Origin: Polyangiales bacterium
Lineage (GTDB): Bacteria > Myxococcota_A > Polyangia > Polyangiales > Houyiibacteriaceae
NCBI GenBank assembly: GCA_965227405.1
Contig: OZ245758.1
Span: 1,577,693 to 1,641,692 of the forward strand
Direction: 5' to 3'
DNA length: 64,000 nucleotides
Every line of letters starts with the position of its first letter. Positions within the stretch are counted from its first letter, which is position 1. The translations under genes were made by a program, and so were the position numbers. Under the pieces are notes generated by a model that was given only the letters and a program-made list of their open reading frames with translations, ran no database searches and was not told the DNA's origin. Below, piece after piece: positions 1-64,000 of the stretch.

Positions 1-349
1 AGTGCTCACGAACGCGCTTCTTGAGCGTGGGGTAGAAACCCTCACCGTCCCAATCGTGCGCCGGCTGGTAGTCCGGCACATCACCAACATAGTACTTGCG
101 CATTGTTGCGCGCGGGATCTTGTCGTGCAGATGAGTGCTGTTGAACAACGCAGTGCAGTCGATGCCGCGCGTTTGTTCCAGGAAGCGTCGACCGCCAGGG
201 TGCTTCTCGAGGAAGGGCTCCAGGTCGTAGTACTTGCCTTCGATCTGCCAGAGCTTCGAGGGATCGAGCGGTGCGTCTTCCACGCATGTGGCTACTCCTC
301 CAATCGCATCGGGTAAAGGACTTCCTCGTCGGCGTAAGGCTTTTCTCAC
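1..349 (-). CDS. Partial N-terminal cytochrome b5-like heme-binding domain, probably the N-terminus of a fatty-acid/sphingolipid desaturase fusion; the gene runs off the window start. GTG start at 349-347 overlaps the TGA stop of the upstream VWA gene.
   Basis: Own minus-strand translation: ...LWQIEGKYYDLEPFLEKHPGGRRFLEQTRGIDCTALFNSTHLHDKI... This matches the cyt-b5 signature (HPGG ... G.D.T..F ... H). The ORF is absent from the track because it has no stop inside the window. The listed 2..316 (+) ORF is its antisense shadow. Confidence 0.55.
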   Translation of the reverse strand, partial: MRKALRRRGSPLPDAIGGVATCVEDAPLDPSKLWQIEGKYYDLEPFLEKHPGGRRFLEQTRGIDCTALFNSTHLHDKIPRATMRKYYVGDVPDYQPAHDWDGEGFYPTLKKRVREH

Positions 350-1773
350 TCACAGACGTTTCGGATCTCCAGCCGACCTCCGTCGCTCACACGCTCACAC
401 GTATCGGGACAAAGCTCGACATACCCAACCGGTTCACCCAGCTCGACGTCGTAACTGAAGTAGAAACCGCGACCGTCACGACACGTTACTTCGTCGCTGA
501 CTTGTGGAACTTCGGCTCGACTCCCGTCGCGTTCGATGACCACTGCCTCAAGACCTGCACGCGCACCACTCGGCAGTTCGTAGATGCAGGCCGACTCTTC
601 TTGGCGAAGCACGCGCAAGTACTCGACGAGTGCGTCGCCGACCGCTTCAGCCGTCGAGAAGAGCGCGAGTTCGGTCCCTCCAGCTTCCGACACCGTCGCG
701 AGATCAGAGGCAACCCCATCTTCGTCCGCTCCGAGGATAGCCAGCACGAACGTAGGCACTCCGTTGGCGAGACCTGCGGCCGCTTCGCGTCGCAAGGTTG
801 CAAGCCCGCCAAGGTGGTCGCATCCGAGGGTTCGGGTGTCGGTCGCAAGAACCAGCACGACTTTGCGATGGGTGCGCGCAGCGCTGGTTCGCGCCGCACG
901 GTGCATGCCTCGGAGCGCGGGAATGGTGGGTGTGCCTCCTGCGGGCACGATCTCCGTCAGTGTTTCGGTGAGAAGAGGCGCTCCACGCGGAAGGTCCACC
1001 GAAGCGACGCTCGGGGACACGTAGTACGAAGGCATACAAATCGGTGTGTCGCGATGCAGACGCCACGGCGGTCCGTTCTCGCAGTAGCCGAAATCGATGC
1101 ACTCGATTTCGCCGGGGCAGCCGGTACCCCCATCGCGCCGTGTTCCGCTATCCGGCTGCGGAACGAAACAGGTGACGATGTTGAGCGGGTTGAGATCACA
1201 ACGCCCAAGCGGGACACAGTCGAGGTCGCCGCACGACCGGTCGTCTGTGCACGTGGACGATTCGTCCTGACAAATGTCGGGCATCACACAGCGACCGATC
1301 ACACAGTCTCGGTCGGTGCTGCAGGCGATCGGAGCTCCCGGAAAGAACGTCAGACTCGCGTAGGTGCCAGCAGCCTCGGGAAGCGTAAAGAAGCGCGCAA
1401 ACCCGTCGGCGAGCTCCTCTGATTTCGTGCGGCCGGTCGAGGTCTCATTGGCCATTGAGAAGGACCGATCGACGAGGAACCGCAGTTCAAGCGCAGCGGG
1501 ACCAACTTGCGTTACGAAACGGCGACAGAGGTTGGCGTCGCCAACGGTGTCGCGTGGAGCATCGAACCCAGAATCGATGGGCCGTCGAACATCGCGGACC
1601 GCATCACGTGGCGCATCGCGCGTCGCGTCGAGGGCGCCATCGCTGCGGGCATCCCGATCGACGCGTGATCCGTCGACCGAGCCACCATCGCCCACATGGA
1701 CTTCGAGGGCACTCTTTGCTCCACACGCTGCGATGAGCGCGCATGAAAAGAAGAGTCGGGCGTAAGGCAACAC
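346..1773 (-). CDS. Secreted von Willebrand factor A (VWA) domain protein with a Cys-rich C-terminal region
   Basis: Signal peptide MLPYARLFFSCALIAACGA. MIDAS motif DRSFSM (DxSxS), followed by a VWA-like alpha/beta stretch. Cys-rich tail of the kind seen in myxobacterial VWA lipoproteins. Confidence 0.6.
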   Translation of the reverse strand: MLPYARLFFSCALIAACGAKSALEVHVGDGGSVDGSRVDRDARSDGALDATRDAPRDAVRDVRRPIDSGFDAPRDTVGDANLCRRFVTQVGPAALELRFLVDRSFSMANETSTGRTKSEELADGFARFFTLPEAAGTYASLTFFPGAPIACSTDRDCVIGRCVMPDICQDESSTCTDDRSCGDLDCVPLGRCDLNPLNIVTCFVPQPDSGTRRDGGTGCPGEIECIDFGYCENGPPWRLHRDTPICMPSYYVSPSVASVDLPRGAPLLTETLTEIVPAGGTPTIPALRGMHRAARTSAARTHRKVVLVLATDTRTLGCDHLGGLATLRREAAAGLANGVPTFVLAILGADEDGVASDLATVSEAGGTELALFSTAEAVGDALVEYLRVLRQEESACIYELPSGARAGLEAVVIERDGSRAEVPQVSDEVTCRDGRGFYFSYDVELGEPVGYVELCPDTCERVSDGGRLEIRNVCE

Positions 1774-1858
1774 AGCGTGGGTCGTTAGCAGCCGTCGGAG
1801 TTTCTAAGCTCCAACCAATACGCCCCGGCGGTCGCTGGAAGCACCGTGCTCAACGTGC

Positions 1859-2665
1859 TCAACGTTGGAAGCACCATGGGCTCTCGGCTCGCTCGACACA
1901 CATTCCCCCCTCACATCGAAACGTAGAGCACTCTCCCCAGAGCTCACAAGGTTCGCCGACGGGCTTGTCGCCGTACGCAACGCAGATGTCGTCCGTATCG
2001 TTGCAAAAAGCCTCAGTCACCGAGCACCGATTCCCCAACGATGCTGGAAAGCACGCTTCACCAATCTCGGGATACGCGGTGCAAACATCGTCGATGCACT
2101 CCGCACCCTCTGCACAAAGGAACGAAGGGTTGAACCCCTCCGACGAGCAGTCGTCGCCCGGCTCCAGATTGCCAAATGTGAACACAAACTTGACCACGAG
2201 CTCACCGCAGTCGTCAGCAGAATCCGCGAGACGCTCAAGGTTGGCTTCGAGTGCTTCGACGTCCTGTGGTCCGACAGCATCAGGACGGTCCGGCCAGATA
2301 TCGCAGAGGCTCCTGAGCAGAGATTCGTGACAGTCAGCGAGGTCGTCGCCGAAGCGTTCCAGGTCGTCGTCACAACACGCCAGGGCACCCCGACAGAAGG
2401 TCTCGGTGAGAAACCAACAGTACCTGTAGATGTGGTCCGCATCGGATCCGGGCTCCAACGTCGTCTCGTCAGGCTCCGAGTCCCCTGGGCCGTCGACACG
2501 ATCGATACGCTCGACGTTGCCATCAGCGTCGCTGGTTGCGTCCATGGCGGTCGTTGCGTCGATCTCGCTGGTGTCGGATGTACTCGAGTCCGGTCCATCG
2601 ACCCCTGAGTCCGCGCTACCGCTAGAACCACCACACGCCAACGCGAAGAGCAGCAGCCACCTCAT
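1859..2665 (-). CDS. Cys-rich secreted lipoprotein, hypothetical
   Basis: Lipoprotein signal MRWLLLFALACGGSS. Acidic S/T/D-rich linker, then a Cys-rich domain. Same strand as, and immediately downstream of, the metalloprotease pair. Confidence 0.45.
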   Translation of the reverse strand: MRWLLLFALACGGSSGSADSGVDGPDSSTSDTSEIDATTAMDATSDADGNVERIDRVDGPGDSEPDETTLEPGSDADHIYRYCWFLTETFCRGALACCDDDLERFGDDLADCHESLLRSLCDIWPDRPDAVGPQDVEALEANLERLADSADDCGELVVKFVFTFGNLEPGDDCSSEGFNPSFLCAEGAECIDDVCTAYPEIGEACFPASLGNRCSVTEAFCNDTDDICVAYGDKPVGEPCELWGECSTFRCEGGMCVERAESPWCFQR

Positions 2666-2740
2666 CTCAATCCCCCTCGTTGCAAGTTAACGAAAAAGGC
2701 CCGCACATGGCGGGCCTTTCTCAGATGACTTCGGTGTCGA

Positions 2741-5700
2741 TCAGATGCCGAAGTAGTTCGAGATGCCGTACTCAGCCTGAAGCTGAATCAGGTACTCGAG
2801 GAACGACTCCTGACGCTGAAGCTCGGACGGGGGCGTACGACCGTCTTCCTGCATGTCCACCAGGCGGCGAAGCATCTGGAAGCCGAGCTGCTCCTCTTCG
2901 AGGTTGTAGGTCAGGCGCGGACGCACCTTCACGGCGACGTACGGCGTATGGAGACGCTCCGAGTTGTACACGACATAGGTCGCGTCCTCCGCGGTGTCGC
3001 AGCCGTTGGGAACGCCCGGATCAACCAGGTTGTGGCCGGGCTCGAGAGTCTCACCATAGGCACACGCCGGCGATCCGTCCGGCTGGAAGTCCGGGATGTC
3101 GTGTCCGGCGCCTTCGCCGTTGCGGAAGACGATCAGACGCTGCTCGAAGCTCGAGTCGTAGAAGACCGGGAACTGAGCCAAGGCGAGGATGGTCGCCCAG
3201 GAGCGAAGGATGGTGTTGGAGGTGCCATCCAATGCCGCAGCCGGGTACTCGATGTCCTGCGATTCGGTGCAGGGCGTCGAAGCACCGCCAAGACGACACT
3301 CGCCAAGTGCGAGACCGCGGTACCAGGTCATGTGCTCGATCTCGGGTTGACCATCGACGAGGTTGACGCGCGGAGCGAACCAACGGGGGTTGTCGAGGAT
3401 CATGCCACCGAAGAACTCGGTCATCGGGATGGCGAAGAGATCGTAGTAGTTGATGAAGTAGCGCTCATCGATCGTGAAGCTCAGGCCCCAGTCACGAATC
3501 GCGAGTGCGAGTAGCGCGTAGAACTTGTCGTAGAACACGCCGCCACGCTCGGTCTTGAAGAAGCCCTGGTGGCCTTCCTGGAACTTGGTCCACATGCCGT
3601 AGCCCTGACCAGGTCCGAACGAGAAGTCCGAGCCGGCCATGTCCATACCCTCGCCCATGTATTCGTAGACGTTGGTACGGGGGTTGAGCGCGTAGGAGCC
3701 TTCATCCGGAAGGTTCGCAAGCTCGATGAACCAGTTCATGCCGTCCACGGAGGCCTGGAACTGGTCCAGGAATCCGAGCGGGCCGTCGTTGGCCGAGAAG
3801 CCCGGCTCGAAGAAGAGGCGGAAGAACAGGTGCTGGTAGATCTTGGCTGCGTCCACAACCATGCCGAACGACGCTGCGGTGCGAACACCTCGGAAGAAGC
3901 GGCGGTTGTAGTTGTTGGCGTAGCCCTCGTAGAAGCTGCGGCGGTAGAAGTCGATGACCTCTTGGAAGGACTCACCGGCGTCGCCACGCGAGTTCCACGA
4001 GATGTCGTTCGCACGCTCGTCCGGACCGAAGAGGTACTCGACCGGGAAGTAGTCGAGCACGCGGTCACGGTCGGCGTCGAAGTCGAACGCAACACCGTCG
4101 ACAGCGTCTTCCATGTCGGACTCGAAGGGCGAGCACACACACTCGGCAGCCGAGCCACACGCCTCAGGAAGGCGGGTGAAACGCGGGTGCTGAATGCAGC
4201 GCTGGTAGATGCCCTGGTCGCCCGTGAGAAGGGAGCTGCCCGGACCCGCTGCGCAGTCGGTGTCGACACGGCAGGTCTCGCCACCGCTGTAGTAGTGCCA
4301 CAGCGTGCGGTCGGTGGTGTGCGTGGTGTGCAGTCCGTCCAACGAGTCGGACGAACTGATGCGAGGGTCACCCTCGTAGGCCTCGACAAGGTCGAAGTAG
4401 CTCCAGAGGGTGGCGGCCTTGTCGTATCGACCCAGACCCGCGACGTCCGAGTGGTCGCCGTTGTAGTCCATGATCGAACCCGTCATGTAGTTGTGGATAC
4501 CTGCGGCGGCGCGCTCGTTGCGCACGCGACGCAGTTCCTGACGGTAGCGCTCGACCTCGGAGGTGCCGACGAATCCGTCGCTGTTACCACCGTTGGCGAC
4601 ATCGTCGAAGTCCTCGAGCTGCGGGAGCTGAAGACCACGCTCGATGACGAGGTTGTGGTAGCCGTCGGAGTAGTGGTTGCGGTCGAAGCTTCCGCCGAAG
4701 TTGTGGCGGAGACCGACGCTGTGTCCGATCTCGTGGTACTGGACGTTACGAAGGAACATCTGCTGGATGCGGATGTTGGCTTCCGTTCCGGGACGACCGC
4801 GGAAGGCCTCGGCCCAGTACTGCCAGACTCGGTTCTGGAGGAAGGTACGAACGTCGGTCAACTCCATGAAGTCGAAGTTCAGGCGACCGGCGTGCCATGC
4901 GATCTGGCGATTCTGCATCGCGTTGCGCATGTAGTTGTTGTTTCGGAAGGGGGAGATCTGGTCGAGCACAGCGTCGTCCGTCACCGACGCAGTCGGGTCG
5001 AGCTCCACCATGTCGAATCGACCACCACCGCTGAGGTGGGTCTGGAGAGCCTGGCCACCCAGGGCTTCCATGATCTGCGACTCGAACTGCGTTCCCTCAA
5101 GGTTGCGCATGCGGTCGCTGTAGATCTGCGCGCGGGCATCTTCACCATGGAGGTTCTCGATGCGGGGCATGGCACGCATCACGTCTTCCATGAGCGCGTC
5201 GCCGAAGGCGTCGCCTGCGGGAAGCGCGGGACGGCCGCGGTCAGTCGTACGACCGGTGCCGTCCGTACCCGACGCAGCGATGGCGATGGGCAGGTCGGTG
5301 TCGCCGAGTCGGCTGAAGTAGTTACGCATGGTGTCACCGGCGAGCCAACGCTCGGCGGCGCCTTCTTCACCCGGGGCACAACCCGCGTCGCTGACGCAGC
5401 GCAGGACGGGCAGCCACTCGAGCGCAACAACGCTCAGGTTCTGCGAGATGGCGTCCGAGTAGTTGGCGTCCGCGGTGATGAGCTCACCGCTGGTCGGGTC
5501 AGCCAGAAGCTCCGACACACCACCGAAGGCCGTTCCGACCTGGTCGATGTAGTTGAAGAACTGGTAGCGAATGTCGCCCTGCTGCTGCCAACGCACGGAC
5601 TCGCCGGCGTCGTTGGTCACAACATCACAGTGCTGGCTCGCGTCGGTACGCCACCAGTCACAAGCGTTGGTCTCGAGAGTGAACATGCACTCTTCACCGA

Positions 5701-7426
5701 CCATCTCGTAACGGTACGCACCGGGAATGGCGTACTCCTCGAGGCTGGTGGGACGCGCCGGCTCGGCAAAGCCGTCGGCGTTCGCCACGTAGCAGTCGTA
5801 GGGGTTGGTCACGCCGCGGGCGACCCACTCATCCGGGGACACGAAGGGGTCGTACTCGGCGTTGCAGGTGCCGTCGCCAAGGTCGTCGGCCGAACCGCAG
5901 AAGCAGTGACGGGTCGGGTCGTCGCTCTGACACGAGACCTGAACCGCGCGGTAGTTGGCGTCTTCGACACCGTTGACCGCACGCCAGCCGCGCGCGAACA
6001 CGGCGTTCCAGTTGGCAACAACCTCATAGGCGGGCGCGACAAGGTGTGCCGGGTATCCGTCGTTGAGGTGGTAGGTGACGGGGCGAATCTCACGCTCGGT
6101 GACGGGGATGGTGCAGCGACCTGCAGCACGATCACACTCCGAGCCAGCCACGCCGGGGACGTCGTCGTAACGACCGTTGCACTGCCAGTCGGCAACACAC
6201 TCGGTGTCCGTGAGGCTGTCGGCGTAGAAGTTGTGGCGCGGACGAAGGAAGGTGAGAAGGTCGGTCTCGCCGAAGTCGCTGGTGAGACCACCGGTGCAGA
6301 CGTGGGCTTCCATGTCACACGCTCGGCCGCCGCAGTCTGCGTCGCTCGAGCAGTGAATCGCCTGGCTGTCGAAGTCGCGTCCACCACGCACGTAGGTGCG
6401 CTGGTAGGTGCGGAACAGACCGAAGCGGTCGAAGTCCTGGTGCGGCTGAATCGACGAAGCGTAGGTGTGGTTGGGCGGAACGCGAAGGAACGCGGTCCGA
6501 ACCGGGACGGTCAGCGTCGAGCAGACGTTGACGCCACCACCGATGAGCAAGCAGTTCCCGCCGGGCGAGAAGGCCATCATCGAGACGAAGCTCATGTAGT
6601 GGACGGTGTCCTGCATGTCCTCGGGCCACTCGTCCGCGAAGCGATAGTCGGGATCTTCTGCGACACGCACAAACTCGGGAGCCCAGGACTCGGGGAAGCA
6701 GTCGCGGCCTGCGCCCTCTTCGACGGTGGTGCCCGGCGCGCAGTGCGACTGGGTGGCGTCGAATTGGAACTGAACCGGTTCGTGCATCCAACCCGCACCG
6801 ACGAGGCCGGTGACGTTGATGTAGTCGTTGAACCAGGAGAACGAGTTCGCCTCGTTCATCGACCAGTCGACGCGCATGTAGTCGCGCTCGAACCAGCGAC
6901 GGTCGGTGGTGTTCTCCACGACGGTGTTCGTGGTCTCACCCGTAACCGCGTTGTACTCGCGTTGGATGTCGATGTGGTTGTCGATGTGGAACGCAGCGAG
7001 CGGCTGACCACGGAAGTCGTCGTCGCGACCGTCATCGTTTCCGCCATCGATGAGCTCGTACGCACGATAGGCGTACAGGAAATGCTCGTCGATGACCCAG
7101 CGAATGCGGGCGATGGTCGCCGAGCTACCACCGTCGACACCAAGGTCAGCGAAGGAGCTACCACCGCTGTACATGTACAAGCTCGCGGAGCGGCCGTACG
7201 CGGTGGTGTCGCCGTCGACGTCGATGGCGGTCTGAAGTGCCCACCACTCGCCTTCGAAGATCGACTTGTCGACGAGGTTGACCTGGACGCGGTTCACGTC
7301 GGGGCCACCGGTATTACAGCCACCAATCGCGGCCATCAGGGATGCAAGGAGTGCAAAGCGGAACATGGTCAGTGCCTTGTTTTCAGTCTTCTGGTTGTTG
7401 ATTTCGTTATTCATCGTCATCCCCAA
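2741..7426 (-). CDS. Giant secreted zinc metalloprotease (metzincin-like, extended HExxHxxGxxH motif), paralogue 1
   Basis: 1561 aa. N-terminal signal/TM MFRFALLASLMAAIGGC. Motif HEIGHSVGLRHNF. Many Cys residues. Shared N-terminal (RVQVNLVDK...) and C-terminal architecture with the adjacent paralogue. Confidence 0.75.
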   Translation of the reverse strand: MGMTMNNEINNQKTENKALTMFRFALLASLMAAIGGCNTGGPDVNRVQVNLVDKSIFEGEWWALQTAIDVDGDTTAYGRSASLYMYSGGSSFADLGVDGGSSATIARIRWVIDEHFLYAYRAYELIDGGNDDGRDDDFRGQPLAAFHIDNHIDIQREYNAVTGETTNTVVENTTDRRWFERDYMRVDWSMNEANSFSWFNDYINVTGLVGAGWMHEPVQFQFDATQSHCAPGTTVEEGAGRDCFPESWAPEFVRVAEDPDYRFADEWPEDMQDTVHYMSFVSMMAFSPGGNCLLIGGGVNVCSTLTVPVRTAFLRVPPNHTYASSIQPHQDFDRFGLFRTYQRTYVRGGRDFDSQAIHCSSDADCGGRACDMEAHVCTGGLTSDFGETDLLTFLRPRHNFYADSLTDTECVADWQCNGRYDDVPGVAGSECDRAAGRCTIPVTEREIRPVTYHLNDGYPAHLVAPAYEVVANWNAVFARGWRAVNGVEDANYRAVQVSCQSDDPTRHCFCGSADDLGDGTCNAEYDPFVSPDEWVARGVTNPYDCYVANADGFAEPARPTSLEEYAIPGAYRYEMVGEECMFTLETNACDWWRTDASQHCDVVTNDAGESVRWQQQGDIRYQFFNYIDQVGTAFGGVSELLADPTSGELITADANYSDAISQNLSVVALEWLPVLRCVSDAGCAPGEEGAAERWLAGDTMRNYFSRLGDTDLPIAIAASGTDGTGRTTDRGRPALPAGDAFGDALMEDVMRAMPRIENLHGEDARAQIYSDRMRNLEGTQFESQIMEALGGQALQTHLSGGGRFDMVELDPTASVTDDAVLDQISPFRNNNYMRNAMQNRQIAWHAGRLNFDFMELTDVRTFLQNRVWQYWAEAFRGRPGTEANIRIQQMFLRNVQYHEIGHSVGLRHNFGGSFDRNHYSDGYHNLVIERGLQLPQLEDFDDVANGGNSDGFVGTSEVERYRQELRRVRNERAAAGIHNYMTGSIMDYNGDHSDVAGLGRYDKAATLWSYFDLVEAYEGDPRISSSDSLDGLHTTHTTDRTLWHYYSGGETCRVDTDCAAGPGSSLLTGDQGIYQRCIQHPRFTRLPEACGSAAECVCSPFESDMEDAVDGVAFDFDADRDRVLDYFPVEYLFGPDERANDISWNSRGDAGESFQEVIDFYRRSFYEGYANNYNRRFFRGVRTAASFGMVVDAAKIYQHLFFRLFFEPGFSANDGPLGFLDQFQASVDGMNWFIELANLPDEGSYALNPRTNVYEYMGEGMDMAGSDFSFGPGQGYGMWTKFQEGHQGFFKTERGGVFYDKFYALLALAIRDWGLSFTIDERYFINYYDLFAIPMTEFFGGMILDNPRWFAPRVNLVDGQPEIEHMTWYRGLALGECRLGGASTPCTESQDIEYPAAALDGTSNTILRSWATILALAQFPVFYDSSFEQRLIVFRNGEGAGHDIPDFQPDGSPACAYGETLEPGHNLVDPGVPNGCDTAEDATYVVYNSERLHTPYVAVKVRPRLTYNLEEEQLGFQMLRRLVDMQEDGRTPPSELQRQESFLEYLIQLQAEYGISNYFGI

Positions 7427-10400
7427 TCAGAAGCGCAGGTAGCTACGAACACCGAACTGGTTCTGTAGCTGGATAAGCTGGAAGAACTGGGACTCGAGCT
7501 GTCGAAGCCGGCCGTCGTTTCGATCGACCTCCTCGTCGAGGAAGGAGATGCTCGTCGGCAAGCTGTACTCGAGAGCATCAAGTCGATCGCGTGTTGCCGC
7601 GTCGAGGTTGTCAACGTCGATGGGGTCGCCACCGAAGTCGCCACGATAGGTCTGCAGTGCGAGAAGCAGGAACTGCGTCTCCTCTGCTTCTCGGACCATC
7701 TCGAAACCAATCGAGGTCTGGTTCGGAACGTCCTCGCTCGGCTCAACCTGCCAGGCGATGAAGTCCTTGCCGTAGCGCTCCGAGAAGAAGGTCGCGTAGT
7801 CGGCATCTTCGATGTCGGTCACGCCCGGGACGTACGCGACGTCGCCTGCATTCGGCTCGAAGCACGCTCCGTTGCCTCGCTGACAAACGAAGAGCTGATT
7901 CTGGAACGTGGTGTCGAAGAAGACCGGGAAGTCGGACAGCGCGAACACCGTGGCCAAGAACGAGAGGGTGACGTTCGAGCCAGCCGAGACGACGAGCTCA
8001 TCACCAAAGCGCTCTTCCACGCTCGGACGACACGTCGCCGGGGTGGAGCAGTCGCCACGGTAGAAGTCCGGGTAGACCAGGCGCGGTTCGCCACAGTCCG
8101 GGAAGCTTCCGCTGTTGCAGATGACGCGCGGCGCGATGGCCTCGGGCTGGCCGAGAATCATGCCGGTGAAGATCTGCTGCATCTCGACCGGGAAGAGGTC
8201 GTAGAAGTTCGTCCAGAAGGGAACGTCACGCGCGTAGCTGGTGGTCCAACCACGCTGGGTGAGCATCTGCATCGTGAACCACTTCTCGTAGAACGAGCCG
8301 ATGAGCTCGATGCGCGAGATGCCGCTGATGCCGTTCTGGTACTCCGAGAACTGGTAGCGAGCCATACCGAGCGGCAGCGAGAGCTGGGCGCCGGCGGTGT
8401 CCGGGTCGAGGCTGGTGAGCTGGTAACGCTCCCAACCCGCATCCCAGCGGTACGCACCCAGACCCGGCTGGGACATGATGCGGCCGTAGAAGTTGAGGGT
8501 GTCGGCGGTCGACAAGAAGTGGTCGTCGAAGCCGAAGGCGCCCGTCGAGTCGCGGTAGTCCGGGTCCTGCGTGTAGCGGTACAGCAGGTCCTGGAACATC
8601 GACTGAAGGATGTTGAACTGACGGCCGATCAGGCGGTTGAAGAGGTAACCACCCAAGCTGAACGAGGAGCGGTATCGGCGGAAGTTCGTGAAGAGGTACT
8701 GACGGTCGTACTGCTCGGCGATGTTGCGAACGATCTCGCGGTAGCTATCGCCCTCGTCGAAGCGGTGACACTCGGAATCGGTGCCCACGCGGCCGTCGGT
8801 GCAGAACTTGTACTCGACCGGCGCGTAACGCGGCGCGGGACCGGTCACAAGCGCTGCCATGTCGGCGTCGATGTTCGAGCAGATGTTGCCGAACGCGGCG
8901 CCGCGGGTGTCGGGCTGACAGGTCTGGGTCAGACCCACCGTGCTGTTGCTCGAAAGCAAGAGTGCGGAGTTGGCGCCCGAGGTGCTGTAGGGACAGTCCG
9001 CGTCCACGTTGCAGCTCTCGCCGCCGTGGTACGACTTGACCCAGAGGCGGTCGGTGTTGATCGGGTTGATCTCGTCGAGGTTGAGGCCGCCCGCGTTGTC
9101 GTAGACCTCAACAAGGTCGCCGTAGGCGTAGCTGATGGCCATGTCGTCGTAACGACCGGTGCCCGTCGCGGTGCGCTCGTACCACTGCGCCGTGTACTCC
9201 ATGATCGAGGAGTCCATCCAACGCTCGATGCCGGCGAGCTCACGACGCTCCTTCATCGCGTGGTACGCGTCTTCCCAGGTGGCCTGCTCGGTCGGATTGA
9301 GGCCGTTGATGCCGTCCGTGTCGAACTCCGCCGGCTCCGGAAGCGGGAGGTTTTCGGCGATGTAGTAGTAGTTGTCGTCGTAGTTACGGTTGTCGGCGCT
9401 GGCCTTGAAGCTGTGGCGCAGACCCAAGCAGTGACCCACCTCGTGGAGCTGCGTCTGGTACATCAGGGTCTGGTTCAGCTCGATCTCGAGGCGAGCACGT
9501 GGCCAATCGCGGTGGCGAATGACGTACTCCATGACCGAGTTGTCGGTGAACTCGTTGGGCATGTAGACGTTCGCCTCGCCAATGCGACGCTCAACGTCGT
9601 TCTGGTACTGGAGTCGCTCCATCGGCGAAACGCGGAAGGGCGAAACGCGGTCCAGGATGGCGTCGTTGATGTCGGCGGGTCCGAGACCGTCGGGGAGAAT
9701 GTCGATACCGGCCATGGCCAAGGTGTCGTGGTTCTCCATGAGTCGACGCTCGATGTCGGTGCCGCGGAGGGTGTTGAGGCGGTCGCTGAAGATGCTGGCG
9801 CGACCCTCGGGACCGGCGAGCTGCTGACCGCGCTCGACGAAAGCGTCCATGCGGTTGAAGAGCTCGGTGCGATCGAGGAAGCCAGCCGACTCAGCGCTGG
9901 TGGGCCGCGGCGCGAACTCCTCACGCGGAATCGCGGGAGGCTGCACGTTGCCGAGGTTCTCGATGAAGTCACGGACATCCTCACCGATGAGGAAGTCCTC
10001 GCGGCGGATGTCGCCGTTGACGATGTCGTAGGTCTGAAGAGCAAACGTGCGGTAGCCGTCGAGGGCCGGGCCGCCGATGTTTGCGTCACCCGTGATGACC
10101 TCGCCGGTGATCGGGTCGGTACGAAGGGTCGCAACACCGAGGAAGCCGGTGCCGGGCTGGTCGACGTAGCTCATGAACTTGAAGCGAAGGTCACCACGCT
10201 CCTGGCAGTTCATGCCGTCGCGGGTGCCGCCGTTGGCTTCGATCGTCGCGCGGTTGCAGGTGTTGATGCGAAGGGTGTTGATGCACTCGCTTCCGACCAT
10301 CTCGGCGTCGAACCAGCCGTAGAAGTCGCTGTCCGAAAGAGCCGGGTTGTTCATGTCGGGCTGTGCGCCCTCGGGAACCTGCACGTGGCACTGGTAGGGG

Positions 10401-11821
10401 TTCGACACGCCACGCGCGGCGGCTGCCTCGGGCGTCTCAAACGGGTCGTACTGACCGGCGCAGGTGGGGTTGAGGGTCTCGCCCGTCTCAGGATCGACGT
10501 GGCAGTAGCAGTAACCCTCAGCGTCGGAGGTCTGGCAGGAGACCGGCGGGTAGACCGCATCGGGCTCGTTACGCAGGTGACGCACCATGCGCATGTAGAC
10601 CTCGTTCCAACGTGCGGTGAGATCGAACGTCGGCTCGACGAGGTGACCCGGAAGCTCGGTGCTCGTGTACCAAACGATCTCGCGGGTGCGGCGATCGGCG
10701 TACGGCGTCGGGCTGCCGTCCTCTTCCACCCAGTCGCGCCAGATGTTCTGACGGTTGGCGTTGTAGTTGAGGAAGTCGGTGCTGCCCCAGGCCGGATCGT
10801 CGGCGCCGGTGCTGCGGTCGAAGGTGCGACGCTCGTTGCGGAAGTAGCCCGCTCGGTTGAAGCGGCTGTCGAGCCAGTTGACCGGCTCGTACTCGCGGGT
10901 GTCGGAGACCTTGAGGAACGCGTTGCGGATGTAGATGGCGGTCGTGGTGCAGGTCGGGGCGTCGCCGTAGATGGACGCACACCAGTTGACCGGGCGACCC
11001 GTGAACGGGTCAGGCACGTTACCCGGGCTGAGAAGCTCCTGGGTCACGAACGAGAAGTGGTAGAACTCGCCGGGCTCGTAGTCTTCGGCGAAATCGCGCT
11101 CTTCGCGGGTACAGGCTTCGGACGTGTCGTCGAGACCCTGGCACTCCATGAAGTCGAAGGTCGGGCGCCAGCTATCCGGGAAGTCGCTCTGGCCCTGGAT
11201 GTAAAGGTCGCTCGGCTCGCGGTTATAGAAACCAATCACCTCGTAGAGGTTGGCGATCTGGCCGTAGTAGGACGGCAGCATGTTCTTCGACCAGTCGACG
11301 CGCATGTAGTCGCGCTCGTACCAGCGTCGGTCGGTCGTGTTCTCTTGGATGACGTTCTGTTCTTCGCCCGTCAGCGTCGAGTACCCACGACGAATGTCGA
11401 AGTGGCTTTCGATTGAGAACGCCGCCACGGGGTGGGTCAACGTCTCGCCCGCCGTCGCTTCACCTTCAGGGTTAATCCCCTCGATGATCTCGTAATCTCG
11501 GTACGCGAAGAGGGTGTCCTCATCGATGACCCAGCGGATGCGGGGCATCGAGGTGTTGAAAATCGCCGGGTCGACAAAGTCGATCGCAGCGTCACCGGGG
11601 TAGGTGCCAACACCGGCGGCTTCGTAGTCGACGTCGATGACGACGCGCGAGTAGTACCAAGAGCCGCTGAAGAGCTGCTTGTCGACAACATTGACGCCGA
11701 CGCGGTTGACCGCGGGGTCTTTGCTGCAGGCGCCAACCAGCAGTGAAATGGTCACCAGCGCTACTGCAGAAGCTAGCGGGGTAACCAACGAACCAAGATG
11801 AGAAATGAACGAGCGCTTCAT
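7427..11821 (-). CDS. Giant secreted zinc metalloprotease (metzincin-like HExxHxxGxxH), paralogue 2
   Basis: 1464 aa. Signal peptide with lipobox (LLVGAC). Motif HEVGHCLGLRHSF. Collinear similarity to 2741-7426, e.g. RVGVNVVDKQLF vs RVQVNLVDKSIF; NTTDRRW(Y/F)ERDYMRVDWS is conserved in both. Confidence 0.75.
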   Translation of the reverse strand: MKRSFISHLGSLVTPLASAVALVTISLLVGACSKDPAVNRVGVNVVDKQLFSGSWYYSRVVIDVDYEAAGVGTYPGDAAIDFVDPAIFNTSMPRIRWVIDEDTLFAYRDYEIIEGINPEGEATAGETLTHPVAAFSIESHFDIRRGYSTLTGEEQNVIQENTTDRRWYERDYMRVDWSKNMLPSYYGQIANLYEVIGFYNREPSDLYIQGQSDFPDSWRPTFDFMECQGLDDTSEACTREERDFAEDYEPGEFYHFSFVTQELLSPGNVPDPFTGRPVNWCASIYGDAPTCTTTAIYIRNAFLKVSDTREYEPVNWLDSRFNRAGYFRNERRTFDRSTGADDPAWGSTDFLNYNANRQNIWRDWVEEDGSPTPYADRRTREIVWYTSTELPGHLVEPTFDLTARWNEVYMRMVRHLRNEPDAVYPPVSCQTSDAEGYCYCHVDPETGETLNPTCAGQYDPFETPEAAAARGVSNPYQCHVQVPEGAQPDMNNPALSDSDFYGWFDAEMVGSECINTLRINTCNRATIEANGGTRDGMNCQERGDLRFKFMSYVDQPGTGFLGVATLRTDPITGEVITGDANIGGPALDGYRTFALQTYDIVNGDIRREDFLIGEDVRDFIENLGNVQPPAIPREEFAPRPTSAESAGFLDRTELFNRMDAFVERGQQLAGPEGRASIFSDRLNTLRGTDIERRLMENHDTLAMAGIDILPDGLGPADINDAILDRVSPFRVSPMERLQYQNDVERRIGEANVYMPNEFTDNSVMEYVIRHRDWPRARLEIELNQTLMYQTQLHEVGHCLGLRHSFKASADNRNYDDNYYYIAENLPLPEPAEFDTDGINGLNPTEQATWEDAYHAMKERRELAGIERWMDSSIMEYTAQWYERTATGTGRYDDMAISYAYGDLVEVYDNAGGLNLDEINPINTDRLWVKSYHGGESCNVDADCPYSTSGANSALLLSSNSTVGLTQTCQPDTRGAAFGNICSNIDADMAALVTGPAPRYAPVEYKFCTDGRVGTDSECHRFDEGDSYREIVRNIAEQYDRQYLFTNFRRYRSSFSLGGYLFNRLIGRQFNILQSMFQDLLYRYTQDPDYRDSTGAFGFDDHFLSTADTLNFYGRIMSQPGLGAYRWDAGWERYQLTSLDPDTAGAQLSLPLGMARYQFSEYQNGISGISRIELIGSFYEKWFTMQMLTQRGWTTSYARDVPFWTNFYDLFPVEMQQIFTGMILGQPEAIAPRVICNSGSFPDCGEPRLVYPDFYRGDCSTPATCRPSVEERFGDELVVSAGSNVTLSFLATVFALSDFPVFFDTTFQNQLFVCQRGNGACFEPNAGDVAYVPGVTDIEDADYATFFSERYGKDFIAWQVEPSEDVPNQTSIGFEMVREAEETQFLLLALQTYRGDFGGDPIDVDNLDAATRDRLDALEYSLPTSISFLDEEVDRNDGRLRQLESQFFQLIQLQNQFGVRSYLRF

Positions 11822-12183
11822 TCTATGAGCTTTCTTTCCGCCCTATTCGGGAGGTGCAGGAGCCGTTTCGTAAAAAACAAAAGGGAGGGCCGGCGTCAGA
11901 AGACGCACGACTCGAAGGCGGGTCCATACCGCCACGGCCTACCTTGGGCAACCCGTGTGCCACCTGCCCCTACAAGGGGGAAATCACCCGATCATCGAAG
12001 GATCTGGAGCGATCGGACTTCGCGCAGGAAATTGCGTGGCGCGACAGAGTGTCACGAGTTTTGGGTGAGGACGAAGATCCCCTGCGCTACAGGGATGATC
12101 GCACGCGTCAGAGAAGTAACGGAGACGCTTGGGACGGGACTCGGGCGACCAGACACGCTAGGAAGCCAATTCATTTCACCTGA

Positions 12184-12906
12184 ATGATTCCGTGGAGGGT
12201 GTGCATGCGCGAAGAAACCTGGGGCGGTTTGAAAGTCAGAATCCTTGGTGGTGAGGATCGTCACGGTGGCGGATCCGGACCTGTCGTGACTTTGCTGCAC
12301 GGTTTTGGAGCTCCTGGAACAGACCTGATCGGGCTGCTTCGTGTGCTCGACGTGCCGCGTGACTGGCGGTGGGTGTTTCCAGAAGCACCCATCGAGTTGG
12401 GCCCGATGTACGGAGCCGGTCGAGCCTGGTGGAACCTCGATGTGGCGGCGCTCGAGAAGGCGATCGCAGCCGGCAAGGGTCGGGACCTTCGCGACGTGAA
12501 ACCCGAAGGCATTGAAGACTCCGCCAACAAGGTCATCGCGATGCTCGAAGAAGGGCGTCAGCAACTCGGCGGCGAGTGGGTGCTCGGCGGCTTTTCGCAG
12601 GGCGCGATGCTCTCGTGCGACGTGGCTCTACGGTCGGATCTGGATCTGAAGGGGCTCGTGCTGATGAGTGCCGGCTATGTCGACGCGGAACGTTGGAAGA
12701 GCGCCATGCCTTCGCGAACCGGAATGCCCTTCTTCCAGAGTCATGGGCAGATGGACGCGCTACTGGGATTCGGCGCTGCGGAAGCCTTGCGCGACGATCT
12801 TAGTGCGGCGGGGTGGAAGCCCTCGTGGGTGGGTTTTCGAGGGGGCCACGAGATCCCGATGTCCGTGCTGGAAGGCGTCGGCACCTTCTTGAACTCAGTT
12901 CTCTGA
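12184..12906 (+). CDS. Alpha/beta-hydrolase, phospholipase/carboxylesterase family
   Basis: LLHGFGAPGTDL ... GGFSQGAMLS (GxSxG nucleophile elbow). About 240 aa, typical of PF02230-type esterases. Confidence 0.7.
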   Translation: MIPWRVCMREETWGGLKVRILGGEDRHGGGSGPVVTLLHGFGAPGTDLIGLLRVLDVPRDWRWVFPEAPIELGPMYGAGRAWWNLDVAALEKAIAAGKGRDLRDVKPEGIEDSANKVIAMLEEGRQQLGGEWVLGGFSQGAMLSCDVALRSDLDLKGLVLMSAGYVDAERWKSAMPSRTGMPFFQSHGQMDALLGFGAAEALRDDLSAAGWKPSWVGFRGGHEIPMSVLEGVGTFLNSVL

Positions 12907-12922
12907 GACGGAGATTCTCTCC

Positions 12923-14137
12923 CTAAAACGTCTTCGGCTCAGCATCGGGCTTGTTCCGCACGAGCGGCAACACCAATAAATAGAGCGCACTCACGATCGT
13001 GGCGGCCGCGAACACGGGTACATAGCCGTAGTTGTCGCCGACGTAGCCTGCGATCGGCGCTGCTGGGAACTTCCCGAACACCTCCACACTCGCCAAGAGC
13101 GTGTAGTGCGTCGCGCCGATGCGCCGATCCACCCGCGACATCATGAACGCGAACATCACTGTGGTGAGCGCGCCACCGAAGAACGCCTCCGCGCACGTCA
13201 CGGCAATAATCGCAGTGGGCTGAGGATCTCCCGACCACGCCAACCACCACTGCGCGGCATGCGGGATAACGCGGAGCGTCGCCGTGAAGAGCAGCGCATC
13301 CACAAGCCGCATCCGAATCGCCAGCAACCCACCAAAGAGTGAACCACCAAGCGAGCAGATCATCCCCCACGTGCCCAGCCACAGCCCCAGTTGCGCTGGG
13401 GTGTAGCCCGCATCGACGAGGAAAGGACCGAACATCGCATCGGCCATCTTCTCGCCGATCTTGTAGGTGCCGACGACGACCAGCAGTCGCCACGCCCCCG
13501 ACTGAAAGAAGGCCGACTTCAGTCGATCAACAATCTCGCCGACCTTTGCTTGTGCTTCACCCGAACTCGGCGGTTCGCGATGCATGGCGCTGATCGCCAA
13601 TCCGAACAGGACAAGCCCCGCCATGATCCGAAACAGGTTCGCGAACCCCAGAAACCCACTCGCCCAAACCAGCAGACCCCCGCCGACGAGCATCCCGACT
13701 TTGAAGCCCACGACCTGCGCGGTGTTGCCTAGTCCTAGGTGCCGTTCTTCGAGCAAGTCGACGGCAAGACCATCGACAGCGACATCGAGCGTGGCGGCGA
13801 CCAGATTGGCGCTGAAGATCAGTCCCAGCAGAAGTCCCAACGAGTGACTGGGAGGCGCGAACGAGCATCCCAAACACACCAGGGCGAGCAGCAACTGCAG
13901 CGGAAGGATCCAGGAGCGTCGACGGCCCCATCGAGATGAACCGAAACGGTCCACGACGGGAGACCAAAGCGCTTTGAGCAGCCACGGCAGCGCCAAAAGG
14001 TCGAGGAAGCCGATCTCGGTGAGCGACACCCCGGACTCGCGAAGAAAGGCAGGAAGTGCCGCTGCCTGAAAGCCAAAAGGCAGTCCCTGAACGAGATAGA
14101 GGGAGGCGAGCCAAACGATGCGCCGTCCGAGGGACAC
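12923..14137 (-). CDS. MFS transporter, AmpG / acetyl-CoA-transporter-like (PAT) family
   Basis: 404 aa, about 12 TM segments. N-terminal [47 protein letters not shown] is characteristic of AmpG-family permeases. Confidence 0.65.
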
Positions 14138-14167
14138 GCGAGAGGATACCGCGATACTCTCCGCGCA

Positions 14168-15109
14168 GTGGGCGAGTTCCCGACGCTAGACGATCTGCAA
14201 AAGGCCCGTGAACGCATCGCGCCGCATGTGACGCGAACGCCGGTCCTGACCTCGCGAACGATGAACGCGCGTGCCCAAGCAGAGCTCTTCTTCAAGTGCG
14301 AGAACTTCCAACGCGTGGGTGCGTTCAAGTTTCGAGGCGCGTGCAATGCGGTGATGGCGATGGACGATCCGGTCGCCGTCGCGACACACTCGTCCGGCAA
14401 CCATGCCCAAGCTGTTGCTCTCGCCGCACAGATTCGCGGCATCGAAGCGCACGTGGTGATGCCTATCGATGCGCCGCGAGCCAAGCGCGCCGCCGTGGAA
14501 GGGTACGGAGCGCGCGTCATCGAGTGTGCACCCACGTTGGAAGCGCGTGAACGAACGTTGGAGAAGGTGCTGCTGGAGACCAACGCCACAGCGATTCACC
14601 CCTACAACGACCCCTTCGTGATCGCGGGCCAGGCTTCGGCAACACTCGAACTGCTCGAGGAGGTTCCAGGCCTCGACGTCATTCTGATCCCGGTGGGCGG
14701 TGGTGGGCTCATGAGTGGATGTGCGCTCGCCTGTCACTACACCTCACCGAACACCAAGGTGATCGCCTGCGAGCCGGCGATGGCGGATGACGCACGTCAG
14801 GGGTTTCTGTCGGGCGAGCGAATCGCTCCACGTCCGCCGCGCACCGTGGCCGATGGTCTCCGTACCGCTCTGGGCCCACTCACGTTCGCGATCATGCAGG
14901 CGCACGTGACCGACGTCCGCACCGTCACCGAGAGCGCAATTGTCGATACGACCCGGTTGATGTTCGAACGGATGAAACTCGTGGTCGAACCCTCCGCTGC
15001 GGTGCCCGTCGCCGTCGCTTTGGAAGGGAAGTTGTCTACAAAGCGGATTGGCGTGGTGATTTCCGGAGGGAATCTGGATCTCGACCGGCTACCATGGCAG
15101 GAGAATTAA
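14168..15109 (+). CDS. PLP-dependent serine/threonine dehydratase family enzyme (serine-racemase / threo-3-hydroxyaspartate dehydratase-like)
   Basis: 313 aa. FKFRGA with the PLP-lysine context. SSGNHAQAVALAA and a Gly-rich loop PVGGGGLMSG, as in the PALP fold. Confidence 0.75.
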   Translation: MGEFPTLDDLQKARERIAPHVTRTPVLTSRTMNARAQAELFFKCENFQRVGAFKFRGACNAVMAMDDPVAVATHSSGNHAQAVALAAQIRGIEAHVVMPIDAPRAKRAAVEGYGARVIECAPTLEARERTLEKVLLETNATAIHPYNDPFVIAGQASATLELLEEVPGLDVILIPVGGGGLMSGCALACHYTSPNTKVIACEPAMADDARQGFLSGERIAPRPPRTVADGLRTALGPLTFAIMQAHVTDVRTVTESAIVDTTRLMFERMKLVVEPSAAVPVAVALEGKLSTKRIGVVISGGNLDLDRLPWQEN

Positions 15110-15508
15110 GTGGCCTATCACGACCATCACGACTTCGAGTCCTACGGCGACAAGAAAACGAAGCTCTCCAACTTCGACAAGCTCGCGGTTTGGATCTGCG
15201 TCTTGGGCGCCGCCATCATCTTCGCGCTGCACATGATCGTTGTGAAGTCATCCGCACGCGTCTACGGACGGGTTGATGATCTGATCCCGGGTATGGGCAA
15301 GGTGATCATGACCCCTGGCTACGCCGCTGCGTCGGCCATGTTGATGCTCTTCTTGGCCTGGTACGGCACTCGGATGCGTCGCTTGTTCAATAACAAGATG
15401 GCGAGCCGAACCTTGTTTGCCGGAATCGTGACGGCAATCGCCACCAACGGCTTGCTGATTTGGGCGGTGTACAGCCCGGCAAGCCGTTCGATGCGCTACC
15501 TCGGCTAA
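15110..15508 (+). CDS. Small integral membrane protein (3-4 TM segments), hypothetical
   Basis: GTG start with RBS AGGAGA 5 nt upstream. Hydrophobic segments. The start abuts the TAA stop of the dehydratase gene. Confidence 0.45.
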   Translation: MAYHDHHDFESYGDKKTKLSNFDKLAVWICVLGAAIIFALHMIVVKSSARVYGRVDDLIPGMGKVIMTPGYAAASAMLMLFLAWYGTRMRRLFNNKMASRTLFAGIVTAIATNGLLIWAVYSPASRSMRYLG

Positions 15509-15515
15509 CGGCCTG

Positions 15516-16196
15516 TTAGATGCGCGTGATCACGATCGGCTCGGGTCGTCGATCTCGGGGACGACGCGGACGACGCGGACGACGAACTTCAGGCGCGAGT
15601 TCGAGTTCTTGGTCCCAGGTGAACACCTCGTCATGCGCCGAGATGTTGAACTCGACGTAGGGCTCTTCCGGGCGAAGTCGTGAGTTCACCGTCGTGTCGA
15701 GCTTGAGGTGAAAGGTCGTCTCTGGATCGGTCTCGCGATGGAAATGTGCGACGCCCTCGGCGTTGGTCGTGGCAACCACTTCGTTGTTCAGCAGCACCGG
15801 AACGTCGGGCTGACCCGTTCGGACAATAAACGCCGCTTGGCGCTTCATCGGCGGACACGCCAAGAGCATGTGCAGTCCGGCCTGAGCCTCTGGATCCAAC
15901 GCGCGGAAGCGGTGAAGACGAAGGGTCTGCGGCCCCTCGGGCTGAACATGGCCCTCTGGACACGTGTAGGTGATCTCGACAGCGGCACCATCAGGTCCGC
16001 GCAACATCGTCTGGACAACCCCATCCTCATCCGAAGCACCGACGTTCGCGCCGTTTGCGCTCACTGCCACACCGCCGAGCGGAAGGCCCAGATCGGACTC
16101 GGTTGTGAAGGTCACCGCAAAACTCGAACTGGTCGGCCCTGTCTGAGCTCCACACGCGAGAGCAAACAAAATCGACGTAATTCCGGTAATTCTCAT
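15516..16196 (-). CDS. Lipoprotein, hypothetical; terminal gene of the Tad-like operon
   Basis: Likely start MRITGITSILFALACG (lipobox). The ATG overlaps the stop of the upstream FHA gene as ATGA. C-terminal RRPRRPRRPRDRRPEP basic tail. Confidence 0.5.
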   Translation of the reverse strand: MRITGITSILFALACGAQTGPTSSSFAVTFTTESDLGLPLGGVAVSANGANVGASDEDGVVQTMLRGPDGAAVEITYTCPEGHVQPEGPQTLRLHRFRALDPEAQAGLHMLLACPPMKRQAAFIVRTGQPDVPVLLNNEVVATTNAEGVAHFHRETDPETTFHLKLDTTVNSRLRPEEPYVEFNISAHDEVFTWDQELELAPEVRRPRRPRRPRDRRPEPIVITRI

Positions 16197-17710
16197 GGCG
16201 TACACTCCGTCCCGTTCCGTCTGACATTCCGACGGCACTCAACCTTGGCTCGAATTACAGCAGCCGCGGCTGTGTATTCGGGGTTGGGATAGTCCGATGC
16301 CAAAAGCTCATAGAGAGCGAGAGCATCTTCGAGCTGATTGGTCATCGCGGCATCGACCGCCTTCTTCTCGATCAGCTTTTGCTCTGCGACTCGAATCGCT
16401 GCAGTGCGCTCTTCTTCCGTGGCGCGACGCCCGAGTTCATCCACGGCTTCTTCGCGCGCGGTTTCCAGGTCTGCGCTAATCACGCCCATGATGCGCTCGC
16501 GTTCGGCGACCTGCTGTTGCGCGACGCGCGCGCGATCGGCCCGGATTCGTTGCCGGAGGTTGTCGGCGATCGTCTGCGCTTCCTGCGCCTGACGTTCCTG
16601 CTCCGCCACGGCCGCTGCTTCGGCAGCCGCGCGTTGGCGCTTCTTCTGGATCGCTTGCAACGTCAGTGCGCCAAGAGCCACGAGCAGGGTGATCGCAAAG
16701 AGGATCATCGTGCGTTGCGGTGGACGCTCGAGCCCTTTCTTTTCCTCAAGCTCGTCGCCGGTTGGAATCGGTGGCAACGCAAACGAGCCACCGCCCGGTC
16801 CCACGTGCATGCGGTCGCCCGGCGGAGCCGCACCCGCACCCGCATCTTTCGGAATGATGTCCGTCGCGACCGACGACTGCATCAGCGTCGGGCGTTGCTC
16901 CACGACAGCACCACCACCAGGTCCAACCGCAGGCGGAAGTGCCTGCGCACCCGGCGCAGCCATCGGCGGAACATCACCGATCGCTGCAGGGTCGAGAACC
17001 TGGGTCTTGAACTCTTGGCGTCCGCCCATGACGGGCTTGGCGGTCGAGTCGTTCATCTGAAAACCGACTGTCGGCGGAGCCGCACGCCCACCACCGGGTG
17101 CAGAGGGAACACCGGTTCCGAGACGCGGTGCGGCCAAACCCGCGGGCGGTGCAACCACGCCACCGATTGGTGTGGGTGCGGATGGACCTCCCGAATGCGG
17201 CGGAACCATCCCCTCTTCGTAGATCGCCGTGGCGTCATCGTCCGCGAAGTCGTCAAGAGAACCGATGGGCAACGCGGCTTGTGAGGTGAGTGTCGGCGCG
17301 GGCGCGCGTGGTGCAACTGGTGCCGCAGGTGCAGCGGGTGCAGGTGGAGCGGCAACAGGGGCGGGTGCGGCAGGCGCAGCAACCGCTTGTGCACCCGACG
17401 TTTCGACCGCCATCGCTCCGCCGCCAAACTGAAGTTGGCATTGCCCCGTCAGCTGTCGCCACGACTGCACGGGCTGTCCGTTGACTGCAAGCGTGCCGGC
17501 CATGGGCGGTCCGACCCAGAGTGCTTTGCCGTCCCAATACAGTTCGAAGTGAACCGCTTGAACGCCTGGCGCTTGAACGTTCCAACCCGCATCGGCACCG
17601 CTTCCCACCGTGACGCGTGCTTCAGGTAGTGCGCTCGAAAGATCCCACATGGCCGCGCCGGAGTTACCAGCGACGAGCTTGACCCGAGCCCAATGCGAGG
17701 GAGCGTTCAT
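16193..17710 (-). CDS. FHA-domain protein with Pro/Ala-rich linker, a single TM helix and a C-terminal coiled coil
   Basis: N-terminal FHA-like fold (VTVGSGADAGWNVQ...VHFELYWDGKALWV...NGQPV). Long P/A-rich low-complexity region. TM helix ILFAITLLVALGALTL. Charged coiled-coil tail. Confidence 0.6.
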   Translation of the reverse strand: MNAPSHWARVKLVAGNSGAAMWDLSSALPEARVTVGSGADAGWNVQAPGVQAVHFELYWDGKALWVGPPMAGTLAVNGQPVQSWRQLTGQCQLQFGGGAMAVETSGAQAVAAPAAPAPVAAPPAPAAPAAPVAPRAPAPTLTSQAALPIGSLDDFADDDATAIYEEGMVPPHSGGPSAPTPIGGVVAPPAGLAAPRLGTGVPSAPGGGRAAPPTVGFQMNDSTAKPVMGGRQEFKTQVLDPAAIGDVPPMAAPGAQALPPAVGPGGGAVVEQRPTLMQSSVATDIIPKDAGAGAAPPGDRMHVGPGGGSFALPPIPTGDELEEKKGLERPPQRTMILFAITLLVALGALTLQAIQKKRQRAAAEAAAVAEQERQAQEAQTIADNLRQRIRADRARVAQQQVAERERIMGVISADLETAREEAVDELGRRATEEERTAAIRVAEQKLIEKKAVDAAMTNQLEDALALYELLASDYPNPEYTAAAAVIRAKVECRRNVRRNGTECTP

Positions 17711-17711
17711 A

Positions 17712-18875
17712 TCAGTGCGTGGCGAGTCCTGCGCCGGGGTCGTTCGCGTCGGGGATCTCGTAACCCGCCGCGCGCGCCGCGTCGTAGAGCATTTGAGGAA
17801 GTTCGAGGCCCATCGCTCGAATCATGTCGAGACAACGGGGGAGTCGACCCGTGGGGTTGAACTCCGAAATCACCTTGCCGTTGTTGTCGCGACCAACGTA
17901 CTTGCGGATGAAAATATCTCCGAGCTGGTAGCCCGTGCTCGGCTCGTACCCCAGCACCTCGGTGATGTGGGTCACGCAACGCGAGCCATCGAGCAAGCGC
18001 GTGGTCTGCACGATGAAGTTGATGGCGGACGCGATCTGCGCACGCATCGCCTGGAGCGGAATCTCGACGTCACTCATCATCGCCATCGTCTCAAGACGGT
18101 TGAGTGTGTCGATCGGATAGGTCGCGTGAACCGTGGACAGACAACCACCGTGACCGGAGGTCATCGCCTGGATGAGTTCAAGAGCCTCACCGCTTCGAAT
18201 CTCACCCACCACGATTCGGTCCGGACGCATACGAAGCGTCGCCTTGAAGAGATCGCGAATGGTGACCTTGCCGCGTCCACGCGGGTCAGGGGGCTGTGCT
18301 TCCATCTGCACAACGTGCGGAAGCTGCAGCTGAAGTTCGCGCGCATCCTCGATGACGACCACGCGCTCTTCGGGAAGTGCAAAGGACGAGAGACAGTTGA
18401 GCAGCGAGGTCTTTCCCGAACCCGTACCGCCAGCGACGATCACGTTCTGTTTGGCGGCGACAACCGCCTGCATGACCTGGGCTGCTTCGGGTGTGAAGCT
18501 CTTGTATTGCAGGAGCTTTTCGATCGTCAGCGTGTCCTTGCTGAAACGACGAATCGCAACGCTGGGGCCATCTGGGGAAGCCGGCGGAATGACTGCCTCG
18601 ACACGCGAACCATCCGGCAAACGTGCTTCGAGAATCGGAACGAACTCGTTGATCTGGCGACCGACGAACTGCGAAAGGTTGCGCAGCGCGGACATCAACG
18701 CTTCGTGCGAGGGGAACTTCGCCTCGGTCTTGTAGAGCTGTCCGCCGCGCTCCACGTAAATCTCCGCAGGTCCGTTGATCATGATCTCGGACACCGAGGG
18801 ATCATCGAGAAAGGGTCGAATCGGATCGAAGAAGCTCAAGAGCGTCTGTTCGAAGACTTCACGCGGAATCGGCAT
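17712..18875 (-). CDS. cpaF: CpaF/TadA-family secretion ATPase (second ATPase of the locus; no FHA domain)
   Basis: 387 aa. Walker A VIVAGGTGSGKTSLLN, Asp box, Walker B and His box are all characteristic of the type II/IV secretion NTPase family. Stop/start are coupled with the upstream TPR gene. Confidence 0.85.
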   Translation of the reverse strand: MPIPREVFEQTLLSFFDPIRPFLDDPSVSEIMINGPAEIYVERGGQLYKTEAKFPSHEALMSALRNLSQFVGRQINEFVPILEARLPDGSRVEAVIPPASPDGPSVAIRRFSKDTLTIEKLLQYKSFTPEAAQVMQAVVAAKQNVIVAGGTGSGKTSLLNCLSSFALPEERVVVIEDARELQLQLPHVVQMEAQPPDPRGRGKVTIRDLFKATLRMRPDRIVVGEIRSGEALELIQAMTSGHGGCLSTVHATYPIDTLNRLETMAMMSDVEIPLQAMRAQIASAINFIVQTTRLLDGSRCVTHITEVLGYEPSTGYQLGDIFIRKYVGRDNNGKVISEFNPTGRLPRCLDMIRAMGLELPQMLYDAARAAGYEIPDANDPGAGLATH

Positions 18876-19534
18876 CAGACTCCTCCCTCGGGAGCGGGCG
18901 TGTCGCCCTCAGCGGGCTCGGTGTTGGCCGAACCGTCGGTCACATGATCGTCGAGTCGCTCGATGCGCTGAACCGTCGGTCGAAGTAGTTCACGAACTTC
19001 ATCGGCATGGTTGCCGTCAGGAGCGAGTTCGATATAGCGCTGCAGATACTGACGCGCGGCGTCCATGTCCTCGTGCTGCTCGTGATGGAGCATTCCTAGC
19101 GCGTAGTAGGGAACCGGTTCCTCGGGTGCGTCGCGCACCACCTTCTCCAGTTCAAGTCGCGCCTCTTCGTCGGAGCCCATCGCGATGTGCAAGGTGGCAA
19201 CGAGGTAACGAAGCGCCCAGTTTTCGGGATGGTCACGCAGGTAGGGATCCGCATGGTGCAGCGCGATGGCGTAGCGCTGCGACGCGATACAAACACGAAG
19301 CAGCGCTGGAAGTGCTTGCTCCCGGTCGTACCCCTTCTCGATCGCCGCCAGGATGTACTGCTCAGCACGCACCAGGTCACCACGCTCCGCCATGCCCAAT
19401 CCGTGGGCATAGAGCTCCTCCGCTTGGACGTCGTCCAAGGGATCTGGAGTGGGTGTTCGTGATTGGGAGGATGAGCCTCCGCATCCAAGAAGCACCGCAA
19501 GAATGATCGTCGACCTCAGCGGTGAACGCGCCAT
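18875..19534 (-). CDS. TPR-repeat lipoprotein (TadD-like)
   Basis: Probable start MARSPLRSTIILAVLLGCGGSS (lipobox). The rest is TPR-like helical repeats (AEELYAHGLGMAERGD...). Confidence 0.6.
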   Translation of the reverse strand: MARSPLRSTIILAVLLGCGGSSSQSRTPTPDPLDDVQAEELYAHGLGMAERGDLVRAEQYILAAIEKGYDREQALPALLRVCIASQRYAIALHHADPYLRDHPENWALRYLVATLHIAMGSDEEARLELEKVVRDAPEEPVPYYALGMLHHEQHEDMDAARQYLQRYIELAPDGNHADEVRELLRPTVQRIERLDDHVTDGSANTEPAEGDTPAPEGGV

Positions 19535-19556
19535 CGCAGGCAGGACTATACCAAAA

Positions 19557-20438
19557 TCACTCTCGACGCTCTCGCTCCTTGTCCCAGCGCCCTTGAACGA
19601 TGCGACGGGTTCGATCGAGCCACACCACGTACTCGTTCTCATCATCGAGATGGTCGACCAAACGACTCAACGCACGGGTTTCGACAAACGAACGCTCCCA
19701 GTCCTCGGTCTGCAACGCATGGTGCAGGCGTAGCCGACGCGCAGCGTATTCCGCTTCCACGGTTTCTTGCAGTTCGGCTGCAAGAGCATCCATTTCGGCT
19801 GCCTTGTCGGTGTTGCTCGCGTCTCGGTAACACTGCGCGGCCTGCTTGTAGAGCATCACAGACCGAACGCCATCACGGAGGTCGTAATTGAGTCGGTCTC
19901 CGCGCGCGTGAGCACGAAACTCGGTTTGGACTGCACGTTCCGATGCCTCTTGCGAACCTTCGGGGCACGCTTGTGCCTGCTCTTCACCGAAGAGCGCAGG
20001 CGGCTCGATACCCTCGCCGGACGGAAGCCCTTCCGCCGAGCGCTTGGACAAAATCATCCAACCGCCACCGGCAACCGCAACCACCAACGCGATCAAAAGA
20101 ACCGGGCTGACGCCACCGTCTTTGTCGTCTTTCGACGCGCGCTTGTTGGTGACGCGAATGCGCAAGCGACCGATCGCAAACTCGCTGCCCCAGGGAACGA
20201 TGCCACTGGTGAAGGGCTTGCCCTTGAGCATGGTCGGTGTGAGCGCGCCCTGGGATGTACTGACCCAGCATCCTTCTTTGCCGCGTGGCGCGAGAAGAAG
20301 ATGTTCGAGCTCGAGTTCCCGTGCAGCGGGCACCGAGATCTGCGCGGAGCCGGACTTGCCCAGCGTGACCTGCGCACCCTCGATCGGAAACCGATCTTGG
20401 GTTCCATCTGGATTCACGATTTCGACAAATGCATCCAC
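19557..20438 (-). CDS. FHA-domain membrane protein
   Basis: N-terminal FHA-like region (VTLGKSGSAQISVP ... GKPFTSGIVPWGSEFAIGRLRIRV). TM helix VLLIALVVAVAGGGWMIL. C-terminal soluble domain. Confidence 0.6.
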   Translation of the reverse strand: MDAFVEIVNPDGTQDRFPIEGAQVTLGKSGSAQISVPAARELELEHLLLAPRGKEGCWVSTSQGALTPTMLKGKPFTSGIVPWGSEFAIGRLRIRVTNKRASKDDKDGGVSPVLLIALVVAVAGGGWMILSKRSAEGLPSGEGIEPPALFGEEQAQACPEGSQEASERAVQTEFRAHARGDRLNYDLRDGVRSVMLYKQAAQCYRDASNTDKAAEMDALAAELQETVEAEYAARRLRLHHALQTEDWERSFVETRALSRLVDHLDDENEYVVWLDRTRRIVQGRWDKERERRE

Positions 20439-20439
20439 G

Positions 20440-21342
20440 TCACAACCCCGTAGCCATCCACTTGACGACGAACGGCCCCAAGAGAAGGAGAATGATACAG
20501 ACGAACATCAACATGAGGGGACCCATCATCATGATGCCCGCCTTTGCGGCGTTTTCCTCTGCGCGAACACTGCGACGCATGCGCAGCATTCTCGCCTGAA
20601 TCATCAAGACCTCGGAAAGCGGCGTACCCTTGGCCTCGGCCTGAACAACCGTGTTCACGAAGTCTTTCACCGCATCGATCGGCACTCGCTCGGCAAACCC
20701 TTCGAGTGCTTTTCGACGGGTGTGACCGAGTTCGAGCTCCTGCAGAATGCGACCGAACTCTTCCTTGATGACCGCGTCCTTCGACGACGACTTGTCGACG
20801 ATCTGCTTCACGGCACCCGGGAAGTCCAAACCAGCACTCATGCAAAGTGCGGCAAGGTCGATCGAGGTCGGAAGCGATCGGTTGACCGACTTGAACCGCT
20901 CATTCGCCTCACCGGTCAGTCGCGACCAGGGGATGTACGCACCCATGAAGATCGCGACCATTACCAAGATGACCGGCAAGTCGAGCATGAACACGGCAAA
21001 GAAACCAAAGCCCATCATGCCGATGCCGCACATCAGGCTGAGTGCGATGAACTCGTTGGCGCTCAGCCCAAGCCAGTCACCCGCGTACGTGATTTGCTCC
21101 TGAACCGACTTGCGGAGCTTCGGCATCGGAACGCCTTCGAACCAACCTGCGACCAAGCGCATGGCCGGTTCCATGGTTGCAAAGAGACCGCCGGCTTCCA
21201 TCGCTCGACGACGCTTCAAACCACGAAGGCCCAGTTCGGGACGTTTCGCCGGCGGGTTGCGCCCGAGGATGAACGTAATGACAAAGAGACCGCCGGCGAC
21301 TAGCGCCAAGGCTCCAAATCCGAGTAGGCGAGTCGGGCTCAT
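20440..21342 (-). CDS. tadC: TadC-like pilus assembly inner-membrane platform protein (T2SS-F domain)
   Basis: T2SSF-type topology and size. Start chosen at MSPTRLLGFGALAL, whose ATG overlaps the tadB stop. The longer ORF in the track would overlap tadB by 115 nt. Confidence 0.7.
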   Translation of the reverse strand: MSPTRLLGFGALALVAGGLFVITFILGRNPPAKRPELGLRGLKRRRAMEAGGLFATMEPAMRLVAGWFEGVPMPKLRKSVQEQITYAGDWLGLSANEFIALSLMCGIGMMGFGFFAVFMLDLPVILVMVAIFMGAYIPWSRLTGEANERFKSVNRSLPTSIDLAALCMSAGLDFPGAVKQIVDKSSSKDAVIKEEFGRILQELELGHTRRKALEGFAERVPIDAVKDFVNTVVQAEAKGTPLSEVLMIQARMLRMRRSVRAEENAAKAGIMMMGPLMLMFVCIILLLLGPFVVKWMATGL

Positions 21343-22208
21343 CAGATGTCCACCGCGAGAATCTTTCGGGCCCAAACGATCGAGATGAACCACATGGTCA
21401 ACGCGATGCCCGTGATCGTGTAGCCGATAAAGCCGGATGCGAGCGGCTTGAGCCACTCCGGATCGATCAGGCTCAACACACCCGACATGACGAAGGGCAT
21501 GGCACCCAACACGACTGTCTGACCCTTACCTTCGGCGGTCTTGGTCTTCACGACGCCCTCGAGACGTGACATCTCGCGAAGCGTACCGGCCGAACTTTCC
21601 AACACCGCGGAGAGGTCACCACCGGTCTGACGCGCGATGACGATCGTGGCCAACGCACCTGCGATGGTCTGACTCTGCATGCGCTCGGCAGCGTTCAACA
21701 CGGCCTTATCCACCGGCGTACCGAGCTGGTTCTCCTTCACGAGGAGGTCGAGTTCCTCGCTCATCGGTGCCTGAACCAGCTGAACGGTGGACTTGATCGC
21801 CTCACCAATGGCGGGCGTTGCCTTCAGTGCGTTCGAAAGCATGAGCAACCAACCATCGAGCTGCGCTTCAAGCTGTTCGATGCGCTTGCCCTGCTCCGAC
21901 TCAAGCCACGCCCAAGGGATGAACGCGATACCCATCAACGCGATCAACAGCGCGGGGTGACCGGTCGCCGTAAACGCCAGACCACAAGCTGCAAGGGCGA
22001 GCGCCTGAGTGCGCGCGATCTCGGTGCCGCTCTTTTTGAGCAGCAGAAACTTCACGTACTTGTCGAGGAAGCGAACGTACTGGTCCCACTTGTCTTTGAC
22101 GGGACTGCTCGGCATCGCGAGCGCCATGTAGATCGCGCCGAATCCCCCGAGGCCCATCAGAGCGATGGCCAACCAACCCGAGAGCGGGCTTTGAAGAAAC
22201 GCGGTCAT
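21342..22208 (-). CDS. tadB: TadB-like pilus assembly inner-membrane platform protein (T2SS-F domain)
   Basis: 288 aa. N-terminal TM, cytoplasmic T2SSF domain, C-terminal TM pair. Located directly downstream of the ATPase. Confidence 0.7.
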   Translation of the reverse strand: MTAFLQSPLSGWLAIALMGLGGFGAIYMALAMPSSPVKDKWDQYVRFLDKYVKFLLLKKSGTEIARTQALALAACGLAFTATGHPALLIALMGIAFIPWAWLESEQGKRIEQLEAQLDGWLLMLSNALKATPAIGEAIKSTVQLVQAPMSEELDLLVKENQLGTPVDKAVLNAAERMQSQTIAGALATIVIARQTGGDLSAVLESSAGTLREMSRLEGVVKTKTAEGKGQTVVLGAMPFVMSGVLSLIDPEWLKPLASGFIGYTITGIALTMWFISIVWARKILAVDI

Positions 22209-23938
22209 AGATACTCCCCGTCGTCGACCAAACCGTAGGTGATGAACTCGTCCAAGAACGAGGGCAGGTAGCCGCTTGCGCGGAACTCACCCGTGATCGT
22301 CCCGTCGGACTCAGTACCGGTTCGGTGGTACAGAAAGATGTCGTTCAACACGAACTCGCCATCGTCGTTGAGGCCGTTGAGTTCGGTGATCGCGCTCACG
22401 CGACGCGAACCATCGGAGAAACGCGTCTGCTGCACGACCAAGTGAACACTGGTGGAGATCTGCTCGCGGATCGCGCGAGAAGGAAGATCGATACCGCTCA
22501 TGAGACACAGGGTCTCGATACGTTTCACAGCCTCTTCAGGACTGTTGGCGTGGGTCGTGGTCATCGAACCTTCGTGACCGGTGTTCATGGCCTGAAGCAT
22601 GTCGAGTGCCTCACCGCCGCGACACTCACCGACGACGATTCGGTCCGGACGCATACGCAACGCGTTCTTCACCAGGTCGCGAATCGAGTACTCACCGCGA
22701 CCCTCCATGTTCGGCGGGCGCGTTTCGAGCGACACAACGTGCGGCTGCTCAAGACGAAGCTCGGCAGCATCCTCGATCGTCACAATACGCTCGGCAGAGG
22801 GAATGGCGGAACTGAGCACGTTAAGCAGTGTGGTCTTACCCGAGCCGGTACCGCCACTGATGACGACGTTCTTTCGCACCTTCACGGCGCGAATCAGGAA
22901 CATCGCCATGCGTTCGTTCATCGATCCAAAGCCCACCAAGTCCTTGATGGTCAGGGGATTCTTCTGGAACTTACGAATCGTGATGCAGGCGCCGTTGATG
23001 GCCAGCGGCTTGATGATCGCGTTCACGCGCGAGCCATCTTTGAGGCGCGCATCGACGAGCGGAGTCGACTCATCGATACGTCGACCCAACGGCGTGACGA
23101 TACGTTCGATGACCGCGCGCGCCGACTCATCGTCGGTGAAGCGCAAATCGGTCGCCCAGATCTTGCCGCCCTTCTCGATGTAAATCTTGTAGGGGTGGAC
23201 GACCATGATCTCGCTGCAGTCGTCGTCGGCGAGCAAGCGCTCGAGCGGTCCAAGACCCAAGGCCTCATCCGCCATTTCACGCTTGAACGCGTCCTGATCG
23301 GCCTGCGGCGGAATGTCGTGCTGCAGCTGCTGGAAGATGCGGTGCAAGGCCTGCATGACCTTGGGACGCATCGTGACGTCGTCCATCGCGCCGCGATCGA
23401 GACTCGCGAGGTCCAAGTGGTCGAGCAACATGCGGTGCACGCGACGACGCAACTCGACGCTAATGTCCGAGGTGCCACCTGCGATCTTCAGGAAGCGCTC
23501 GTCCTTGCCCGACGTGGTGCTGTCGAGATCGACTTTGCGCGAACTGGAACTCTGTGGCTTTTGCTGCTGCGCTTGCTGTGGCGGTTTGGGAACCGTCGTT
23601 GCAACCGGTTGTGAACGCGGCGGAGGCGGAGGCTCGCCAATCCGTCGCAGACGAACCAGGTAGGGTCCGATCCGCAACGGAATGTTTGGCGGCGTGTCCA
23701 CCTTGCTGCGCTTGACGCGTTGACTGCCCATCAACGTGCCGTTGGCAGACTGATCGGTGAGTTTGAAGCCCCGTGAAGACGGCTCGACGATCAGGTGTCG
23801 ACGGCTGACTTCGGGGGATGGGAGGACGACATGACAGCTTGGATCCCGCCCGATCACGACGGGACCGTCCGCTTGGATCGGTAGTTCTTCAACCGACCCG
23901 TCGGGCATCTCGATGGAAAGGAGAACGCCGGCTGTCAT
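22205..23938 (-). CDS. cpaF: FHA-domain / CpaF(TadA)-family secretion ATPase fusion
   Basis: 577 aa. N-terminal FHA (VVIGRDPSCHVVLPSPEVSRRHLIVE...FKLTDQSANGTLMG). Pro/Gln-rich linker. Complete CpaF core with Walker A VVISGGTGSGKTTLLN. Confidence 0.85.
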   Translation of the reverse strand: MTAGVLLSIEMPDGSVEELPIQADGPVVIGRDPSCHVVLPSPEVSRRHLIVEPSSRGFKLTDQSANGTLMGSQRVKRSKVDTPPNIPLRIGPYLVRLRRIGEPPPPPRSQPVATTVPKPPQQAQQQKPQSSSSRKVDLDSTTSGKDERFLKIAGGTSDISVELRRRVHRMLLDHLDLASLDRGAMDDVTMRPKVMQALHRIFQQLQHDIPPQADQDAFKREMADEALGLGPLERLLADDDCSEIMVVHPYKIYIEKGGKIWATDLRFTDDESARAVIERIVTPLGRRIDESTPLVDARLKDGSRVNAIIKPLAINGACITIRKFQKNPLTIKDLVGFGSMNERMAMFLIRAVKVRKNVVISGGTGSGKTTLLNVLSSAIPSAERIVTIEDAAELRLEQPHVVSLETRPPNMEGRGEYSIRDLVKNALRMRPDRIVVGECRGGEALDMLQAMNTGHEGSMTTTHANSPEEAVKRIETLCLMSGIDLPSRAIREQISTSVHLVVQQTRFSDGSRRVSAITELNGLNDDGEFVLNDIFLYHRTGTESDGTITGEFRASGYLPSFLDEFITYGLVDDGEYL

Positions 23939-23949
23939 GTCCCTTCGTC

Positions 23950-25113
23950 TCAGTCCTCGTCGGAGGACTCGTCCTCTGCGGTGTTGGTTCGAAGTCGCGC
24001 ACCGGGCGGTCGCGGCTGCTCCACAAGCTCAACCTCGGCAACGCCGCCGCGGAAGTCCTCGTAGATACGAATCGCTTCCTGGATTCGGTTGCGTTGTTGA
24101 AGCGGAATGCCCTGCACGATCGTGGGAATGATGAAGAGCAAGGTCTCGCTCTCTTCCCAACGACGCGAGTGCGATCCGAAGAGTGCACCCAGCACAGGAA
24201 TCTGGCTCAGGCCCGGGAAGCCATCGCGGCTGCGCTGACCCGAACGCGCGATCACGCCACCGAGCACGACCGACTGACCAAGCTCCATGTTGACCAAGGT
24301 GGACAACGTCGAAACGTTACGACCGGGAACACCGGAACCACCGTCATCGGTCAGGTCCGAGACGTCTGCGTTGATCTGGATCTCGAGACGACCACTCTCC
24401 GGATCGTAACGAGGTGTGCAGGTGAGGATTGTGCCGAACTCGATGGTTTCGATCGAACCACCCACGTTGCCCGGAACGAGGAAGTTCACCTCGCCGCCGA
24501 CGTTCACCTGAGCTTGCTGACCGTTGACGGCCACAACGCTCGCCTGACGATAAATGCGCGACCATCCGTTGGACTGCGCGATATCCAAGCGCGGAAGAAT
24601 CGATGAGCTGGTCAGGTTGATGCTGGTCTGCGCACCACCCTCACCTTGAACCCACTGGGTGTTGATGGCCGCAATACTCTGCTGCTGTCCACCGCCACCG
24701 ATCGAGTCGGGGAACCGGATACCAATCGCATGCGAGTACCGATCGACGAGCTGCACAAAGTAGAGGTCGAGACGAATCGTCTCTTTCTCTTCGATCCGCC
24801 CCTCCGGGACTTCCTCGGTCCCGCCCGGCACGGTGATGCGGTACTGCACCTGCGAGCCATCGCGCATGATCATCAGCAGCGATGTGCGACCGGGCTGAAC
24901 GCCGACCAGGATGAAACGGCTCTGATCAGAGGTGAGGCGAACATCGACGATGCCGCGCGTGCCTTCCGAGTAGCTGCGCACACCTTCGGCGGAAATGGAT
25001 GTCTGTTCGCCAACCTCGACCGTAATTTCGCGCTCGCGCTGCGCATGTACGGTCGCGGTTGCTGCCACGAGCGCCACACAACAAGCGGCTCGAATTAGGG
25101 TTCTGTGACTCAT
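23950..25113 (-). CDS. cpaC: CpaC/RcpA-type secretin
   Basis: Signal peptide. N-terminal pilus-formation domain (ITVEVGEQTSISAEGVRSYSEGTRGIVDVRL...). C-terminal secretin domain (VVLGGVIARSGQRSRDGFPGLSQIPVLGALFGS). Confidence 0.85.
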   Translation of the reverse strand: MSHRTLIRAACCVALVAATATVHAQREREITVEVGEQTSISAEGVRSYSEGTRGIVDVRLTSDQSRFILVGVQPGRTSLLMIMRDGSQVQYRITVPGGTEEVPEGRIEEKETIRLDLYFVQLVDRYSHAIGIRFPDSIGGGGQQQSIAAINTQWVQGEGGAQTSINLTSSSILPRLDIAQSNGWSRIYRQASVVAVNGQQAQVNVGGEVNFLVPGNVGGSIETIEFGTILTCTPRYDPESGRLEIQINADVSDLTDDGGSGVPGRNVSTLSTLVNMELGQSVVLGGVIARSGQRSRDGFPGLSQIPVLGALFGSHSRRWEESETLLFIIPTIVQGIPLQQRNRIQEAIRIYEDFRGGVAEVELVEQPRPPGARLRTNTAEDESSDED

Positions 25114-25907
25114 CGGTTTCCTCGAATCTCCTCGATCATGAAAGCTCTGGGACGCGAACGCTGCGCCATCGCCAGTTTCAGAGGCTCGATCAAATCCTCA
25201 TCGGTGGTCTCGGGAACGTCTTGAATGATCTGCATGTCGTCGCCGTTGCGAAGAAGCAGACTGAGATCTCCACGATCACGTCCATGCGTGATCATCGTCG
25301 CTTGCTCGATCGTCACCGCGACACTGACATCGACACCACGCGTGACTGCGCGATCGCTCGACTCGTCTTCGGCTTCGTCGGGTGCGCCGGTGTCGAGACC
25401 CACGGCCAGGACCAGCACGTTTTGAAGAAGCGGAACCGTGACGCGCGAAACGGAGCGCGGTCGGTTTCCGGTGAGCAAGATGTCGACGCGGTTGCCCGGA
25501 CGAAGCAAGCCACCAAACGACGCGGCATCGGACACGCGGATCGTCATCGCGCGCATGCCTTGACGAAGAAGCGCACTCAGATCGCGACGTGAGCCTGCGT
25601 TGGTGCTCAGATCGGTCCAGAACAGAGACTCGTCCGAGTTGATTCGGTTCAGGACGCGAACACCGAGAATGCGCTCGCGATCGGTGGACAGAATGTGGCG
25701 GTCTTCAATGTGCGCCTGAGGAAGCGAGGTTGTGCCCAGCTCCTCGATCGTGATCGGTTCGCCGACCTCGATGTCTGCCGTCGCACGCAGAACGTCGATG
25801 CGATCACCACCGGCCGCTTCCACGGAGAATCGCTTTGTGTAGAGCACAAAGAGAGCGATTCCCGCGATCACGACGATCGTTGCAGCTAGGAGTGCTGTCC
25901 GGTTCAT
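25110..25907 (-). CDS. cpaB: CpaB/RcpC-type Flp pilus assembly protein (SAF domain)
   Basis: N-terminal TM LLAATIVVIAGIALFVL. SAF-like segment LRATADIEVGEPITIEEL. Typical size and gene position upstream of cpaC. Confidence 0.8.
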   Translation of the reverse strand: MNRTALLAATIVVIAGIALFVLYTKRFSVEAAGGDRIDVLRATADIEVGEPITIEELGTTSLPQAHIEDRHILSTDRERILGVRVLNRINSDESLFWTDLSTNAGSRRDLSALLRQGMRAMTIRVSDAASFGGLLRPGNRVDILLTGNRPRSVSRVTVPLLQNVLVLAVGLDTGAPDEAEDESSDRAVTRGVDVSVAVTIEQATMITHGRDRGDLSLLLRNGDDMQIIQDVPETTDEDLIEPLKLAMAQRSRPRAFMIEEIRGNR

Positions 25908-26023
25908 CCTTCAGGCCCAAGCACAAGCAGGGTGCGGACGCTGACCATACCGCACCCGGGGGCTCAGTTCATCAACAGGTTTGTCGATGTCCGCTGAAAA
26001 TGACCTGGATTTGGAGTGTCGGC

Positions 26024-26590
26024 CTACACCAAGGGGATGACGTGTCGGTGAACAATCACCGCGATACACCCGACCAGAAATGCAGGCCCAATCCGAATCC
26101 GCGAGAGACTTTCGCGTTTGATCTTGCGCTTTCGGGCCTTCGGGAGAAACGGGTTGGTCAGGATGATTCCAACATTCTTGAAGGTTTGAAGCAGCTTCCC
26201 CTCGATCGCGAGTTTGCCGATCCCAAAGATCCCCACGGCAAAGAGCGTGGCGATTCCGACTTCGAGACCGATCTTCAGACCCACGATTCCACCGACGGCT
26301 GCGAGGAGCTTGACGTCTCCGCCTCCTCCGGCTCGCAGTTCTTGGCCGGGTGTCGGAATTCGAGCCTTAAATAGCAGAAACGGCACCAGCCCACACCCGA
26401 CGATGCCGAGTATTGAGGCGAGTGCCGCTTCTACGCCGCCCAACAAACCGTGGGCGATTGGCGCCGCAATCAAGGGTGGGAAGGTCAGCCAGTTTCGAAT
26501 CTTGCCCGTCCGGTAGTCCGTGATTGCAGCAACGAGACAAATGCTCGTGGCAATCGCGAGACCGACAAGATCCGGCCGGAGCTGAGGCAT
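26024..26590 (-). CDS. cpaA: A24-family prepilin peptidase (CpaA/TadV)
   Basis: 188 aa polytopic protein. Conserved Asp sites ITDYRTGKIRN and GGGDVKLLAAVG are typical of TadV/CpaA. Confidence 0.8.
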   Translation of the reverse strand: MPQLRPDLVGLAIATSICLVAAITDYRTGKIRNWLTFPPLIAAPIAHGLLGGVEAALASILGIVGCGLVPFLLFKARIPTPGQELRAGGGGDVKLLAAVGGIVGLKIGLEVGIATLFAVGIFGIGKLAIEGKLLQTFKNVGIILTNPFLPKARKRKIKRESLSRIRIGPAFLVGCIAVIVHRHVIPLV

Positions 26591-26616
26591 CCCACCCCAG
26601 GCGGGGCCAGGCTAGG

Positions 26617-26838
26617 TCAGGGCAGGCCGTTGATGGCGGCGGTCGACTGGTCCGCCTTACCGGTCACGGCGTTACCGAAGTTCTGCCATGCAACGATCGC
26701 GATAATCGCAATCAAAATCAGGATGATGACGTACTCAACCGTCGAAAGTCCCTCTTCGTCTTGAAGAAGCGCCTTGTTCTCGAGATCGATCATGGGTTCA
26801 ACCCTCTCCTTTGGTACCGAGCTATGCCGGACGTTCAA
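26617..26838 (-). CDS. flp: Flp-family pilin precursor
   Basis: 73 aa. Flp processing motif G/LSTVEYVIILILIAIIAIVAW (G-XXXXEY followed by a hydrophobic segment). Strong RBS AAGGAGAG 7 nt upstream of the ATG at 26838. Confidence 0.85.
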   Translation of the reverse strand: MNVRHSSVPKERVEPMIDLENKALLQDEEGLSTVEYVIILILIAIIAIVAWQNFGNAVTGKADQSTAAINGLP

Positions 26839-26847
26839 TGCCTAACA

Positions 26848-26900
26848 CCCAGGCTCACTTGTTGTACGGGGTACGTGCAGGGCTTGTCAAGCCATATTGT
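26848..26900 (-). promoter_or_regulatory. Candidate promoter region for the flp/Tad-like operon
   Basis: TTGACA hexamer on the minus strand at 26890-26885, with a weak -10-like GTACAA/TACAAC about 17 nt downstream. This is the AT-richer leader of the pilin gene. No other signal seen. Confidence 0.25.
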
Positions 26901-27176
26901 AACCGGACAGTGTGACTGAAGTGTTGTTGTCGTTGCCCACTCATACTGCAATGCAGGTGCCATGATCCAGCCCCACTGCTTTTTTCTTTTCAAGCGGTCA
27001 GAATCATTGGGCAAATCCTGAAATTACCTCGATTGAGTGATCTGACTGTGGTGGGCGTATCTGCCCCGGTGGGGTGTAAAATTCCGTCGATCGTGGAAAT
27101 TCACGAAGGATCTTGGGCGGGCGACCTTGTCCCCACTGGGAACGGATGGCCCCACGACTCAAATAATCCTTTGATT

Positions 27177-28556
27177 TCAGAATCTTACGGTCACGGGTCG
27201 GGCGGTATCGACGCCCCCACCTGCGCCGCCGAGGTAGATTCCTTGTCCCCAGCACTGCACGGCGTTGTCCACGATCGCACAAGAATGGCTGCGACCCGCG
27301 ACCACAAAGCTCGCTCCGCTGTCGATCACGCTTCGCGGAGACAGGACCATCAGGCCTGCTGCAACGCCGGCCTGGAAGAACTCGTTCCCGCCCCAACAGG
27401 CGACCTGGCCACCGGTGAGCAACGCGCAGTTGTGAAAACCGCCTGAAGAGATCTGCGTGGCTGTGGGTTCAGGCTCACCCTCTTCCACCAGCGAAGCGAA
27501 CGAGACTCGGGTTGGACGCAGCTGTCCCACTGTGCCGCCGTTTCCGATCTGTCCGAGGTCGCCGCGACCCCAGCACCAGACCTCGCCGTCGAGATCGAGC
27601 GCACATGTGTGAAAACCACCAGCCACGAGCTGAATCGGATCTTCAAGACTCGGTTCACCATCGGGGCGCGAGAGGTTCGCGGTGACGGGAGTGGAGCTGT
27701 TGTTGTTGGTGCCATCGCCGAGCTGGCCTTCGCTTCCAACGCCCCAGCAACGGATCGCTTTGCTTCCCGTTTCTTCGTTGGCGGTGGCCACACACGTGTG
27801 CGCCGAACCCGTGGTGAGCAAGTACGCGCCCGTCACGCCACCGACGAATACCGGAGAGCTCTGGTTCATCAACGAACCGACACCAAGCTGGCCATCTTCT
27901 CCGTAGCCCCAGCAGTACACACTGCCGTCTTCCCCGAGCCCACAGGTGAATGCGCGTCCACCACCAAAACGGCTCACCGCCAAATCGGTCAGTCGCCGCG
28001 GCGTGATGATTTGCGTCAGATCGACCACCGCATCTTCGGTTCCGTTGCCCACCTGCCCGTTTTCGTTGTTGCCCAAACAAAAGAGCTGACCATCAGCCAG
28101 GTTGCAGAGTGGATCGCCCAAGAACACGCGACCTCGAAGAGTTCGGCCAAGATTGAGCGGCTGCGGCACACCTTCGACAATCCAACACGTGGGTCGAATC
28201 ACCGGATCGAGTTCACCGTCGTCGACTCCGCCTGCATCCGGTCCGCCCGCGTCCGGTGCACCTGCGTCGGGCATTCCAACGTCGGGCATTCCAACGTCGG
28301 GCATTCCGCTGTCGGGCATTCCTGCATCCATGTCGACGCCGGAGTCGTCCATCCCTGCGTCGTCCGTGCCTGCATCCGTGCCTGCATCGGTTCCGGCATC
28401 GGTGGCTCCTGCATCAGGAGCGCTCGCGCCCACCGTTTGGATCGCACACGTGAAGATGTCCCCGGTTTCGACCGCGGTGAGCACCCGCGGTTGTTCTTCT
28501 TCATCCGTTCCACCGCACGCCACAGCAAGACACGCAAGCAAGACCACAAGTCGCAT
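27177..28556 (-). CDS. RCC1-repeat (beta-propeller) lipoprotein with an N-terminal (M/A)PD(V/A)G pentapeptide repeat tract
   Basis: Lipobox MRLVVLLACLAVACGG. Repeated ...C(W)G.N..GQLG.G... RCC1 blades, e.g. AIRCWGVGSEGQLGDGT. Confidence 0.75.
   Translation of the reverse strand: MRLVVLLACLAVACGGTDEEEQPRVLTAVETGDIFTCAIQTVGASAPDAGATDAGTDAGTDAGTDDAGMDDSGVDMDAGMPDSGMPDVGMPDVGMPDAGAPDAGGPDAGGVDDGELDPVIRPTCWIVEGVPQPLNLGRTLRGRVFLGDPLCNLADGQLFCLGNNENGQVGNGTEDAVVDLTQIITPRRLTDLAVSRFGGGRAFTCGLGEDGSVYCWGYGEDGQLGVGSLMNQSSPVFVGGVTGAYLLTTGSAHTCVATANEETGSKAIRCWGVGSEGQLGDGTNNNSSTPVTANLSRPDGEPSLEDPIQLVAGGFHTCALDLDGEVWCWGRGDLGQIGNGGTVGQLRPTRVSFASLVEEGEPEPTATQISSGGFHNCALLTGGQVACWGGNEFFQAGVAAGLMVLSPRSVIDSGASFVVAGRSHSCAIVDNAVQCWGQGIYLGGAGGGVDTARPVTVRF
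28236..28325. repeat. In-frame 15-bp tandem repeat (about 6 units, two of them identical) encoding the (M/A)PD(V/A)G tract of the RCC1 lipoprotein
   Basis: Units gtcgggcattccaac x2, gtcgggcattccgct, gtcgggcattcctgc, with degenerate units upstream (gtccggtgcacctgc ...). Confidence 0.7.
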
Positions 28557-28565
28557 GCGCTGATC

Positions 28566-29957
28566 TTACCTCTTGCGCTGCCAGACCGCGATGTGTGCGT
28601 TGCGGTACCGCTCCTCCCACCTGGGACTCTCCAAGAGCGCACGCGGCTGGTTCTCATCCAGCAACATCACGTGCTGAACATCCGGAAATTCGTCGATGAG
28701 CTCGATGTCTCCCGCCTCGATGCGAATAAAGCGCACCCAATCGTCATACGAAGCGACTTCCGAGCGGGCATCGAAGAGCACGCGGTTACGCAAATCCGGC
28801 CGATAGAAGAGCAGCCAGTCGCCGCGTTGTTCATCTGCCAAGATGTTGCCTTCAGCGTAGGGCAGCTCGAGCGCCTCACGTGGCCACTCCTCCGCGATCG
28901 CGGCAGGGACTCGGTTGAGTGCGATCACCACCGAGACGAGCCACACCGCCATCGCCAACGCGGCCACGTGTCGGCTCGAGCGAACTTCGCTCTCCCGCGG
29001 CGCCAAAAGCAGATCCAACATCGATGGGCCAAACACGACCAGACCAAAGCCCAGGATCAAGCCGTAGCGCATTCCGAGCATGCTGATGCCCGCGACCACC
29101 GCGAGGTAGAGCGCGTACTCAAACTTGAGTTTCTTGAACGTTGCCAGCAGGCCGAGGCCCAAGACACACACCATCGACACGTGAACCGGTTCAGTTGCAA
29201 AGGTGGGCATCAGCCATTCGATGAACGGCCCCGCGTCTGTGGTCATCTTCAACCAGTACGGAGGCAACCAGTACGGCGACACCAACGTGGCAGCCATAAA
29301 CGAAAGCCCCATCGCAACTCGCTCCACCGCAATGGTTCGCTCACGCCGACGACGAACCAGGGTGATCAGCGCCGAGAGTCCGAGCAATCCTGCACCCAAG
29401 ATCGCCGAGCCGTGCAGGTTGGTCCACAGCACCAACATCGGCACACCCAACCAAAGCCGACGGTTGCGCGCTTGGTTGGGTTGTGAGGTCGAAAGCTCAT
29501 CGACCACCAACCAGAACGTGCATCCCAGCAAGGGCCAAATGAACGTTTGCGCGCGCATCACCGAGTAGGTCGGCAAAAGACAAAGGCCAAAGAGCACGCC
29601 CATGGCGACGCGCATCGAGCTGGCGCCAGTTTTTCGGGCGGCGAGTGCGGCGATCGCTAAGCCCAGACCTTCGAGAAAGCCTTCGAGCACCATGCACACT
29701 TCAAAACCACCGAAGGAGAAGATGCGGTTCCAGCTAATGTGCGAAAGCCATTGAGCGTCGATCCACCAAGTGCCTGCGGCGACGACGGTGACGTTGTTGG
29801 TGTGGGGTAGGCCGTGCTCGAGGATGTCGCGGCCGAAGAAGAGGCAGAACCACGTGTCGCCGGAGACCGCGCTTTCGAAACGCAAGATGACCGCGCACGC
29901 CCACAACGTGACGAGCAGCACCGTGGGTCCGTATCGAGTGCGTGCGTTGGCGTTCAT
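28566..29957 (-). CDS. Polytopic membrane protein (about 10 TM) with a C-terminal soluble domain; possibly a GT-C-like glycosyltransferase (speculative)
   Basis: 463 aa. The hydrophobic N-terminal about 350 aa plus a soluble tail resembles the topology of ArnT/PMT-like enzymes. No diagnostic motif identified. Confidence 0.35.
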   Translation of the reverse strand: MNANARTRYGPTVLLVTLWACAVILRFESAVSGDTWFCLFFGRDILEHGLPHTNNVTVVAAGTWWIDAQWLSHISWNRIFSFGGFEVCMVLEGFLEGLGLAIAALAARKTGASSMRVAMGVLFGLCLLPTYSVMRAQTFIWPLLGCTFWLVVDELSTSQPNQARNRRLWLGVPMLVLWTNLHGSAILGAGLLGLSALITLVRRRRERTIAVERVAMGLSFMAATLVSPYWLPPYWLKMTTDAGPFIEWLMPTFATEPVHVSMVCVLGLGLLATFKKLKFEYALYLAVVAGISMLGMRYGLILGFGLVVFGPSMLDLLLAPRESEVRSSRHVAALAMAVWLVSVVIALNRVPAAIAEEWPREALELPYAEGNILADEQRGDWLLFYRPDLRNRVLFDARSEVASYDDWVRFIRIEAGDIELIDEFPDVQHVMLLDENQPRALLESPRWEERYRNAHIAVWQRKR

Positions 29958-30054
29958 TCGACGAAACCGGAAGACGTTGGCGTACTCATCTTCGGTGGGT
30001 GGGCATGGCGACTTATGTTCTTAGCCGGAAGCGAGGAACTATTCGGTTGGTCTG

Positions 30055-30168
30055 AGGCCAACATTTTTTACCGGAAGTACGAGAAGGCTGGAAGGCGGGA
30101 AGGTTCGGTATCCAAAACCTTCCCGCCTTCCAGCCTTCCCGTGCTTCCGGTTAAAATAGAAGCCCGTT
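30055..30168. mobile_element. Miniature inverted-repeat element (MITE): a left and a right terminal inverted repeat of the IS3-family element at 49638-51003, joined with no transposase gene between them
   Basis: ttttaccggaagtacgagaaggctggaaggcgggaaggtt ... aaccttcccgccttccagccttcccgtgcttccggttaaaa. Each arm is near-identical to the IS end sequence TTAACCGGAAGTGCGGGAAGGCTGGAAGACGAGAAG and its reverse complement. The two arms together form a near-perfect roughly 110-bp palindrome. Confidence 0.75.
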
Positions 30169-30191
30169 TCCAACACTCGCGGCGCAGAGTG

Positions 30192-32087
30192 TTAGTCGCG
30201 GCGACGGATCGCCAAAAGCATCAACAGGCAGAGTGCGCCGCTGCTTGGTGCGCCACCCGCGGAACAGCCACCACCGGACGAGCCTCCGGTGCTTCCCTCT
30301 TGTTCGGTTCCGCAGAGAAGCTCACCGCTCGAATCCACACACACGTAGGGAGTGGAGCACGCGCCTGCCGCACCACATGGACGCGTACAGATCTGCGCGT
30401 CACCCACCTCGCGACACATGCCCTCGTGACAGTCCGCATCTGCCGTACACGCTTCGCCCAAAGGAGCCAGGTCCGTACGGCAGAACATGTCCGTGCACGT
30501 GAGCCCGTCGTCGCACGAGTCGGTGCACGGTCGCGCACATCGTCCGTCGAGACACTCGCGCGTGCCTTGGCAGTCGTCGCTGGTCAGACACGGGTCGCCC
30601 GTTTGGCCAGGGTTGCCGCGTGCACAGCGGTCGCCCCGGCAGTGGAAGCCGTCGATACACGAACCAAAGCCTTCACATGCCACGCTGCAGTACTGCAGTT
30701 CGCCGTCGGTAAAACAGATCCCCGAGTTGCACTCTTCGTCCGTCGCGCAGGGTTCGCCAAGTCCGCGCCTGCCGCCGACAATCGAAGGATCGACGCAACC
30801 TCCACACGACCCCTCGCCGGCTGCGCACACTTCCGTTGTCGGGCACACGCCTGCGCCACCCTGACAACGGTATAAGCAGCGTTGCGTGCCGTCTCCGGGA
30901 TCCAAACACGCCAACGACGCACAGTCCGTGTCTGCCGTGCACGCTTCACCCAACGCAAGCTCGCCCGGTTCACCCGCCACGCACTGTCCATCACAACCGG
31001 TCGTGTTGAGGCAGTACGCACCCTCGACCGCAATCGAATCTCCGGGTCGGAAGGGATCAGGAATCGAGCCGCAGCTTTCACGCGGACGGAGAGGATCGCA
31101 GCGACGCGTGCACACGCGACCTGCGGGGGTGTCGCCACAAACGACGGGGTTGTCGGAACGAGGGGATTCCACGCCAACACCGAAGCGCTCGGGAAGATCG
31201 GCAAATGCACACTCGTCGTCGCTGCTACACGCTTCGCCGAGACCGAGACACCCTTCGTCAATGGTTCCGTCGCAGTCGTTGTCGAGACTGTCGCAGACTT
31301 CGTCCTCCATGATGGGGCAGTCACCCGCTTCGTAGAGAGCGGCGTCGATCATGCCGAGGAAGATATCGACTCGGTTGTGACCGTCGTTGACGCTGGGACA
31401 CGCGCCGCCCCCACCGATCGTGCCTTGGCCAAAGCTGGCGACACCGACGATCTCACGTGGCGTGCCTTCGAGGATCATCGGACCGCCCGAGTCGCCTTGG
31501 CAGATGTTCATCGCACTGTAGAGAACCCCGTCGTCGACGCGCGAGACCGTGCCTGTGGTGACGAGTTTCGTTCCGCTCGTTCCGGCGGGTGTGTTGCCGT
31601 ATCCGATGAACGTGACTTCTTCACCGACGAGTTCGCTGGCGACACCGCGGTGCACGTCGATGGGGGTGACGTCCGGGAAGTTACCGTCGCGGTCGGGAAA
31701 GATCGTGACCGTGGCAACGTCTTCACCGATCAACCCTGTGAGCAGCCCGTTGGAGAGGTACACGCCGGGTGTGGTGTCGATGCGACGAGCGCGATAGTCA
31801 ACTGTGTCGCTGAAGTCGGGACCGATGCCGATACTGACGATCGATTCTGGATACTTCTCGTCGTTGCCTGCGAGTTGAACGCAGTGTTTGGCGGTCAGTA
31901 CAACCGAGGGTGAGATGAACGTGCCGCTGCAGCGCAGCACACCGCCGACGACTTTGACGAGGACGACTGCTTCTTCATCGGGCGCGGGTGAACCGTCGAC
32001 GATCGGAAAGTCGACGCTTGCAGGGGCGTCGCGTTCAGGGGCCGCGCAAGCGAGCGCGAAGAGGAGAAGAAAAGCAGTTCGGAGCAT
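30192..32087 (-). CDS. Secreted trypsin-like serine protease (S1 family) with Cys-rich repeat domains and a C-terminal MYXO-CTERM sorting signal
   Basis: Signal peptide. Active-site His LTAKHCV and active-site Ser GDSGGPM. Multiple Cys-rich modules. Tail GGGCSAGGAPSSGALCLLMLLAIRRRD has the MYXO-CTERM form (Cys, hydrophobic helix, Arg-rich end). Confidence 0.85.
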   Translation of the reverse strand: MLRTAFLLLFALACAAPERDAPASVDFPIVDGSPAPDEEAVVLVKVVGGVLRCSGTFISPSVVLTAKHCVQLAGNDEKYPESIVSIGIGPDFSDTVDYRARRIDTTPGVYLSNGLLTGLIGEDVATVTIFPDRDGNFPDVTPIDVHRGVASELVGEEVTFIGYGNTPAGTSGTKLVTTGTVSRVDDGVLYSAMNICQGDSGGPMILEGTPREIVGVASFGQGTIGGGGACPSVNDGHNRVDIFLGMIDAALYEAGDCPIMEDEVCDSLDNDCDGTIDEGCLGLGEACSSDDECAFADLPERFGVGVESPRSDNPVVCGDTPAGRVCTRRCDPLRPRESCGSIPDPFRPGDSIAVEGAYCLNTTGCDGQCVAGEPGELALGEACTADTDCASLACLDPGDGTQRCLYRCQGGAGVCPTTEVCAAGEGSCGGCVDPSIVGGRRGLGEPCATDEECNSGICFTDGELQYCSVACEGFGSCIDGFHCRGDRCARGNPGQTGDPCLTSDDCQGTRECLDGRCARPCTDSCDDGLTCTDMFCRTDLAPLGEACTADADCHEGMCREVGDAQICTRPCGAAGACSTPYVCVDSSGELLCGTEQEGSTGGSSGGGCSAGGAPSSGALCLLMLLAIRRRD

Positions 32088-32223
32088 CCCGAGGGGTTAA
32101 TAGCGTCTTTGGCGGGGATCGTCCCTGGCAGGTGGTTCCGGTCGGCATTCTTCAGGGTGGGCAGCATTCCGCTTCGCGGATCCGGAAGATTTGAAGCTTG
32201 AAAGCCGGGAAGCTCGGACCTGA

Positions 32224-32496
32224 ATTTTAGTGGGAGACGCGAGGCTCGGAGACTGGAGATTTTTCTCTGCGGGGAGTCGCGAGGTTACCCGGCCATCATT
32301 GCTCAATGCGCATCACGCATTGCACAGCTTGAGTGCGAATGAGTTCCGCTTCGCGGGGCTGCCTCTAACGCCTGCGAACCTCGAACGGCCACGCGGGAAG
32401 AGGAATAGGAACGGGCGGGCGAACCAGTAGCGAACGAGTGACCTAATGAAAGGCAATTCTCTCCAGTCTCCGAGCCTCACGTCTCCCACTAAAAAT
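32224..32496. repeat. 273-bp intergenic element bounded by 37-bp inverted repeats (35 of 37 match); MITE-like, or a large structured leader upstream of the S1 protease gene
   Basis: Left arm attttagtgggagacgcgaggctcggagactggagat (32224-32260). Right arm tctccagtctccgagcctcacgtctcccactaaaaat (32460-32496) is its reverse complement with two mismatches/indels. Internal small palindrome caatgcgcatcacgcattg. Confidence 0.55.
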
Positions 32497-32522
32497 CACT
32501 GCGCCCTTTCGCCTTCCCTCTT

Positions 32523-32534
32523 CGAATCTTCGAA
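32523..32534. repeat. A12 homopolymer tract (T12 on the coding strand of the neighbouring genes)
   Basis: cgaaaaaaaaaaaacgaa; highly unusual in a genome of about 68% GC. Lies between the S9 peptidase stop and the S1 protease promoter region. Confidence 0.9.
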
Positions 32535-32572
32535 AAAAAAAAAACGAATAGCCCAGCCGACCAAGCCAACCG

Positions 32573-34492
32573 CTACCGCATCTTTCGGTCCAGAAAATCA
32601 ATCACCGCCCCATACCAATGCCGAATATTCCTCGGCTTCAGGATCCAATGATTCTCATCCGGGTACACGATCAACTCGCTGTCCACATCGTGCGCCTGCA
32701 ACGCCTCGAACAACGCTAACGCCTCTCCGATCGGGACTCGATAATCCTTCTCCCCATGGAGAACCAACGTTGGGGTCTTCCACTTCGACACGTTCACATG
32801 CGGCGAATACTTATCGATGTCGCCCGACCACGGGGTCGACGCGTTGTGCAGTCCAAAGTACGGCCCCGCATCGGTCGCCCCGTAAAACGCACGCAGGTCA
32901 AACAACCCTGCATGGCTCACCAACGCAGCAAAACGATCGGTCATCCCGCCGATCCAGTTGACCATGTAGCCGCCAAACGAACCGCCCATGGCCGCCAACG
33001 CACCGACATCATCGCGTTGCTCCAAGACATCGGTAACCGCCATCAGATCCGCGTAGCACTGCTCGCCCCACACGTTGCCCCAGATCCCGTCGATGAACTT
33101 GTCGCCGTATCCGGTTGATCCTCGTGCATTGGGCAACGCGATCGCATAGCCCGCACGCAACAACACCAACGGGTTCCACCGCCAATGCCACTGGTTTCCA
33201 AAATGGCTGATCGGTCCACCGTGGATCCACAACACTGTTGGAAAGGGGCCCTCACCACGCGGCTTGATCAAACGCGTGTCGATCGTGACTCCGTCGGTCG
33301 ACTCCACGCCAAAGCGTTCTTCCACCAACGTGGTTTGCTCTGCGGAACTCATCCGACTCAGTTCCGGAAGCCAGCATCTTCCGAAGTCGCTGGGCTTCTC
33401 ATCCGAGCTCACGACGTACACGCGCGGCGGTTGTGCCAGCGAGTGACCAATGCCGACAAACCCACCATCATCGAGAGCTCGCAAGCTGGCGTGCGAACCG
33501 TCTAGTGCGTGTTCCTCACGCTTGCCCGTCCTCAGGTCCACAGTGGCCGCGCGCACTTCGCCGTGTTCATCAAACGTCACGAGGCAACGCGTCGCATCCA
33601 CCATCGCATTGGGAATCGGACGGCGATCCCAATCGGTCGCGACCACGCGCATGCCATCGTCACCAAACACCACCAGCTCGTGCGTATGCACGTGCGCTTG
33701 GCTTCGCTCCGATCGCGTCGCGACAATCCCGCCTTCAAAGAAAAGCGCAGCGCCGTACCAGGCTCGTTCTGAGCGCCCGAACTCTTCCAGCAAGCCACTC
33801 TCGGTATCGAACACCTGCAGCCACGAACTTCGAATCCGATCGTCGGGATGAATATCGTGTCCCGTAACCAGGACACGTTGACCGGATGCATCCATCTTTA
33901 GATCGCTCTCCGGGCGAAGCTCCGCGTCGTAGTCAGGCGTCAGATCTCGGCGCACGCCATCGCGAACCACAACCAGGTGCGGCGCTGACTCAGGCTCCCA
34001 GTGATCCCAAAAGCGCACGGGAATACGCGTGTAGTGCAGCGCCGAAGGTCCGTGTTTGCTGCGCTTCTCGTCCAGCTCGCGCTGTTCGGCATGCGCAACC
34101 CCCAAACGAACAGGACTGATCATCGCGAGTGTGCCCGCCGCCACTTCGAACGAACTCACGCCGAGAGGTTCGTCGGTGACACGCGCAGGATCGCCGCAAT
34201 GCGCGCCGAACATCCACACCTGGCTGCACTTCTCCGGTTCGCCGCCTTCCGCCGGCCGATTGCTTAGGAAGTACAGCCGCTCACCATCAAAACGCGGACG
34301 ACGATCGTTGAAGGGACCCGAGGTGATCGGAGTGGGTTCATCGCCATTGAGCGGAACCCGCCACAGGTCATGTACGTACGCCGCATCCTTCGAATCGAGG
34401 CGGGCCACCGATACCGCAAGCCAGGTCTGGTCGGTCGACACTGCCAGTTCCGCAACCCGTCCGAGCTGCGTGAGCCGAAGCGCGGAAATCAT
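32573..34492 (-). CDS. S9-family serine peptidase (prolyl oligopeptidase / acylaminoacyl-peptidase-like) with an N-terminal beta-propeller
   Basis: 639 aa. Nucleophile motif GGSFGGYM (GxSxGG). C-terminal HGEKDYRVP...DENHWI supplies the catalytic Asp/His. N-terminal propeller-like repeats. Confidence 0.8.
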   Translation of the reverse strand: MISALRLTQLGRVAELAVSTDQTWLAVSVARLDSKDAAYVHDLWRVPLNGDEPTPITSGPFNDRRPRFDGERLYFLSNRPAEGGEPEKCSQVWMFGAHCGDPARVTDEPLGVSSFEVAAGTLAMISPVRLGVAHAEQRELDEKRSKHGPSALHYTRIPVRFWDHWEPESAPHLVVVRDGVRRDLTPDYDAELRPESDLKMDASGQRVLVTGHDIHPDDRIRSSWLQVFDTESGLLEEFGRSERAWYGAALFFEGGIVATRSERSQAHVHTHELVVFGDDGMRVVATDWDRRPIPNAMVDATRCLVTFDEHGEVRAATVDLRTGKREEHALDGSHASLRALDDGGFVGIGHSLAQPPRVYVVSSDEKPSDFGRCWLPELSRMSSAEQTTLVEERFGVESTDGVTIDTRLIKPRGEGPFPTVLWIHGGPISHFGNQWHWRWNPLVLLRAGYAIALPNARGSTGYGDKFIDGIWGNVWGEQCYADLMAVTDVLEQRDDVGALAAMGGSFGGYMVNWIGGMTDRFAALVSHAGLFDLRAFYGATDAGPYFGLHNASTPWSGDIDKYSPHVNVSKWKTPTLVLHGEKDYRVPIGEALALFEALQAHDVDSELIVYPDENHWILKPRNIRHWYGAVIDFLDRKMR

Positions 34493-35874
34493 CCGTAGCG
34501 CTTTTCGATCATGGAGTAGACCGCGCGAAGGGCCATCGCTTCACCACCCTTGGGTCGACCGGTTCGCTCCGAGTTGTTGTACGCCATCAAATCGATGTGC
34601 GCCCAAGGCACGTCCGAGTCGACAAAGCGCCGCAGGAAGAGCGCTGCTGTGATCGCGCCACCGTAACGCGTGCTCGATGTATTGCTGACGTCGGCCACGC
34701 GACTATCGAGGTAGCGGTCGTAGGGATCGTGCAAGGGCATCCGCCATGCTTCGTCGTGCTCGCGATGTCCAGCGGCAAGAATGTCGTCGGCCAACGCGTC
34801 ATCGTTGGAAAAGAGCGCAGGCAACTCGGTACCCAGGGCGACGCGTGCGGCACCGGTCAGCGTCGCAAAGTCGATCAACATGTCGGGCTGTTCGCGACAT
34901 GCCTCATGCAACGCGTCGCACATGATCAAACGTCCTTCGGCATCGGTGTTGCCCACTTCGATGGTCAGTCCCTTGCGCGACTGCAGCACATCAAGAGGCC
35001 GAAACGCGTTGCCCGACACCGAGTTTTCGACAGCCGGCACCAGGACGCGCAGTCGGATTGGCAACTTCGCCGCCATGAGTGCATGCGCCAGTCCGATCAC
35101 GTGGGCGGAGCCACCCATGTCCTTCTTCATCAGCAACATGCCCGACGCCGGTTTGAGATCGAGCCCGCCGCTATCGAAGCAAACGCCCTTACCGACCAAA
35201 GTGACTTTCGGATCCTTGGCGCGGCCCCACTTCAGATCGATAAGCCGAGGTGCTTCCGATGCGGCACGCCCCACCGCGTGAACCGCCGGCCAGTTCTTTT
35301 GCAGCAACGCGTCACCACGCACGACCGTCACGCGCGCTTGGTGCTTCTTGGCGATGCGCTTCATCGTGGATTCGATCTGCGCGGGACCCATGTCGTTGGC
35401 CGGCGTGGTGATCATGTTGCGGATCAAAAACGTCGCTTCGGCCAAGCGAGTCACGCGCGCCTTATTGGCAGCCTTGGGCCAAACCAAACGGCGGTCGGGG
35501 CGTCCAGATTTCTTGTACTTGGTGTACCGGTACTCTGCGAGCGCCCAACCCAATGCAAGCGCATCGGCAAGCGAGCCCTTCTTCACACCTTTGATCTCGT
35601 AACGACCCTTGGGCAGTCGACCGGGAAGACGTGCAGCAAGCAACGGGCTGGTTCGTTCGCGGTCGAGCACAAACAAAACGCTGGCGAGCTTTCCGTTGCT
35701 GCCTGGAACGAGAAGACTGCGTCCTGGGTACGCCTTGAAGTCGTTCGAATCCGCCCAAGCTCGGGTGGCTGCGCTTTGCTTGGCCAGCCACTTCTTCGCG
35801 CTGGCCGGCTGCATAGCGTGGACGGGAATGGTCGTCTTGGTCGCGCGTGCGGCGAACAGGTGATCAATCTTCAT
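34489..35874 (-). CDS. pepA: Leucyl aminopeptidase, M17 family
   Basis: 461 aa. M17 signature NTDAEGRLIMCDAL. Lys/Asp/Glu metal-ligand context VGKGVCFDSGGLDLKP. Confidence 0.85.
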   Translation of the reverse strand: MKIDHLFAARATKTTIPVHAMQPASAKKWLAKQSAATRAWADSNDFKAYPGRSLLVPGSNGKLASVLFVLDRERTSPLLAARLPGRLPKGRYEIKGVKKGSLADALALGWALAEYRYTKYKKSGRPDRRLVWPKAANKARVTRLAEATFLIRNMITTPANDMGPAQIESTMKRIAKKHQARVTVVRGDALLQKNWPAVHAVGRAASEAPRLIDLKWGRAKDPKVTLVGKGVCFDSGGLDLKPASGMLLMKKDMGGSAHVIGLAHALMAAKLPIRLRVLVPAVENSVSGNAFRPLDVLQSRKGLTIEVGNTDAEGRLIMCDALHEACREQPDMLIDFATLTGAARVALGTELPALFSNDDALADDILAAGHREHDEAWRMPLHDPYDRYLDSRVADVSNTSSTRYGGAITAALFLRRFVDSDVPWAHIDLMAYNNSERTGRPKGGEAMALRAVYSMIEKRYG

Positions 35875-35882
35875 GTGGCGCG

Positions 35883-36417
35883 GATGCTACGCCCGCTGGC
35901 GCGACGAGTCGACTGGCACTACCACCTCGGTGTGAGCGACGACCACGACGATCGGCACCGCGGGCCCGGCCACGCTTCGCCCTACGGGTTGAGCACATTG
36001 GCGCCATCGATTTCGTTAGTTGACGTTGCCGCCGAGATTCAACACGCCGACGCCATGATCGGCACCGCCGCGCACTCGAAGTTGCGCGTGATCGCGGAGC
36101 AAATTCGGGCGCTCCAAGAGCGCGCTCGCGAAGTGATGGAGGACGCCAAGCGCGATCTCGATCTGCACCGCGCGAAGTGTGCGTTTCCAAGGCGCCCCGG
36201 GCAGGTCTATCACCTCTACGCCAAGGCCGATGACGACCTCTATTGGTCGATGGTGTCGCCCGAGGAATGGGGCGCTCAGCCACCGCATCGTTTCGTGGGC
36301 AGCTATCGATTGGGAATCGATCAGAGCTGGACTCCCGTCGAAGAAAACGACGAGAGCGACCTTCCTGGACAGGAGCAACTTGTGACGATGTTGCTCACGC
36401 CAGATACCGAAGGGTAG
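35883..36417 (+). CDS. Hypothetical cytoplasmic protein (conserved-looking about 170 aa)
   Basis: This is the 3' end of the long 34597-36417 (+) track ORF that lies beyond the M17 gene. ATG at about 35883. Non-repetitive, balanced composition (…YHLYAKADDDLYWSMVSPEEWGAQPPHRFVGSYRLGIDQSWTPV). The start is uncertain; an alternative ATG is at about 36055. Confidence 0.4.
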
Positions 36418-36430
36418 CTTTCCACTTGGG

Positions 36431-37333
36431 ATGCGGTTTGGCTTCTGCGTAGCGCTCTTGAGCGCAGTGCTCTCGATGCACAGCTCCGTGCTGGCGCAAG
36501 ATGCACGCGACGAGTTCATGCGCGGAGCACAGCTCTACCAAAGCGAAGACTACGAAGGCGCGCTCGAAGCGTTTCGCACGTCGTATGGCCTTGCGCCTGT
36601 CCCGGTCGTGCTCTTCAACATTGCGCAGTGCTTGCGTTACTTGGATCGACCCGCCGAAGCGATCGCAGCGTTTCACGAGTATCTCGAAAGTGAAGAGTCC
36701 GTGGACAACCCGCGTCGCGAAGCGGTGGAAGCGGCGATGCAAGAACTCGAAGCCAAACTCGCGGCTGTCCGGATCATCGTGAACGTCGCGCGCACAGAAG
36801 TGTTCATCGGCGATCGACTCTTGGGCACGTCGCCTTTTGCGGGCGCTGTGTACGTCGGGGAGGGCCGACAACGCTTTCGCGCGGTTCGTGAAGGCTACTT
36901 GCCCACCGAACGCTCGATGACGTTGCGCGCAGGTCAAAACGCCACGCTGCGAATCGAGATGGAGCGCGAACCCGAAGAGGGCACGTTAGTGATCGATTCG
37001 AACGTCCCAGGCGCGGTGGTCTACGTCGACGATCGTCGCATCGGACAGGTTCCGGTCGAGCGAACCTTCTTGGCGGGTGAACACGACGTGATGGTCGAAG
37101 CGGATGGCTACCGCGACTTCGATCAAACTGTGACGCTTCGCGACGAAGAGCGCCTGGATGTTCAAGCTGACCTCGAACCCCGCGATCCGATCATTAACAA
37201 GTGGTGGTTCTGGACGGGCGTGGGTGGTGCGGCACTGATCGCGATCGTGACCACGCTGATCATCACGCTTCCCTCGAGCCCGCAGCCTTTGGATGGTTCG
37301 CTTGGAACCGTGCGCGCGTTGGAGTCGCCATGA
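36431..37333 (+). CDS. Secreted TPR + PEGA domain protein with a C-terminal TM anchor
   Basis: Signal peptide. TPR-like N-terminus. Two PEGA-like beta-sandwich segments (VIDSNVPGAVVYVDDRRIGQVPVERTFLAGEHDVMVEADGYRDF). C-terminal TM WWFWTGVGGAALIAIVTTLIITL. Confidence 0.7.
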   Translation: MRFGFCVALLSAVLSMHSSVLAQDARDEFMRGAQLYQSEDYEGALEAFRTSYGLAPVPVVLFNIAQCLRYLDRPAEAIAAFHEYLESEESVDNPRREAVEAAMQELEAKLAAVRIIVNVARTEVFIGDRLLGTSPFAGAVYVGEGRQRFRAVREGYLPTERSMTLRAGQNATLRIEMEREPEEGTLVIDSNVPGAVVYVDDRRIGQVPVERTFLAGEHDVMVEADGYRDFDQTVTLRDEERLDVQADLEPRDPIINKWWFWTGVGGAALIAIVTTLIITLPSSPQPLDGSLGTVRALESP

Positions 37334-37839
37334 GGTGGTGCGCGCTGACCTTGCTTGTGGCGAGTTGTGGCTCGGGTTCGGTCACCGAGATCTTTGCCTG
37401 CTACTCGATCGATCCCGCGTTGGTGTCCGACACCACCGTTGTACGGATTTGCGTGCGCGACGAAGAAGGCGAAGTTGTGCACGGTTGCGGTGACGCACGA
37501 CTGAGCTTGGCGAACACGGGCGAAACAGCCAGTCAGGGCTTTGTGCAGCGCAATGCGCAGTCACTGATCTTCGAGATCGAAGCGGAAGCACCGGTGGCAG
37601 GACGAACGGCGACCGTGTCGCAGTCGTTGCGGGTGCCCTTTGTGGATGGGGAGATCATCGATGTGACGCTGCGGCTCGATGCAGCGTGTGCCGATCGGGT
37701 GTGTGACCCTGGTGAGACCTGCGTTGCCGGCGAGTGCCAGGCATCCGAGGTTGGAACCCGTTGTCTGACGCCGCACGGATTGGAGCCCTTGCCCGAGTGC
37801 ACCGATCCGCGACTGATCAGTGTGTGCAACGCGCCCTAA
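37330..37839 (+). CDS. Small Cys-containing lipoprotein, hypothetical
   Basis: Start MRWCALTLLVASCGSG (lipobox) overlaps the PEGA gene stop as ATGA. 169 aa. Confidence 0.5.
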   Translation: MRWCALTLLVASCGSGSVTEIFACYSIDPALVSDTTVVRICVRDEEGEVVHGCGDARLSLANTGETASQGFVQRNAQSLIFEIEAEAPVAGRTATVSQSLRVPFVDGEIIDVTLRLDAACADRVCDPGETCVAGECQASEVGTRCLTPHGLEPLPECTDPRLISVCNAP

Positions 37840-37922
37840 CCGCCCAATCGCCCTTTCCTTTTCCTCTTCCTCTTCCCAACCAGCTGAAGAACCACAACAG
37901 GCGCGCAGGAGTCTTCCCAAAC

Positions 37923-39671
37923 CTACGGATAGCCGAGGTCGAGTTGCATCCCCAGCATCGAGTTCATCCGCGGGGTCATTCTTGGAGTCATGCGGGGTGG
38001 CGGGCGACGAATCACCATCTGCGAGGTCATTTGCGAGGTCATGCGCGGACGGATGGTGATGAACATCCTCGAGCCACCACGTCGCCTCATCCGGGGCGAG
38101 TCGTTCTGCGCATCGGGATCCTCGACCACCTCGTCAAAGTCGATCTCTTCTTCTTCTTCTTCTTCTTCTTCCTCGACGTCAGGCGCCACCTGCGCGGGTT
38201 CCATGCTGGCGGAGGGCACTGCCAGCGAGGGCACTGGAACCTGCATGTCTTCCCTGAAAATCGCGTCGTAGCGCCAGACCTCGCGCCCATCGATCAGCGC
38301 ACGAACATGGTGCACATCATCGCTCGCAGCGACGCGTAAGCGGTTGTCGGAAGTCAGCCGGCGTCCATCCACTTCCAGCACGACGCTCGACGGGACACCC
38401 GTGAAGGTCACCGTCACGTCCTCGGGAGTGGCTGCGGCTGAAGCCGTGGGTGGCAAGGGCGCGGGTTCTTCACCATCGCTCAGCGCCCATGCCGTAATTC
38501 CAAACGCAACCAGCAAAAGCGCCACGCCCCCACCCGCAAACATCAGCTGCGTCTTGCGCTTCTGAACTGCGGCGCGCGTCATGCTCGGAGTCGGCGTGTG
38601 TTCCGGAGGAGGCGGAGGCGGGGCAAAGCCATCCGGATCCACTTCGGCTCCAGACGGCGTGAAATCCACCCCCACAACCCGCAGTTCATCCGACGGAACA
38701 TCCTGCTCTTGCGGTTGGTCCGGCGCGTAAAACGCGGCATCGGCCTTCACGGGAACCGCATCGGCAAGCAGGCGCCGAACCAACTTCGATTCCGCCGCGG
38801 CGTTTTCCGATGACAACCAACTTCGCAACGCGTGCGCCAAACTCTCGCAGCTGTCGAAGCGATCAGTAGGACTGCGGCGTAGCGTTCGCATGACGATGCG
38901 TTCCAACGCTTCGGGGATCGGCGTGACCTGCGAGGGCTTGGGCGTGGGATCGTGGAACATCGCGGTCATGGTCTGCAGCGCATCGTCACGCGCGAACAAA
39001 CGCCTGCCGGTCAGCAGCTCCCAAAGCACCACGCCCAACGAAAACTGATCGGCACGTCCATCGACGTCTTTGCCGCGCGCCTGTTCGGGCGCCATGTAGG
39101 GCAGCTTGCCTTTGATCACTCCGCTTTCGGTGCGGTGCTGCTGGTACGCGCTCTTGGCAATTCCAAAGTCGAGAACCTTGAGGTGCCCTTCCCGCGTCAG
39201 GAACAAGTTGTGCGGCGAGATATCGCGATGCACGAGGTCCACGGGTTGGCCGCTGCGATCGCGTAAACGGTGTGCGTAGTCGAGCGCGGACGCCGCTTGG
39301 GCGATCACCGCAGCGGCGGCTTGGGGCGAAACGGTTTTCTTCGCCGAGGGAAGCGCGTGCAACACCGTCCACAAATCACGCCCCTTGAGAAACTCCATGA
39401 CGATGCAGGGTCGGTCATCGAGCGTCGTGACATCGTGAATCTGCACGATGTTGGGATGCGTGAGCATCGCGGCCACCCGCGCCTCCCGCATGAACATCAG
39501 GTTGAACTTCTCGTCCTCGGCGAGGTGCGGAAGGATCGCTTTGATCACAACCGGGCGCGTGAGCCCGCCACTCATCCGCTGAGCCGCGAGGAACACCTCA
39601 GCCATTCCGCCCGTGCCGAGCTTGCGAAGCAGCCGATAGCTACCGAGAGACTGCGCTCTGAGAGCGGTCAT
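37923..39671 (-). CDS. Ser/Thr protein kinase (Hanks-type) with a low-complexity C-terminus: P-rich linker, TM, poly-Glu and a Met-rich MTSQ/RMTP repeat tail
   Basis: Kinase subdomains: GTGGMAEVFLA (Gly loop), VIKAIL (Lys), HRDISPHNLFL (catalytic loop), DFGIAK, APEQ. Followed by EEEEEEEEEEEE and MTSQMTSQMVIRRPPPRMTPRMTPRM. Confidence 0.85.
   Translation of the reverse strand: MTALRAQSLGSYRLLRKLGTGGMAEVFLAAQRMSGGLTRPVVIKAILPHLAEDEKFNLMFMREARVAAMLTHPNIVQIHDVTTLDDRPCIVMEFLKGRDLWTVLHALPSAKKTVSPQAAAAVIAQAASALDYAHRLRDRSGQPVDLVHRDISPHNLFLTREGHLKVLDFGIAKSAYQQHRTESGVIKGKLPYMAPEQARGKDVDGRADQFSLGVVLWELLTGRRLFARDDALQTMTAMFHDPTPKPSQVTPIPEALERIVMRTLRRSPTDRFDSCESLAHALRSWLSSENAAAESKLVRRLLADAVPVKADAAFYAPDQPQEQDVPSDELRVVGVDFTPSGAEVDPDGFAPPPPPPEHTPTPSMTRAAVQKRKTQLMFAGGGVALLLVAFGITAWALSDGEEPAPLPPTASAAATPEDVTVTFTGVPSSVVLEVDGRRLTSDNRLRVAASDDVHHVRALIDGREVWRYDAIFREDMQVPVPSLAVPSASMEPAQVAPDVEEEEEEEEEEIDFDEVVEDPDAQNDSPRMRRRGGSRMFITIRPRMTSQMTSQMVIRRPPPRMTPRMTPRMNSMLGMQLDLGYP
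38144..38174. repeat. (TTC)8 trinucleotide microsatellite, plus flanking CTC, encoding the poly-Glu tract of the Ser/Thr kinase
   Basis: tctcttcttcttcttcttcttcttcttcctc; reads (GAA)n on the coding strand; in frame. Confidence 0.9.
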
Positions 39672-39708
39672 CGGCGGCGCGGCTCCATCCGAGGAGAGTC
39701 ACATCCGC

Positions 39709-40230
39709 CTATTCGCCGCGCAAGAGCCGCTCGATCCGCTCCCGATCGGCCCGCGGCAGCGCCGCTTGAGCCTCCGCACACTCGGCTTGATGCTCCACCG
39801 CATACCGCGCCATCAAACACCGCTGAGCCTCATCTGGGAGTCTCTGGCAGGCATCCACAAAGAGTTCCCGAGGCGGCATCTCCCGCGCATCTTCGGGAAA
39901 GCGCTCCCGAACGACTCGAACGAGTTCTGCGGTGCTCTCGTAGGCGGCATCGCATGTCGACGCACCAACCTCCGCGGCATGTGCAGCGGCAAGCGCTTGT
40001 CCAACCGTGTCTTCGAGGACCACCGCTGCCTGCTCCGCCTTGGTGAGTTCTGGGATCTGCTCGGCCTCGGGTTCCGACTCGGCTTCGGCTTCAGCTTCCG
40101 CTTCTCGAGTCTGCTCCGCAGCGTGATGGAGCGCCTCTTCGGCAGCGTCCGAACCACAACCCAAAAGTCCCAAGATCAGTAAGAACCGCACAACCATGGG
40201 TATACGAGAAACGAGGACGGTGAACCCCAT
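39709..40230 (-). CDS. Secreted/lipoprotein hypothetical protein with an acidic EAEAEAE tract
   Basis: Signal MVVRFLLILGLLGCGS (alternative start at 40197). Acidic low-complexity region, then a helical Cys-containing domain. Confidence 0.45.
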   Translation of the reverse strand: MGFTVLVSRIPMVVRFLLILGLLGCGSDAAEEALHHAAEQTREAEAEAEAESEPEAEQIPELTKAEQAAVVLEDTVGQALAAAHAAEVGASTCDAAYESTAELVRVVRERFPEDAREMPPRELFVDACQRLPDEAQRCLMARYAVEHQAECAEAQAALPRADRERIERLLRGE

Positions 40231-40387
40231 TCTCGGCCCACCTTACACTTGATCCGTGGTCGTACGTCCCCACACCCGCTGTCGGAGAATCGATTATACT
40301 GTGAAAATCCCGTGTGGCTGTTGGCGTGGAACTTGAACTCCACCTCACCGTGTGTGTCTGGGATCTGTCTTGAACTGGGTGGCGACG

Positions 40388-41881
40388 ATGATGCGTTTTA
40401 GTGCGGTCTGTGCATGTGTGTTCGCGTTGGCTTGTTCGGCCAACACACTGGGACCTGGCGGAATGGACCCGGATCGAGAGTGCCTCGACGACCGCGATTG
40501 CCCAGGCACGTTGATCTGCGAGGACTTCATTTGCCTCCCGCCCATCGGTGGCGAGCGCATGGAGTGCGACACCGCAGCGGACTGCCCCACGGACTACACC
40601 TGTGAGACCCGCGGAACGATCCGCATCTGCATCCCGCCCGACGTTGGACCCGAAGACTGTGGACCCTGTCCTGCTCCGGGTATGTGTCGTGACGGCGTCT
40701 GCATCCAGCCCGACGACGAAGGCGCGTTCTGCGAGTTCGACTCCGACTGTGGAGACCCCAACCTGCTCTGCATCGGTGGACGTTGCACCTGGGACCCGCG
40801 GATTCCGCGAACCTGCACCGATGGCGAAGAGTGCCCCGATGGTTTGATGTGCGCGATGGACGGTCGCTGCGTGTGCACCGGCGACGCCGACTGCCCGGTT
40901 GGAACGATCTGCTCCGACACCGGCGAGTGTATTCCCGGTGGTGAGTGTGTCGGCGATGACGAGTGTCCGATGGGGATGCTTTGCGACCGCGGCATGTGCG
41001 TTCCTGAAGCAGCATGTGACGTTGTTCACCCTGATCTGAGCACCACGACGGCGCCGATCTGGAACGTCAACTCCACGTACAACTTCCGCGAGGCTCTCCC
41101 CGGTTGGCTTGCCGGATTCCTCGATCTCGTTGCGGGTCCCTTCCGTTTCTTGGCCGGCGATAGCGACGATCCCGACTTGGGTCTGCCCGGCTTCATCGAA
41201 GACCTGATCGGCGACGCGATCCGCAACTGGGCGGAGCGCAACCTGCCGCCCTACGTGCTGGAAGCCATGGGCGGAATCGCGGACTTCAACGACATCATGT
41301 CGACCTGGCTCGTCGAAGAGCGCATGGAACTGACGCCCACGATGGACCGTGATGGATACCGCGGCCAAAACGAATGGGTTCAGGTCGCGTTCATGTACCG
41401 CGGCGAGATGGTGGTGGGTGACCCCGCCATGATCGCAGGCTGGAGCTACACGCCCTCGGCGTACGACGCGCAGGCAGTCTGCGGCACGCTCAACATCGAG
41501 CGTCACGACGTCGAGGTCGGCATTGGCGCGATCATCGCTTGGGCGCTCAACGCGATCGTTTACGAGTCGACCGATGGCCGCTACCGCGACGTCGATGCCA
41601 TGCTTGCGGGTCTCCGTGGCTCGTTCTGCAACGCAGCACGCAACTTGGCTGAAGACATCTACAGTGGTGCAGGCTCACTCGCGTACGCCTGGTGTGACTC
41701 CACGTTGGACAGCTACGCCGACGATCTGGTCGATGCGATCAACGACGCCCTCCTCGAGCTCGACCTCGTGAAGCTCAAGGGACACGCCATTATCATCGAC
41801 GGCAACAACCTCGATCCCGGTGTCTGGGAAGGCACGATGCTCGGCGGCGACTTCTCCGGTACGTGGTCCGCCGACCGGTAA
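40388..41881 (+). CDS. Secreted Cys-rich protein with an N-terminal repeated CxxGxC module domain, hypothetical
   Basis: Lipoprotein-like signal MMRFSAVCACVFALACS. Repeated DCP(x)G(T/M)xC modules over the first half. C-terminal about 250 aa is a non-repetitive domain. Confidence 0.55.
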   Translation: MMRFSAVCACVFALACSANTLGPGGMDPDRECLDDRDCPGTLICEDFICLPPIGGERMECDTAADCPTDYTCETRGTIRICIPPDVGPEDCGPCPAPGMCRDGVCIQPDDEGAFCEFDSDCGDPNLLCIGGRCTWDPRIPRTCTDGEECPDGLMCAMDGRCVCTGDADCPVGTICSDTGECIPGGECVGDDECPMGMLCDRGMCVPEAACDVVHPDLSTTTAPIWNVNSTYNFREALPGWLAGFLDLVAGPFRFLAGDSDDPDLGLPGFIEDLIGDAIRNWAERNLPPYVLEAMGGIADFNDIMSTWLVEERMELTPTMDRDGYRGQNEWVQVAFMYRGEMVVGDPAMIAGWSYTPSAYDAQAVCGTLNIERHDVEVGIGAIIAWALNAIVYESTDGRYRDVDAMLAGLRGSFCNAARNLAEDIYSGAGSLAYAWCDSTLDSYADDLVDAINDALLELDLVKLKGHAIIIDGNNLDPGVWEGTMLGGDFSGTWSADR

Positions 41882-41934
41882 CCGAGAGGACTCACGCTTC
41901 ATACCCCTCTTAGTTCCGACTTAATTGGGAGGGG

Positions 41935-42885
41935 GTGAAAGTGGACCCTCGCGATCGGCTGCGTATTATGTCCGAGATGCGCGCCCCATTTGTGGTCCTT
42001 CTCGCCGCCTTTTCATGGGCTTCCATAACCCAAGCCCAAGCCGAAGGCGCACCCGCGCCAGCGCCGGATGATGAGGCACCTGCGGAGACCCCCGCAGAAT
42101 CCGATGAGGATTACGACCCTCGTCAGATGCGAACGGAGGGCTTGGATGATGAACAAGCGCGATCCCGGTTTCGCATCGGACAGGCGCTGTACAACGAAGG
42201 GCGCTTCCTCGAAGCCGCCCGGGAGTTTGAGAGTTCCTACGAGTTGTCCAACCGCTCGTCGCTGCTCTTCAACGCCTACCTGAGCTATCGCGACGCAGGT
42301 CGCTTGGATGATTCGGTACGCGTGTTGGAGCGCTACTTGGGCGCGGACCCGGATGTGGAAGACGCCGACCGCTTGCGGCAACGACTTGCCGCGATGCGTG
42401 TTCAGTTGAACGACGAGCAGGAGAGAGCGCGCGCTGAGCAAGCCGAACGTGAGCGACTTGAGGCTGAGCAGGAACGCTTGGAGCGCGAGCGGATTCGTGC
42501 CGAGCGCGATGCCGAGCTTGCACGGGAACGAGCACGCCGAGCAGAACAGGGGTTGAATCCCATTGGATACATCGTCGGTGGAATCGGTTTGAGCATCGTG
42601 GCCGGTGGCGCAGTCGCAGGCGGCATCGCCCGAAACCGAGTGTCTGATATTGAAGACAACTGCCCGAATGATCGTTGCGCACTCACCTTCAATTTAGAGT
42701 CGAAGCGCGACAGCGCCGACCGCGCGATCCTCACGGCGGATATTCTGCTTGCGACCGGTATCGCCGTGACCGCGGTCGGCATCGGCTTGCTCTTTCTGAA
42801 GCGGAGCACCGAGAGCACTGCGCCAGACGTGTCCTTCGGTTGCGGACCCAACGGATGCAATGCCGAGATGCGGGTGGGCTTCTGA
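41935..42885 (+). CDS. TPR-like / coiled-coil membrane-anchored protein, hypothetical
   Basis: Signal peptide (possible start at 41968 MSEMRAPFVVLLAAF). TPR-like helices. ER-rich coiled coil (ERLEAEQERLERERIRAERDAELARERARRAEQ). Two TM helices flank a short loop containing Cys. Confidence 0.5.
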   Translation: MKVDPRDRLRIMSEMRAPFVVLLAAFSWASITQAQAEGAPAPAPDDEAPAETPAESDEDYDPRQMRTEGLDDEQARSRFRIGQALYNEGRFLEAAREFESSYELSNRSSLLFNAYLSYRDAGRLDDSVRVLERYLGADPDVEDADRLRQRLAAMRVQLNDEQERARAEQAERERLEAEQERLERERIRAERDAELARERARRAEQGLNPIGYIVGGIGLSIVAGGAVAGGIARNRVSDIEDNCPNDRCALTFNLESKRDSADRAILTADILLATGIAVTAVGIGLLFLKRSTESTAPDVSFGCGPNGCNAEMRVGF

Positions 42886-43874
42886 TGCGAGGTAAAGACA
42901 TGTTTCAGCGTGCCGCCCTGATTCTTGCCCTCGTTTCGTCGAGTGGTTGTTTCGTGCTGAGTGATACGGGTCGTTTCGAAACGGATTCCAGCTGTGACTT
43001 TCAGCTCCGACTTCGCAATTTCGCACCGCACACCGACGACAAGTTCACGATCGCACTGACGCAACGCACCTCAACAAACGTCGAACTGCTGACGACCGCG
43101 ATCTTTGAGCCACTCGAATCGGCAACGATGAACCTGCGGATGCCGCTGGGGGTGCCGCCGCTTTCGACCCCAGACCGAGAGTTAGCTGAGATCAACTTCT
43201 TCGGAGACGACGACTCCATGGAGGGGTACAGCTTTCCCGGAGACCATAGTTGGATTCTTGAAGATGCCTGCACGACTGGGCCCGAAGTATTTGAACACGA
43301 CATCGTGTTTCAGGAACTCATTCCTCCGCCGGACGCACCGGCCGAAGAACTTCAACGCCCAGCACGACTCTCAGTCTCACTCTGTAATGTTCCGCGCGGA
43401 TCACCAATCGAGGTTCGCGTGTACGGCGACTTGCCCGTTGTCGGCGGTGTCGAGGAGCGTCGTGCGACGGCTCTTTATCGATTCGTACAAAACCCCCGCG
43501 GTGACGTCACACGCACACTGGACATCCCAGCAATCGTCGACCGAGGGTTCGACCACTTCATCGACGTCTACATCGACAGCAACGAGAACGGTGCCTTCGA
43601 CGAAGGTGAAACGGCATGGTCGTTCACGTTTCGACCCGAACCAGACACGATTAGTTGTGACCTCAACGGGATGCTGCCCGGGGGAACACCGGATCCGTGT
43701 GCAGACATCATGCTGCCTGGGATGTTCATGGAGTTTCCGGCCTGCGCCGACGGTGACGACATTCGAGTCACGTTGGGTCCACTTGGCAACAACAACCGGA
43801 CCATGGAGATCGACGACTTTGGTCGCACGCCCAACTCGTGGATCAACTTCGATCCGGACGACATCGAGAACTAA
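42885..43874 (+). CDS. Lipoprotein, hypothetical
   Basis: ATG at 42885 overlaps the upstream stop as TGATG. Lipobox ALILALVSSSGCF. 329 aa with no recognizable motifs. Confidence 0.5.
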   Translation: MRGKDMFQRAALILALVSSSGCFVLSDTGRFETDSSCDFQLRLRNFAPHTDDKFTIALTQRTSTNVELLTTAIFEPLESATMNLRMPLGVPPLSTPDRELAEINFFGDDDSMEGYSFPGDHSWILEDACTTGPEVFEHDIVFQELIPPPDAPAEELQRPARLSVSLCNVPRGSPIEVRVYGDLPVVGGVEERRATALYRFVQNPRGDVTRTLDIPAIVDRGFDHFIDVYIDSNENGAFDEGETAWSFTFRPEPDTISCDLNGMLPGGTPDPCADIMLPGMFMEFPACADGDDIRVTLGPLGNNNRTMEIDDFGRTPNSWINFDPDDIEN

Positions 43875-43882
43875 AGCTCGAG

Positions 43883-45160
43883 CTAGAGCTTGGCGTCGTG
43901 CTTCACGACGCTCACATCCCGGATTCCATCGACGGAACCAAGTAGCGGCTTGAGCGTCTTCGCGTCACCGACGGCCACAATCGCTAGGTTCTGCGCTCGG
44001 ATTCTGCGCTGCACCGCTTCGTGCGCATCCTTTCGTCGCACGCCACCGACCGCTTTGCGGTAACCACCCTGGTGCTCATCGCCGAGCCCGTACAGCTGAG
44101 CGTTCATCCGAACATCGAGTCGCCTGTACGCGGTGTCTTCATCGAAGCAGCGCGCTCCACGCAGGTAACGCTTTGCGCGTCGGATCTCGTCTGCGGTCGA
44201 CCCCTTCTCGACCCACTGTTCTAAGAGCTGAAGCTGCAACGCTAAACAATCGCGCGCGTTGTCCACAGAGGGATGCGTCCACATGCGCCAAGCATCGCGT
44301 TGTCGCGACGCACCAAGGCTGCTGTACGCCGAGTAACTCCACCCGCGAACGGCACGAACCTCTTGCATCAAGCGCGATGTGAACATCCCGCCAAACGCCG
44401 AGTCCGCGACCAGAAGCGGAAAATAGTTCGCGTCACGCAGCTTCACGCCAAGCGTCGCGATCCCAAGTTGCGTTTGACTGCGACCAGGCTTGTCCACGAT
44501 GAGAAGACGTCGGCCCTTGGGCATCTTCGGAGCACCGAGTTTGGTCGAGCGCGAACGACGACCCGAAAGACCGCCAAAGTAGGTTCGCGCGAGCCGACTC
44601 AGTTCCTTGTCATCGATCGCTCCTGCCGCGCCGATCAGCAAGTTGCCCTTGGTCCACATTTCCGCATGACGATCGATCAGGTCGCTTCGGCGGATCTTTC
44701 CCATGCTGGCGTGGGTACCCCCAGTCGGTCGTCCGTAGAGATGGCCGTTGAACAGAAGTCGGCTCAGATGTCGCGAAGCAAGCGCGTGATCGTCGTCCTG
44801 AAGGCTCACCAAGTTCGCGCGAATGCGACGCTTTGCACGCGCGAGATCGGCATTGCGAAACGCCGGCTCGAAGAGCAGCTCGGCAAGCAACGCCACCAGA
44901 GGTTCGATATTGCGGGCCAGAACCGACGCCTGCACCCCTACGATCTCACGTGAGATCGTGAAGCTTACGCGTGCACCAAGCCGAGCAATCTCCGCGTCGA
45001 CCTGTTCGGAACTCCTCTTGCGCGTACCACGACGAAGCAAACGCGCCATCACGCGCGTCAGACCTTCTTTGCCTTGGGGATCGCCCAACGCACCACCCCG
45101 GATCTTGATCGCAAGATCGACCAAGGGGAGGTCGTTGCTGTGCTCGACCAAAAGCTTCAC
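43883..45160 (-). CDS. M16 (pitrilysin) family peptidase, non-catalytic or beta-type subunit
   Basis: 425 aa. M16 fold and length. Lacks the HxxEH zinc motif. Translationally coupled to the upstream M16 gene by a 4-nt overlap. Confidence 0.65.
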   Translation of the reverse strand: MKLLVEHSNDLPLVDLAIKIRGGALGDPQGKEGLTRVMARLLRRGTRKRSSEQVDAEIARLGARVSFTISREIVGVQASVLARNIEPLVALLAELLFEPAFRNADLARAKRRIRANLVSLQDDDHALASRHLSRLLFNGHLYGRPTGGTHASMGKIRRSDLIDRHAEMWTKGNLLIGAAGAIDDKELSRLARTYFGGLSGRRSRSTKLGAPKMPKGRRLLIVDKPGRSQTQLGIATLGVKLRDANYFPLLVADSAFGGMFTSRLMQEVRAVRGWSYSAYSSLGASRQRDAWRMWTHPSVDNARDCLALQLQLLEQWVEKGSTADEIRRAKRYLRGARCFDEDTAYRRLDVRMNAQLYGLGDEHQGGYRKAVGGVRRKDAHEAVQRRIRAQNLAIVAVGDAKTLKPLLGSVDGIRDVSVVKHDAKL

Positions 45161-46440
45161 GCGCTCTCCGGTCGCACGAAGAGAACGGTTCGTCGTCGCG
45201 GATCGAACACGCGTTGCAACACATGGCGCACCCGCTCGGCAGTGATCGCACGCGTGGCTTCGATACGCTCGAAGATGCCGTTGGGCGGCAATCCCAACGT
45301 TGCGTAGAAGCCCAAGAGATCGGTTTTGCCGCCTGCGGTTTCCATCGAGCAGTACGCCGAGAGTTCCAAGCGCGCTTTAGCGCGTTCGAGCGCTTCTTCG
45401 TCCACACGTTTGCTCAGCCGCTCGATCTCCTTATCGACCGCAGCAAGCGCTTCCTCCGCACGCACTCCTGGCCGCATGTCCGCGCCCACTTCGTAGAGCG
45501 AATCCAGTGCAAAGGGCGGGAGATATCCCCACACTTGGTTCGCACGTTCACGCTCCATCACCAGGTCCCGATGCAATCGCGAACTCGCCGACGAAAAGAG
45601 CATCTGACCGATGACCGACACGACACGCCAATCCGGGTCCGAAAACGGAGGCGCAGGATACGCGACCTGCAACTTTTCGCCCGACGTCGGCAGTTGGATC
45701 TCGAGTCGCTTCTCTTTGCGCGAACGCGTCGACCGATGGGTTCGCGTCGGAACCGTCGAACGCTTCATTCGGCCGTAGGCATCACCCACTGCTCCGAGGA
45801 GATCGCTCTCTTTGAACTTCCCGGCCACAGCAAGCGTGACGTTGTTGGGCGCGTACCACGTTCGGTAGAAGCGTCGACAATCGTCAGGCGTGTAGTTCCG
45901 GATGTCGCGCATCCACCCCAACGTCGGATGTCGGTAGGGGTGGTTGCGTAGCGCGGTGGCCCACAGCACCTCGCCCGCGCGACCTTCGACGTCGTCATCG
46001 ATGCGATCGCGACGTTCGCTCATCACAACTTCGCGCTCGCTTTCGATCTGCGGCTCTTTGAGCACCAAGTTCTGCAAGCGGTCTGCTTCTAACGTGATCG
46101 CGAGTGGAAGCTCACGACTCGGAAGGTTCTCGTAGAAGCAGGTCCAGTCGGTCCACGTTGCCGCGTTGCTCTCGGCACCGACTTCCTCGAAACGTCGATC
46201 CAGCTCGCCATGCGGCATGGTCTTGGTTTCGTTGAACATCAGGTGTTCAAAGAAGTGTGCGAGCCCGGTCTTGCCCTTCTCCTCGTGCCCTGAACCCACA
46301 CCCAGCCATGTTTGGTAGCTGACCACAGGCGCACTCGTGTCGCGCAACGCGAGCAAACGAAGCCCGTTGCGAAACCGCCAGTCGCGGACCTTCAGACGAG
46401 GTCCGAAGGGAAGCTCAGCGTGCAACGTGGGCTTGGGCAT
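45157..46440 (-). CDS. M16 (pitrilysin) family zinc peptidase, catalytic subunit
   Basis: 427 aa. Inverted zinc-binding motif HFFEHLMF (HxxEH) with downstream Glu. Typical M16 N-terminal domain. Confidence 0.8.
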   Translation of the reverse strand: MPKPTLHAELPFGPRLKVRDWRFRNGLRLLALRDTSAPVVSYQTWLGVGSGHEEKGKTGLAHFFEHLMFNETKTMPHGELDRRFEEVGAESNAATWTDWTCFYENLPSRELPLAITLEADRLQNLVLKEPQIESEREVVMSERRDRIDDDVEGRAGEVLWATALRNHPYRHPTLGWMRDIRNYTPDDCRRFYRTWYAPNNVTLAVAGKFKESDLLGAVGDAYGRMKRSTVPTRTHRSTRSRKEKRLEIQLPTSGEKLQVAYPAPPFSDPDWRVVSVIGQMLFSSASSRLHRDLVMERERANQVWGYLPPFALDSLYEVGADMRPGVRAEEALAAVDKEIERLSKRVDEEALERAKARLELSAYCSMETAGGKTDLLGFYATLGLPPNGIFERIEATRAITAERVRHVLQRVFDPRRRTVLFVRPESA

Positions 46441-46492
46441 CCGAAGCGGAAGCCAAGCACGGAACGGTCAACACGCAACCGTTCTTATGGGA

Positions 46493-48829
46493 TCACCGGC
46501 ATCCGAGCTCCTCGTTGCCAGAAAACGGCGAACAGATGTTCGAGGGTCCGGACGTGTCGCAGAGGCAGTTGAAGAACGGAACCGAGTTTCCACACTGCGC
46601 TGCGGGATGGTTGATTTGTGGGTTGTCCCCCACGCACTCACCGAAGCCGACGCCACAGACGAACGGTGGGTTCTCGTACGCGCACGCTGTGAACGCTGGC
46701 TGCGGGGTGGCAACCGCATCGCAGTCGTAGTCGTAACTGTCCGGTACCGGCGCGATGACGATGCAGGACCGGAAACAGCGTGGTGTGCCACCGCACGGAT
46801 ACGTCGCGTTGTGGCCATCGCATCGCGGCTCGGTGAAGTAACGCGTCTGCCCCGGAAATACGTTTCGGTCTGCGTCGTTGCAATCGGTCTTGGGGAAGCC
46901 GCCAAGGCACGCCGCCGTCGAGCGCGCGTACCCGTCGTTGTCCACGTCTTCGGCAACATCGACGCCGCCTCCGCTGCTGCAATCGTTGTCAATTCGATCG
47001 CAAATCTCCGACTCGCCTGGGTTCACGTTGATGTCCCCGTCGTCGCAATCCACGTCCATCCCGACGGGCTCGCGGTCGGTGGTTCCCATCGGACACGCAC
47101 AGACTTGGGTGGCCGTTGCACCCGCCGGTGCATAGTCATCGCGATCCGAATCCGTGTAGCAGGTTGTCAACAACGTCTCGTCCGTGGCGCCATCGCAGTC
47201 TTCGTCCAGACCGTCGCACGCGGTCTCCGTTCCCGCGGGTGGAATCGAGCACGACCCCCACGTTCCCGCAGTGCACGTTTGGATGCCGCCCGCACACACG
47301 CCCAAGAAGCCACCCTCCGAGCACGCACGAGTTTCACCACCCGAGCAGTCGCAAATGCTTGGCGGGTTGCCCGCTCCATCGCAGTCCTCGTCGACCATGG
47401 ATGCGTCGCACACCTCCATGGCATCCGGGTTGATGTTGAACTGACTGTCGTCGCAGTCCGTCTCCGAATCCCCGACCGTACCCGGCTCACGGTTCGTGAA
47501 CGTGAACGGGCAACCACCCACCGCATCACGTCCTGAAACCGTGCAGCGCTTCATGCTTGCGCCACCAGGACCAAACGTATCGTTGTCCGCGTCGACCCAA
47601 CACGTAGCGCTCACACCTTCGTCGATGCTGCCATCGCAATCATCGTCCAGGTCGATCACGGCGCCGTCGATGCAAATCTCCGACGCGCCAGGGTTCACCG
47701 ACGAACGCGTCTCGTCACAATCATCCTCGGTGCCGCCGGGGACGCGGTTCGTGAATCCGATGGGGCACTGTCCGACTTCCGGTCGCCCACTCGCGGGACA
47801 CAGGTTCTCCGCGGCAGCAACGGGAGAGGGGTACGTATCGTTGTCGTCGTCTCGGTAGCAAACGATCGTGAGTCCTTCGTCGATGTCACCCATGCAGTCG
47901 TTGTCGATGCCGTCGCAAATCTCGACCTCGGGCAAGATGCTGCAGGTCGTGCTCCAGGTTCCCGAGTCGCATGTCTCGACGCCCGCCGCACACGCTCCAG
48001 GGAGACTGCATGGGCGCGTTTCTCCCTCGGTACACGCGCAATCCTCGTTGATGGTGCCGTCGCAGTTGTCGTCGACATCCGCGGTCATTTCGCAACGTTC
48101 GGTGACACCCGGGTTGACGCCGGGGACTGTGTCGTCGCAGTCGCCGGGCGTGTCTGAAAACCCATCGGGACGTGCACACGCCAACATCGTGTCGCCGTCC
48201 TCATCACCGAACATGTCTCCGTCCATGTCTTCGTAGTAGGTAACGAGGACACCCTCATCGACGTCGGAGTCGCAATCGTTGTCCAGGGTGTCGCAGACTT
48301 CGGGTGCCGTCGTGTTGACCGTGGAACGCGCGTCGTCGCAGTCGTCACCACAGTTGAGCGTGCCACCGTCCATATTGCAGCACGCGGCGTCGCCTTCGCC
48401 GTCCATGTCTCCGTCACGGAAACCAAACGTGCGGGGATCGCAGTCCTCGTCGCGGTTGTCAGGATCACAGACCTCGGTATTTCCGGGATAGCGATTGGGG
48501 TCGTCGTCGTCGCAATCCGTTCCACCGCACGCCGAATCGGCGGCACCGTCGGCATCCGCGTCGGGACATCCTTCGTCGCACACATCGGCGATTTCGTCGC
48601 AACCCATGGCTGGGCAGGGCGGGTCGCCCGCAACACATCCGTCTGTGCCCGCGGCGGCGTTGTCCGGATCGCACGACTCCTCACCGTTGCAGTAGAGACC
48701 ATCGGCGCACATGTCGTCGCTCATGCAGATGGAGGTCGCATCGTCGCCTCCGTCTCGCGTCATCGACGAGTCGTCATCCCCGCATCCCCACACCACCAAC
48801 GCGAAAACCCACGCGAAACGTCTCGCCAT
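46493..48829 (-). CDS. Large secreted Cys/Asp-rich repeat protein of the myxobacterial 'putative metal-binding motif' (MopE-like) type
   Basis: 778 aa. Signal peptide MARRFAWVFALVVWGCGD. More than 15 repeats of the CDG.DNDCDG.IDEG / CD.DD...NPG form. Confidence 0.75.
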   Translation of the reverse strand: MARRFAWVFALVVWGCGDDDSSMTRDGGDDATSICMSDDMCADGLYCNGEESCDPDNAAAGTDGCVAGDPPCPAMGCDEIADVCDEGCPDADADGAADSACGGTDCDDDDPNRYPGNTEVCDPDNRDEDCDPRTFGFRDGDMDGEGDAACCNMDGGTLNCGDDCDDARSTVNTTAPEVCDTLDNDCDSDVDEGVLVTYYEDMDGDMFGDEDGDTMLACARPDGFSDTPGDCDDTVPGVNPGVTERCEMTADVDDNCDGTINEDCACTEGETRPCSLPGACAAGVETCDSGTWSTTCSILPEVEICDGIDNDCMGDIDEGLTIVCYRDDDNDTYPSPVAAAENLCPASGRPEVGQCPIGFTNRVPGGTEDDCDETRSSVNPGASEICIDGAVIDLDDDCDGSIDEGVSATCWVDADNDTFGPGGASMKRCTVSGRDAVGGCPFTFTNREPGTVGDSETDCDDSQFNINPDAMEVCDASMVDEDCDGAGNPPSICDCSGGETRACSEGGFLGVCAGGIQTCTAGTWGSCSIPPAGTETACDGLDEDCDGATDETLLTTCYTDSDRDDYAPAGATATQVCACPMGTTDREPVGMDVDCDDGDINVNPGESEICDRIDNDCSSGGGVDVAEDVDNDGYARSTAACLGGFPKTDCNDADRNVFPGQTRYFTEPRCDGHNATYPCGGTPRCFRSCIVIAPVPDSYDYDCDAVATPQPAFTACAYENPPFVCGVGFGECVGDNPQINHPAAQCGNSVPFFNCLCDTSGPSNICSPFSGNEELGCR

Positions 48830-48861
48830 TGAGCCCCTCCCTCGAGTGGGAGACTACAGAG

Positions 48862-49530
48862 CTACTGCGCGGCGCGCGCCCCACAGTTGGGGCATTCGGT
48901 GTCGTGCGCCGGAAACGCGTGAGTGCAGTACCGGCAAATCTGGTGACCCGGGCGGGTTTCCTTCCGCACAGCCGTCAACGCGGGCGCTTGCGCGTCGCGT
49001 GCGGTCTGAGCCAGCGCGACTTGGCCGCCGGCAAAATCCGGATCCGTCCACGCTGCGATCTTGCGCAGCTCGGCCACGACCTTTCCGAGATCTTGGTCGT
49101 CGGCGACCGTGTCCATGCTGCGTGTGCTGGTGACCGCAAAGCCAAGCACGACCCCGCCCGGCAGTCCGGTTCGTGCAAGAGTGGGCCCACCCGGAGCTTC
49201 GCGCGCGGGACCGACGAAGACATGGGTTGCGGTTGGTGCTGCGCGAACGAGATCGAGCGCGGCTTCGCGTGCGTCTTGAGCTGTGCGAAGCACCCCGTGC
49301 CGTTGAGCGATATCGCGGACGTACGTTTCGTCGTCGTTGCCTTCAAAGCGAAGGAAGAACACGACTTGGCGCGAGCGTGCAGCGGGAACGGGTGGAGCGG
49401 CTCCAGGAGGCATGGGGTCACGGCTGGGGCTGAGCTGAGCTTTGCGACTGACGATGTAGAACGTCGCGCCCGCGAACACGATGATCACCACAACGCCCGC
49501 GCAGATCAGCAGCTCGCCAAACCCGATCAT
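48862..49530 (-). CDS. Membrane-anchored protein with a C-terminal CxxC...CxxC zinc-ribbon, hypothetical
   Basis: N-terminal TM LLICAGVVVIIVFAGATFYIV. Central soluble domain. Tail CRYCTHAFPAHDTECPNCGA. Confidence 0.5.
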   Translation of the reverse strand: MIGFGELLICAGVVVIIVFAGATFYIVSRKAQLSPSRDPMPPGAAPPVPAARSRQVVFFLRFEGNDDETYVRDIAQRHGVLRTAQDAREAALDLVRAAPTATHVFVGPAREAPGGPTLARTGLPGGVVLGFAVTSTRSMDTVADDQDLGKVVAELRKIAAWTDPDFAGGQVALAQTARDAQAPALTAVRKETRPGHQICRYCTHAFPAHDTECPNCGARAAQ

Positions 49531-49731
49531 GCGAGGAGTCTATACGCAAAACGTCCCGAAGCCGGGAGCGAGAGGGCAAGTCGAGTGGCATAGGCCAGCG
49601 CCGCAAATTGCGAGATGCGCCGCCGGGTTGGCGATATTTTAACCGGAAGTGCGGGAAGGCTGGAAGACGAGAAGATTTCTGGATCCTAAATGGGCCTCCC
49701 TCGCTTTCGTTGACACCGCCTTGGAGGTGTC

Positions 49732-50063
49732 ATGGGCTCAAGAAGATCGAGAAGGAATAGTCGTTACTCGGCTGAGTTTCGCGCTGAAGCGGTGAAACTC
49801 GTCCTGCGAAGCGACGACACGTTTGCTGTGCTGGCGGAACGCCTCGGCGTGAATCGAGGCACGCTCTACAGCTGGTACCGTGATGAGATGGCTCGGAAGA
49901 AACCGAAAAAGAAGCGGACGGCGACGAGTTAAGAGACGCCCGAGGAGGAGTTGCAACGGTTGCGGCGTGAGGTGAAGCGTCTGCAACGGAAACTCGACTC
50001 CGCGGAAGAGGACAAGGTCATCCTAAAAAAGCCGCGGCCTTCTTTGCGCGCGAAAGCGAATGA
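49732..50063 (+). pseudogene. IS3-family transposase OrfA (HTH + leucine zipper), interrupted
   Basis: HTH segment SAEFRAEAVKLVLRSDDTFAVLAERLGVNRGTLYSWYRD. In-frame TAA at 49930-49932 precedes the leucine-zipper segment LQRLRREVKRLQRKLDSAEEDKVILKK. The conserved C-terminus AAAFFARESE-TGA lies in the -1 frame relative to the HTH, after the A6G tract at 50025-50031. Confidence 0.65.
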
Positions 50064-50932
50064 GATTTGCTTTCATTCACGCAGAGAAGGCAAACCACTC
50101 AATCGCTCGTCTCTGTCGCGTCCTTCAGGTCACGCGTGCCGGGTACTACGCGTGGAGAGATCGAGGGCCGAGTCGGACTGAAACGCGTCGACGACGCGTC
50201 GAAGAACTTGTTCAACTCATCTTCCTCGCGAGCTACCAAACGTACGGTAGTCCGCGCGTGTTGGCGGAGTTGCGCGAGACGTATGGGATACGAGTCTCCA
50301 AACGCACCGTTGAAAACGCCATGAAAACACTGGGGATCCAAGCGCGGAAGCGAAAGCGTTTTCGAAACACCACAGAACGCGATGAGACGCGGCCTGTTGT
50401 AGCAAACATACTCGACCGCGACTTTGCGGCGTCACGACCGAACGAAAAATGGGTCAGCGACATCACGTACATTCAGACCGCAAAAGGCTGGTCGTACCTC
50501 GCAGTGATCCTGGATCTGTTCTCACGCAAAGTCGTTGGCTGGTCATTGCGTAGCGACCTCACAACCGAGCTGGTGCTCAGCGCTTTCAATGCGGCGCTGA
50601 TTTCTCGCGCGCCAGAGGAAGAGCTCGTTCACCACTCCGATCGAGGCAGGCAGTACACAAGCTATGCATTCGAACTTGCGGCCACTCAAGCGGGAGTACG
50701 TCTGAGCATGAGTCGCAAAGGCAACTGCTGGGACAACGCGGTCGCGGAGTCGTTCTTCAGCACGCTCAAACAAGAACTCATCTCGCGTCGCACTTGGCGA
50801 GACGAGCAGGATGTCCGGAGTGCGCTCTTCGAGTACATCGAAGTCTTTTACAACCGGGAACGACGTCACTCGACGCTTGGGTACGTCTCCCCAGAGCAGT
50901 TCGAACTAAACCACGCGGCGTTTGTCGCATAG
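50060..50932 (+). CDS. IS3-family transposase OrfB (rve/DDE integrase core)
   Basis: 290 aa. Core regions DITYI...GWSYLAVILDLFSRKVVGW, HHSDRGRQYTS, GNCWDNAVAESFFSTLKQE. Its ATG overlaps the TGA of the orfA C-terminal frame (ATGA). Confidence 0.85.
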   Translation: MRFAFIHAEKANHSIARLCRVLQVTRAGYYAWRDRGPSRTETRRRRVEELVQLIFLASYQTYGSPRVLAELRETYGIRVSKRTVENAMKTLGIQARKRKRFRNTTERDETRPVVANILDRDFAASRPNEKWVSDITYIQTAKGWSYLAVILDLFSRKVVGWSLRSDLTTELVLSAFNAALISRAPEEELVHHSDRGRQYTSYAFELAATQAGVRLSMSRKGNCWDNAVAESFFSTLKQELISRRTWRDEQDVRSALFEYIEVFYNRERRHSTLGYVSPEQFELNHAAFVA

Positions 50933-51049
50933 GTGTCAACGAAACTGAGGGAACCCCAAAACCTTCCCGTCTTCCAGCCTTCCCGTACTTCCGGTTAAAA
51001 AAATCGAACCACCAAGCTCTTTGCACGCTTCGAAAAATGAAAAGCCTGC

Positions 51050-52813
51050 TCAGCGAGTTGCACTCGGAGACATCAGCGCAGCAGCTTGCTTCGCGTCTTC
51101 CCGCGCACGCACCCGATCGCCCAACGCTCGATGCACATCCGCGCGCAGAGCCAAACAAGCCGCAAGCTCCGCTCGATGCGCGCTGCTTCGCGACAGCTTT
51201 CGGACCAACGCCCCTAGCGCACTCAGCGCGTCCTCGTGCTGCTCCAGGTCGTAGAGCAGCGCAGCGCGTTCCCGTGCCGCCCCGATCTGCGCTGCACGTA
51301 GTCGCGCATCGCCTTTGCGGAAACGCTCCAAGATGTCGTCATACACCTCAAGCCCCGCACCCAACCGGTGGTCCGCGACCAACGCGCGTGCCTTCAACAC
51401 CAACAAACGCTGATGGGCACGCGGCATGCTCTTGAGCTGCGATCCCAACGCATCAAGCGCCTCGTCGACCGCCTGCAACGCCTTTCGAAAGTGCCCCTGC
51501 CGGTACACCGCCGCACAACGCGCGATCTGCACGTTCGCCACGCGCCCTTTTCGAACCGGCGCCGATGGCCGCTCGGCGATCACCCGCAAGAACGCTTCAT
51601 GGATCCGCAGGTCCTCCGTCGCGTTGCGACCGCCACGTGAAACCGCGGGCCACAACGCGTCCAACAACGCCTTGAGCTGAGGCTTCTTCCACGACCGCAA
51701 CTTGGCCGCGTTCGCGCGACGCGCCGCCAACGCGTAGCGACCTCGTCGAACCGCATCGCGAACGCTCTCAATCGTCTTGTCTGCACCCCGAAGGTCTTCA
51801 CCTGCCAACTCGGCAGCATGGCGAATACGCCGGATGACATCTTCGAAGTAGTACACGTCTGGCTGCGAACCCGTGGGACGCGCAGGTGCACTCGCTTCTA
51901 AGCGTTCGGCGAGAAACCCCAGCGGATCCCGCGTGAGCGGTGGTGCATCGGCTTTGAACACGCGCAGCAGTTCGTCGAACACCCGATCCGCGGCGAGCGG
52001 TTCGTCGTCGTCCGGCACCACGAAACACACGTTCGAGTGTTTTCGCAGCCACTTGGGCAACGACTCGACTCCCGCTGCGCGATAGCAAAACCAGTAGAGC
52101 TGATGTTTGAGTGGCTTGCGCAGGCGCTTGCGCAGCGCCTTCATGATCACGTCGCCTTCCCAACCCGAATAGCCCAACACGAGTGGCGAACGCGCACGCA
52201 ACACGTCGTCGAGCAAGTCGCTCATGCCCGAACCGCCGTAGCCTTTGGCGCGCTGTTCGATCTCGTCGTCGGTGTTGATCAGGTCATAGAACCAGTACGA
52301 CCCGTGAACGTGCACGATGCGAACGTCGGGACCTTCCAAGTCGATCCGCGCAGTCGTTGCAGGGTGGTCACACACCACATGCGGCACACCAAAGAGATGC
52401 AGTGCACGACTGCAAAAGTCGTCGAAGTTCGGGGTAACCAACAGACGCGTTAGCCCACCATCGACGAGGAGATGCGCGAGCCGCAGGTTTGCGTCCGTGA
52501 GCGGCTGGCCTTCGATCTTGTCGCGAAAGAACGCGCGCCGTTGATCCGGATCCGGATAGGCCTGCTCCAACCAATACGAGTACCCTCCCGCGGGGTCGCT
52601 CGGTGCATCGCCGCTGGCCAACCCGAGGTCTTCAGCACGACGCCGACACTCTTGCTCGATCTGCCACGCCAGCGGAACGCTCGGTACCGAGATCCCCGCA
52701 CCGCAAAGCAGGAAGAAGGGGCTGGTCGATCGCGTCCCCGCACGACTCTCCCGAATGCGAGCGGCGGCGGTTTTGAGGTTGATGAGCTTGGCCATTGTAT
52801 TGGGATCACCCAT
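51050..52813 (-). CDS. SIR2-like (SIR2_2 family) domain protein with a C-terminal alpha-helical, TPR-like region; candidate defence-associated NADase
   Basis: N-terminal half carries SIR2_2 landmarks in order: FFLLCGAGISVPS (GAG nucleotide-binding start), LLVTPNFDDFCSRAL (TNYD-like), IVHVHGSYWFYD (HGS), LVLGYSGWEGDVIMKAL (GYS..D). The C-terminal about 280 aa is helical with A/R/L-rich repeats. The gene abuts the IS3 element. Confidence 0.6.
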   Translation of the reverse strand: MGDPNTMAKLINLKTAAARIRESRAGTRSTSPFFLLCGAGISVPSVPLAWQIEQECRRRAEDLGLASGDAPSDPAGGYSYWLEQAYPDPDQRRAFFRDKIEGQPLTDANLRLAHLLVDGGLTRLLVTPNFDDFCSRALHLFGVPHVVCDHPATTARIDLEGPDVRIVHVHGSYWFYDLINTDDEIEQRAKGYGGSGMSDLLDDVLRARSPLVLGYSGWEGDVIMKALRKRLRKPLKHQLYWFCYRAAGVESLPKWLRKHSNVCFVVPDDDEPLAADRVFDELLRVFKADAPPLTRDPLGFLAERLEASAPARPTGSQPDVYYFEDVIRRIRHAAELAGEDLRGADKTIESVRDAVRRGRYALAARRANAAKLRSWKKPQLKALLDALWPAVSRGGRNATEDLRIHEAFLRVIAERPSAPVRKGRVANVQIARCAAVYRQGHFRKALQAVDEALDALGSQLKSMPRAHQRLLVLKARALVADHRLGAGLEVYDDILERFRKGDARLRAAQIGAARERAALLYDLEQHEDALSALGALVRKLSRSSAHRAELAACLALRADVHRALGDRVRAREDAKQAAALMSPSATR

Positions 52814-52928
52814 GGATCCACGCGCCTGTGTCGATCGAGAAACCCCTGAAAATCAAGTCATTTAGAAGCAGGTTCGGGTCCGTACGGACCTCGTCCCCAC
52901 ACGGACTCCGTGCTAGACGAGGCGCATC

Positions 52929-54365
52929 ATGAGCGTTCGCGTCCGCTTCGCCCCAAGTCCGACTGGTTTTCTGCACATCGGCGGCGTGCGCACGGCCTTG
53001 TACACCTGGCTGTGGGCTCGCAAGCACGACGGCAAGTTGGTGCTCCGTATCGAGGACACCGACGTTGCACGCAACACGCAGGAAGCCGTCGATGCCGTGC
53101 TCGAATCGATGCGTTGGCTGGGTTTGGATTGGGATGAAGGCCCCGACGTGGGCGGTCCGCACGAGCCCTACTTTCAGGGCGAGCGCACCGACATCTACCG
53201 ACAAGAGGCCGAGAAGCTGATCGCCAGTGGACACGCGTTTCGTTGCTTCGCGACCAAGGAAGAGATCGCAGAGCTGCGCGCCGCGTACGAGAAGGAACAC
53301 GGCAAGAAGGGTTTTCGCTTTCGTTCGCCATGGCGCGACCGAACCGACGGTGATGCGAGCCAGCCACACAGCATTCGCTTCAAAGCACCGGCGGACGGGA
53401 AGACCGGATGGGACGACTTGGTCTATGGGCGCGTCGAGTACCCCAACGCGGAACAGCAAGACTTTGTGATCCTGCGCCCCAACGGCCTGCCGCTCTACAA
53501 CTTTGCCTGCTACGTCGACGACAAACTCATGGGCATCACCTTGGTGACCCGTGGCGAGGACCATCTCGTCAACACACCACAACAGCTGCTCTTGTTCGAT
53601 GCTGCGGGTGCCGATCGTCCGCAGTACGCGCACCTTCCGCTGATCAACGGCGCGGACGGCAAGAAACTCGGCAAGCGACACGCGTCGGTGGCCGCATTGG
53701 CCTATCGCGACAACGGATTCCTGCCCGACGGCTTGCTCAACTACCTGGCGCGTTTGGGCTGGTCGCACGGCGACGACGAGATCTTCACGCGTGCGGACCT
53801 CATCGAGAAGTTCGACTGGAAGTCCGTGGGCAAGAAAGCCAGTACGTGGGACGAGAAGAAACTTCAACACGTGCAGGGCACTCACCTGCGCATGGTCGAC
53901 GACACCAAGCTCGCCGAAATGGTCGCTCCGCTTCTACGAGAGCGCGGACTCGATGTACCCGCGGACAACGCGCGTTTGATCGCCGCGATCGCGCCGGTGA
54001 AGTTGCGTGCGACCACGCTGCACGACTTGGCCAACGACTTGGATTACTTCTTCCGCGCCGACGATGAGCTGCAGTACGAGGAGAAAGGTTCCAAGAAGTT
54101 CCTCAAGCCTGACTACGCGCCCAACTTGGAGAAGCTGGCGGACATCGTCGAACAGGCGGATCCGTTCAACGAAGCCACGCTCGAGGAAAAGATCCACGCG
54201 TGGATGGAAGCCGAGTCGCTCAAGATGAAGGTCGTCGCACAGCCTGCGCGTATGGCACTGAGCGGACGCACGCGTAGCCCCGGTTTGTACGAGACCATTG
54301 TGCTGATCGGTCAGGAGCGAGCGGTGAAGCGTCTGCGCAAGGGCGCCGCCATGGCGAAGGGATGA
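52929..54365 (+). CDS. gltX: Glutamate--tRNA ligase
   Basis: 478 aa. Class I HIGH motif (PSPTGFLHIGGVRTA). KLGKRH, a KMSKS-like motif. Collinear with bacterial GltX. Confidence 0.9.
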   Translation: MSVRVRFAPSPTGFLHIGGVRTALYTWLWARKHDGKLVLRIEDTDVARNTQEAVDAVLESMRWLGLDWDEGPDVGGPHEPYFQGERTDIYRQEAEKLIASGHAFRCFATKEEIAELRAAYEKEHGKKGFRFRSPWRDRTDGDASQPHSIRFKAPADGKTGWDDLVYGRVEYPNAEQQDFVILRPNGLPLYNFACYVDDKLMGITLVTRGEDHLVNTPQQLLLFDAAGADRPQYAHLPLINGADGKKLGKRHASVAALAYRDNGFLPDGLLNYLARLGWSHGDDEIFTRADLIEKFDWKSVGKKASTWDEKKLQHVQGTHLRMVDDTKLAEMVAPLLRERGLDVPADNARLIAAIAPVKLRATTLHDLANDLDYFFRADDELQYEEKGSKKFLKPDYAPNLEKLADIVEQADPFNEATLEEKIHAWMEAESLKMKVVAQPARMALSGRTRSPGLYETIVLIGQERAVKRLRKGAAMAKG

Positions 54366-55240
54366 GCACAACCTGGCGCGAGCGTTTTGCGGAGCTGCAT
54401 CCGCGACGCTTCTTTGTGGAGACCTGGCGTGCGATGGACGCCGAGGCTGCACAAGAGCGCCAGGCTCGAACCGACGCAGGACTTGGCTACGACTGGCGAC
54501 CGCTGATCGCGTTGTGCGCCGGCACCGCGTTTCTCACGTTCATGGAGTACTGGGGCATGCCTCAGGACTGGGACACGATCGTCGAGTACCTGGTCGACCT
54601 GGAGATGGCCGGAGACCTTGAAGGTCGCACGTGGCAGGACTTTCGCTACGGCCCGTGGTGGCGCTTGTCACGTCACGTGTACTGGGCCGTGTGGCGCGTG
54701 CTCGGGTTCCTCGTGTTCCCGATGATCACCATCAAGCTATGTCGGCTGAAGGTGCGCGACCAGAACCTGACGTGGAAGGGAACCGGCGAGCACTTTTGGA
54801 TCTACGGACTCGCGTTCGTGGTGGTGCTTGTGTGTGTCGTTGCCGTCAGCTTCACCGAAGGCTTTTCGAGCTACTACCCCTTCTACAAACAAAGCCATCG
54901 CAGTTGGTTCGACTTCTTGTTTTGGGAGTTCTTCTACATCCTGCAGTTCTTGTCGCTCGAGTTCTTCTTTCGCGGATGGTGGCTTCGCGCCGGCAAGACG
55001 ATGATGGGCAGCACGGCGATCTTCGCGATGATCCCGGCGTACGTGATGATCCACTTTGGCAAAGAGATGCCAGAGACGTTGGCCGCGATCTTTGCCGGCG
55101 TGTTCCTGGGAACTCTCGCGATGCGAACGCGGAGTATTTGGGGCGGCTTTATGGTCCATTGCTTTGTGGCGATCAGCATGGATGTCGCGGCACTCCTGCA
55201 AACCGACGGACTCCCAACCCATTGGTGGCCTGAGTTCTAG
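54362..55240 (+). CDS. CPBP-family (CAAX protease / Abi) intramembrane metalloprotease
   Basis: Polytopic protein. Motif 1 EFFFRGWW (EExxxR-like). Motif 2 FAMIPAYVMIHFG (FxxxH). Motif 3 MVHCFVAIS. Translationally coupled to gltX. Confidence 0.65.
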   Translation: MSTTWRERFAELHPRRFFVETWRAMDAEAAQERQARTDAGLGYDWRPLIALCAGTAFLTFMEYWGMPQDWDTIVEYLVDLEMAGDLEGRTWQDFRYGPWWRLSRHVYWAVWRVLGFLVFPMITIKLCRLKVRDQNLTWKGTGEHFWIYGLAFVVVLVCVVAVSFTEGFSSYYPFYKQSHRSWFDFLFWEFFYILQFLSLEFFFRGWWLRAGKTMMGSTAIFAMIPAYVMIHFGKEMPETLAAIFAGVFLGTLAMRTRSIWGGFMVHCFVAISMDVAALLQTDGLPTHWWPEF

Positions 55241-56237
55241 CGTTTCTTCTTGGCCGCGCGCTTCTTGGTCGGCTTCTTCTTTGCCGCGCGCTTCTTCATC
55301 GGCTTCTTTGCCGCGCGCTTCTTGGCCGGCTTCTTCGCAGCCTTTTTCCCGCCCATGCGGAATTCGATCAGGTGGTTGTACGGGCCTGCGAGCAGCAGCG
55401 CTCCGTCATGAACACACGCCGTCGTAAACGCCTGACAGGGTGCATGCAGCGTTTGCCGCTCAGCGACAAAGCTCTCGCCATCATCCTTTGACGCCATCAC
55501 CAGCTCATCGCCGCCTGCAATCACCGGTCCGTTTGGAACCTCACCAAACACCATGATCGGATCGTCAACTTGCGTTGTCGTGAAGCTCTTGCCGCCATCT
55601 GTAGATCGCAGAAGCACAGCGGTATCGAAGTCGTACGTATCTCCGTCGAGCTCTTCCGCTGCCGACGCGAGGATCGTCCCTGTTGAGGTCTCGAAGACTG
55701 CAAGAATCGGTTTCTTCGCCGCGTGCAGCTTCTTCAGTTTGCCTGCTTGTCCGAGCCAGACGTCGCCTTTGCGATCACCGACGAGCACGCCTTTCGATGA
55801 CTGCTGCATTGACTTCACGAGGTCCTTCGGCCCGCTGACGTTCTTGAACGCTTTCGTGCCGGACTTGCGATACACGACGCGACCACCACCGTGGTAGCCA
55901 CCCGCGGCCCACAAACCTTGGTCACCGTCGACAGCGATGACACGCATGGCTTCGTCGGTCGGGATCGTGACACTGCTCCAGGTTTCCCCACCGTCTGTCG
56001 AGCACGCGACGCCGTCGGATCCCGTTGCGAAGAGAACTCCATCGACCCAGGCCAGACCATCCCCGTAGCCATCAAGTGACCCCTGCAAAACTTCGCTCAG
56101 ACGACCGCCGAGGTCGTTGTAGAAGCGAAGCCAACTGTGCACGTAGAGATTCTCCCCGTCCGACGCGAGTGCTTTCGGTGAGAACAGTTTGGCAAGACTG
56201 GACTGTGCTTTTCGCAGCGTGGTTATGGTCGGAGCCA
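55237..56237 (-). CDS. Beta-propeller (BNR/Ycf48-like) protein with a C-terminal Lys-rich histone-H1-like tail
   Basis: Repeated WS...DGG..W blades. Tail GGKKAAKKPAKKRAAKKPMKKRAAKKKPTKKRAAKKKR. Start taken at MAPTITTL; the longer track ORF (to 56352) would overlap the divergent neighbouring gene. Confidence 0.55.
55244..55340. repeat. About 28-bp tandem repeat (3 units) encoding the KKRAAKK tail
   Basis: ttgccgcgcgcttcttNNNcggcttctt repeated three times on the + strand; in-frame (9-aa unit). Confidence 0.7.
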
Positions 56238-56290
56238 TGCCCAACGCTACTCGGCGATCTTTACACGTGTCTATGGTGTAGCGTTGCGCG

Positions 56291-56905
56291 ATGGCGTACC
56301 GCATCGCGTTTGTGTTTCTGGCGTTTGCGCTTGGTGCCGCAAGTTGTGACAAGCGGCCCTCGTACGCCGAGTTTCAAACACGTAGCTGGCAAAACGGCTG
56401 CTCAAGAGATTCAGATTGCGTGTTGGTCCCCGTGCCTTGCGACCATTGCGGTGAGGAAGATTCCATCAACGCCAGTGTCGAACGCGACTACCGCGAGCTC
56501 GCCGCCAAAGTGAACTGCGACGACTACTCGACCGAAGACGAGTGCGGATCGCGAATCGACATGGAACCGGCGTGCGTGTCCGGACGATGTGCCGCACGCG
56601 TTGCGACCGTTGCCGAGGAACTTGCCGAGGAACCTGACCCTTGCGCGGAACTCCGGTCGCGTGCTCTCGCGATCCTCTCCACGCCCTCAGCAAGCTGTGG
56701 CGGTGAAGGCGATTGCACCTGCTACCCGGCGTTCATCGATTGTGGGGGTGTACGCGATACCGCGTCGGCCGAACAGCTGCGCACGATCGCCGAAGAAGGT
56801 CGTGCAGCGAACTGCGGCTACGTCAGCCCACAAGGCGCGACATTCAACTGCGCACCCTCCGAGTGCACACCGCTCTGCGACAACGGCACGTGCCGAAACG
56901 AGTAA
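56291..56905 (+). CDS. Cys-rich lipoprotein, hypothetical
   Basis: Lipobox MAYRIAFVFLAFALGAASC. 204 aa with about 20 Cys. Confidence 0.5.
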   Translation: MAYRIAFVFLAFALGAASCDKRPSYAEFQTRSWQNGCSRDSDCVLVPVPCDHCGEEDSINASVERDYRELAAKVNCDDYSTEDECGSRIDMEPACVSGRCAARVATVAEELAEEPDPCAELRSRALAILSTPSASCGGEGDCTCYPAFIDCGGVRDTASAEQLRTIAEEGRAANCGYVSPQGATFNCAPSECTPLCDNGTCRNE

Positions 56906-57036
56906 ACCCTGGGGACAGGTAAACTGGTTTACCGGACCTTTGATTTGGCAAACGCGGTTAGTTGCGAGCGAAAGCGTTCGAGGCTCGGTAAACAGGTTTA
57001 CCTGTCCCCAGGGTTTACTGTCCGTAGAGCGGACAG
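56902..57036. promoter_or_regulatory. Highly symmetric palindrome cluster between the Cys-rich lipoprotein gene and the GT2 gene; candidate operator, bidirectional terminator or structured RNA
   Basis: Perfect 23-bp inverted repeat GTAAACCCTGGGGACAGGTAAAC (56902-56924) / GTTTACCTGTCCCCAGGGTTTAC (56996-57018). Two 16-bp near-palindromes GGTAAACnnGTTTACC at 56918-56933 and 56987-57002. Six GTAAAC/GTTTAC hexamers in 117 bp. An adjacent perfect hairpin CTGTCCGtagagCGGACAG (57018-57036). Confidence 0.6.
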
Positions 57037-57142
57037 TGGGCGGCCGACAATCAATTACATCTGAGTGACAATTGAGTGAGGGCGCGTTGCTTGAATCCGC
57101 TTCATCGTGCGTCGATTCGCACGGTTTTGACGGAGAAGCACC

Positions 57143-58591
57143 TTGGATACGGCCATTATCGCCCTGTACTTAGTCGCCCTGAGCATCTTGGGGATCTACG
57201 GCGCCCACCGCGGCACGCTGCTGATGCTCTATTTGCGCCATCGGCACCGCAAGCACACGCCGGATTCGCTCTTTGCCGAAGCCGACTTGCCGCTGGTCAC
57301 GATCCAGCTTCCGATGTTCAACGAGATGTACGTGGTCGACCGCCTTCTCGAAGGTGTCGCCACGCTCGACTACCCGAAAGAGAAACTGCACCTGCAGATT
57401 CTCGATGACTCGACTGACGAGACCACCAAGATCGCGCGCGCCAAAGTCGACGAGCTTTGCGAGCGTGGTTTTGATGCGGAGTACATCCACCGCACCGATC
57501 GCACCGGCTACAAGGCGGGCGCTCTCGAACACGGTCTAAAGACCGCCAAGGGCGAGTTCGTGATGGTGTTCGACGCGGACTTCGTTCCCGAAGGCGACAT
57601 CATCCGCAAGCTCATCCACTACTTCACCGACGAGAAGGTCGGCATGGTGCAGGCTCGCTGGGGTCACATCAACGCCGAGTACTCGCTGCTTACCAAGTGC
57701 CAGTCGATGATGCTCGACGGCCACTTCGTCATTGAGCACATCGCGCGCAACCGCTCGGGTCGTTTCTTCAACTTCAACGGCACCGCGGGCATGTGGCGCA
57801 AATCCACCATCTTTGATGCCGGTGGTTGGCAGCACGACACCGTCACCGAAGACATGGACCTCTCGTTCCGCGCCCAGCTCAAGGGTTGGCAGTTCATCTA
57901 CGTGCCGACCGCTCTCGCGCCGGCCGAGCTTCCCTGTGAGATGAACTCGTTCAAGACCCAGCAGTTCCGTTGGGCCAAGGGTTCGGCGCAGACCACCAAG
58001 AAGCTTCTGTGGACGGTGTTGAAGGCCGACATCCCCTTCAAGGTGAAGATGGAAGTTGTCTTCCACCTCACGAACAACTTCGCCTACCTGTTCCTGGTGA
58101 TCCTCGCTGCGCTGCAGCTCCCGAACATGCTGCTGCGCCGTCACATGGACAATCCCGAGTTGCTCTTGCTCGACGTCCCGCTTTTCGCCGCCACCTGCGG
58201 CAGCATCTGTGTGTTCTACCTGGTCACGCACCGCGCGCTTTACGACAACCTCTGGGAGGCCGTGAAGCGCTTGCCGCTGATGATGGCGCTGGGCATTGGC
58301 TTGAGCATCAACAACGCGCGTGCAGTGCTTGAAGGACTCTTCGGCACGGACCTGGAGTTCGTCCGGACGCCCAAGCATGGTGTCGAAGGCACCGACGACA
58401 GCTGGAAGAAGAAGAAGTACAAGGCCAAGTGGCCGCTTCACTCGCTCATCGAAGTGGGCTTCGGCATCTACTTCGTGATCACGATCGCTCTTGCTGTGGT
58501 CACCGGAAGCTGGATCACGATCCCCTTCTTGGTGCTCTTCATGGTCGGCTTCCTCTACGTGGGATCGCTGAGCCTGTACCAGGCACGCTGA
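57143..58591 (+). CDS. Processive family-2 glycosyltransferase (cellulose/hyaluronan-synthase-like polysaccharide synthase)
   Basis: 482 aa. N-terminal TM, then GT-A motifs in order: ILDDSTDET (D,D), VFDADFVP (DxD), TVTEDMDLSFR (TED), QQFRWAKG (QxxRW). Multiple C-terminal TM helices. Confidence 0.85.
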   Translation: MDTAIIALYLVALSILGIYGAHRGTLLMLYLRHRHRKHTPDSLFAEADLPLVTIQLPMFNEMYVVDRLLEGVATLDYPKEKLHLQILDDSTDETTKIARAKVDELCERGFDAEYIHRTDRTGYKAGALEHGLKTAKGEFVMVFDADFVPEGDIIRKLIHYFTDEKVGMVQARWGHINAEYSLLTKCQSMMLDGHFVIEHIARNRSGRFFNFNGTAGMWRKSTIFDAGGWQHDTVTEDMDLSFRAQLKGWQFIYVPTALAPAELPCEMNSFKTQQFRWAKGSAQTTKKLLWTVLKADIPFKVKMEVVFHLTNNFAYLFLVILAALQLPNMLLRRHMDNPELLLLDVPLFAATCGSICVFYLVTHRALYDNLWEAVKRLPLMMALGIGLSINNARAVLEGLFGTDLEFVRTPKHGVEGTDDSWKKKKYKAKWPLHSLIEVGFGIYFVITIALAVVTGSWITIPFLVLFMVGFLYVGSLSLYQAR

Positions 58592-58659
58592 GTTCACAGC
58601 GAACTCGCATGGGAGCCCGGGCAACCGGGCTCTTTGCGTTTAAGCGGTAGGATGCGCAG

Positions 58660-59787
58660 GTGAGCGCGCCGCCCAAACCGCCAAAGTCGTACGACCGCGA
58701 GGGTGGACAGAAGGTCAAGCTCGCTCGCTACGCGCGTTGGTTTGGCGTCTTTCTCATGGTGCTGACGGTCTTGGCGTGGCTCTTTCTGCAGGACCGTCCC
58801 GCCGTCTCACGGAGTCAGTTGCGCGATGCGGTCGAGTGGGCGGAGTCCGTCCAATGGGAGCCGTGCGAACGTCCCGTGCTCTTTGGCGAAGCGATTGCGG
58901 GAGAAGGCACAGACCTGCTCCAGCGGGTGTTTGAAGCCAACGGTTGTCTCGACGAAACCTGCAGCACGTTGCGACGAGCGGTGCAGCACGAACGAGTCTG
59001 TTCACCGCAACGTCCCGCAGATGGACCGTGGCTCGAGGACGTGGTCGCGCGCATCCGGGCAATCGACGATCCACGCGAGAAGCTCGAGATCGGTTTTGCT
59101 GCACTACGCGCGGTCGATGACACCCGTCGCGGCGAACAGCGAGCGTTCAACTTCATTCCCCCTGACACCTCAAGCGTGCACGGGGAAATGGTCGGACTCG
59201 TACGGTTTCATCCTGAACTCATGCGAGACCCAGCCGTTCAGCGCGCTGCAAATACGCTTCGCGACACCTCACCACCAACGCATCGTTTCATCCCACAACG
59301 GCATGCGGGCATTATCTTGGGCCCGCTGGAGCGGGGGAGAATTCGTCCTCAGTCGCACACTCCCTATCCGCGCGCGGGCGCCGTGTCGCTGGCCATTCTA
59401 GGAAAGCGGGTGCAACGATGTGCCGAGTTTGAGTGTGTCCGAGCGGCGCTTCGTGGACGAATGGCGCGTGACGAACCGGGAGCGTGGAGCGTGCTTCTCC
59501 AAGGTCCGCGCGCGCGCGGTGCAACGCTGATTGCGGACACAACAAACATCGTGCTGCTTTCACTGGCCGAGGATGTCGAAGTGCTCGCAGCACATCGGTC
59601 TTCGCAACGCATGCTCGCGGTGCAGATCATGATGCGGGCGGACCCGTGCCGACCTGTTGCTGAGGTCATCACGGCCGAAACCGGACTGGTTCATGTGCCT
59701 GAAGAAGATGGCGTCGGAGCCATCCGCGATCCCGTAACCGGTTTCGAAGCGCCCGTGGAGTACTGCCACGAGGGGCTGCATCGATGA
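58660..59787 (+). CDS. Membrane-anchored hypothetical protein, paralogue A (tandem pair downstream of GT2)
   Basis: N-terminal TM (RYARWFGVFLMVLTVLAWLFL). Conserved block AVEWAES..EPCERPVLFGEAI...GC.DETCSTL.RAVQHERVCSP is shared with paralogue B. Confidence 0.55.
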   Translation: MSAPPKPPKSYDREGGQKVKLARYARWFGVFLMVLTVLAWLFLQDRPAVSRSQLRDAVEWAESVQWEPCERPVLFGEAIAGEGTDLLQRVFEANGCLDETCSTLRRAVQHERVCSPQRPADGPWLEDVVARIRAIDDPREKLEIGFAALRAVDDTRRGEQRAFNFIPPDTSSVHGEMVGLVRFHPELMRDPAVQRAANTLRDTSPPTHRFIPQRHAGIILGPLERGRIRPQSHTPYPRAGAVSLAILGKRVQRCAEFECVRAALRGRMARDEPGAWSVLLQGPRARGATLIADTTNIVLLSLAEDVEVLAAHRSSQRMLAVQIMMRADPCRPVAEVITAETGLVHVPEEDGVGAIRDPVTGFEAPVEYCHEGLHR

Positions 59788-60983
59788 ACGAGTCCAAAAC
59801 CCGAGACGGTGGCGAGCGCGCTGCAGCCGCTCGATACGCTCGATGGAGCGGAGTTCTGCTCATTGCACTCTGCGTCGTGAGCTGGGCGATCGTGTCGGCC
59901 CGCCCAGGAGTCTCCGACGAAGTGTTGCACGAGGCCGTGCGTTGGGCAGAGTCGGCGCCGCGAACACCATGCGAGCGCCCACCGCTGTTCGGAGACGCAC
60001 TGCCCGGCACGGGCTCTCTGCGCACGCTCGTGGAACGCGGTTGCACAGATGCGCGATGCAGCACGCTTCTGCATGCCGTCCAGCACGAGCGTGTGTGTGC
60101 GCCGGAGCGACACCAGAGTTCACGATGGATCGACGGCATCTTGGAGCGTCTGCCCGCCTCCCGATCACCCAGCGAACGCCTGCGATTGATCATGCACGCA
60201 CACCGAGCCATGGATGACTTCCGTAGAGGTGAGCAGCGGGCGTTTCCGCGTCCCTACGACCTGCGCGAACTGGCCTCGGCAACCCAGTCGGTATGGCGCC
60301 AAGCGCGCGAGCTGACGGATGTCGATGGACTCGTTGCTGCGGCCGAAACCCTGGTGGCGACGTCACCCGATGCCACGTTTCTGATCGGACGAAATGCAGG
60401 CGAGGTGCTCTGGGGATTTCAACGAGGTGAAATTGCACCTGGCCCGAACGCACCTCATCCGCGTGCGACTACAGTTGCTCTCGCGCACCTTGGACAGGGG
60501 ATTCAGCGATGCGAACTGCCCTGCGGAGAGGCATGGACTTGGGACGAATGCTCCCGGTTCGCGTGCGTTTCAACGTACCTGAGCACACGGCCAAACGCAG
60601 ATCCCGTCTCGAGGTGGCAGGCACTCGTCCGCGGGCCACGTGCGTACGGCCCCAGTTGGATCGTCGGCAACACGCAATTCGTCGGCGCGCAGTTGAACCA
60701 CCACCTGCGTGGGTTCGAGCAACAACGTTCGCTCGAACGGCTCTTGCTCACGGCACTTCGGCTCCGAGAGTTGGGTGAGTGTTCCACGGGAATCGAGCAA
60801 GTCGTGCAGCTCGGAGAGGTCATCGCACGGACATCGAGTTCTGCGCGGCTTCGAATGCACGCGCACGACGTCCCTTTCGAAGTGCACATCGAAACCAGCA
60901 ACTCTGCGTTATGGATTCGAGACTCGGTGCCCAACGGTCCAGCCCTGCGCGTCGAACTTTGTTTGGAAGAATCGGTCCGGTGA
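59784..60983 (+). CDS. Membrane-anchored hypothetical protein, paralogue B
   Basis: Its ATG overlaps the stop of paralogue A as ATGA. Same N-terminal TM and Cys block (AVRWAES..TPCERPPLFGDAL...GCTDARCSTLLHAVQHERVCAP). Confidence 0.55.
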   Translation: MNESKTRDGGERAAAARYARWSGVLLIALCVVSWAIVSARPGVSDEVLHEAVRWAESAPRTPCERPPLFGDALPGTGSLRTLVERGCTDARCSTLLHAVQHERVCAPERHQSSRWIDGILERLPASRSPSERLRLIMHAHRAMDDFRRGEQRAFPRPYDLRELASATQSVWRQARELTDVDGLVAAAETLVATSPDATFLIGRNAGEVLWGFQRGEIAPGPNAPHPRATTVALAHLGQGIQRCELPCGEAWTWDECSRFACVSTYLSTRPNADPVSRWQALVRGPRAYGPSWIVGNTQFVGAQLNHHLRGFEQQRSLERLLLTALRLRELGECSTGIEQVVQLGEVIARTSSSARLRMHAHDVPFEVHIETSNSALWIRDSVPNGPALRVELCLEESVR

Positions 60984-60993
60984 TGGCAGCGGC

Positions 60994-61368
60994 TTAGTCG
61001 ATCGCCTCGAAGATCACTCGGACGGTCCAATCCGCAGGCGGCGTCTCTAAACCTTCGCGAAGATCTCCGCCCTCCGCATCGACCACGATCACTTCGCCGT
61101 CGTGTCGCACGAAACGATACGTCCCTTCATGGAACGTGATCGCTTGAAGGCGTCCCAGCTGGTCATGCTTCAGCCCCAACACTCGACACTGCGTTTTGTA
61201 ACGAGGACGATCGAGTCCAGCCGCTAGCAACGTCAGCCCCGCTTGATCAGGAGCGACACCGCGAAAGTCGAACTCGCCCTCTTGGCCGTGCGCGACGCTT
61301 TGGTCTTGGCCAAACCAACGCGGCATCCAAAGCGCCTCAAACACACGCTCGTCCGGATTCATCGCCAT
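60994..61368 (-). CDS. Hypothetical protein (124 aa)
   Basis: ORF immediately downstream of uvrD on the same strand. No recognizable motif. Confidence 0.35.
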   Translation of the reverse strand: MAMNPDERVFEALWMPRWFGQDQSVAHGQEGEFDFRGVAPDQAGLTLLAAGLDRPRYKTQCRVLGLKHDQLGRLQAITFHEGTYRFVRHDGEVIVVDAEGGDLREGLETPPADWTVRVIFEAID

Positions 61369-61374
61369 GTGTCT

Positions 61375-63417
61375 TCAACCGCCTGCATTGGCTCTCAACT
61401 TGGCGAGGATATCGGACGCGGCATCGGCGAGTTCTTCCGAACCCATCATCTCGGCACCGCTGGGCGTGTAGGGCTCCCAGGCATCGGGCGGAAAGCCCTC
61501 GAGGAAGCGGCTGGGTGCACGAGGCGTCACGCGACCACGCAGGGTTCGGCGCTCGGGTCGGGTGAGGTAGAGCAGCTCGCGCGCACGCGTAATGCCGACG
61601 TAGAAGAGTCGACGTTCTTCGTCGATGTCCGTGACGATGACTTCGTTGATCTTGGGGTCCGTCGTACGACTGTGGGGCAGCTGTCCCTCAACGCAACCCA
61701 CGAGGAACACCGCGTCGAACTCCAGTCCCTTCGCCGAGTGCAACGACGAAAGGGTTACCTTGTTTCCCGGTGCTTCGCGTTCGCTTTCTTCGGCGCGCAG
61801 GGTCAAACCGGTGAGGAACTGGTCGATCGAACGCTTGCCGCCACCCTCATCGAATCGCTTGATGGCACCGAGCAGATACTGAACGTTCTGCCGCTTGCGC
61901 ACACCCAGCTTGCTGTCGTCGTCGGCGAGGTACTCCGTGAGTCCCACATCGTCGATCAGCTTTTGCGTGAGCGCTTGAATCGACTCGCCGTCTTTGAGTC
62001 GTCGCCGCGCATCGGACAACGCCATCATCAAGCTCGCCACACCACGCTTTGCTTTGCCGGGCACATCAAGCGTTTCTGCATCGGCCAACGCCTCGATGAA
62101 AGGCTTGCCGGTTCGCGCGGAATGCGCCTGAACTCTCTCCAAGGTCGCCGCACCAATTCCACGCGGTGGGTTGTTCAGCACGCGACGCAGCGAGAGTTCA
62201 TCGCGCGGGTGCACGACCACGCGAAGGTAGGCAATGACGTCTTTGACCTCTTTGCGATCAAAGAACTGCGTTCCGCCGAACACTTTGTAGGGCACCCCAC
62301 CCATCGCGAGCTCTTCTTCGAGAATCCGTGCTTGGGTGTTGCTGCGATACAGGATCGCGATGTTGCCGTAGTTGAAGATCTGCCCAAAGGGGCTGACCTC
62401 GGCGCCCTTGGACAACGCGCGAATTTCGCGAACCACAAAGCGCGCTTCCTGTGCCGGATCCGGCAACGACACCAGTCGGACGCGTGCGCCCGCACCTCGC
62501 GCCGAACGCAGCGTTTTGACGTGCCTCTTGCCGCGACTCTGCGCGATCACGGCGTTGGCCACATCCAAAATCGGCTCGCGACTCCGGTAGTTCAGCTCGA
62601 GTTTGACGATTTCCGCACCGGGATAGAACCGCTCGAAATCCAAGATGTTGCCGACTTCCGCACCTCGCCATCCGTAGATGGACTGGTCGTCGTCGCCAAC
62701 CACACACACGTTGCGATCCTCGTTCGTCAGAACTCGGACGAGTTCCAACTGACTACGGTTCGTATCTTGAAACTCGTCGATCAGCAGGTGCCGGAAACGC
62801 CGACTCCATTTCTCACGCAGGTCTTCGCGTTCCTTAAGAATCCGAACGGGTGCGACCACCAAATCGTCGAAGTCGACCGCATGCATAGCGCGCAGTTCGG
62901 CTTCGTATAGCGGATACACCGCTGCTGCGATGGCGTCGTACTCGAAGTCGCTTCCCTTGACTTGATCAGGCGCCTTGAACGCGTTCTTCCAGAGCGAGAT
63001 GCGCGTCAGGATCGACATGACGTCCAGGTTTCGATCCATCAGGCCTTCGCGCTTCATCAACTCGCGAACCAGACCGAGTGCGTCGCCCTGATCAAAGATG
63101 ACGAAGCGCCCGTCGTACCCCAGCGCGCGGTTCTCTTGATGAAGAAACCGAACACCAAAACTGTGGAACGTTGAGAGCCAGAGCTTGCCGGTCTTGGCCT
63201 TGCCGACGAGCGGGTGCATACGCTCGGCCATCTCCGCGGCGGCCTTGTTCGTAAAGCTCACGGCGAGGATCGAACCCGGAGACACCCCTCGTTCAATCAA
63301 CCGCGCAATCCGGTGCGTGATGACGCGGGTCTTGCCGCTTCCTGCACCGGCGAGGACGAGCAGTGGACCCTTCGCGTGCTCGACAGCTGCTCTTTGTGCG
63401 GCGTTGAGCTTGACCAC
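61375..63417 (-). CDS. uvrD: ATP-dependent DNA helicase, UvrD/PcrA/Rep family (SF1)
   Basis: 680 aa. Motif I LVLAGAGSGKTRVITHRIA. Q-motif context. Motifs II DEFQDTN, III, IV, V and VI (VGITRAR) are all recognizable. Confidence 0.9.
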   Translation of the reverse strand: MVKLNAAQRAAVEHAKGPLLVLAGAGSGKTRVITHRIARLIERGVSPGSILAVSFTNKAAAEMAERMHPLVGKAKTGKLWLSTFHSFGVRFLHQENRALGYDGRFVIFDQGDALGLVRELMKREGLMDRNLDVMSILTRISLWKNAFKAPDQVKGSDFEYDAIAAAVYPLYEAELRAMHAVDFDDLVVAPVRILKEREDLREKWSRRFRHLLIDEFQDTNRSQLELVRVLTNEDRNVCVVGDDDQSIYGWRGAEVGNILDFERFYPGAEIVKLELNYRSREPILDVANAVIAQSRGKRHVKTLRSARGAGARVRLVSLPDPAQEARFVVREIRALSKGAEVSPFGQIFNYGNIAILYRSNTQARILEEELAMGGVPYKVFGGTQFFDRKEVKDVIAYLRVVVHPRDELSLRRVLNNPPRGIGAATLERVQAHSARTGKPFIEALADAETLDVPGKAKRGVASLMMALSDARRRLKDGESIQALTQKLIDDVGLTEYLADDDSKLGVRKRQNVQYLLGAIKRFDEGGGKRSIDQFLTGLTLRAEESEREAPGNKVTLSSLHSAKGLEFDAVFLVGCVEGQLPHSRTTDPKINEVIVTDIDEERRLFYVGITRARELLYLTRPERRTLRGRVTPRAPSRFLEGFPPDAWEPYTPSGAEMMGSEELADAASDILAKLRANAGG

Positions 63418-63471
63418 GGAAATGGCGCCTTACCTTGCGCGATGCGTTCGTTCAAGGAAGCCTTCCGGCAC

Positions 63472-64000
63472 GTGCTTGAGCGTTTGCTTTTCTTGGGTTT
63501 TTTGGTCGTGCAGGGGTGCTACCTCTCGCACACGCTCGAACCCGCCGATGCGGGAACCGATGCACCCGACGCACCGGACGCTCGAGATGTAGGCGTCGAC
63601 ACGACACCCGACGCGTTTGACGCAGCCACCGATGCCGGCTGCGATGCGGGACCGCCGACGGATGCCGGTGGCACTCCCCTCACTCTCGACTTGCTCTTTG
63701 TCGTCGACAACTCGGGCTCGATGGCCGAAGAGCAACGCGCACTCGCGGAGCAGTTTCCCGTCATGGTGCGATCGCTCGCCACCGGCGACCTCGACGGTGA
63801 TGGACGAGCCGATGTCCAAGCGGTGAGCGATCTACGCGTGGGTGTCATCACCACAAACTTAGGTGCGGGTGGCTTCGAGAGCGGAGCGGGCTGTCGCATT
63901 CGCGACGGTGAAGGTTCGGATGGTGTGTTGCGCACGATTTCGCGTGAGCGTGGATGCCCGCGCGATCTTCCACCCTTTCTTGGGTTCATGCCGGGCGAAC
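63472..64000 (+). CDS. Partial (N-terminal) secreted VWA-domain lipoprotein; the gene continues beyond the window
   Basis: Own translation from the GTG at 63472 (RBS AAGGAAG 11 nt upstream): VLERLLFLGFLVVQGCYLS (signal/lipobox) ... LDLLFVVDNSGSMAEEQRALAEQF (MIDAS DxSxS). Not in the track because no stop lies within the window. The frame is open to 64000. Confidence 0.5.
   Translation, partial: MLERLLFLGFLVVQGCYLSHTLEPADAGTDAPDAPDARDVGVDTTPDAFDAATDAGCDAGPPTDAGGTPLTLDLLFVVDNSGSMAEEQRALAEQFPVMVRSLATGDLDGDGRADVQAVSDLRVGVITTNLGAGGFESGAGCRIRDGEGSDGVLRTISRERGCPRDLPPFLGFMPGE

Follow-up and report, generated by a model that had tools for sequence, protein, structure and literature searches.

A Strain-Variable 112-bp Palindromic Insertion Between a Lipoprotein Gene and a GT2 Glycosyltransferase Gene in a Polyangiales Bacterium

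The dense GTAAAC/GTTTAC symmetry upstream of a polysaccharide synthase gene in a Polyangiales bacterium belongs to a 112-bp hairpin-forming insertion that is present in some strains of the species and missing from a close relative. It lies between a Cys-rich lipoprotein gene and a GT2-family glycosyltransferase gene, within a stretch of 64,000 nucleotides that was analysed as a whole and is called the window here (Table 1). Whichever polarity holds for this presence/absence difference, the element is dispensable and strain-variable. By a little more than an even chance, we take the array to be a non-autonomous palindromic insertion of the MITE/REPIN class; its mobility we infer from one polymorphic site.

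Table 1. Positions of the insertion, its parts, the neighbouring genes and signals, and other repeats in the window.
Feature	Position	Strand	Basis or remark
Inserted segment, 112 nt	56906..57017	.	BLAST and alignment against L001, which is without the segment
Palindromic core, 109 nt, ACCCTGGGGACAGGTAAAC...GTTTACCTGTCCCCAGGGT, perfect 19-nt termini	56906..57014	.	Sequence, inverted repeat, fold
Left arm of 39-nt inverted repeat	56901..56939	.	First 5 nt (AGTAA) are native flank, including the stop codon
Right arm of 39-nt inverted repeat	56981..57019	.	Last 2-3 nt are native flank
Left REP-like unit, 16-nt palindrome GGTAAAC-TG-GTTTACC	56918..56933	.	Pattern search of window
Right REP-like unit, 16-nt palindrome GGTAAAC-AG-GTTTACC	56987..57002	.	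Pattern search of window
Spacer, 41 nt, partly self-complementary, apical part of hairpin	56940..56980	.	Repeat analysis, fold
TAA, lipoprotein stop codon and left flanking triplet of insertion	56903..56905	+	Empty/filled alignment
TTA, right flanking triplet	57015..57017	+	Empty versus filled site
Native small hairpin ACTGTCCG-TAGAG-CGGACAGT, outside the insertion	57017..57037	+	In the empty-site strain too
Conserved GT2 upstream block GACAATCAATTACATCTGAGTGACAATTGAGTGAG	57044..57078	+	Alignment of orthologous upstream sequences
Cys-rich lipoprotein gene, 204 aa, lipobox LGAASC	56291..56905	+	ORF, sequence
GT2-family (cellulose/PNAG-synthase-like) glycosyltransferase gene, TTG start	57143..58591	+	ORF, homologues
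Family A copy, intact, about 92 nt	30065-30156
Family A copy, split	49637-49678 + 50959-51000
IS3-family insertion sequence	49691-50958		TG...CA ends, 3-bp AAA duplication, orfB with rve and HTH_21 domains
278-nt element with 39-nt terminal inverted repeats	32221-32498

Structure and Folding of the Palindromic Array

The symmetry that a preliminary description had reported for this leader from the letters alone was recovered in full. The perfect 23-nt inverted repeat with a 71-nt spacer is there (GTAAACCCTGGGGACAGGTAAAC, at 56902-56924 on the plus strand and 56996-57018 on the minus strand), and zero matches to this core are expected in shuffled sequences. The full arms reach 39 nt, are 90% complementary and leave 41 nt between them. 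Both copies of the 16-nt palindrome GGTAAACnnGTTTACC are likewise present, in inverted orientation and 69 nt apart, and a search of the 64 kb with GGTAAACNNGTTTACC, allowing two mismatches, returned nothing beyond these two sites (expected number of matches, 0.05). Six GTAAAC hexamers do fall within 117 nt (56902-57018); the whole window holds 10, with 9.3 expected, so that the anomaly is one of clustering and not of count. The adjacent hairpin, described as having a perfect 7-bp stem, has a perfect stem, of 8 bp rather than 7. The leader given as about 240 bp corresponds to an intergenic region of 237 nt before the GT2 start at 57143, with 125 nt from the end of the element to the TTG codon.

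Folding leads to the same picture of one continuous structure. As RNA, the 119-nt stretch forms a single long hairpin of -73.1 kcal/mol (z = -9.8); as DNA, its two strands reach -41.8 and -39.3 kcal/mol, with z about -10, and none of 200 shuffled sequences folded as well. The GTAAAC/GTTTAC symmetry is real and far beyond chance.

The inserted segment has perfect 19-nt termini, with the 16-nt palindrome in a subterminal position about 12 nt from each tip. Its repeat unit can be written as GTAAAC-N11-GGTAAAC-NN-GTTTACC, which occurs as two inverted copies around the 41-nt spacer. The GC content of the segment is 0.51, compared with about 0.60 in its surroundings. The inserted 112 nt showed no similarity to the flanks or to the rest of the 64-kb window, and no Rfam family matched anywhere in the window at the gathering threshold. 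With an E-value threshold, the only Rfam match on the element, to a plant miRNA-precursor model, was rejected as spurious; it is of the generic long-hairpin kind and scores 36 bits, where the gathering score is 200. The element is small (112 nt) and has three open frames, for which no relatives were found among 5.8 billion predicted proteins, a comparison that also covers copies overlapping called ORFs. The neighbouring lipoprotein (204 aa) had no match in Pfam.

Filled and Empty Sites Among Close Strains

An empty counterpart of the site was found in sample SRR23272279, on a 10.8-kb contig (L001) that was retrieved by exact look-up of the GT2 protein and has the same gene order. By BLAST and alignment, L001 matches the window on both sides and is without exactly 112 nt. 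Its GT2 protein is identical to that of the window, the 126-nt leader from the insertion point to the GT2 start is 100% identical, and identity over the 1.65 kb to the right of the site is 98.5%. With a slash at the insertion point, the empty site reads ...AAT CAG TAA/CTGTCCGTAGAGCGGACAGT, that is CAG-TAA/CTGTCC, and its junction string is GAGTAACTGTCC. The filled site of the window reads ...AAC GAG TAA(ACCCTGGGG...109 nt...CCCCAGGGT)TTA CTGTCCGTAGAGCGGACAGT, or in short form GAG-TAA, the 109-nt palindromic core, and TTA-CTGTCC. A shared A allows both boundaries to move by 1 nt (to 56905-57016); position 5088 of L001 aligns to both 56905 and 57017 of the window.

A third, more divergent strain (sample SRR29593758) is filled at the same site with identical junctions. 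Its left-arm contig (L023) ends in ...GAGTAAACCCTGGGGACAGGTAAACT, and its right-arm contig (L022) starts with AACAGGTTTACCTGTCCCCAGGGTTTACTGTCCG..., also given as AACAGGTTTACCTGTCCCCAGGGTTTACTGTCCGTAGAG.... Since the element is found in this independent assembly from another sample, it is not an assembly artefact. The contig breaks inside the element in L022 and L023 were considered as a sign of repetition and rejected: breaks also fall inside the unrelated IR-A hairpin (L024), and their positions are not those expected of a repeat or an inverted repeat in a k=31 assembly graph, 31 being what we take to be the k of the Logan assembly.

In the one insertion that could be compared, the flanking triplets TAA...TTA form a direct repeat at 2/3 positions and a perfect inverted repeat. 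They could represent a mutated 3-bp (TWA) target duplication, or the TA at 57016-57017 could be a 2-bp duplication; under this TA...TA model, an additional A in the empty site is left without explanation. The flanks as they stand agree with a Y1-type model, in which nothing is duplicated.

The empty site also bears on whether the array is simply the intrinsic terminator of the lipoprotein gene. A strong hairpin that starts at the stop codon, at a site between two co-directional genes, is what such a terminator would look like. Nevertheless, no U-run follows the stem, no T-run follows 57019, a consensus scan makes no call, and a 119-nt hairpin of -73 kcal/mol far exceeds terminator size. In addition, the empty-site strain does without the element and carries the small native hairpin directly after the stop codon. 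A plain terminator is therefore, in our judgement, very unlikely.

Conserved Upstream Signals of the GT2 Gene

Comparison with more distant relatives separates the element from the signals that the GT2 gene retains. Orthologous GT2 loci (L006-L019), whose proteins are 93%, 89% and 88% identical to that of the window, show no trace of the element, and the loci of two distant lipoprotein homologues (L025, L026) leave no space for it on the 3' side of the lipoprotein gene. The element is consequently not a conserved part of GT2 regulation, given that L001 is empty in front of an identical GT2 and leader and that the distant loci are empty as well. What all orthologous GT2 loci do keep is the motif GACAAT..TTACA..TGACAATTGA, located downstream of the insertion point; the core variant shared across them is GACA..TTACA..(T/C)GACAATTGA, at 57044-57078 in the window. 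This block, which the insertion leaves untouched, probably serves as the promoter/operator of the GT2 gene.

A second native signal is the small hairpin, which takes the form CTGTCCG-CTCAG-CGGACA in the L006 group and the general form CTGTCCG-N5-CGGACAG; it is shared with the nearest relatives and was not found in the more distant L015 and L018 loci. Considered as a repeat and a possible target of the element, it proved to occur a single time in the window. The whole region from an Rce1-like gene to GT2 is a variable island, in which relatives differ by the presence of a BNR-repeat gene, of the lipoprotein gene and of another gene on the minus strand.

These comparisons bear directly on the three readings that the preliminary description had offered, namely a two-site operator for a dimeric regulator, a long structured 5' UTR controlling the glycosyltransferase operon, and a REP/MITE-like insertion. 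A cis-regulatory role for the GT2 operon, whether as an operator (GGTAAACnnGTTTACC twice) or as a structured 5' leader RNA, would draw on two identical near-palindromic 16-mers set 69 nt apart upstream of the operon and on a very stable fold, and an insertion could in principle be co-opted. Both forms are contradicted by L001, with its identical GT2 and leader, and by L006-L019, all without the element; the conserved upstream motifs, in turn, lie 3' of the insertion. Moreover, the leader matches no Rfam family, and the element starts within the upstream stop codon, so that it is at least as much the 3' end of that gene. We consider regulation of the GT2 operon by the element most improbable. 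The insertion reading is the one that gained support, from the precise 112-nt presence/absence, the terminal inverted repeats and the REPIN-like doublet.

Searches for Further Copies and a Mobilising Enzyme

No second copy of the element was found in the other 63.9 kb of the window. An exact search with the 18-mer terminus in the GTDB representative genomes of 185,579 species, one per species, gave only chance matches: there were four, of 18-19 nt, none of which extends, and one of them (L002) lies in apparent coding sequence. As this collection did not return the window's own locus, it is uninformative on copy number in this genome. The pattern GGACAGGTAAACNNGTTTACCG had two matches in the JGI metagenomes (L020, L021), which is chance level, about two chance matches being expected there for a 20-nt pattern by our own estimate. 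L021 was tried as a relative and discarded; it agrees at 27/28 nt at the stop codon of an SDR gene, but at only 8/18 outside the pattern. Viral contigs and plasmids yielded nothing relevant for the element. A genome-wide count had been put forward as the way to tell a repeat element from an operator. That count now extends to 64 kb of this genome and to public collections without this genome, in which there is no second copy; one doublet in 64 kb is compatible with a unique element and with up to a few hundred copies per 9 Mb.

The search for an enzyme was confined to the window. Among about 45 ORFs compared with Pfam, no Y1_Tnp domain was found, no transposase gene adjoins the element, and no transposase with matching ends is present in the window, where the sole transposase is that of the IS3-family insertion sequence, with unrelated ends (TGGGCCTCCC...).

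The window also contains other hairpin repeats. Family A, defined by the arm core ACCGGAAGTNCGNGAAGGCTGGAAG, has two copies, one intact and one split, and the loop of the split copy is interrupted by the IS3-family insertion sequence, which lies 6 kb upstream of the GTAAAC element. An insertion sequence in a family A loop recalls the targeting of REP loops known for some IS elements (PMC1525189). Taken together, the family A copies and the 278-nt element indicate that this genome harbours REP/MITE-like hairpin repeats. Family A resembles the GTAAAC element in size (about 92 nt), in its long-hairpin architecture, in its intergenic position and in residing in the same genome. In contrast, the two are unrelated in sequence, and family A is without internal sub-palindromes and demonstrably multi-copy. 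A string common to both, TTTACCGGA, is probably due to chance.

Polarity and Origin of the Insertion

The relationships among the three strains change at the insertion site. To its right, across 1.65 kb, 25 positions distinguish L001 from the window and 63 distinguish L022 from it, which gives the local tree ((window, L001), L022); the element, however, is shared by the window and L022 and missing from L001. This conflict requires either recombination or a gain together with a loss. Left of the site, within ~110 nt, 2 differences separate the filled alleles (window, L023), compared with about 12 between L001 and the window. Across the entire lipoprotein gene, all three strains stand about equally far apart (roughly 94.5%), in a mosaic pattern. 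The simplest reading of these alignments is that there would have been one insertion on one haplotype of this species-level population, L001 being a recombinant with the ancestral empty left-hand haplotype. The alternative polarity is precise excision in the L001 lineage.

The same pattern leaves room for an origin without mobility. The segment might be a one-off, lineage-specific hairpin, generated as a filler or templated insertion (break repair, template switching), or it might have arrived by homologous recombination with the lipoprotein-gene haplotype; in either case it would have been kept as a 3' hairpin, either neutral or of slight use as a transcript stabiliser or terminator. The insertion does coincide with the switch in relatedness, L001 being strongly diverged from both filled alleles on the left and the closest relative of the window on the right. 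The absence of a clean target duplication, the single copy in the 64-kb window and the lack of any in public collections without this genome point in the same direction, and 12/15 positions agree between the right end with its flank (CAGGGTTTACTGTCC) and the inner arm (CAGGTTTACCTGTCC), which could hint at local templating. However, in view of how many comparisons were made, this agreement is without significance, and no source is detectable in the flanks or in the 64-kb window. The nested symmetry, the perfect 19-nt termini and the duplicated subterminal palindromes are like transposase-recognised ends and unlike filler, and the genome holds multi-copy hairpin repeats. Weighing both sides, we regard a one-off origin as possible, though on the unlikely side.

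Proposed Mobilisation and Passive Effects

As a non-autonomous insertion of the MITE/REPIN class, the element would depend for its movement on a transposase acting in trans, whose gene would lie elsewhere in the 9-Mb genome. Two routes can be envisaged. A DDE enzyme would recognise the terminal inverted repeats and duplicate a T(A/T)A or TA target. Alternatively, a Y1/HUH enzyme (RAYT or IS200/IS605-like) would recognise the subterminal hairpins on single-stranded DNA and leave no duplication.

In the present-day genome, its effect is likely passive. The lipoprotein transcript would acquire a very stable 3' hairpin, the stop codon being part of the base of its stem, and this hairpin could stabilise or terminate the transcript and insulate the GT2 promoter from read-through. 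A further passive effect would be the 112 bp of extra spacing between the lipoprotein gene and the intact GT2 promoter region.

These results correct the annotation of the locus, in that the striking symmetry in front of the polysaccharide synthase gene should not be read as its operator or as a riboswitch-like leader; the conserved signals of the GT2 gene are instead the GACAAT..TGACAATTGA block and, among the nearest relatives, the small native hairpin. They also provide an example from the Myxococcota of a hairpin element that strains gain or lose, which is not surprising in kind. Small palindromic repeats have essentially not been described from this phylum: a literature search for MITEs in myxobacteria found no relevant paper. 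The second hairpin family and the insertion sequence in its loop suggest that REP-like repeat systems exist in these large genomes.

Comparison with Known Repeat Systems

Bacterial MITEs with long terminal inverted repeats and lengths of 100-150 bp include Correia/NEMIS in Neisseria, ERIC/IRU in enterobacteria and RUP in Streptococcus pneumoniae. The element resembles bacterial MITEs in being non-coding and intergenic, in its terminal inverted repeats and long hairpin, and in its presence or absence between strains. Correia and RUP target TA, a dinucleotide that the target of the element also contains. It departs from this class in that its flanking triplets, TAA and TTA, are not an exact direct repeat, and in that neither family members nor a parent IS with the same ends were found in the window and in public collections without this genome.

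With the PATEs derived from IS200/IS605, the element shares subterminal hairpins about 12 nt from its tips and the lack of a target duplication. The ends of IS200/IS605 elements are not inverted repeats of each other, whereas the whole GTAAAC element is a palindrome, and from its single insertion a specific 4-5-nt target is not established. The flanks do not decide between a REPIN and a MITE.

A REPIN is a REP doublet in inverted orientation that, with its spacer, forms a hairpin (PMC3116915). The element is like REPINs and BIMEs, the repeats associated with RAYT or TnpA_REP (Bertels & Rainey 2011, PMC3116915; Ton-Hoang et al. 2012, PMC3333891), in combining two inverted palindromic units and a less symmetric spacer into one hairpin of ~100 nt, in its extragenic position just after the 3' end of a gene, in varying between strains and in having no clean target duplication. 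The spacing of its units, 69-71 nt, is like that of the GI REPINs of Pseudomonas fluorescens SBW25, in which 71 bp separate the conserved 16-mers (PMC3116915). The differences concern detail and abundance. The tetranucleotide GTAG, which in E. coli REPs stands 5' of the foot of an imperfect palindrome (PMC3333891), is missing here, where GGGGACA precedes the palindrome; the tetranucleotide at this position may differ in other taxa. The palindrome stem is A/T-rich and perfect (GGTAAAC/GTTTACC), free of any mismatch bubble, whereas the stems of REPs are GC-rich and imperfect; classic REP genomes carry about one REP per 5-10 kb, compared with one copy in 64 kb here; and, unlike for REPINs, no RAYT gene was identified among the ORFs of the window.

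A more specific version of the REPIN comparison would make the element the first known example of a REPIN-like family, so far undescribed, in Myxococcota of marine or sediment habitats, served by an uncharacterised, possibly Y1/HUH-type transposase, inserting seamlessly by stop codons or hairpins, with L001 as a case of precise excision. We put this forward as a speculative and rather improbable proposal. Its recognition module would be GTAAAC-N11-GTAAAC-NN-GTTTAC, a triple GTAAAC hexamer in the place that GTAG and a GC-rich palindrome hold in classical REPs.

Conserved upstream signals and variable gene content around GT2

The glycosyltransferase (GT2) gene carries conserved upstream signals, and the genes on both sides of it vary. 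An inverted repeat, CTGTCCG-N5-CGGACAG, is retained with a differing loop in the L006 group, the nearest of the more distant orthologous loci, and the core GACA..TTACA..GACAATTGA of the upstream block GACAATCAATTACATCTGAGTGACAATTGA is retained in all orthologous loci (88-93% protein identity). The repeat and the block jointly represent a candidate operator and promoter of GT2.

Comparison with L001, L006, L015, L018, and L023 identified the interval from the Rce1-like gene to GT2 (55241-56905) as a variable island. Both the window and the L006 group contain the BNR-repeat gene, which is missing from L001 (a related strain lacking the GTAAAC element) and L023 (a third strain). The lipoprotein gene does not occur in L015 or L018, and an additional minus-strand gene (495 aa) lies in this interval in the L006 group. 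The two genes 3′ of GT2 (58660-60983), for which no Pfam match was found, are replaced or absent in relatives.

Positions of the features described
Feature	Position in window	Strand	Remarks
DUF4953/Met-zincin-like proteins, two	2741-11821		Very large, 1464 and 1561 aa; adjoin the pilus cluster
Tad/Flp-type pilus cluster	17712-26590	minus	
Family-A hairpin repeat, copy 1	30065-30156		
Intergenic element	32221-32498		278 nt, MITE-like
Family-A hairpin repeat, copy 2	49637-49678 and 50959-51000		Split
IS3-family insertion sequence	49691-50958		1268 bp
SIR2_2-domain protein	51050-52813		
BNR-repeat gene	55237-56352	minus	
GT2 upstream signals	57017-57078		Conserved

Contig ends and a rejected relative

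Logan contigs recurrently end within long hairpins: the GTAAAC element contains both the end of L023 and the start of L022, and the sister-strain contig L024 ends 29 nt into IR-A, a hairpin unrelated to that element. L001 starts within the right arm of a family-A hairpin, immediately past the IS3-family insertion sequence. Assembly of these contigs seems to fail at long palindromes regardless of copy number.

One further candidate, at 1038-1065 of the JGI metagenome contig L021 (CCAGGGGACAGGTAAACCTGTTTACCGA), matches the GTAAAC-element arm at 27 of 28 positions and lies at an SDR gene's stop codon. It was rejected as a relative; the match was judged chance-level, and the contig stops 31 nt past it, too early to show whether a second arm follows.

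Other repeats and gene clusters

The pilus cluster encodes T2SSE ATPases (one with an FHA domain), T2SSF, a secretin, RcpC/CpaB, and an A24 prepilin peptidase. The MITE-like element, with one copy in the window, has 39-nt terminal inverted repeats that are 95% complementary (TGAATTTTAGTGGGAGACGCGAGG...). Remnants with CCGGAAG lie directly upstream (~32180-32220), and an A12 run lies 3′ of it at ~32535.

Family A, unrelated in sequence to the GTAAAC element, constitutes a second hairpin repeat family in the window. Its 41-nt arms carry the core ACCGGAAGTNCGNGAAGGCTGGAAG and enclose a loop of ~10 nt. The window has two copies (four arm matches versus zero expected); were that density to hold throughout, a 9-Mb genome would contain a few hundred. 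The family is partly present in L024 and L001.

The IS3-family insertion sequence lies in the loop of family-A copy 2 and is bounded by 27-nt terminal repeats (TGGGCCTCCC.../...GGGAACCCCA). It encodes an orfB (50060-50932) with rve and HTH_21 domains and is flanked by a 3-bp duplication, AAA. Targeting of REP loops is known for some IS elements (PMC1525189), and the insertion into the family-A loop is of the same kind.
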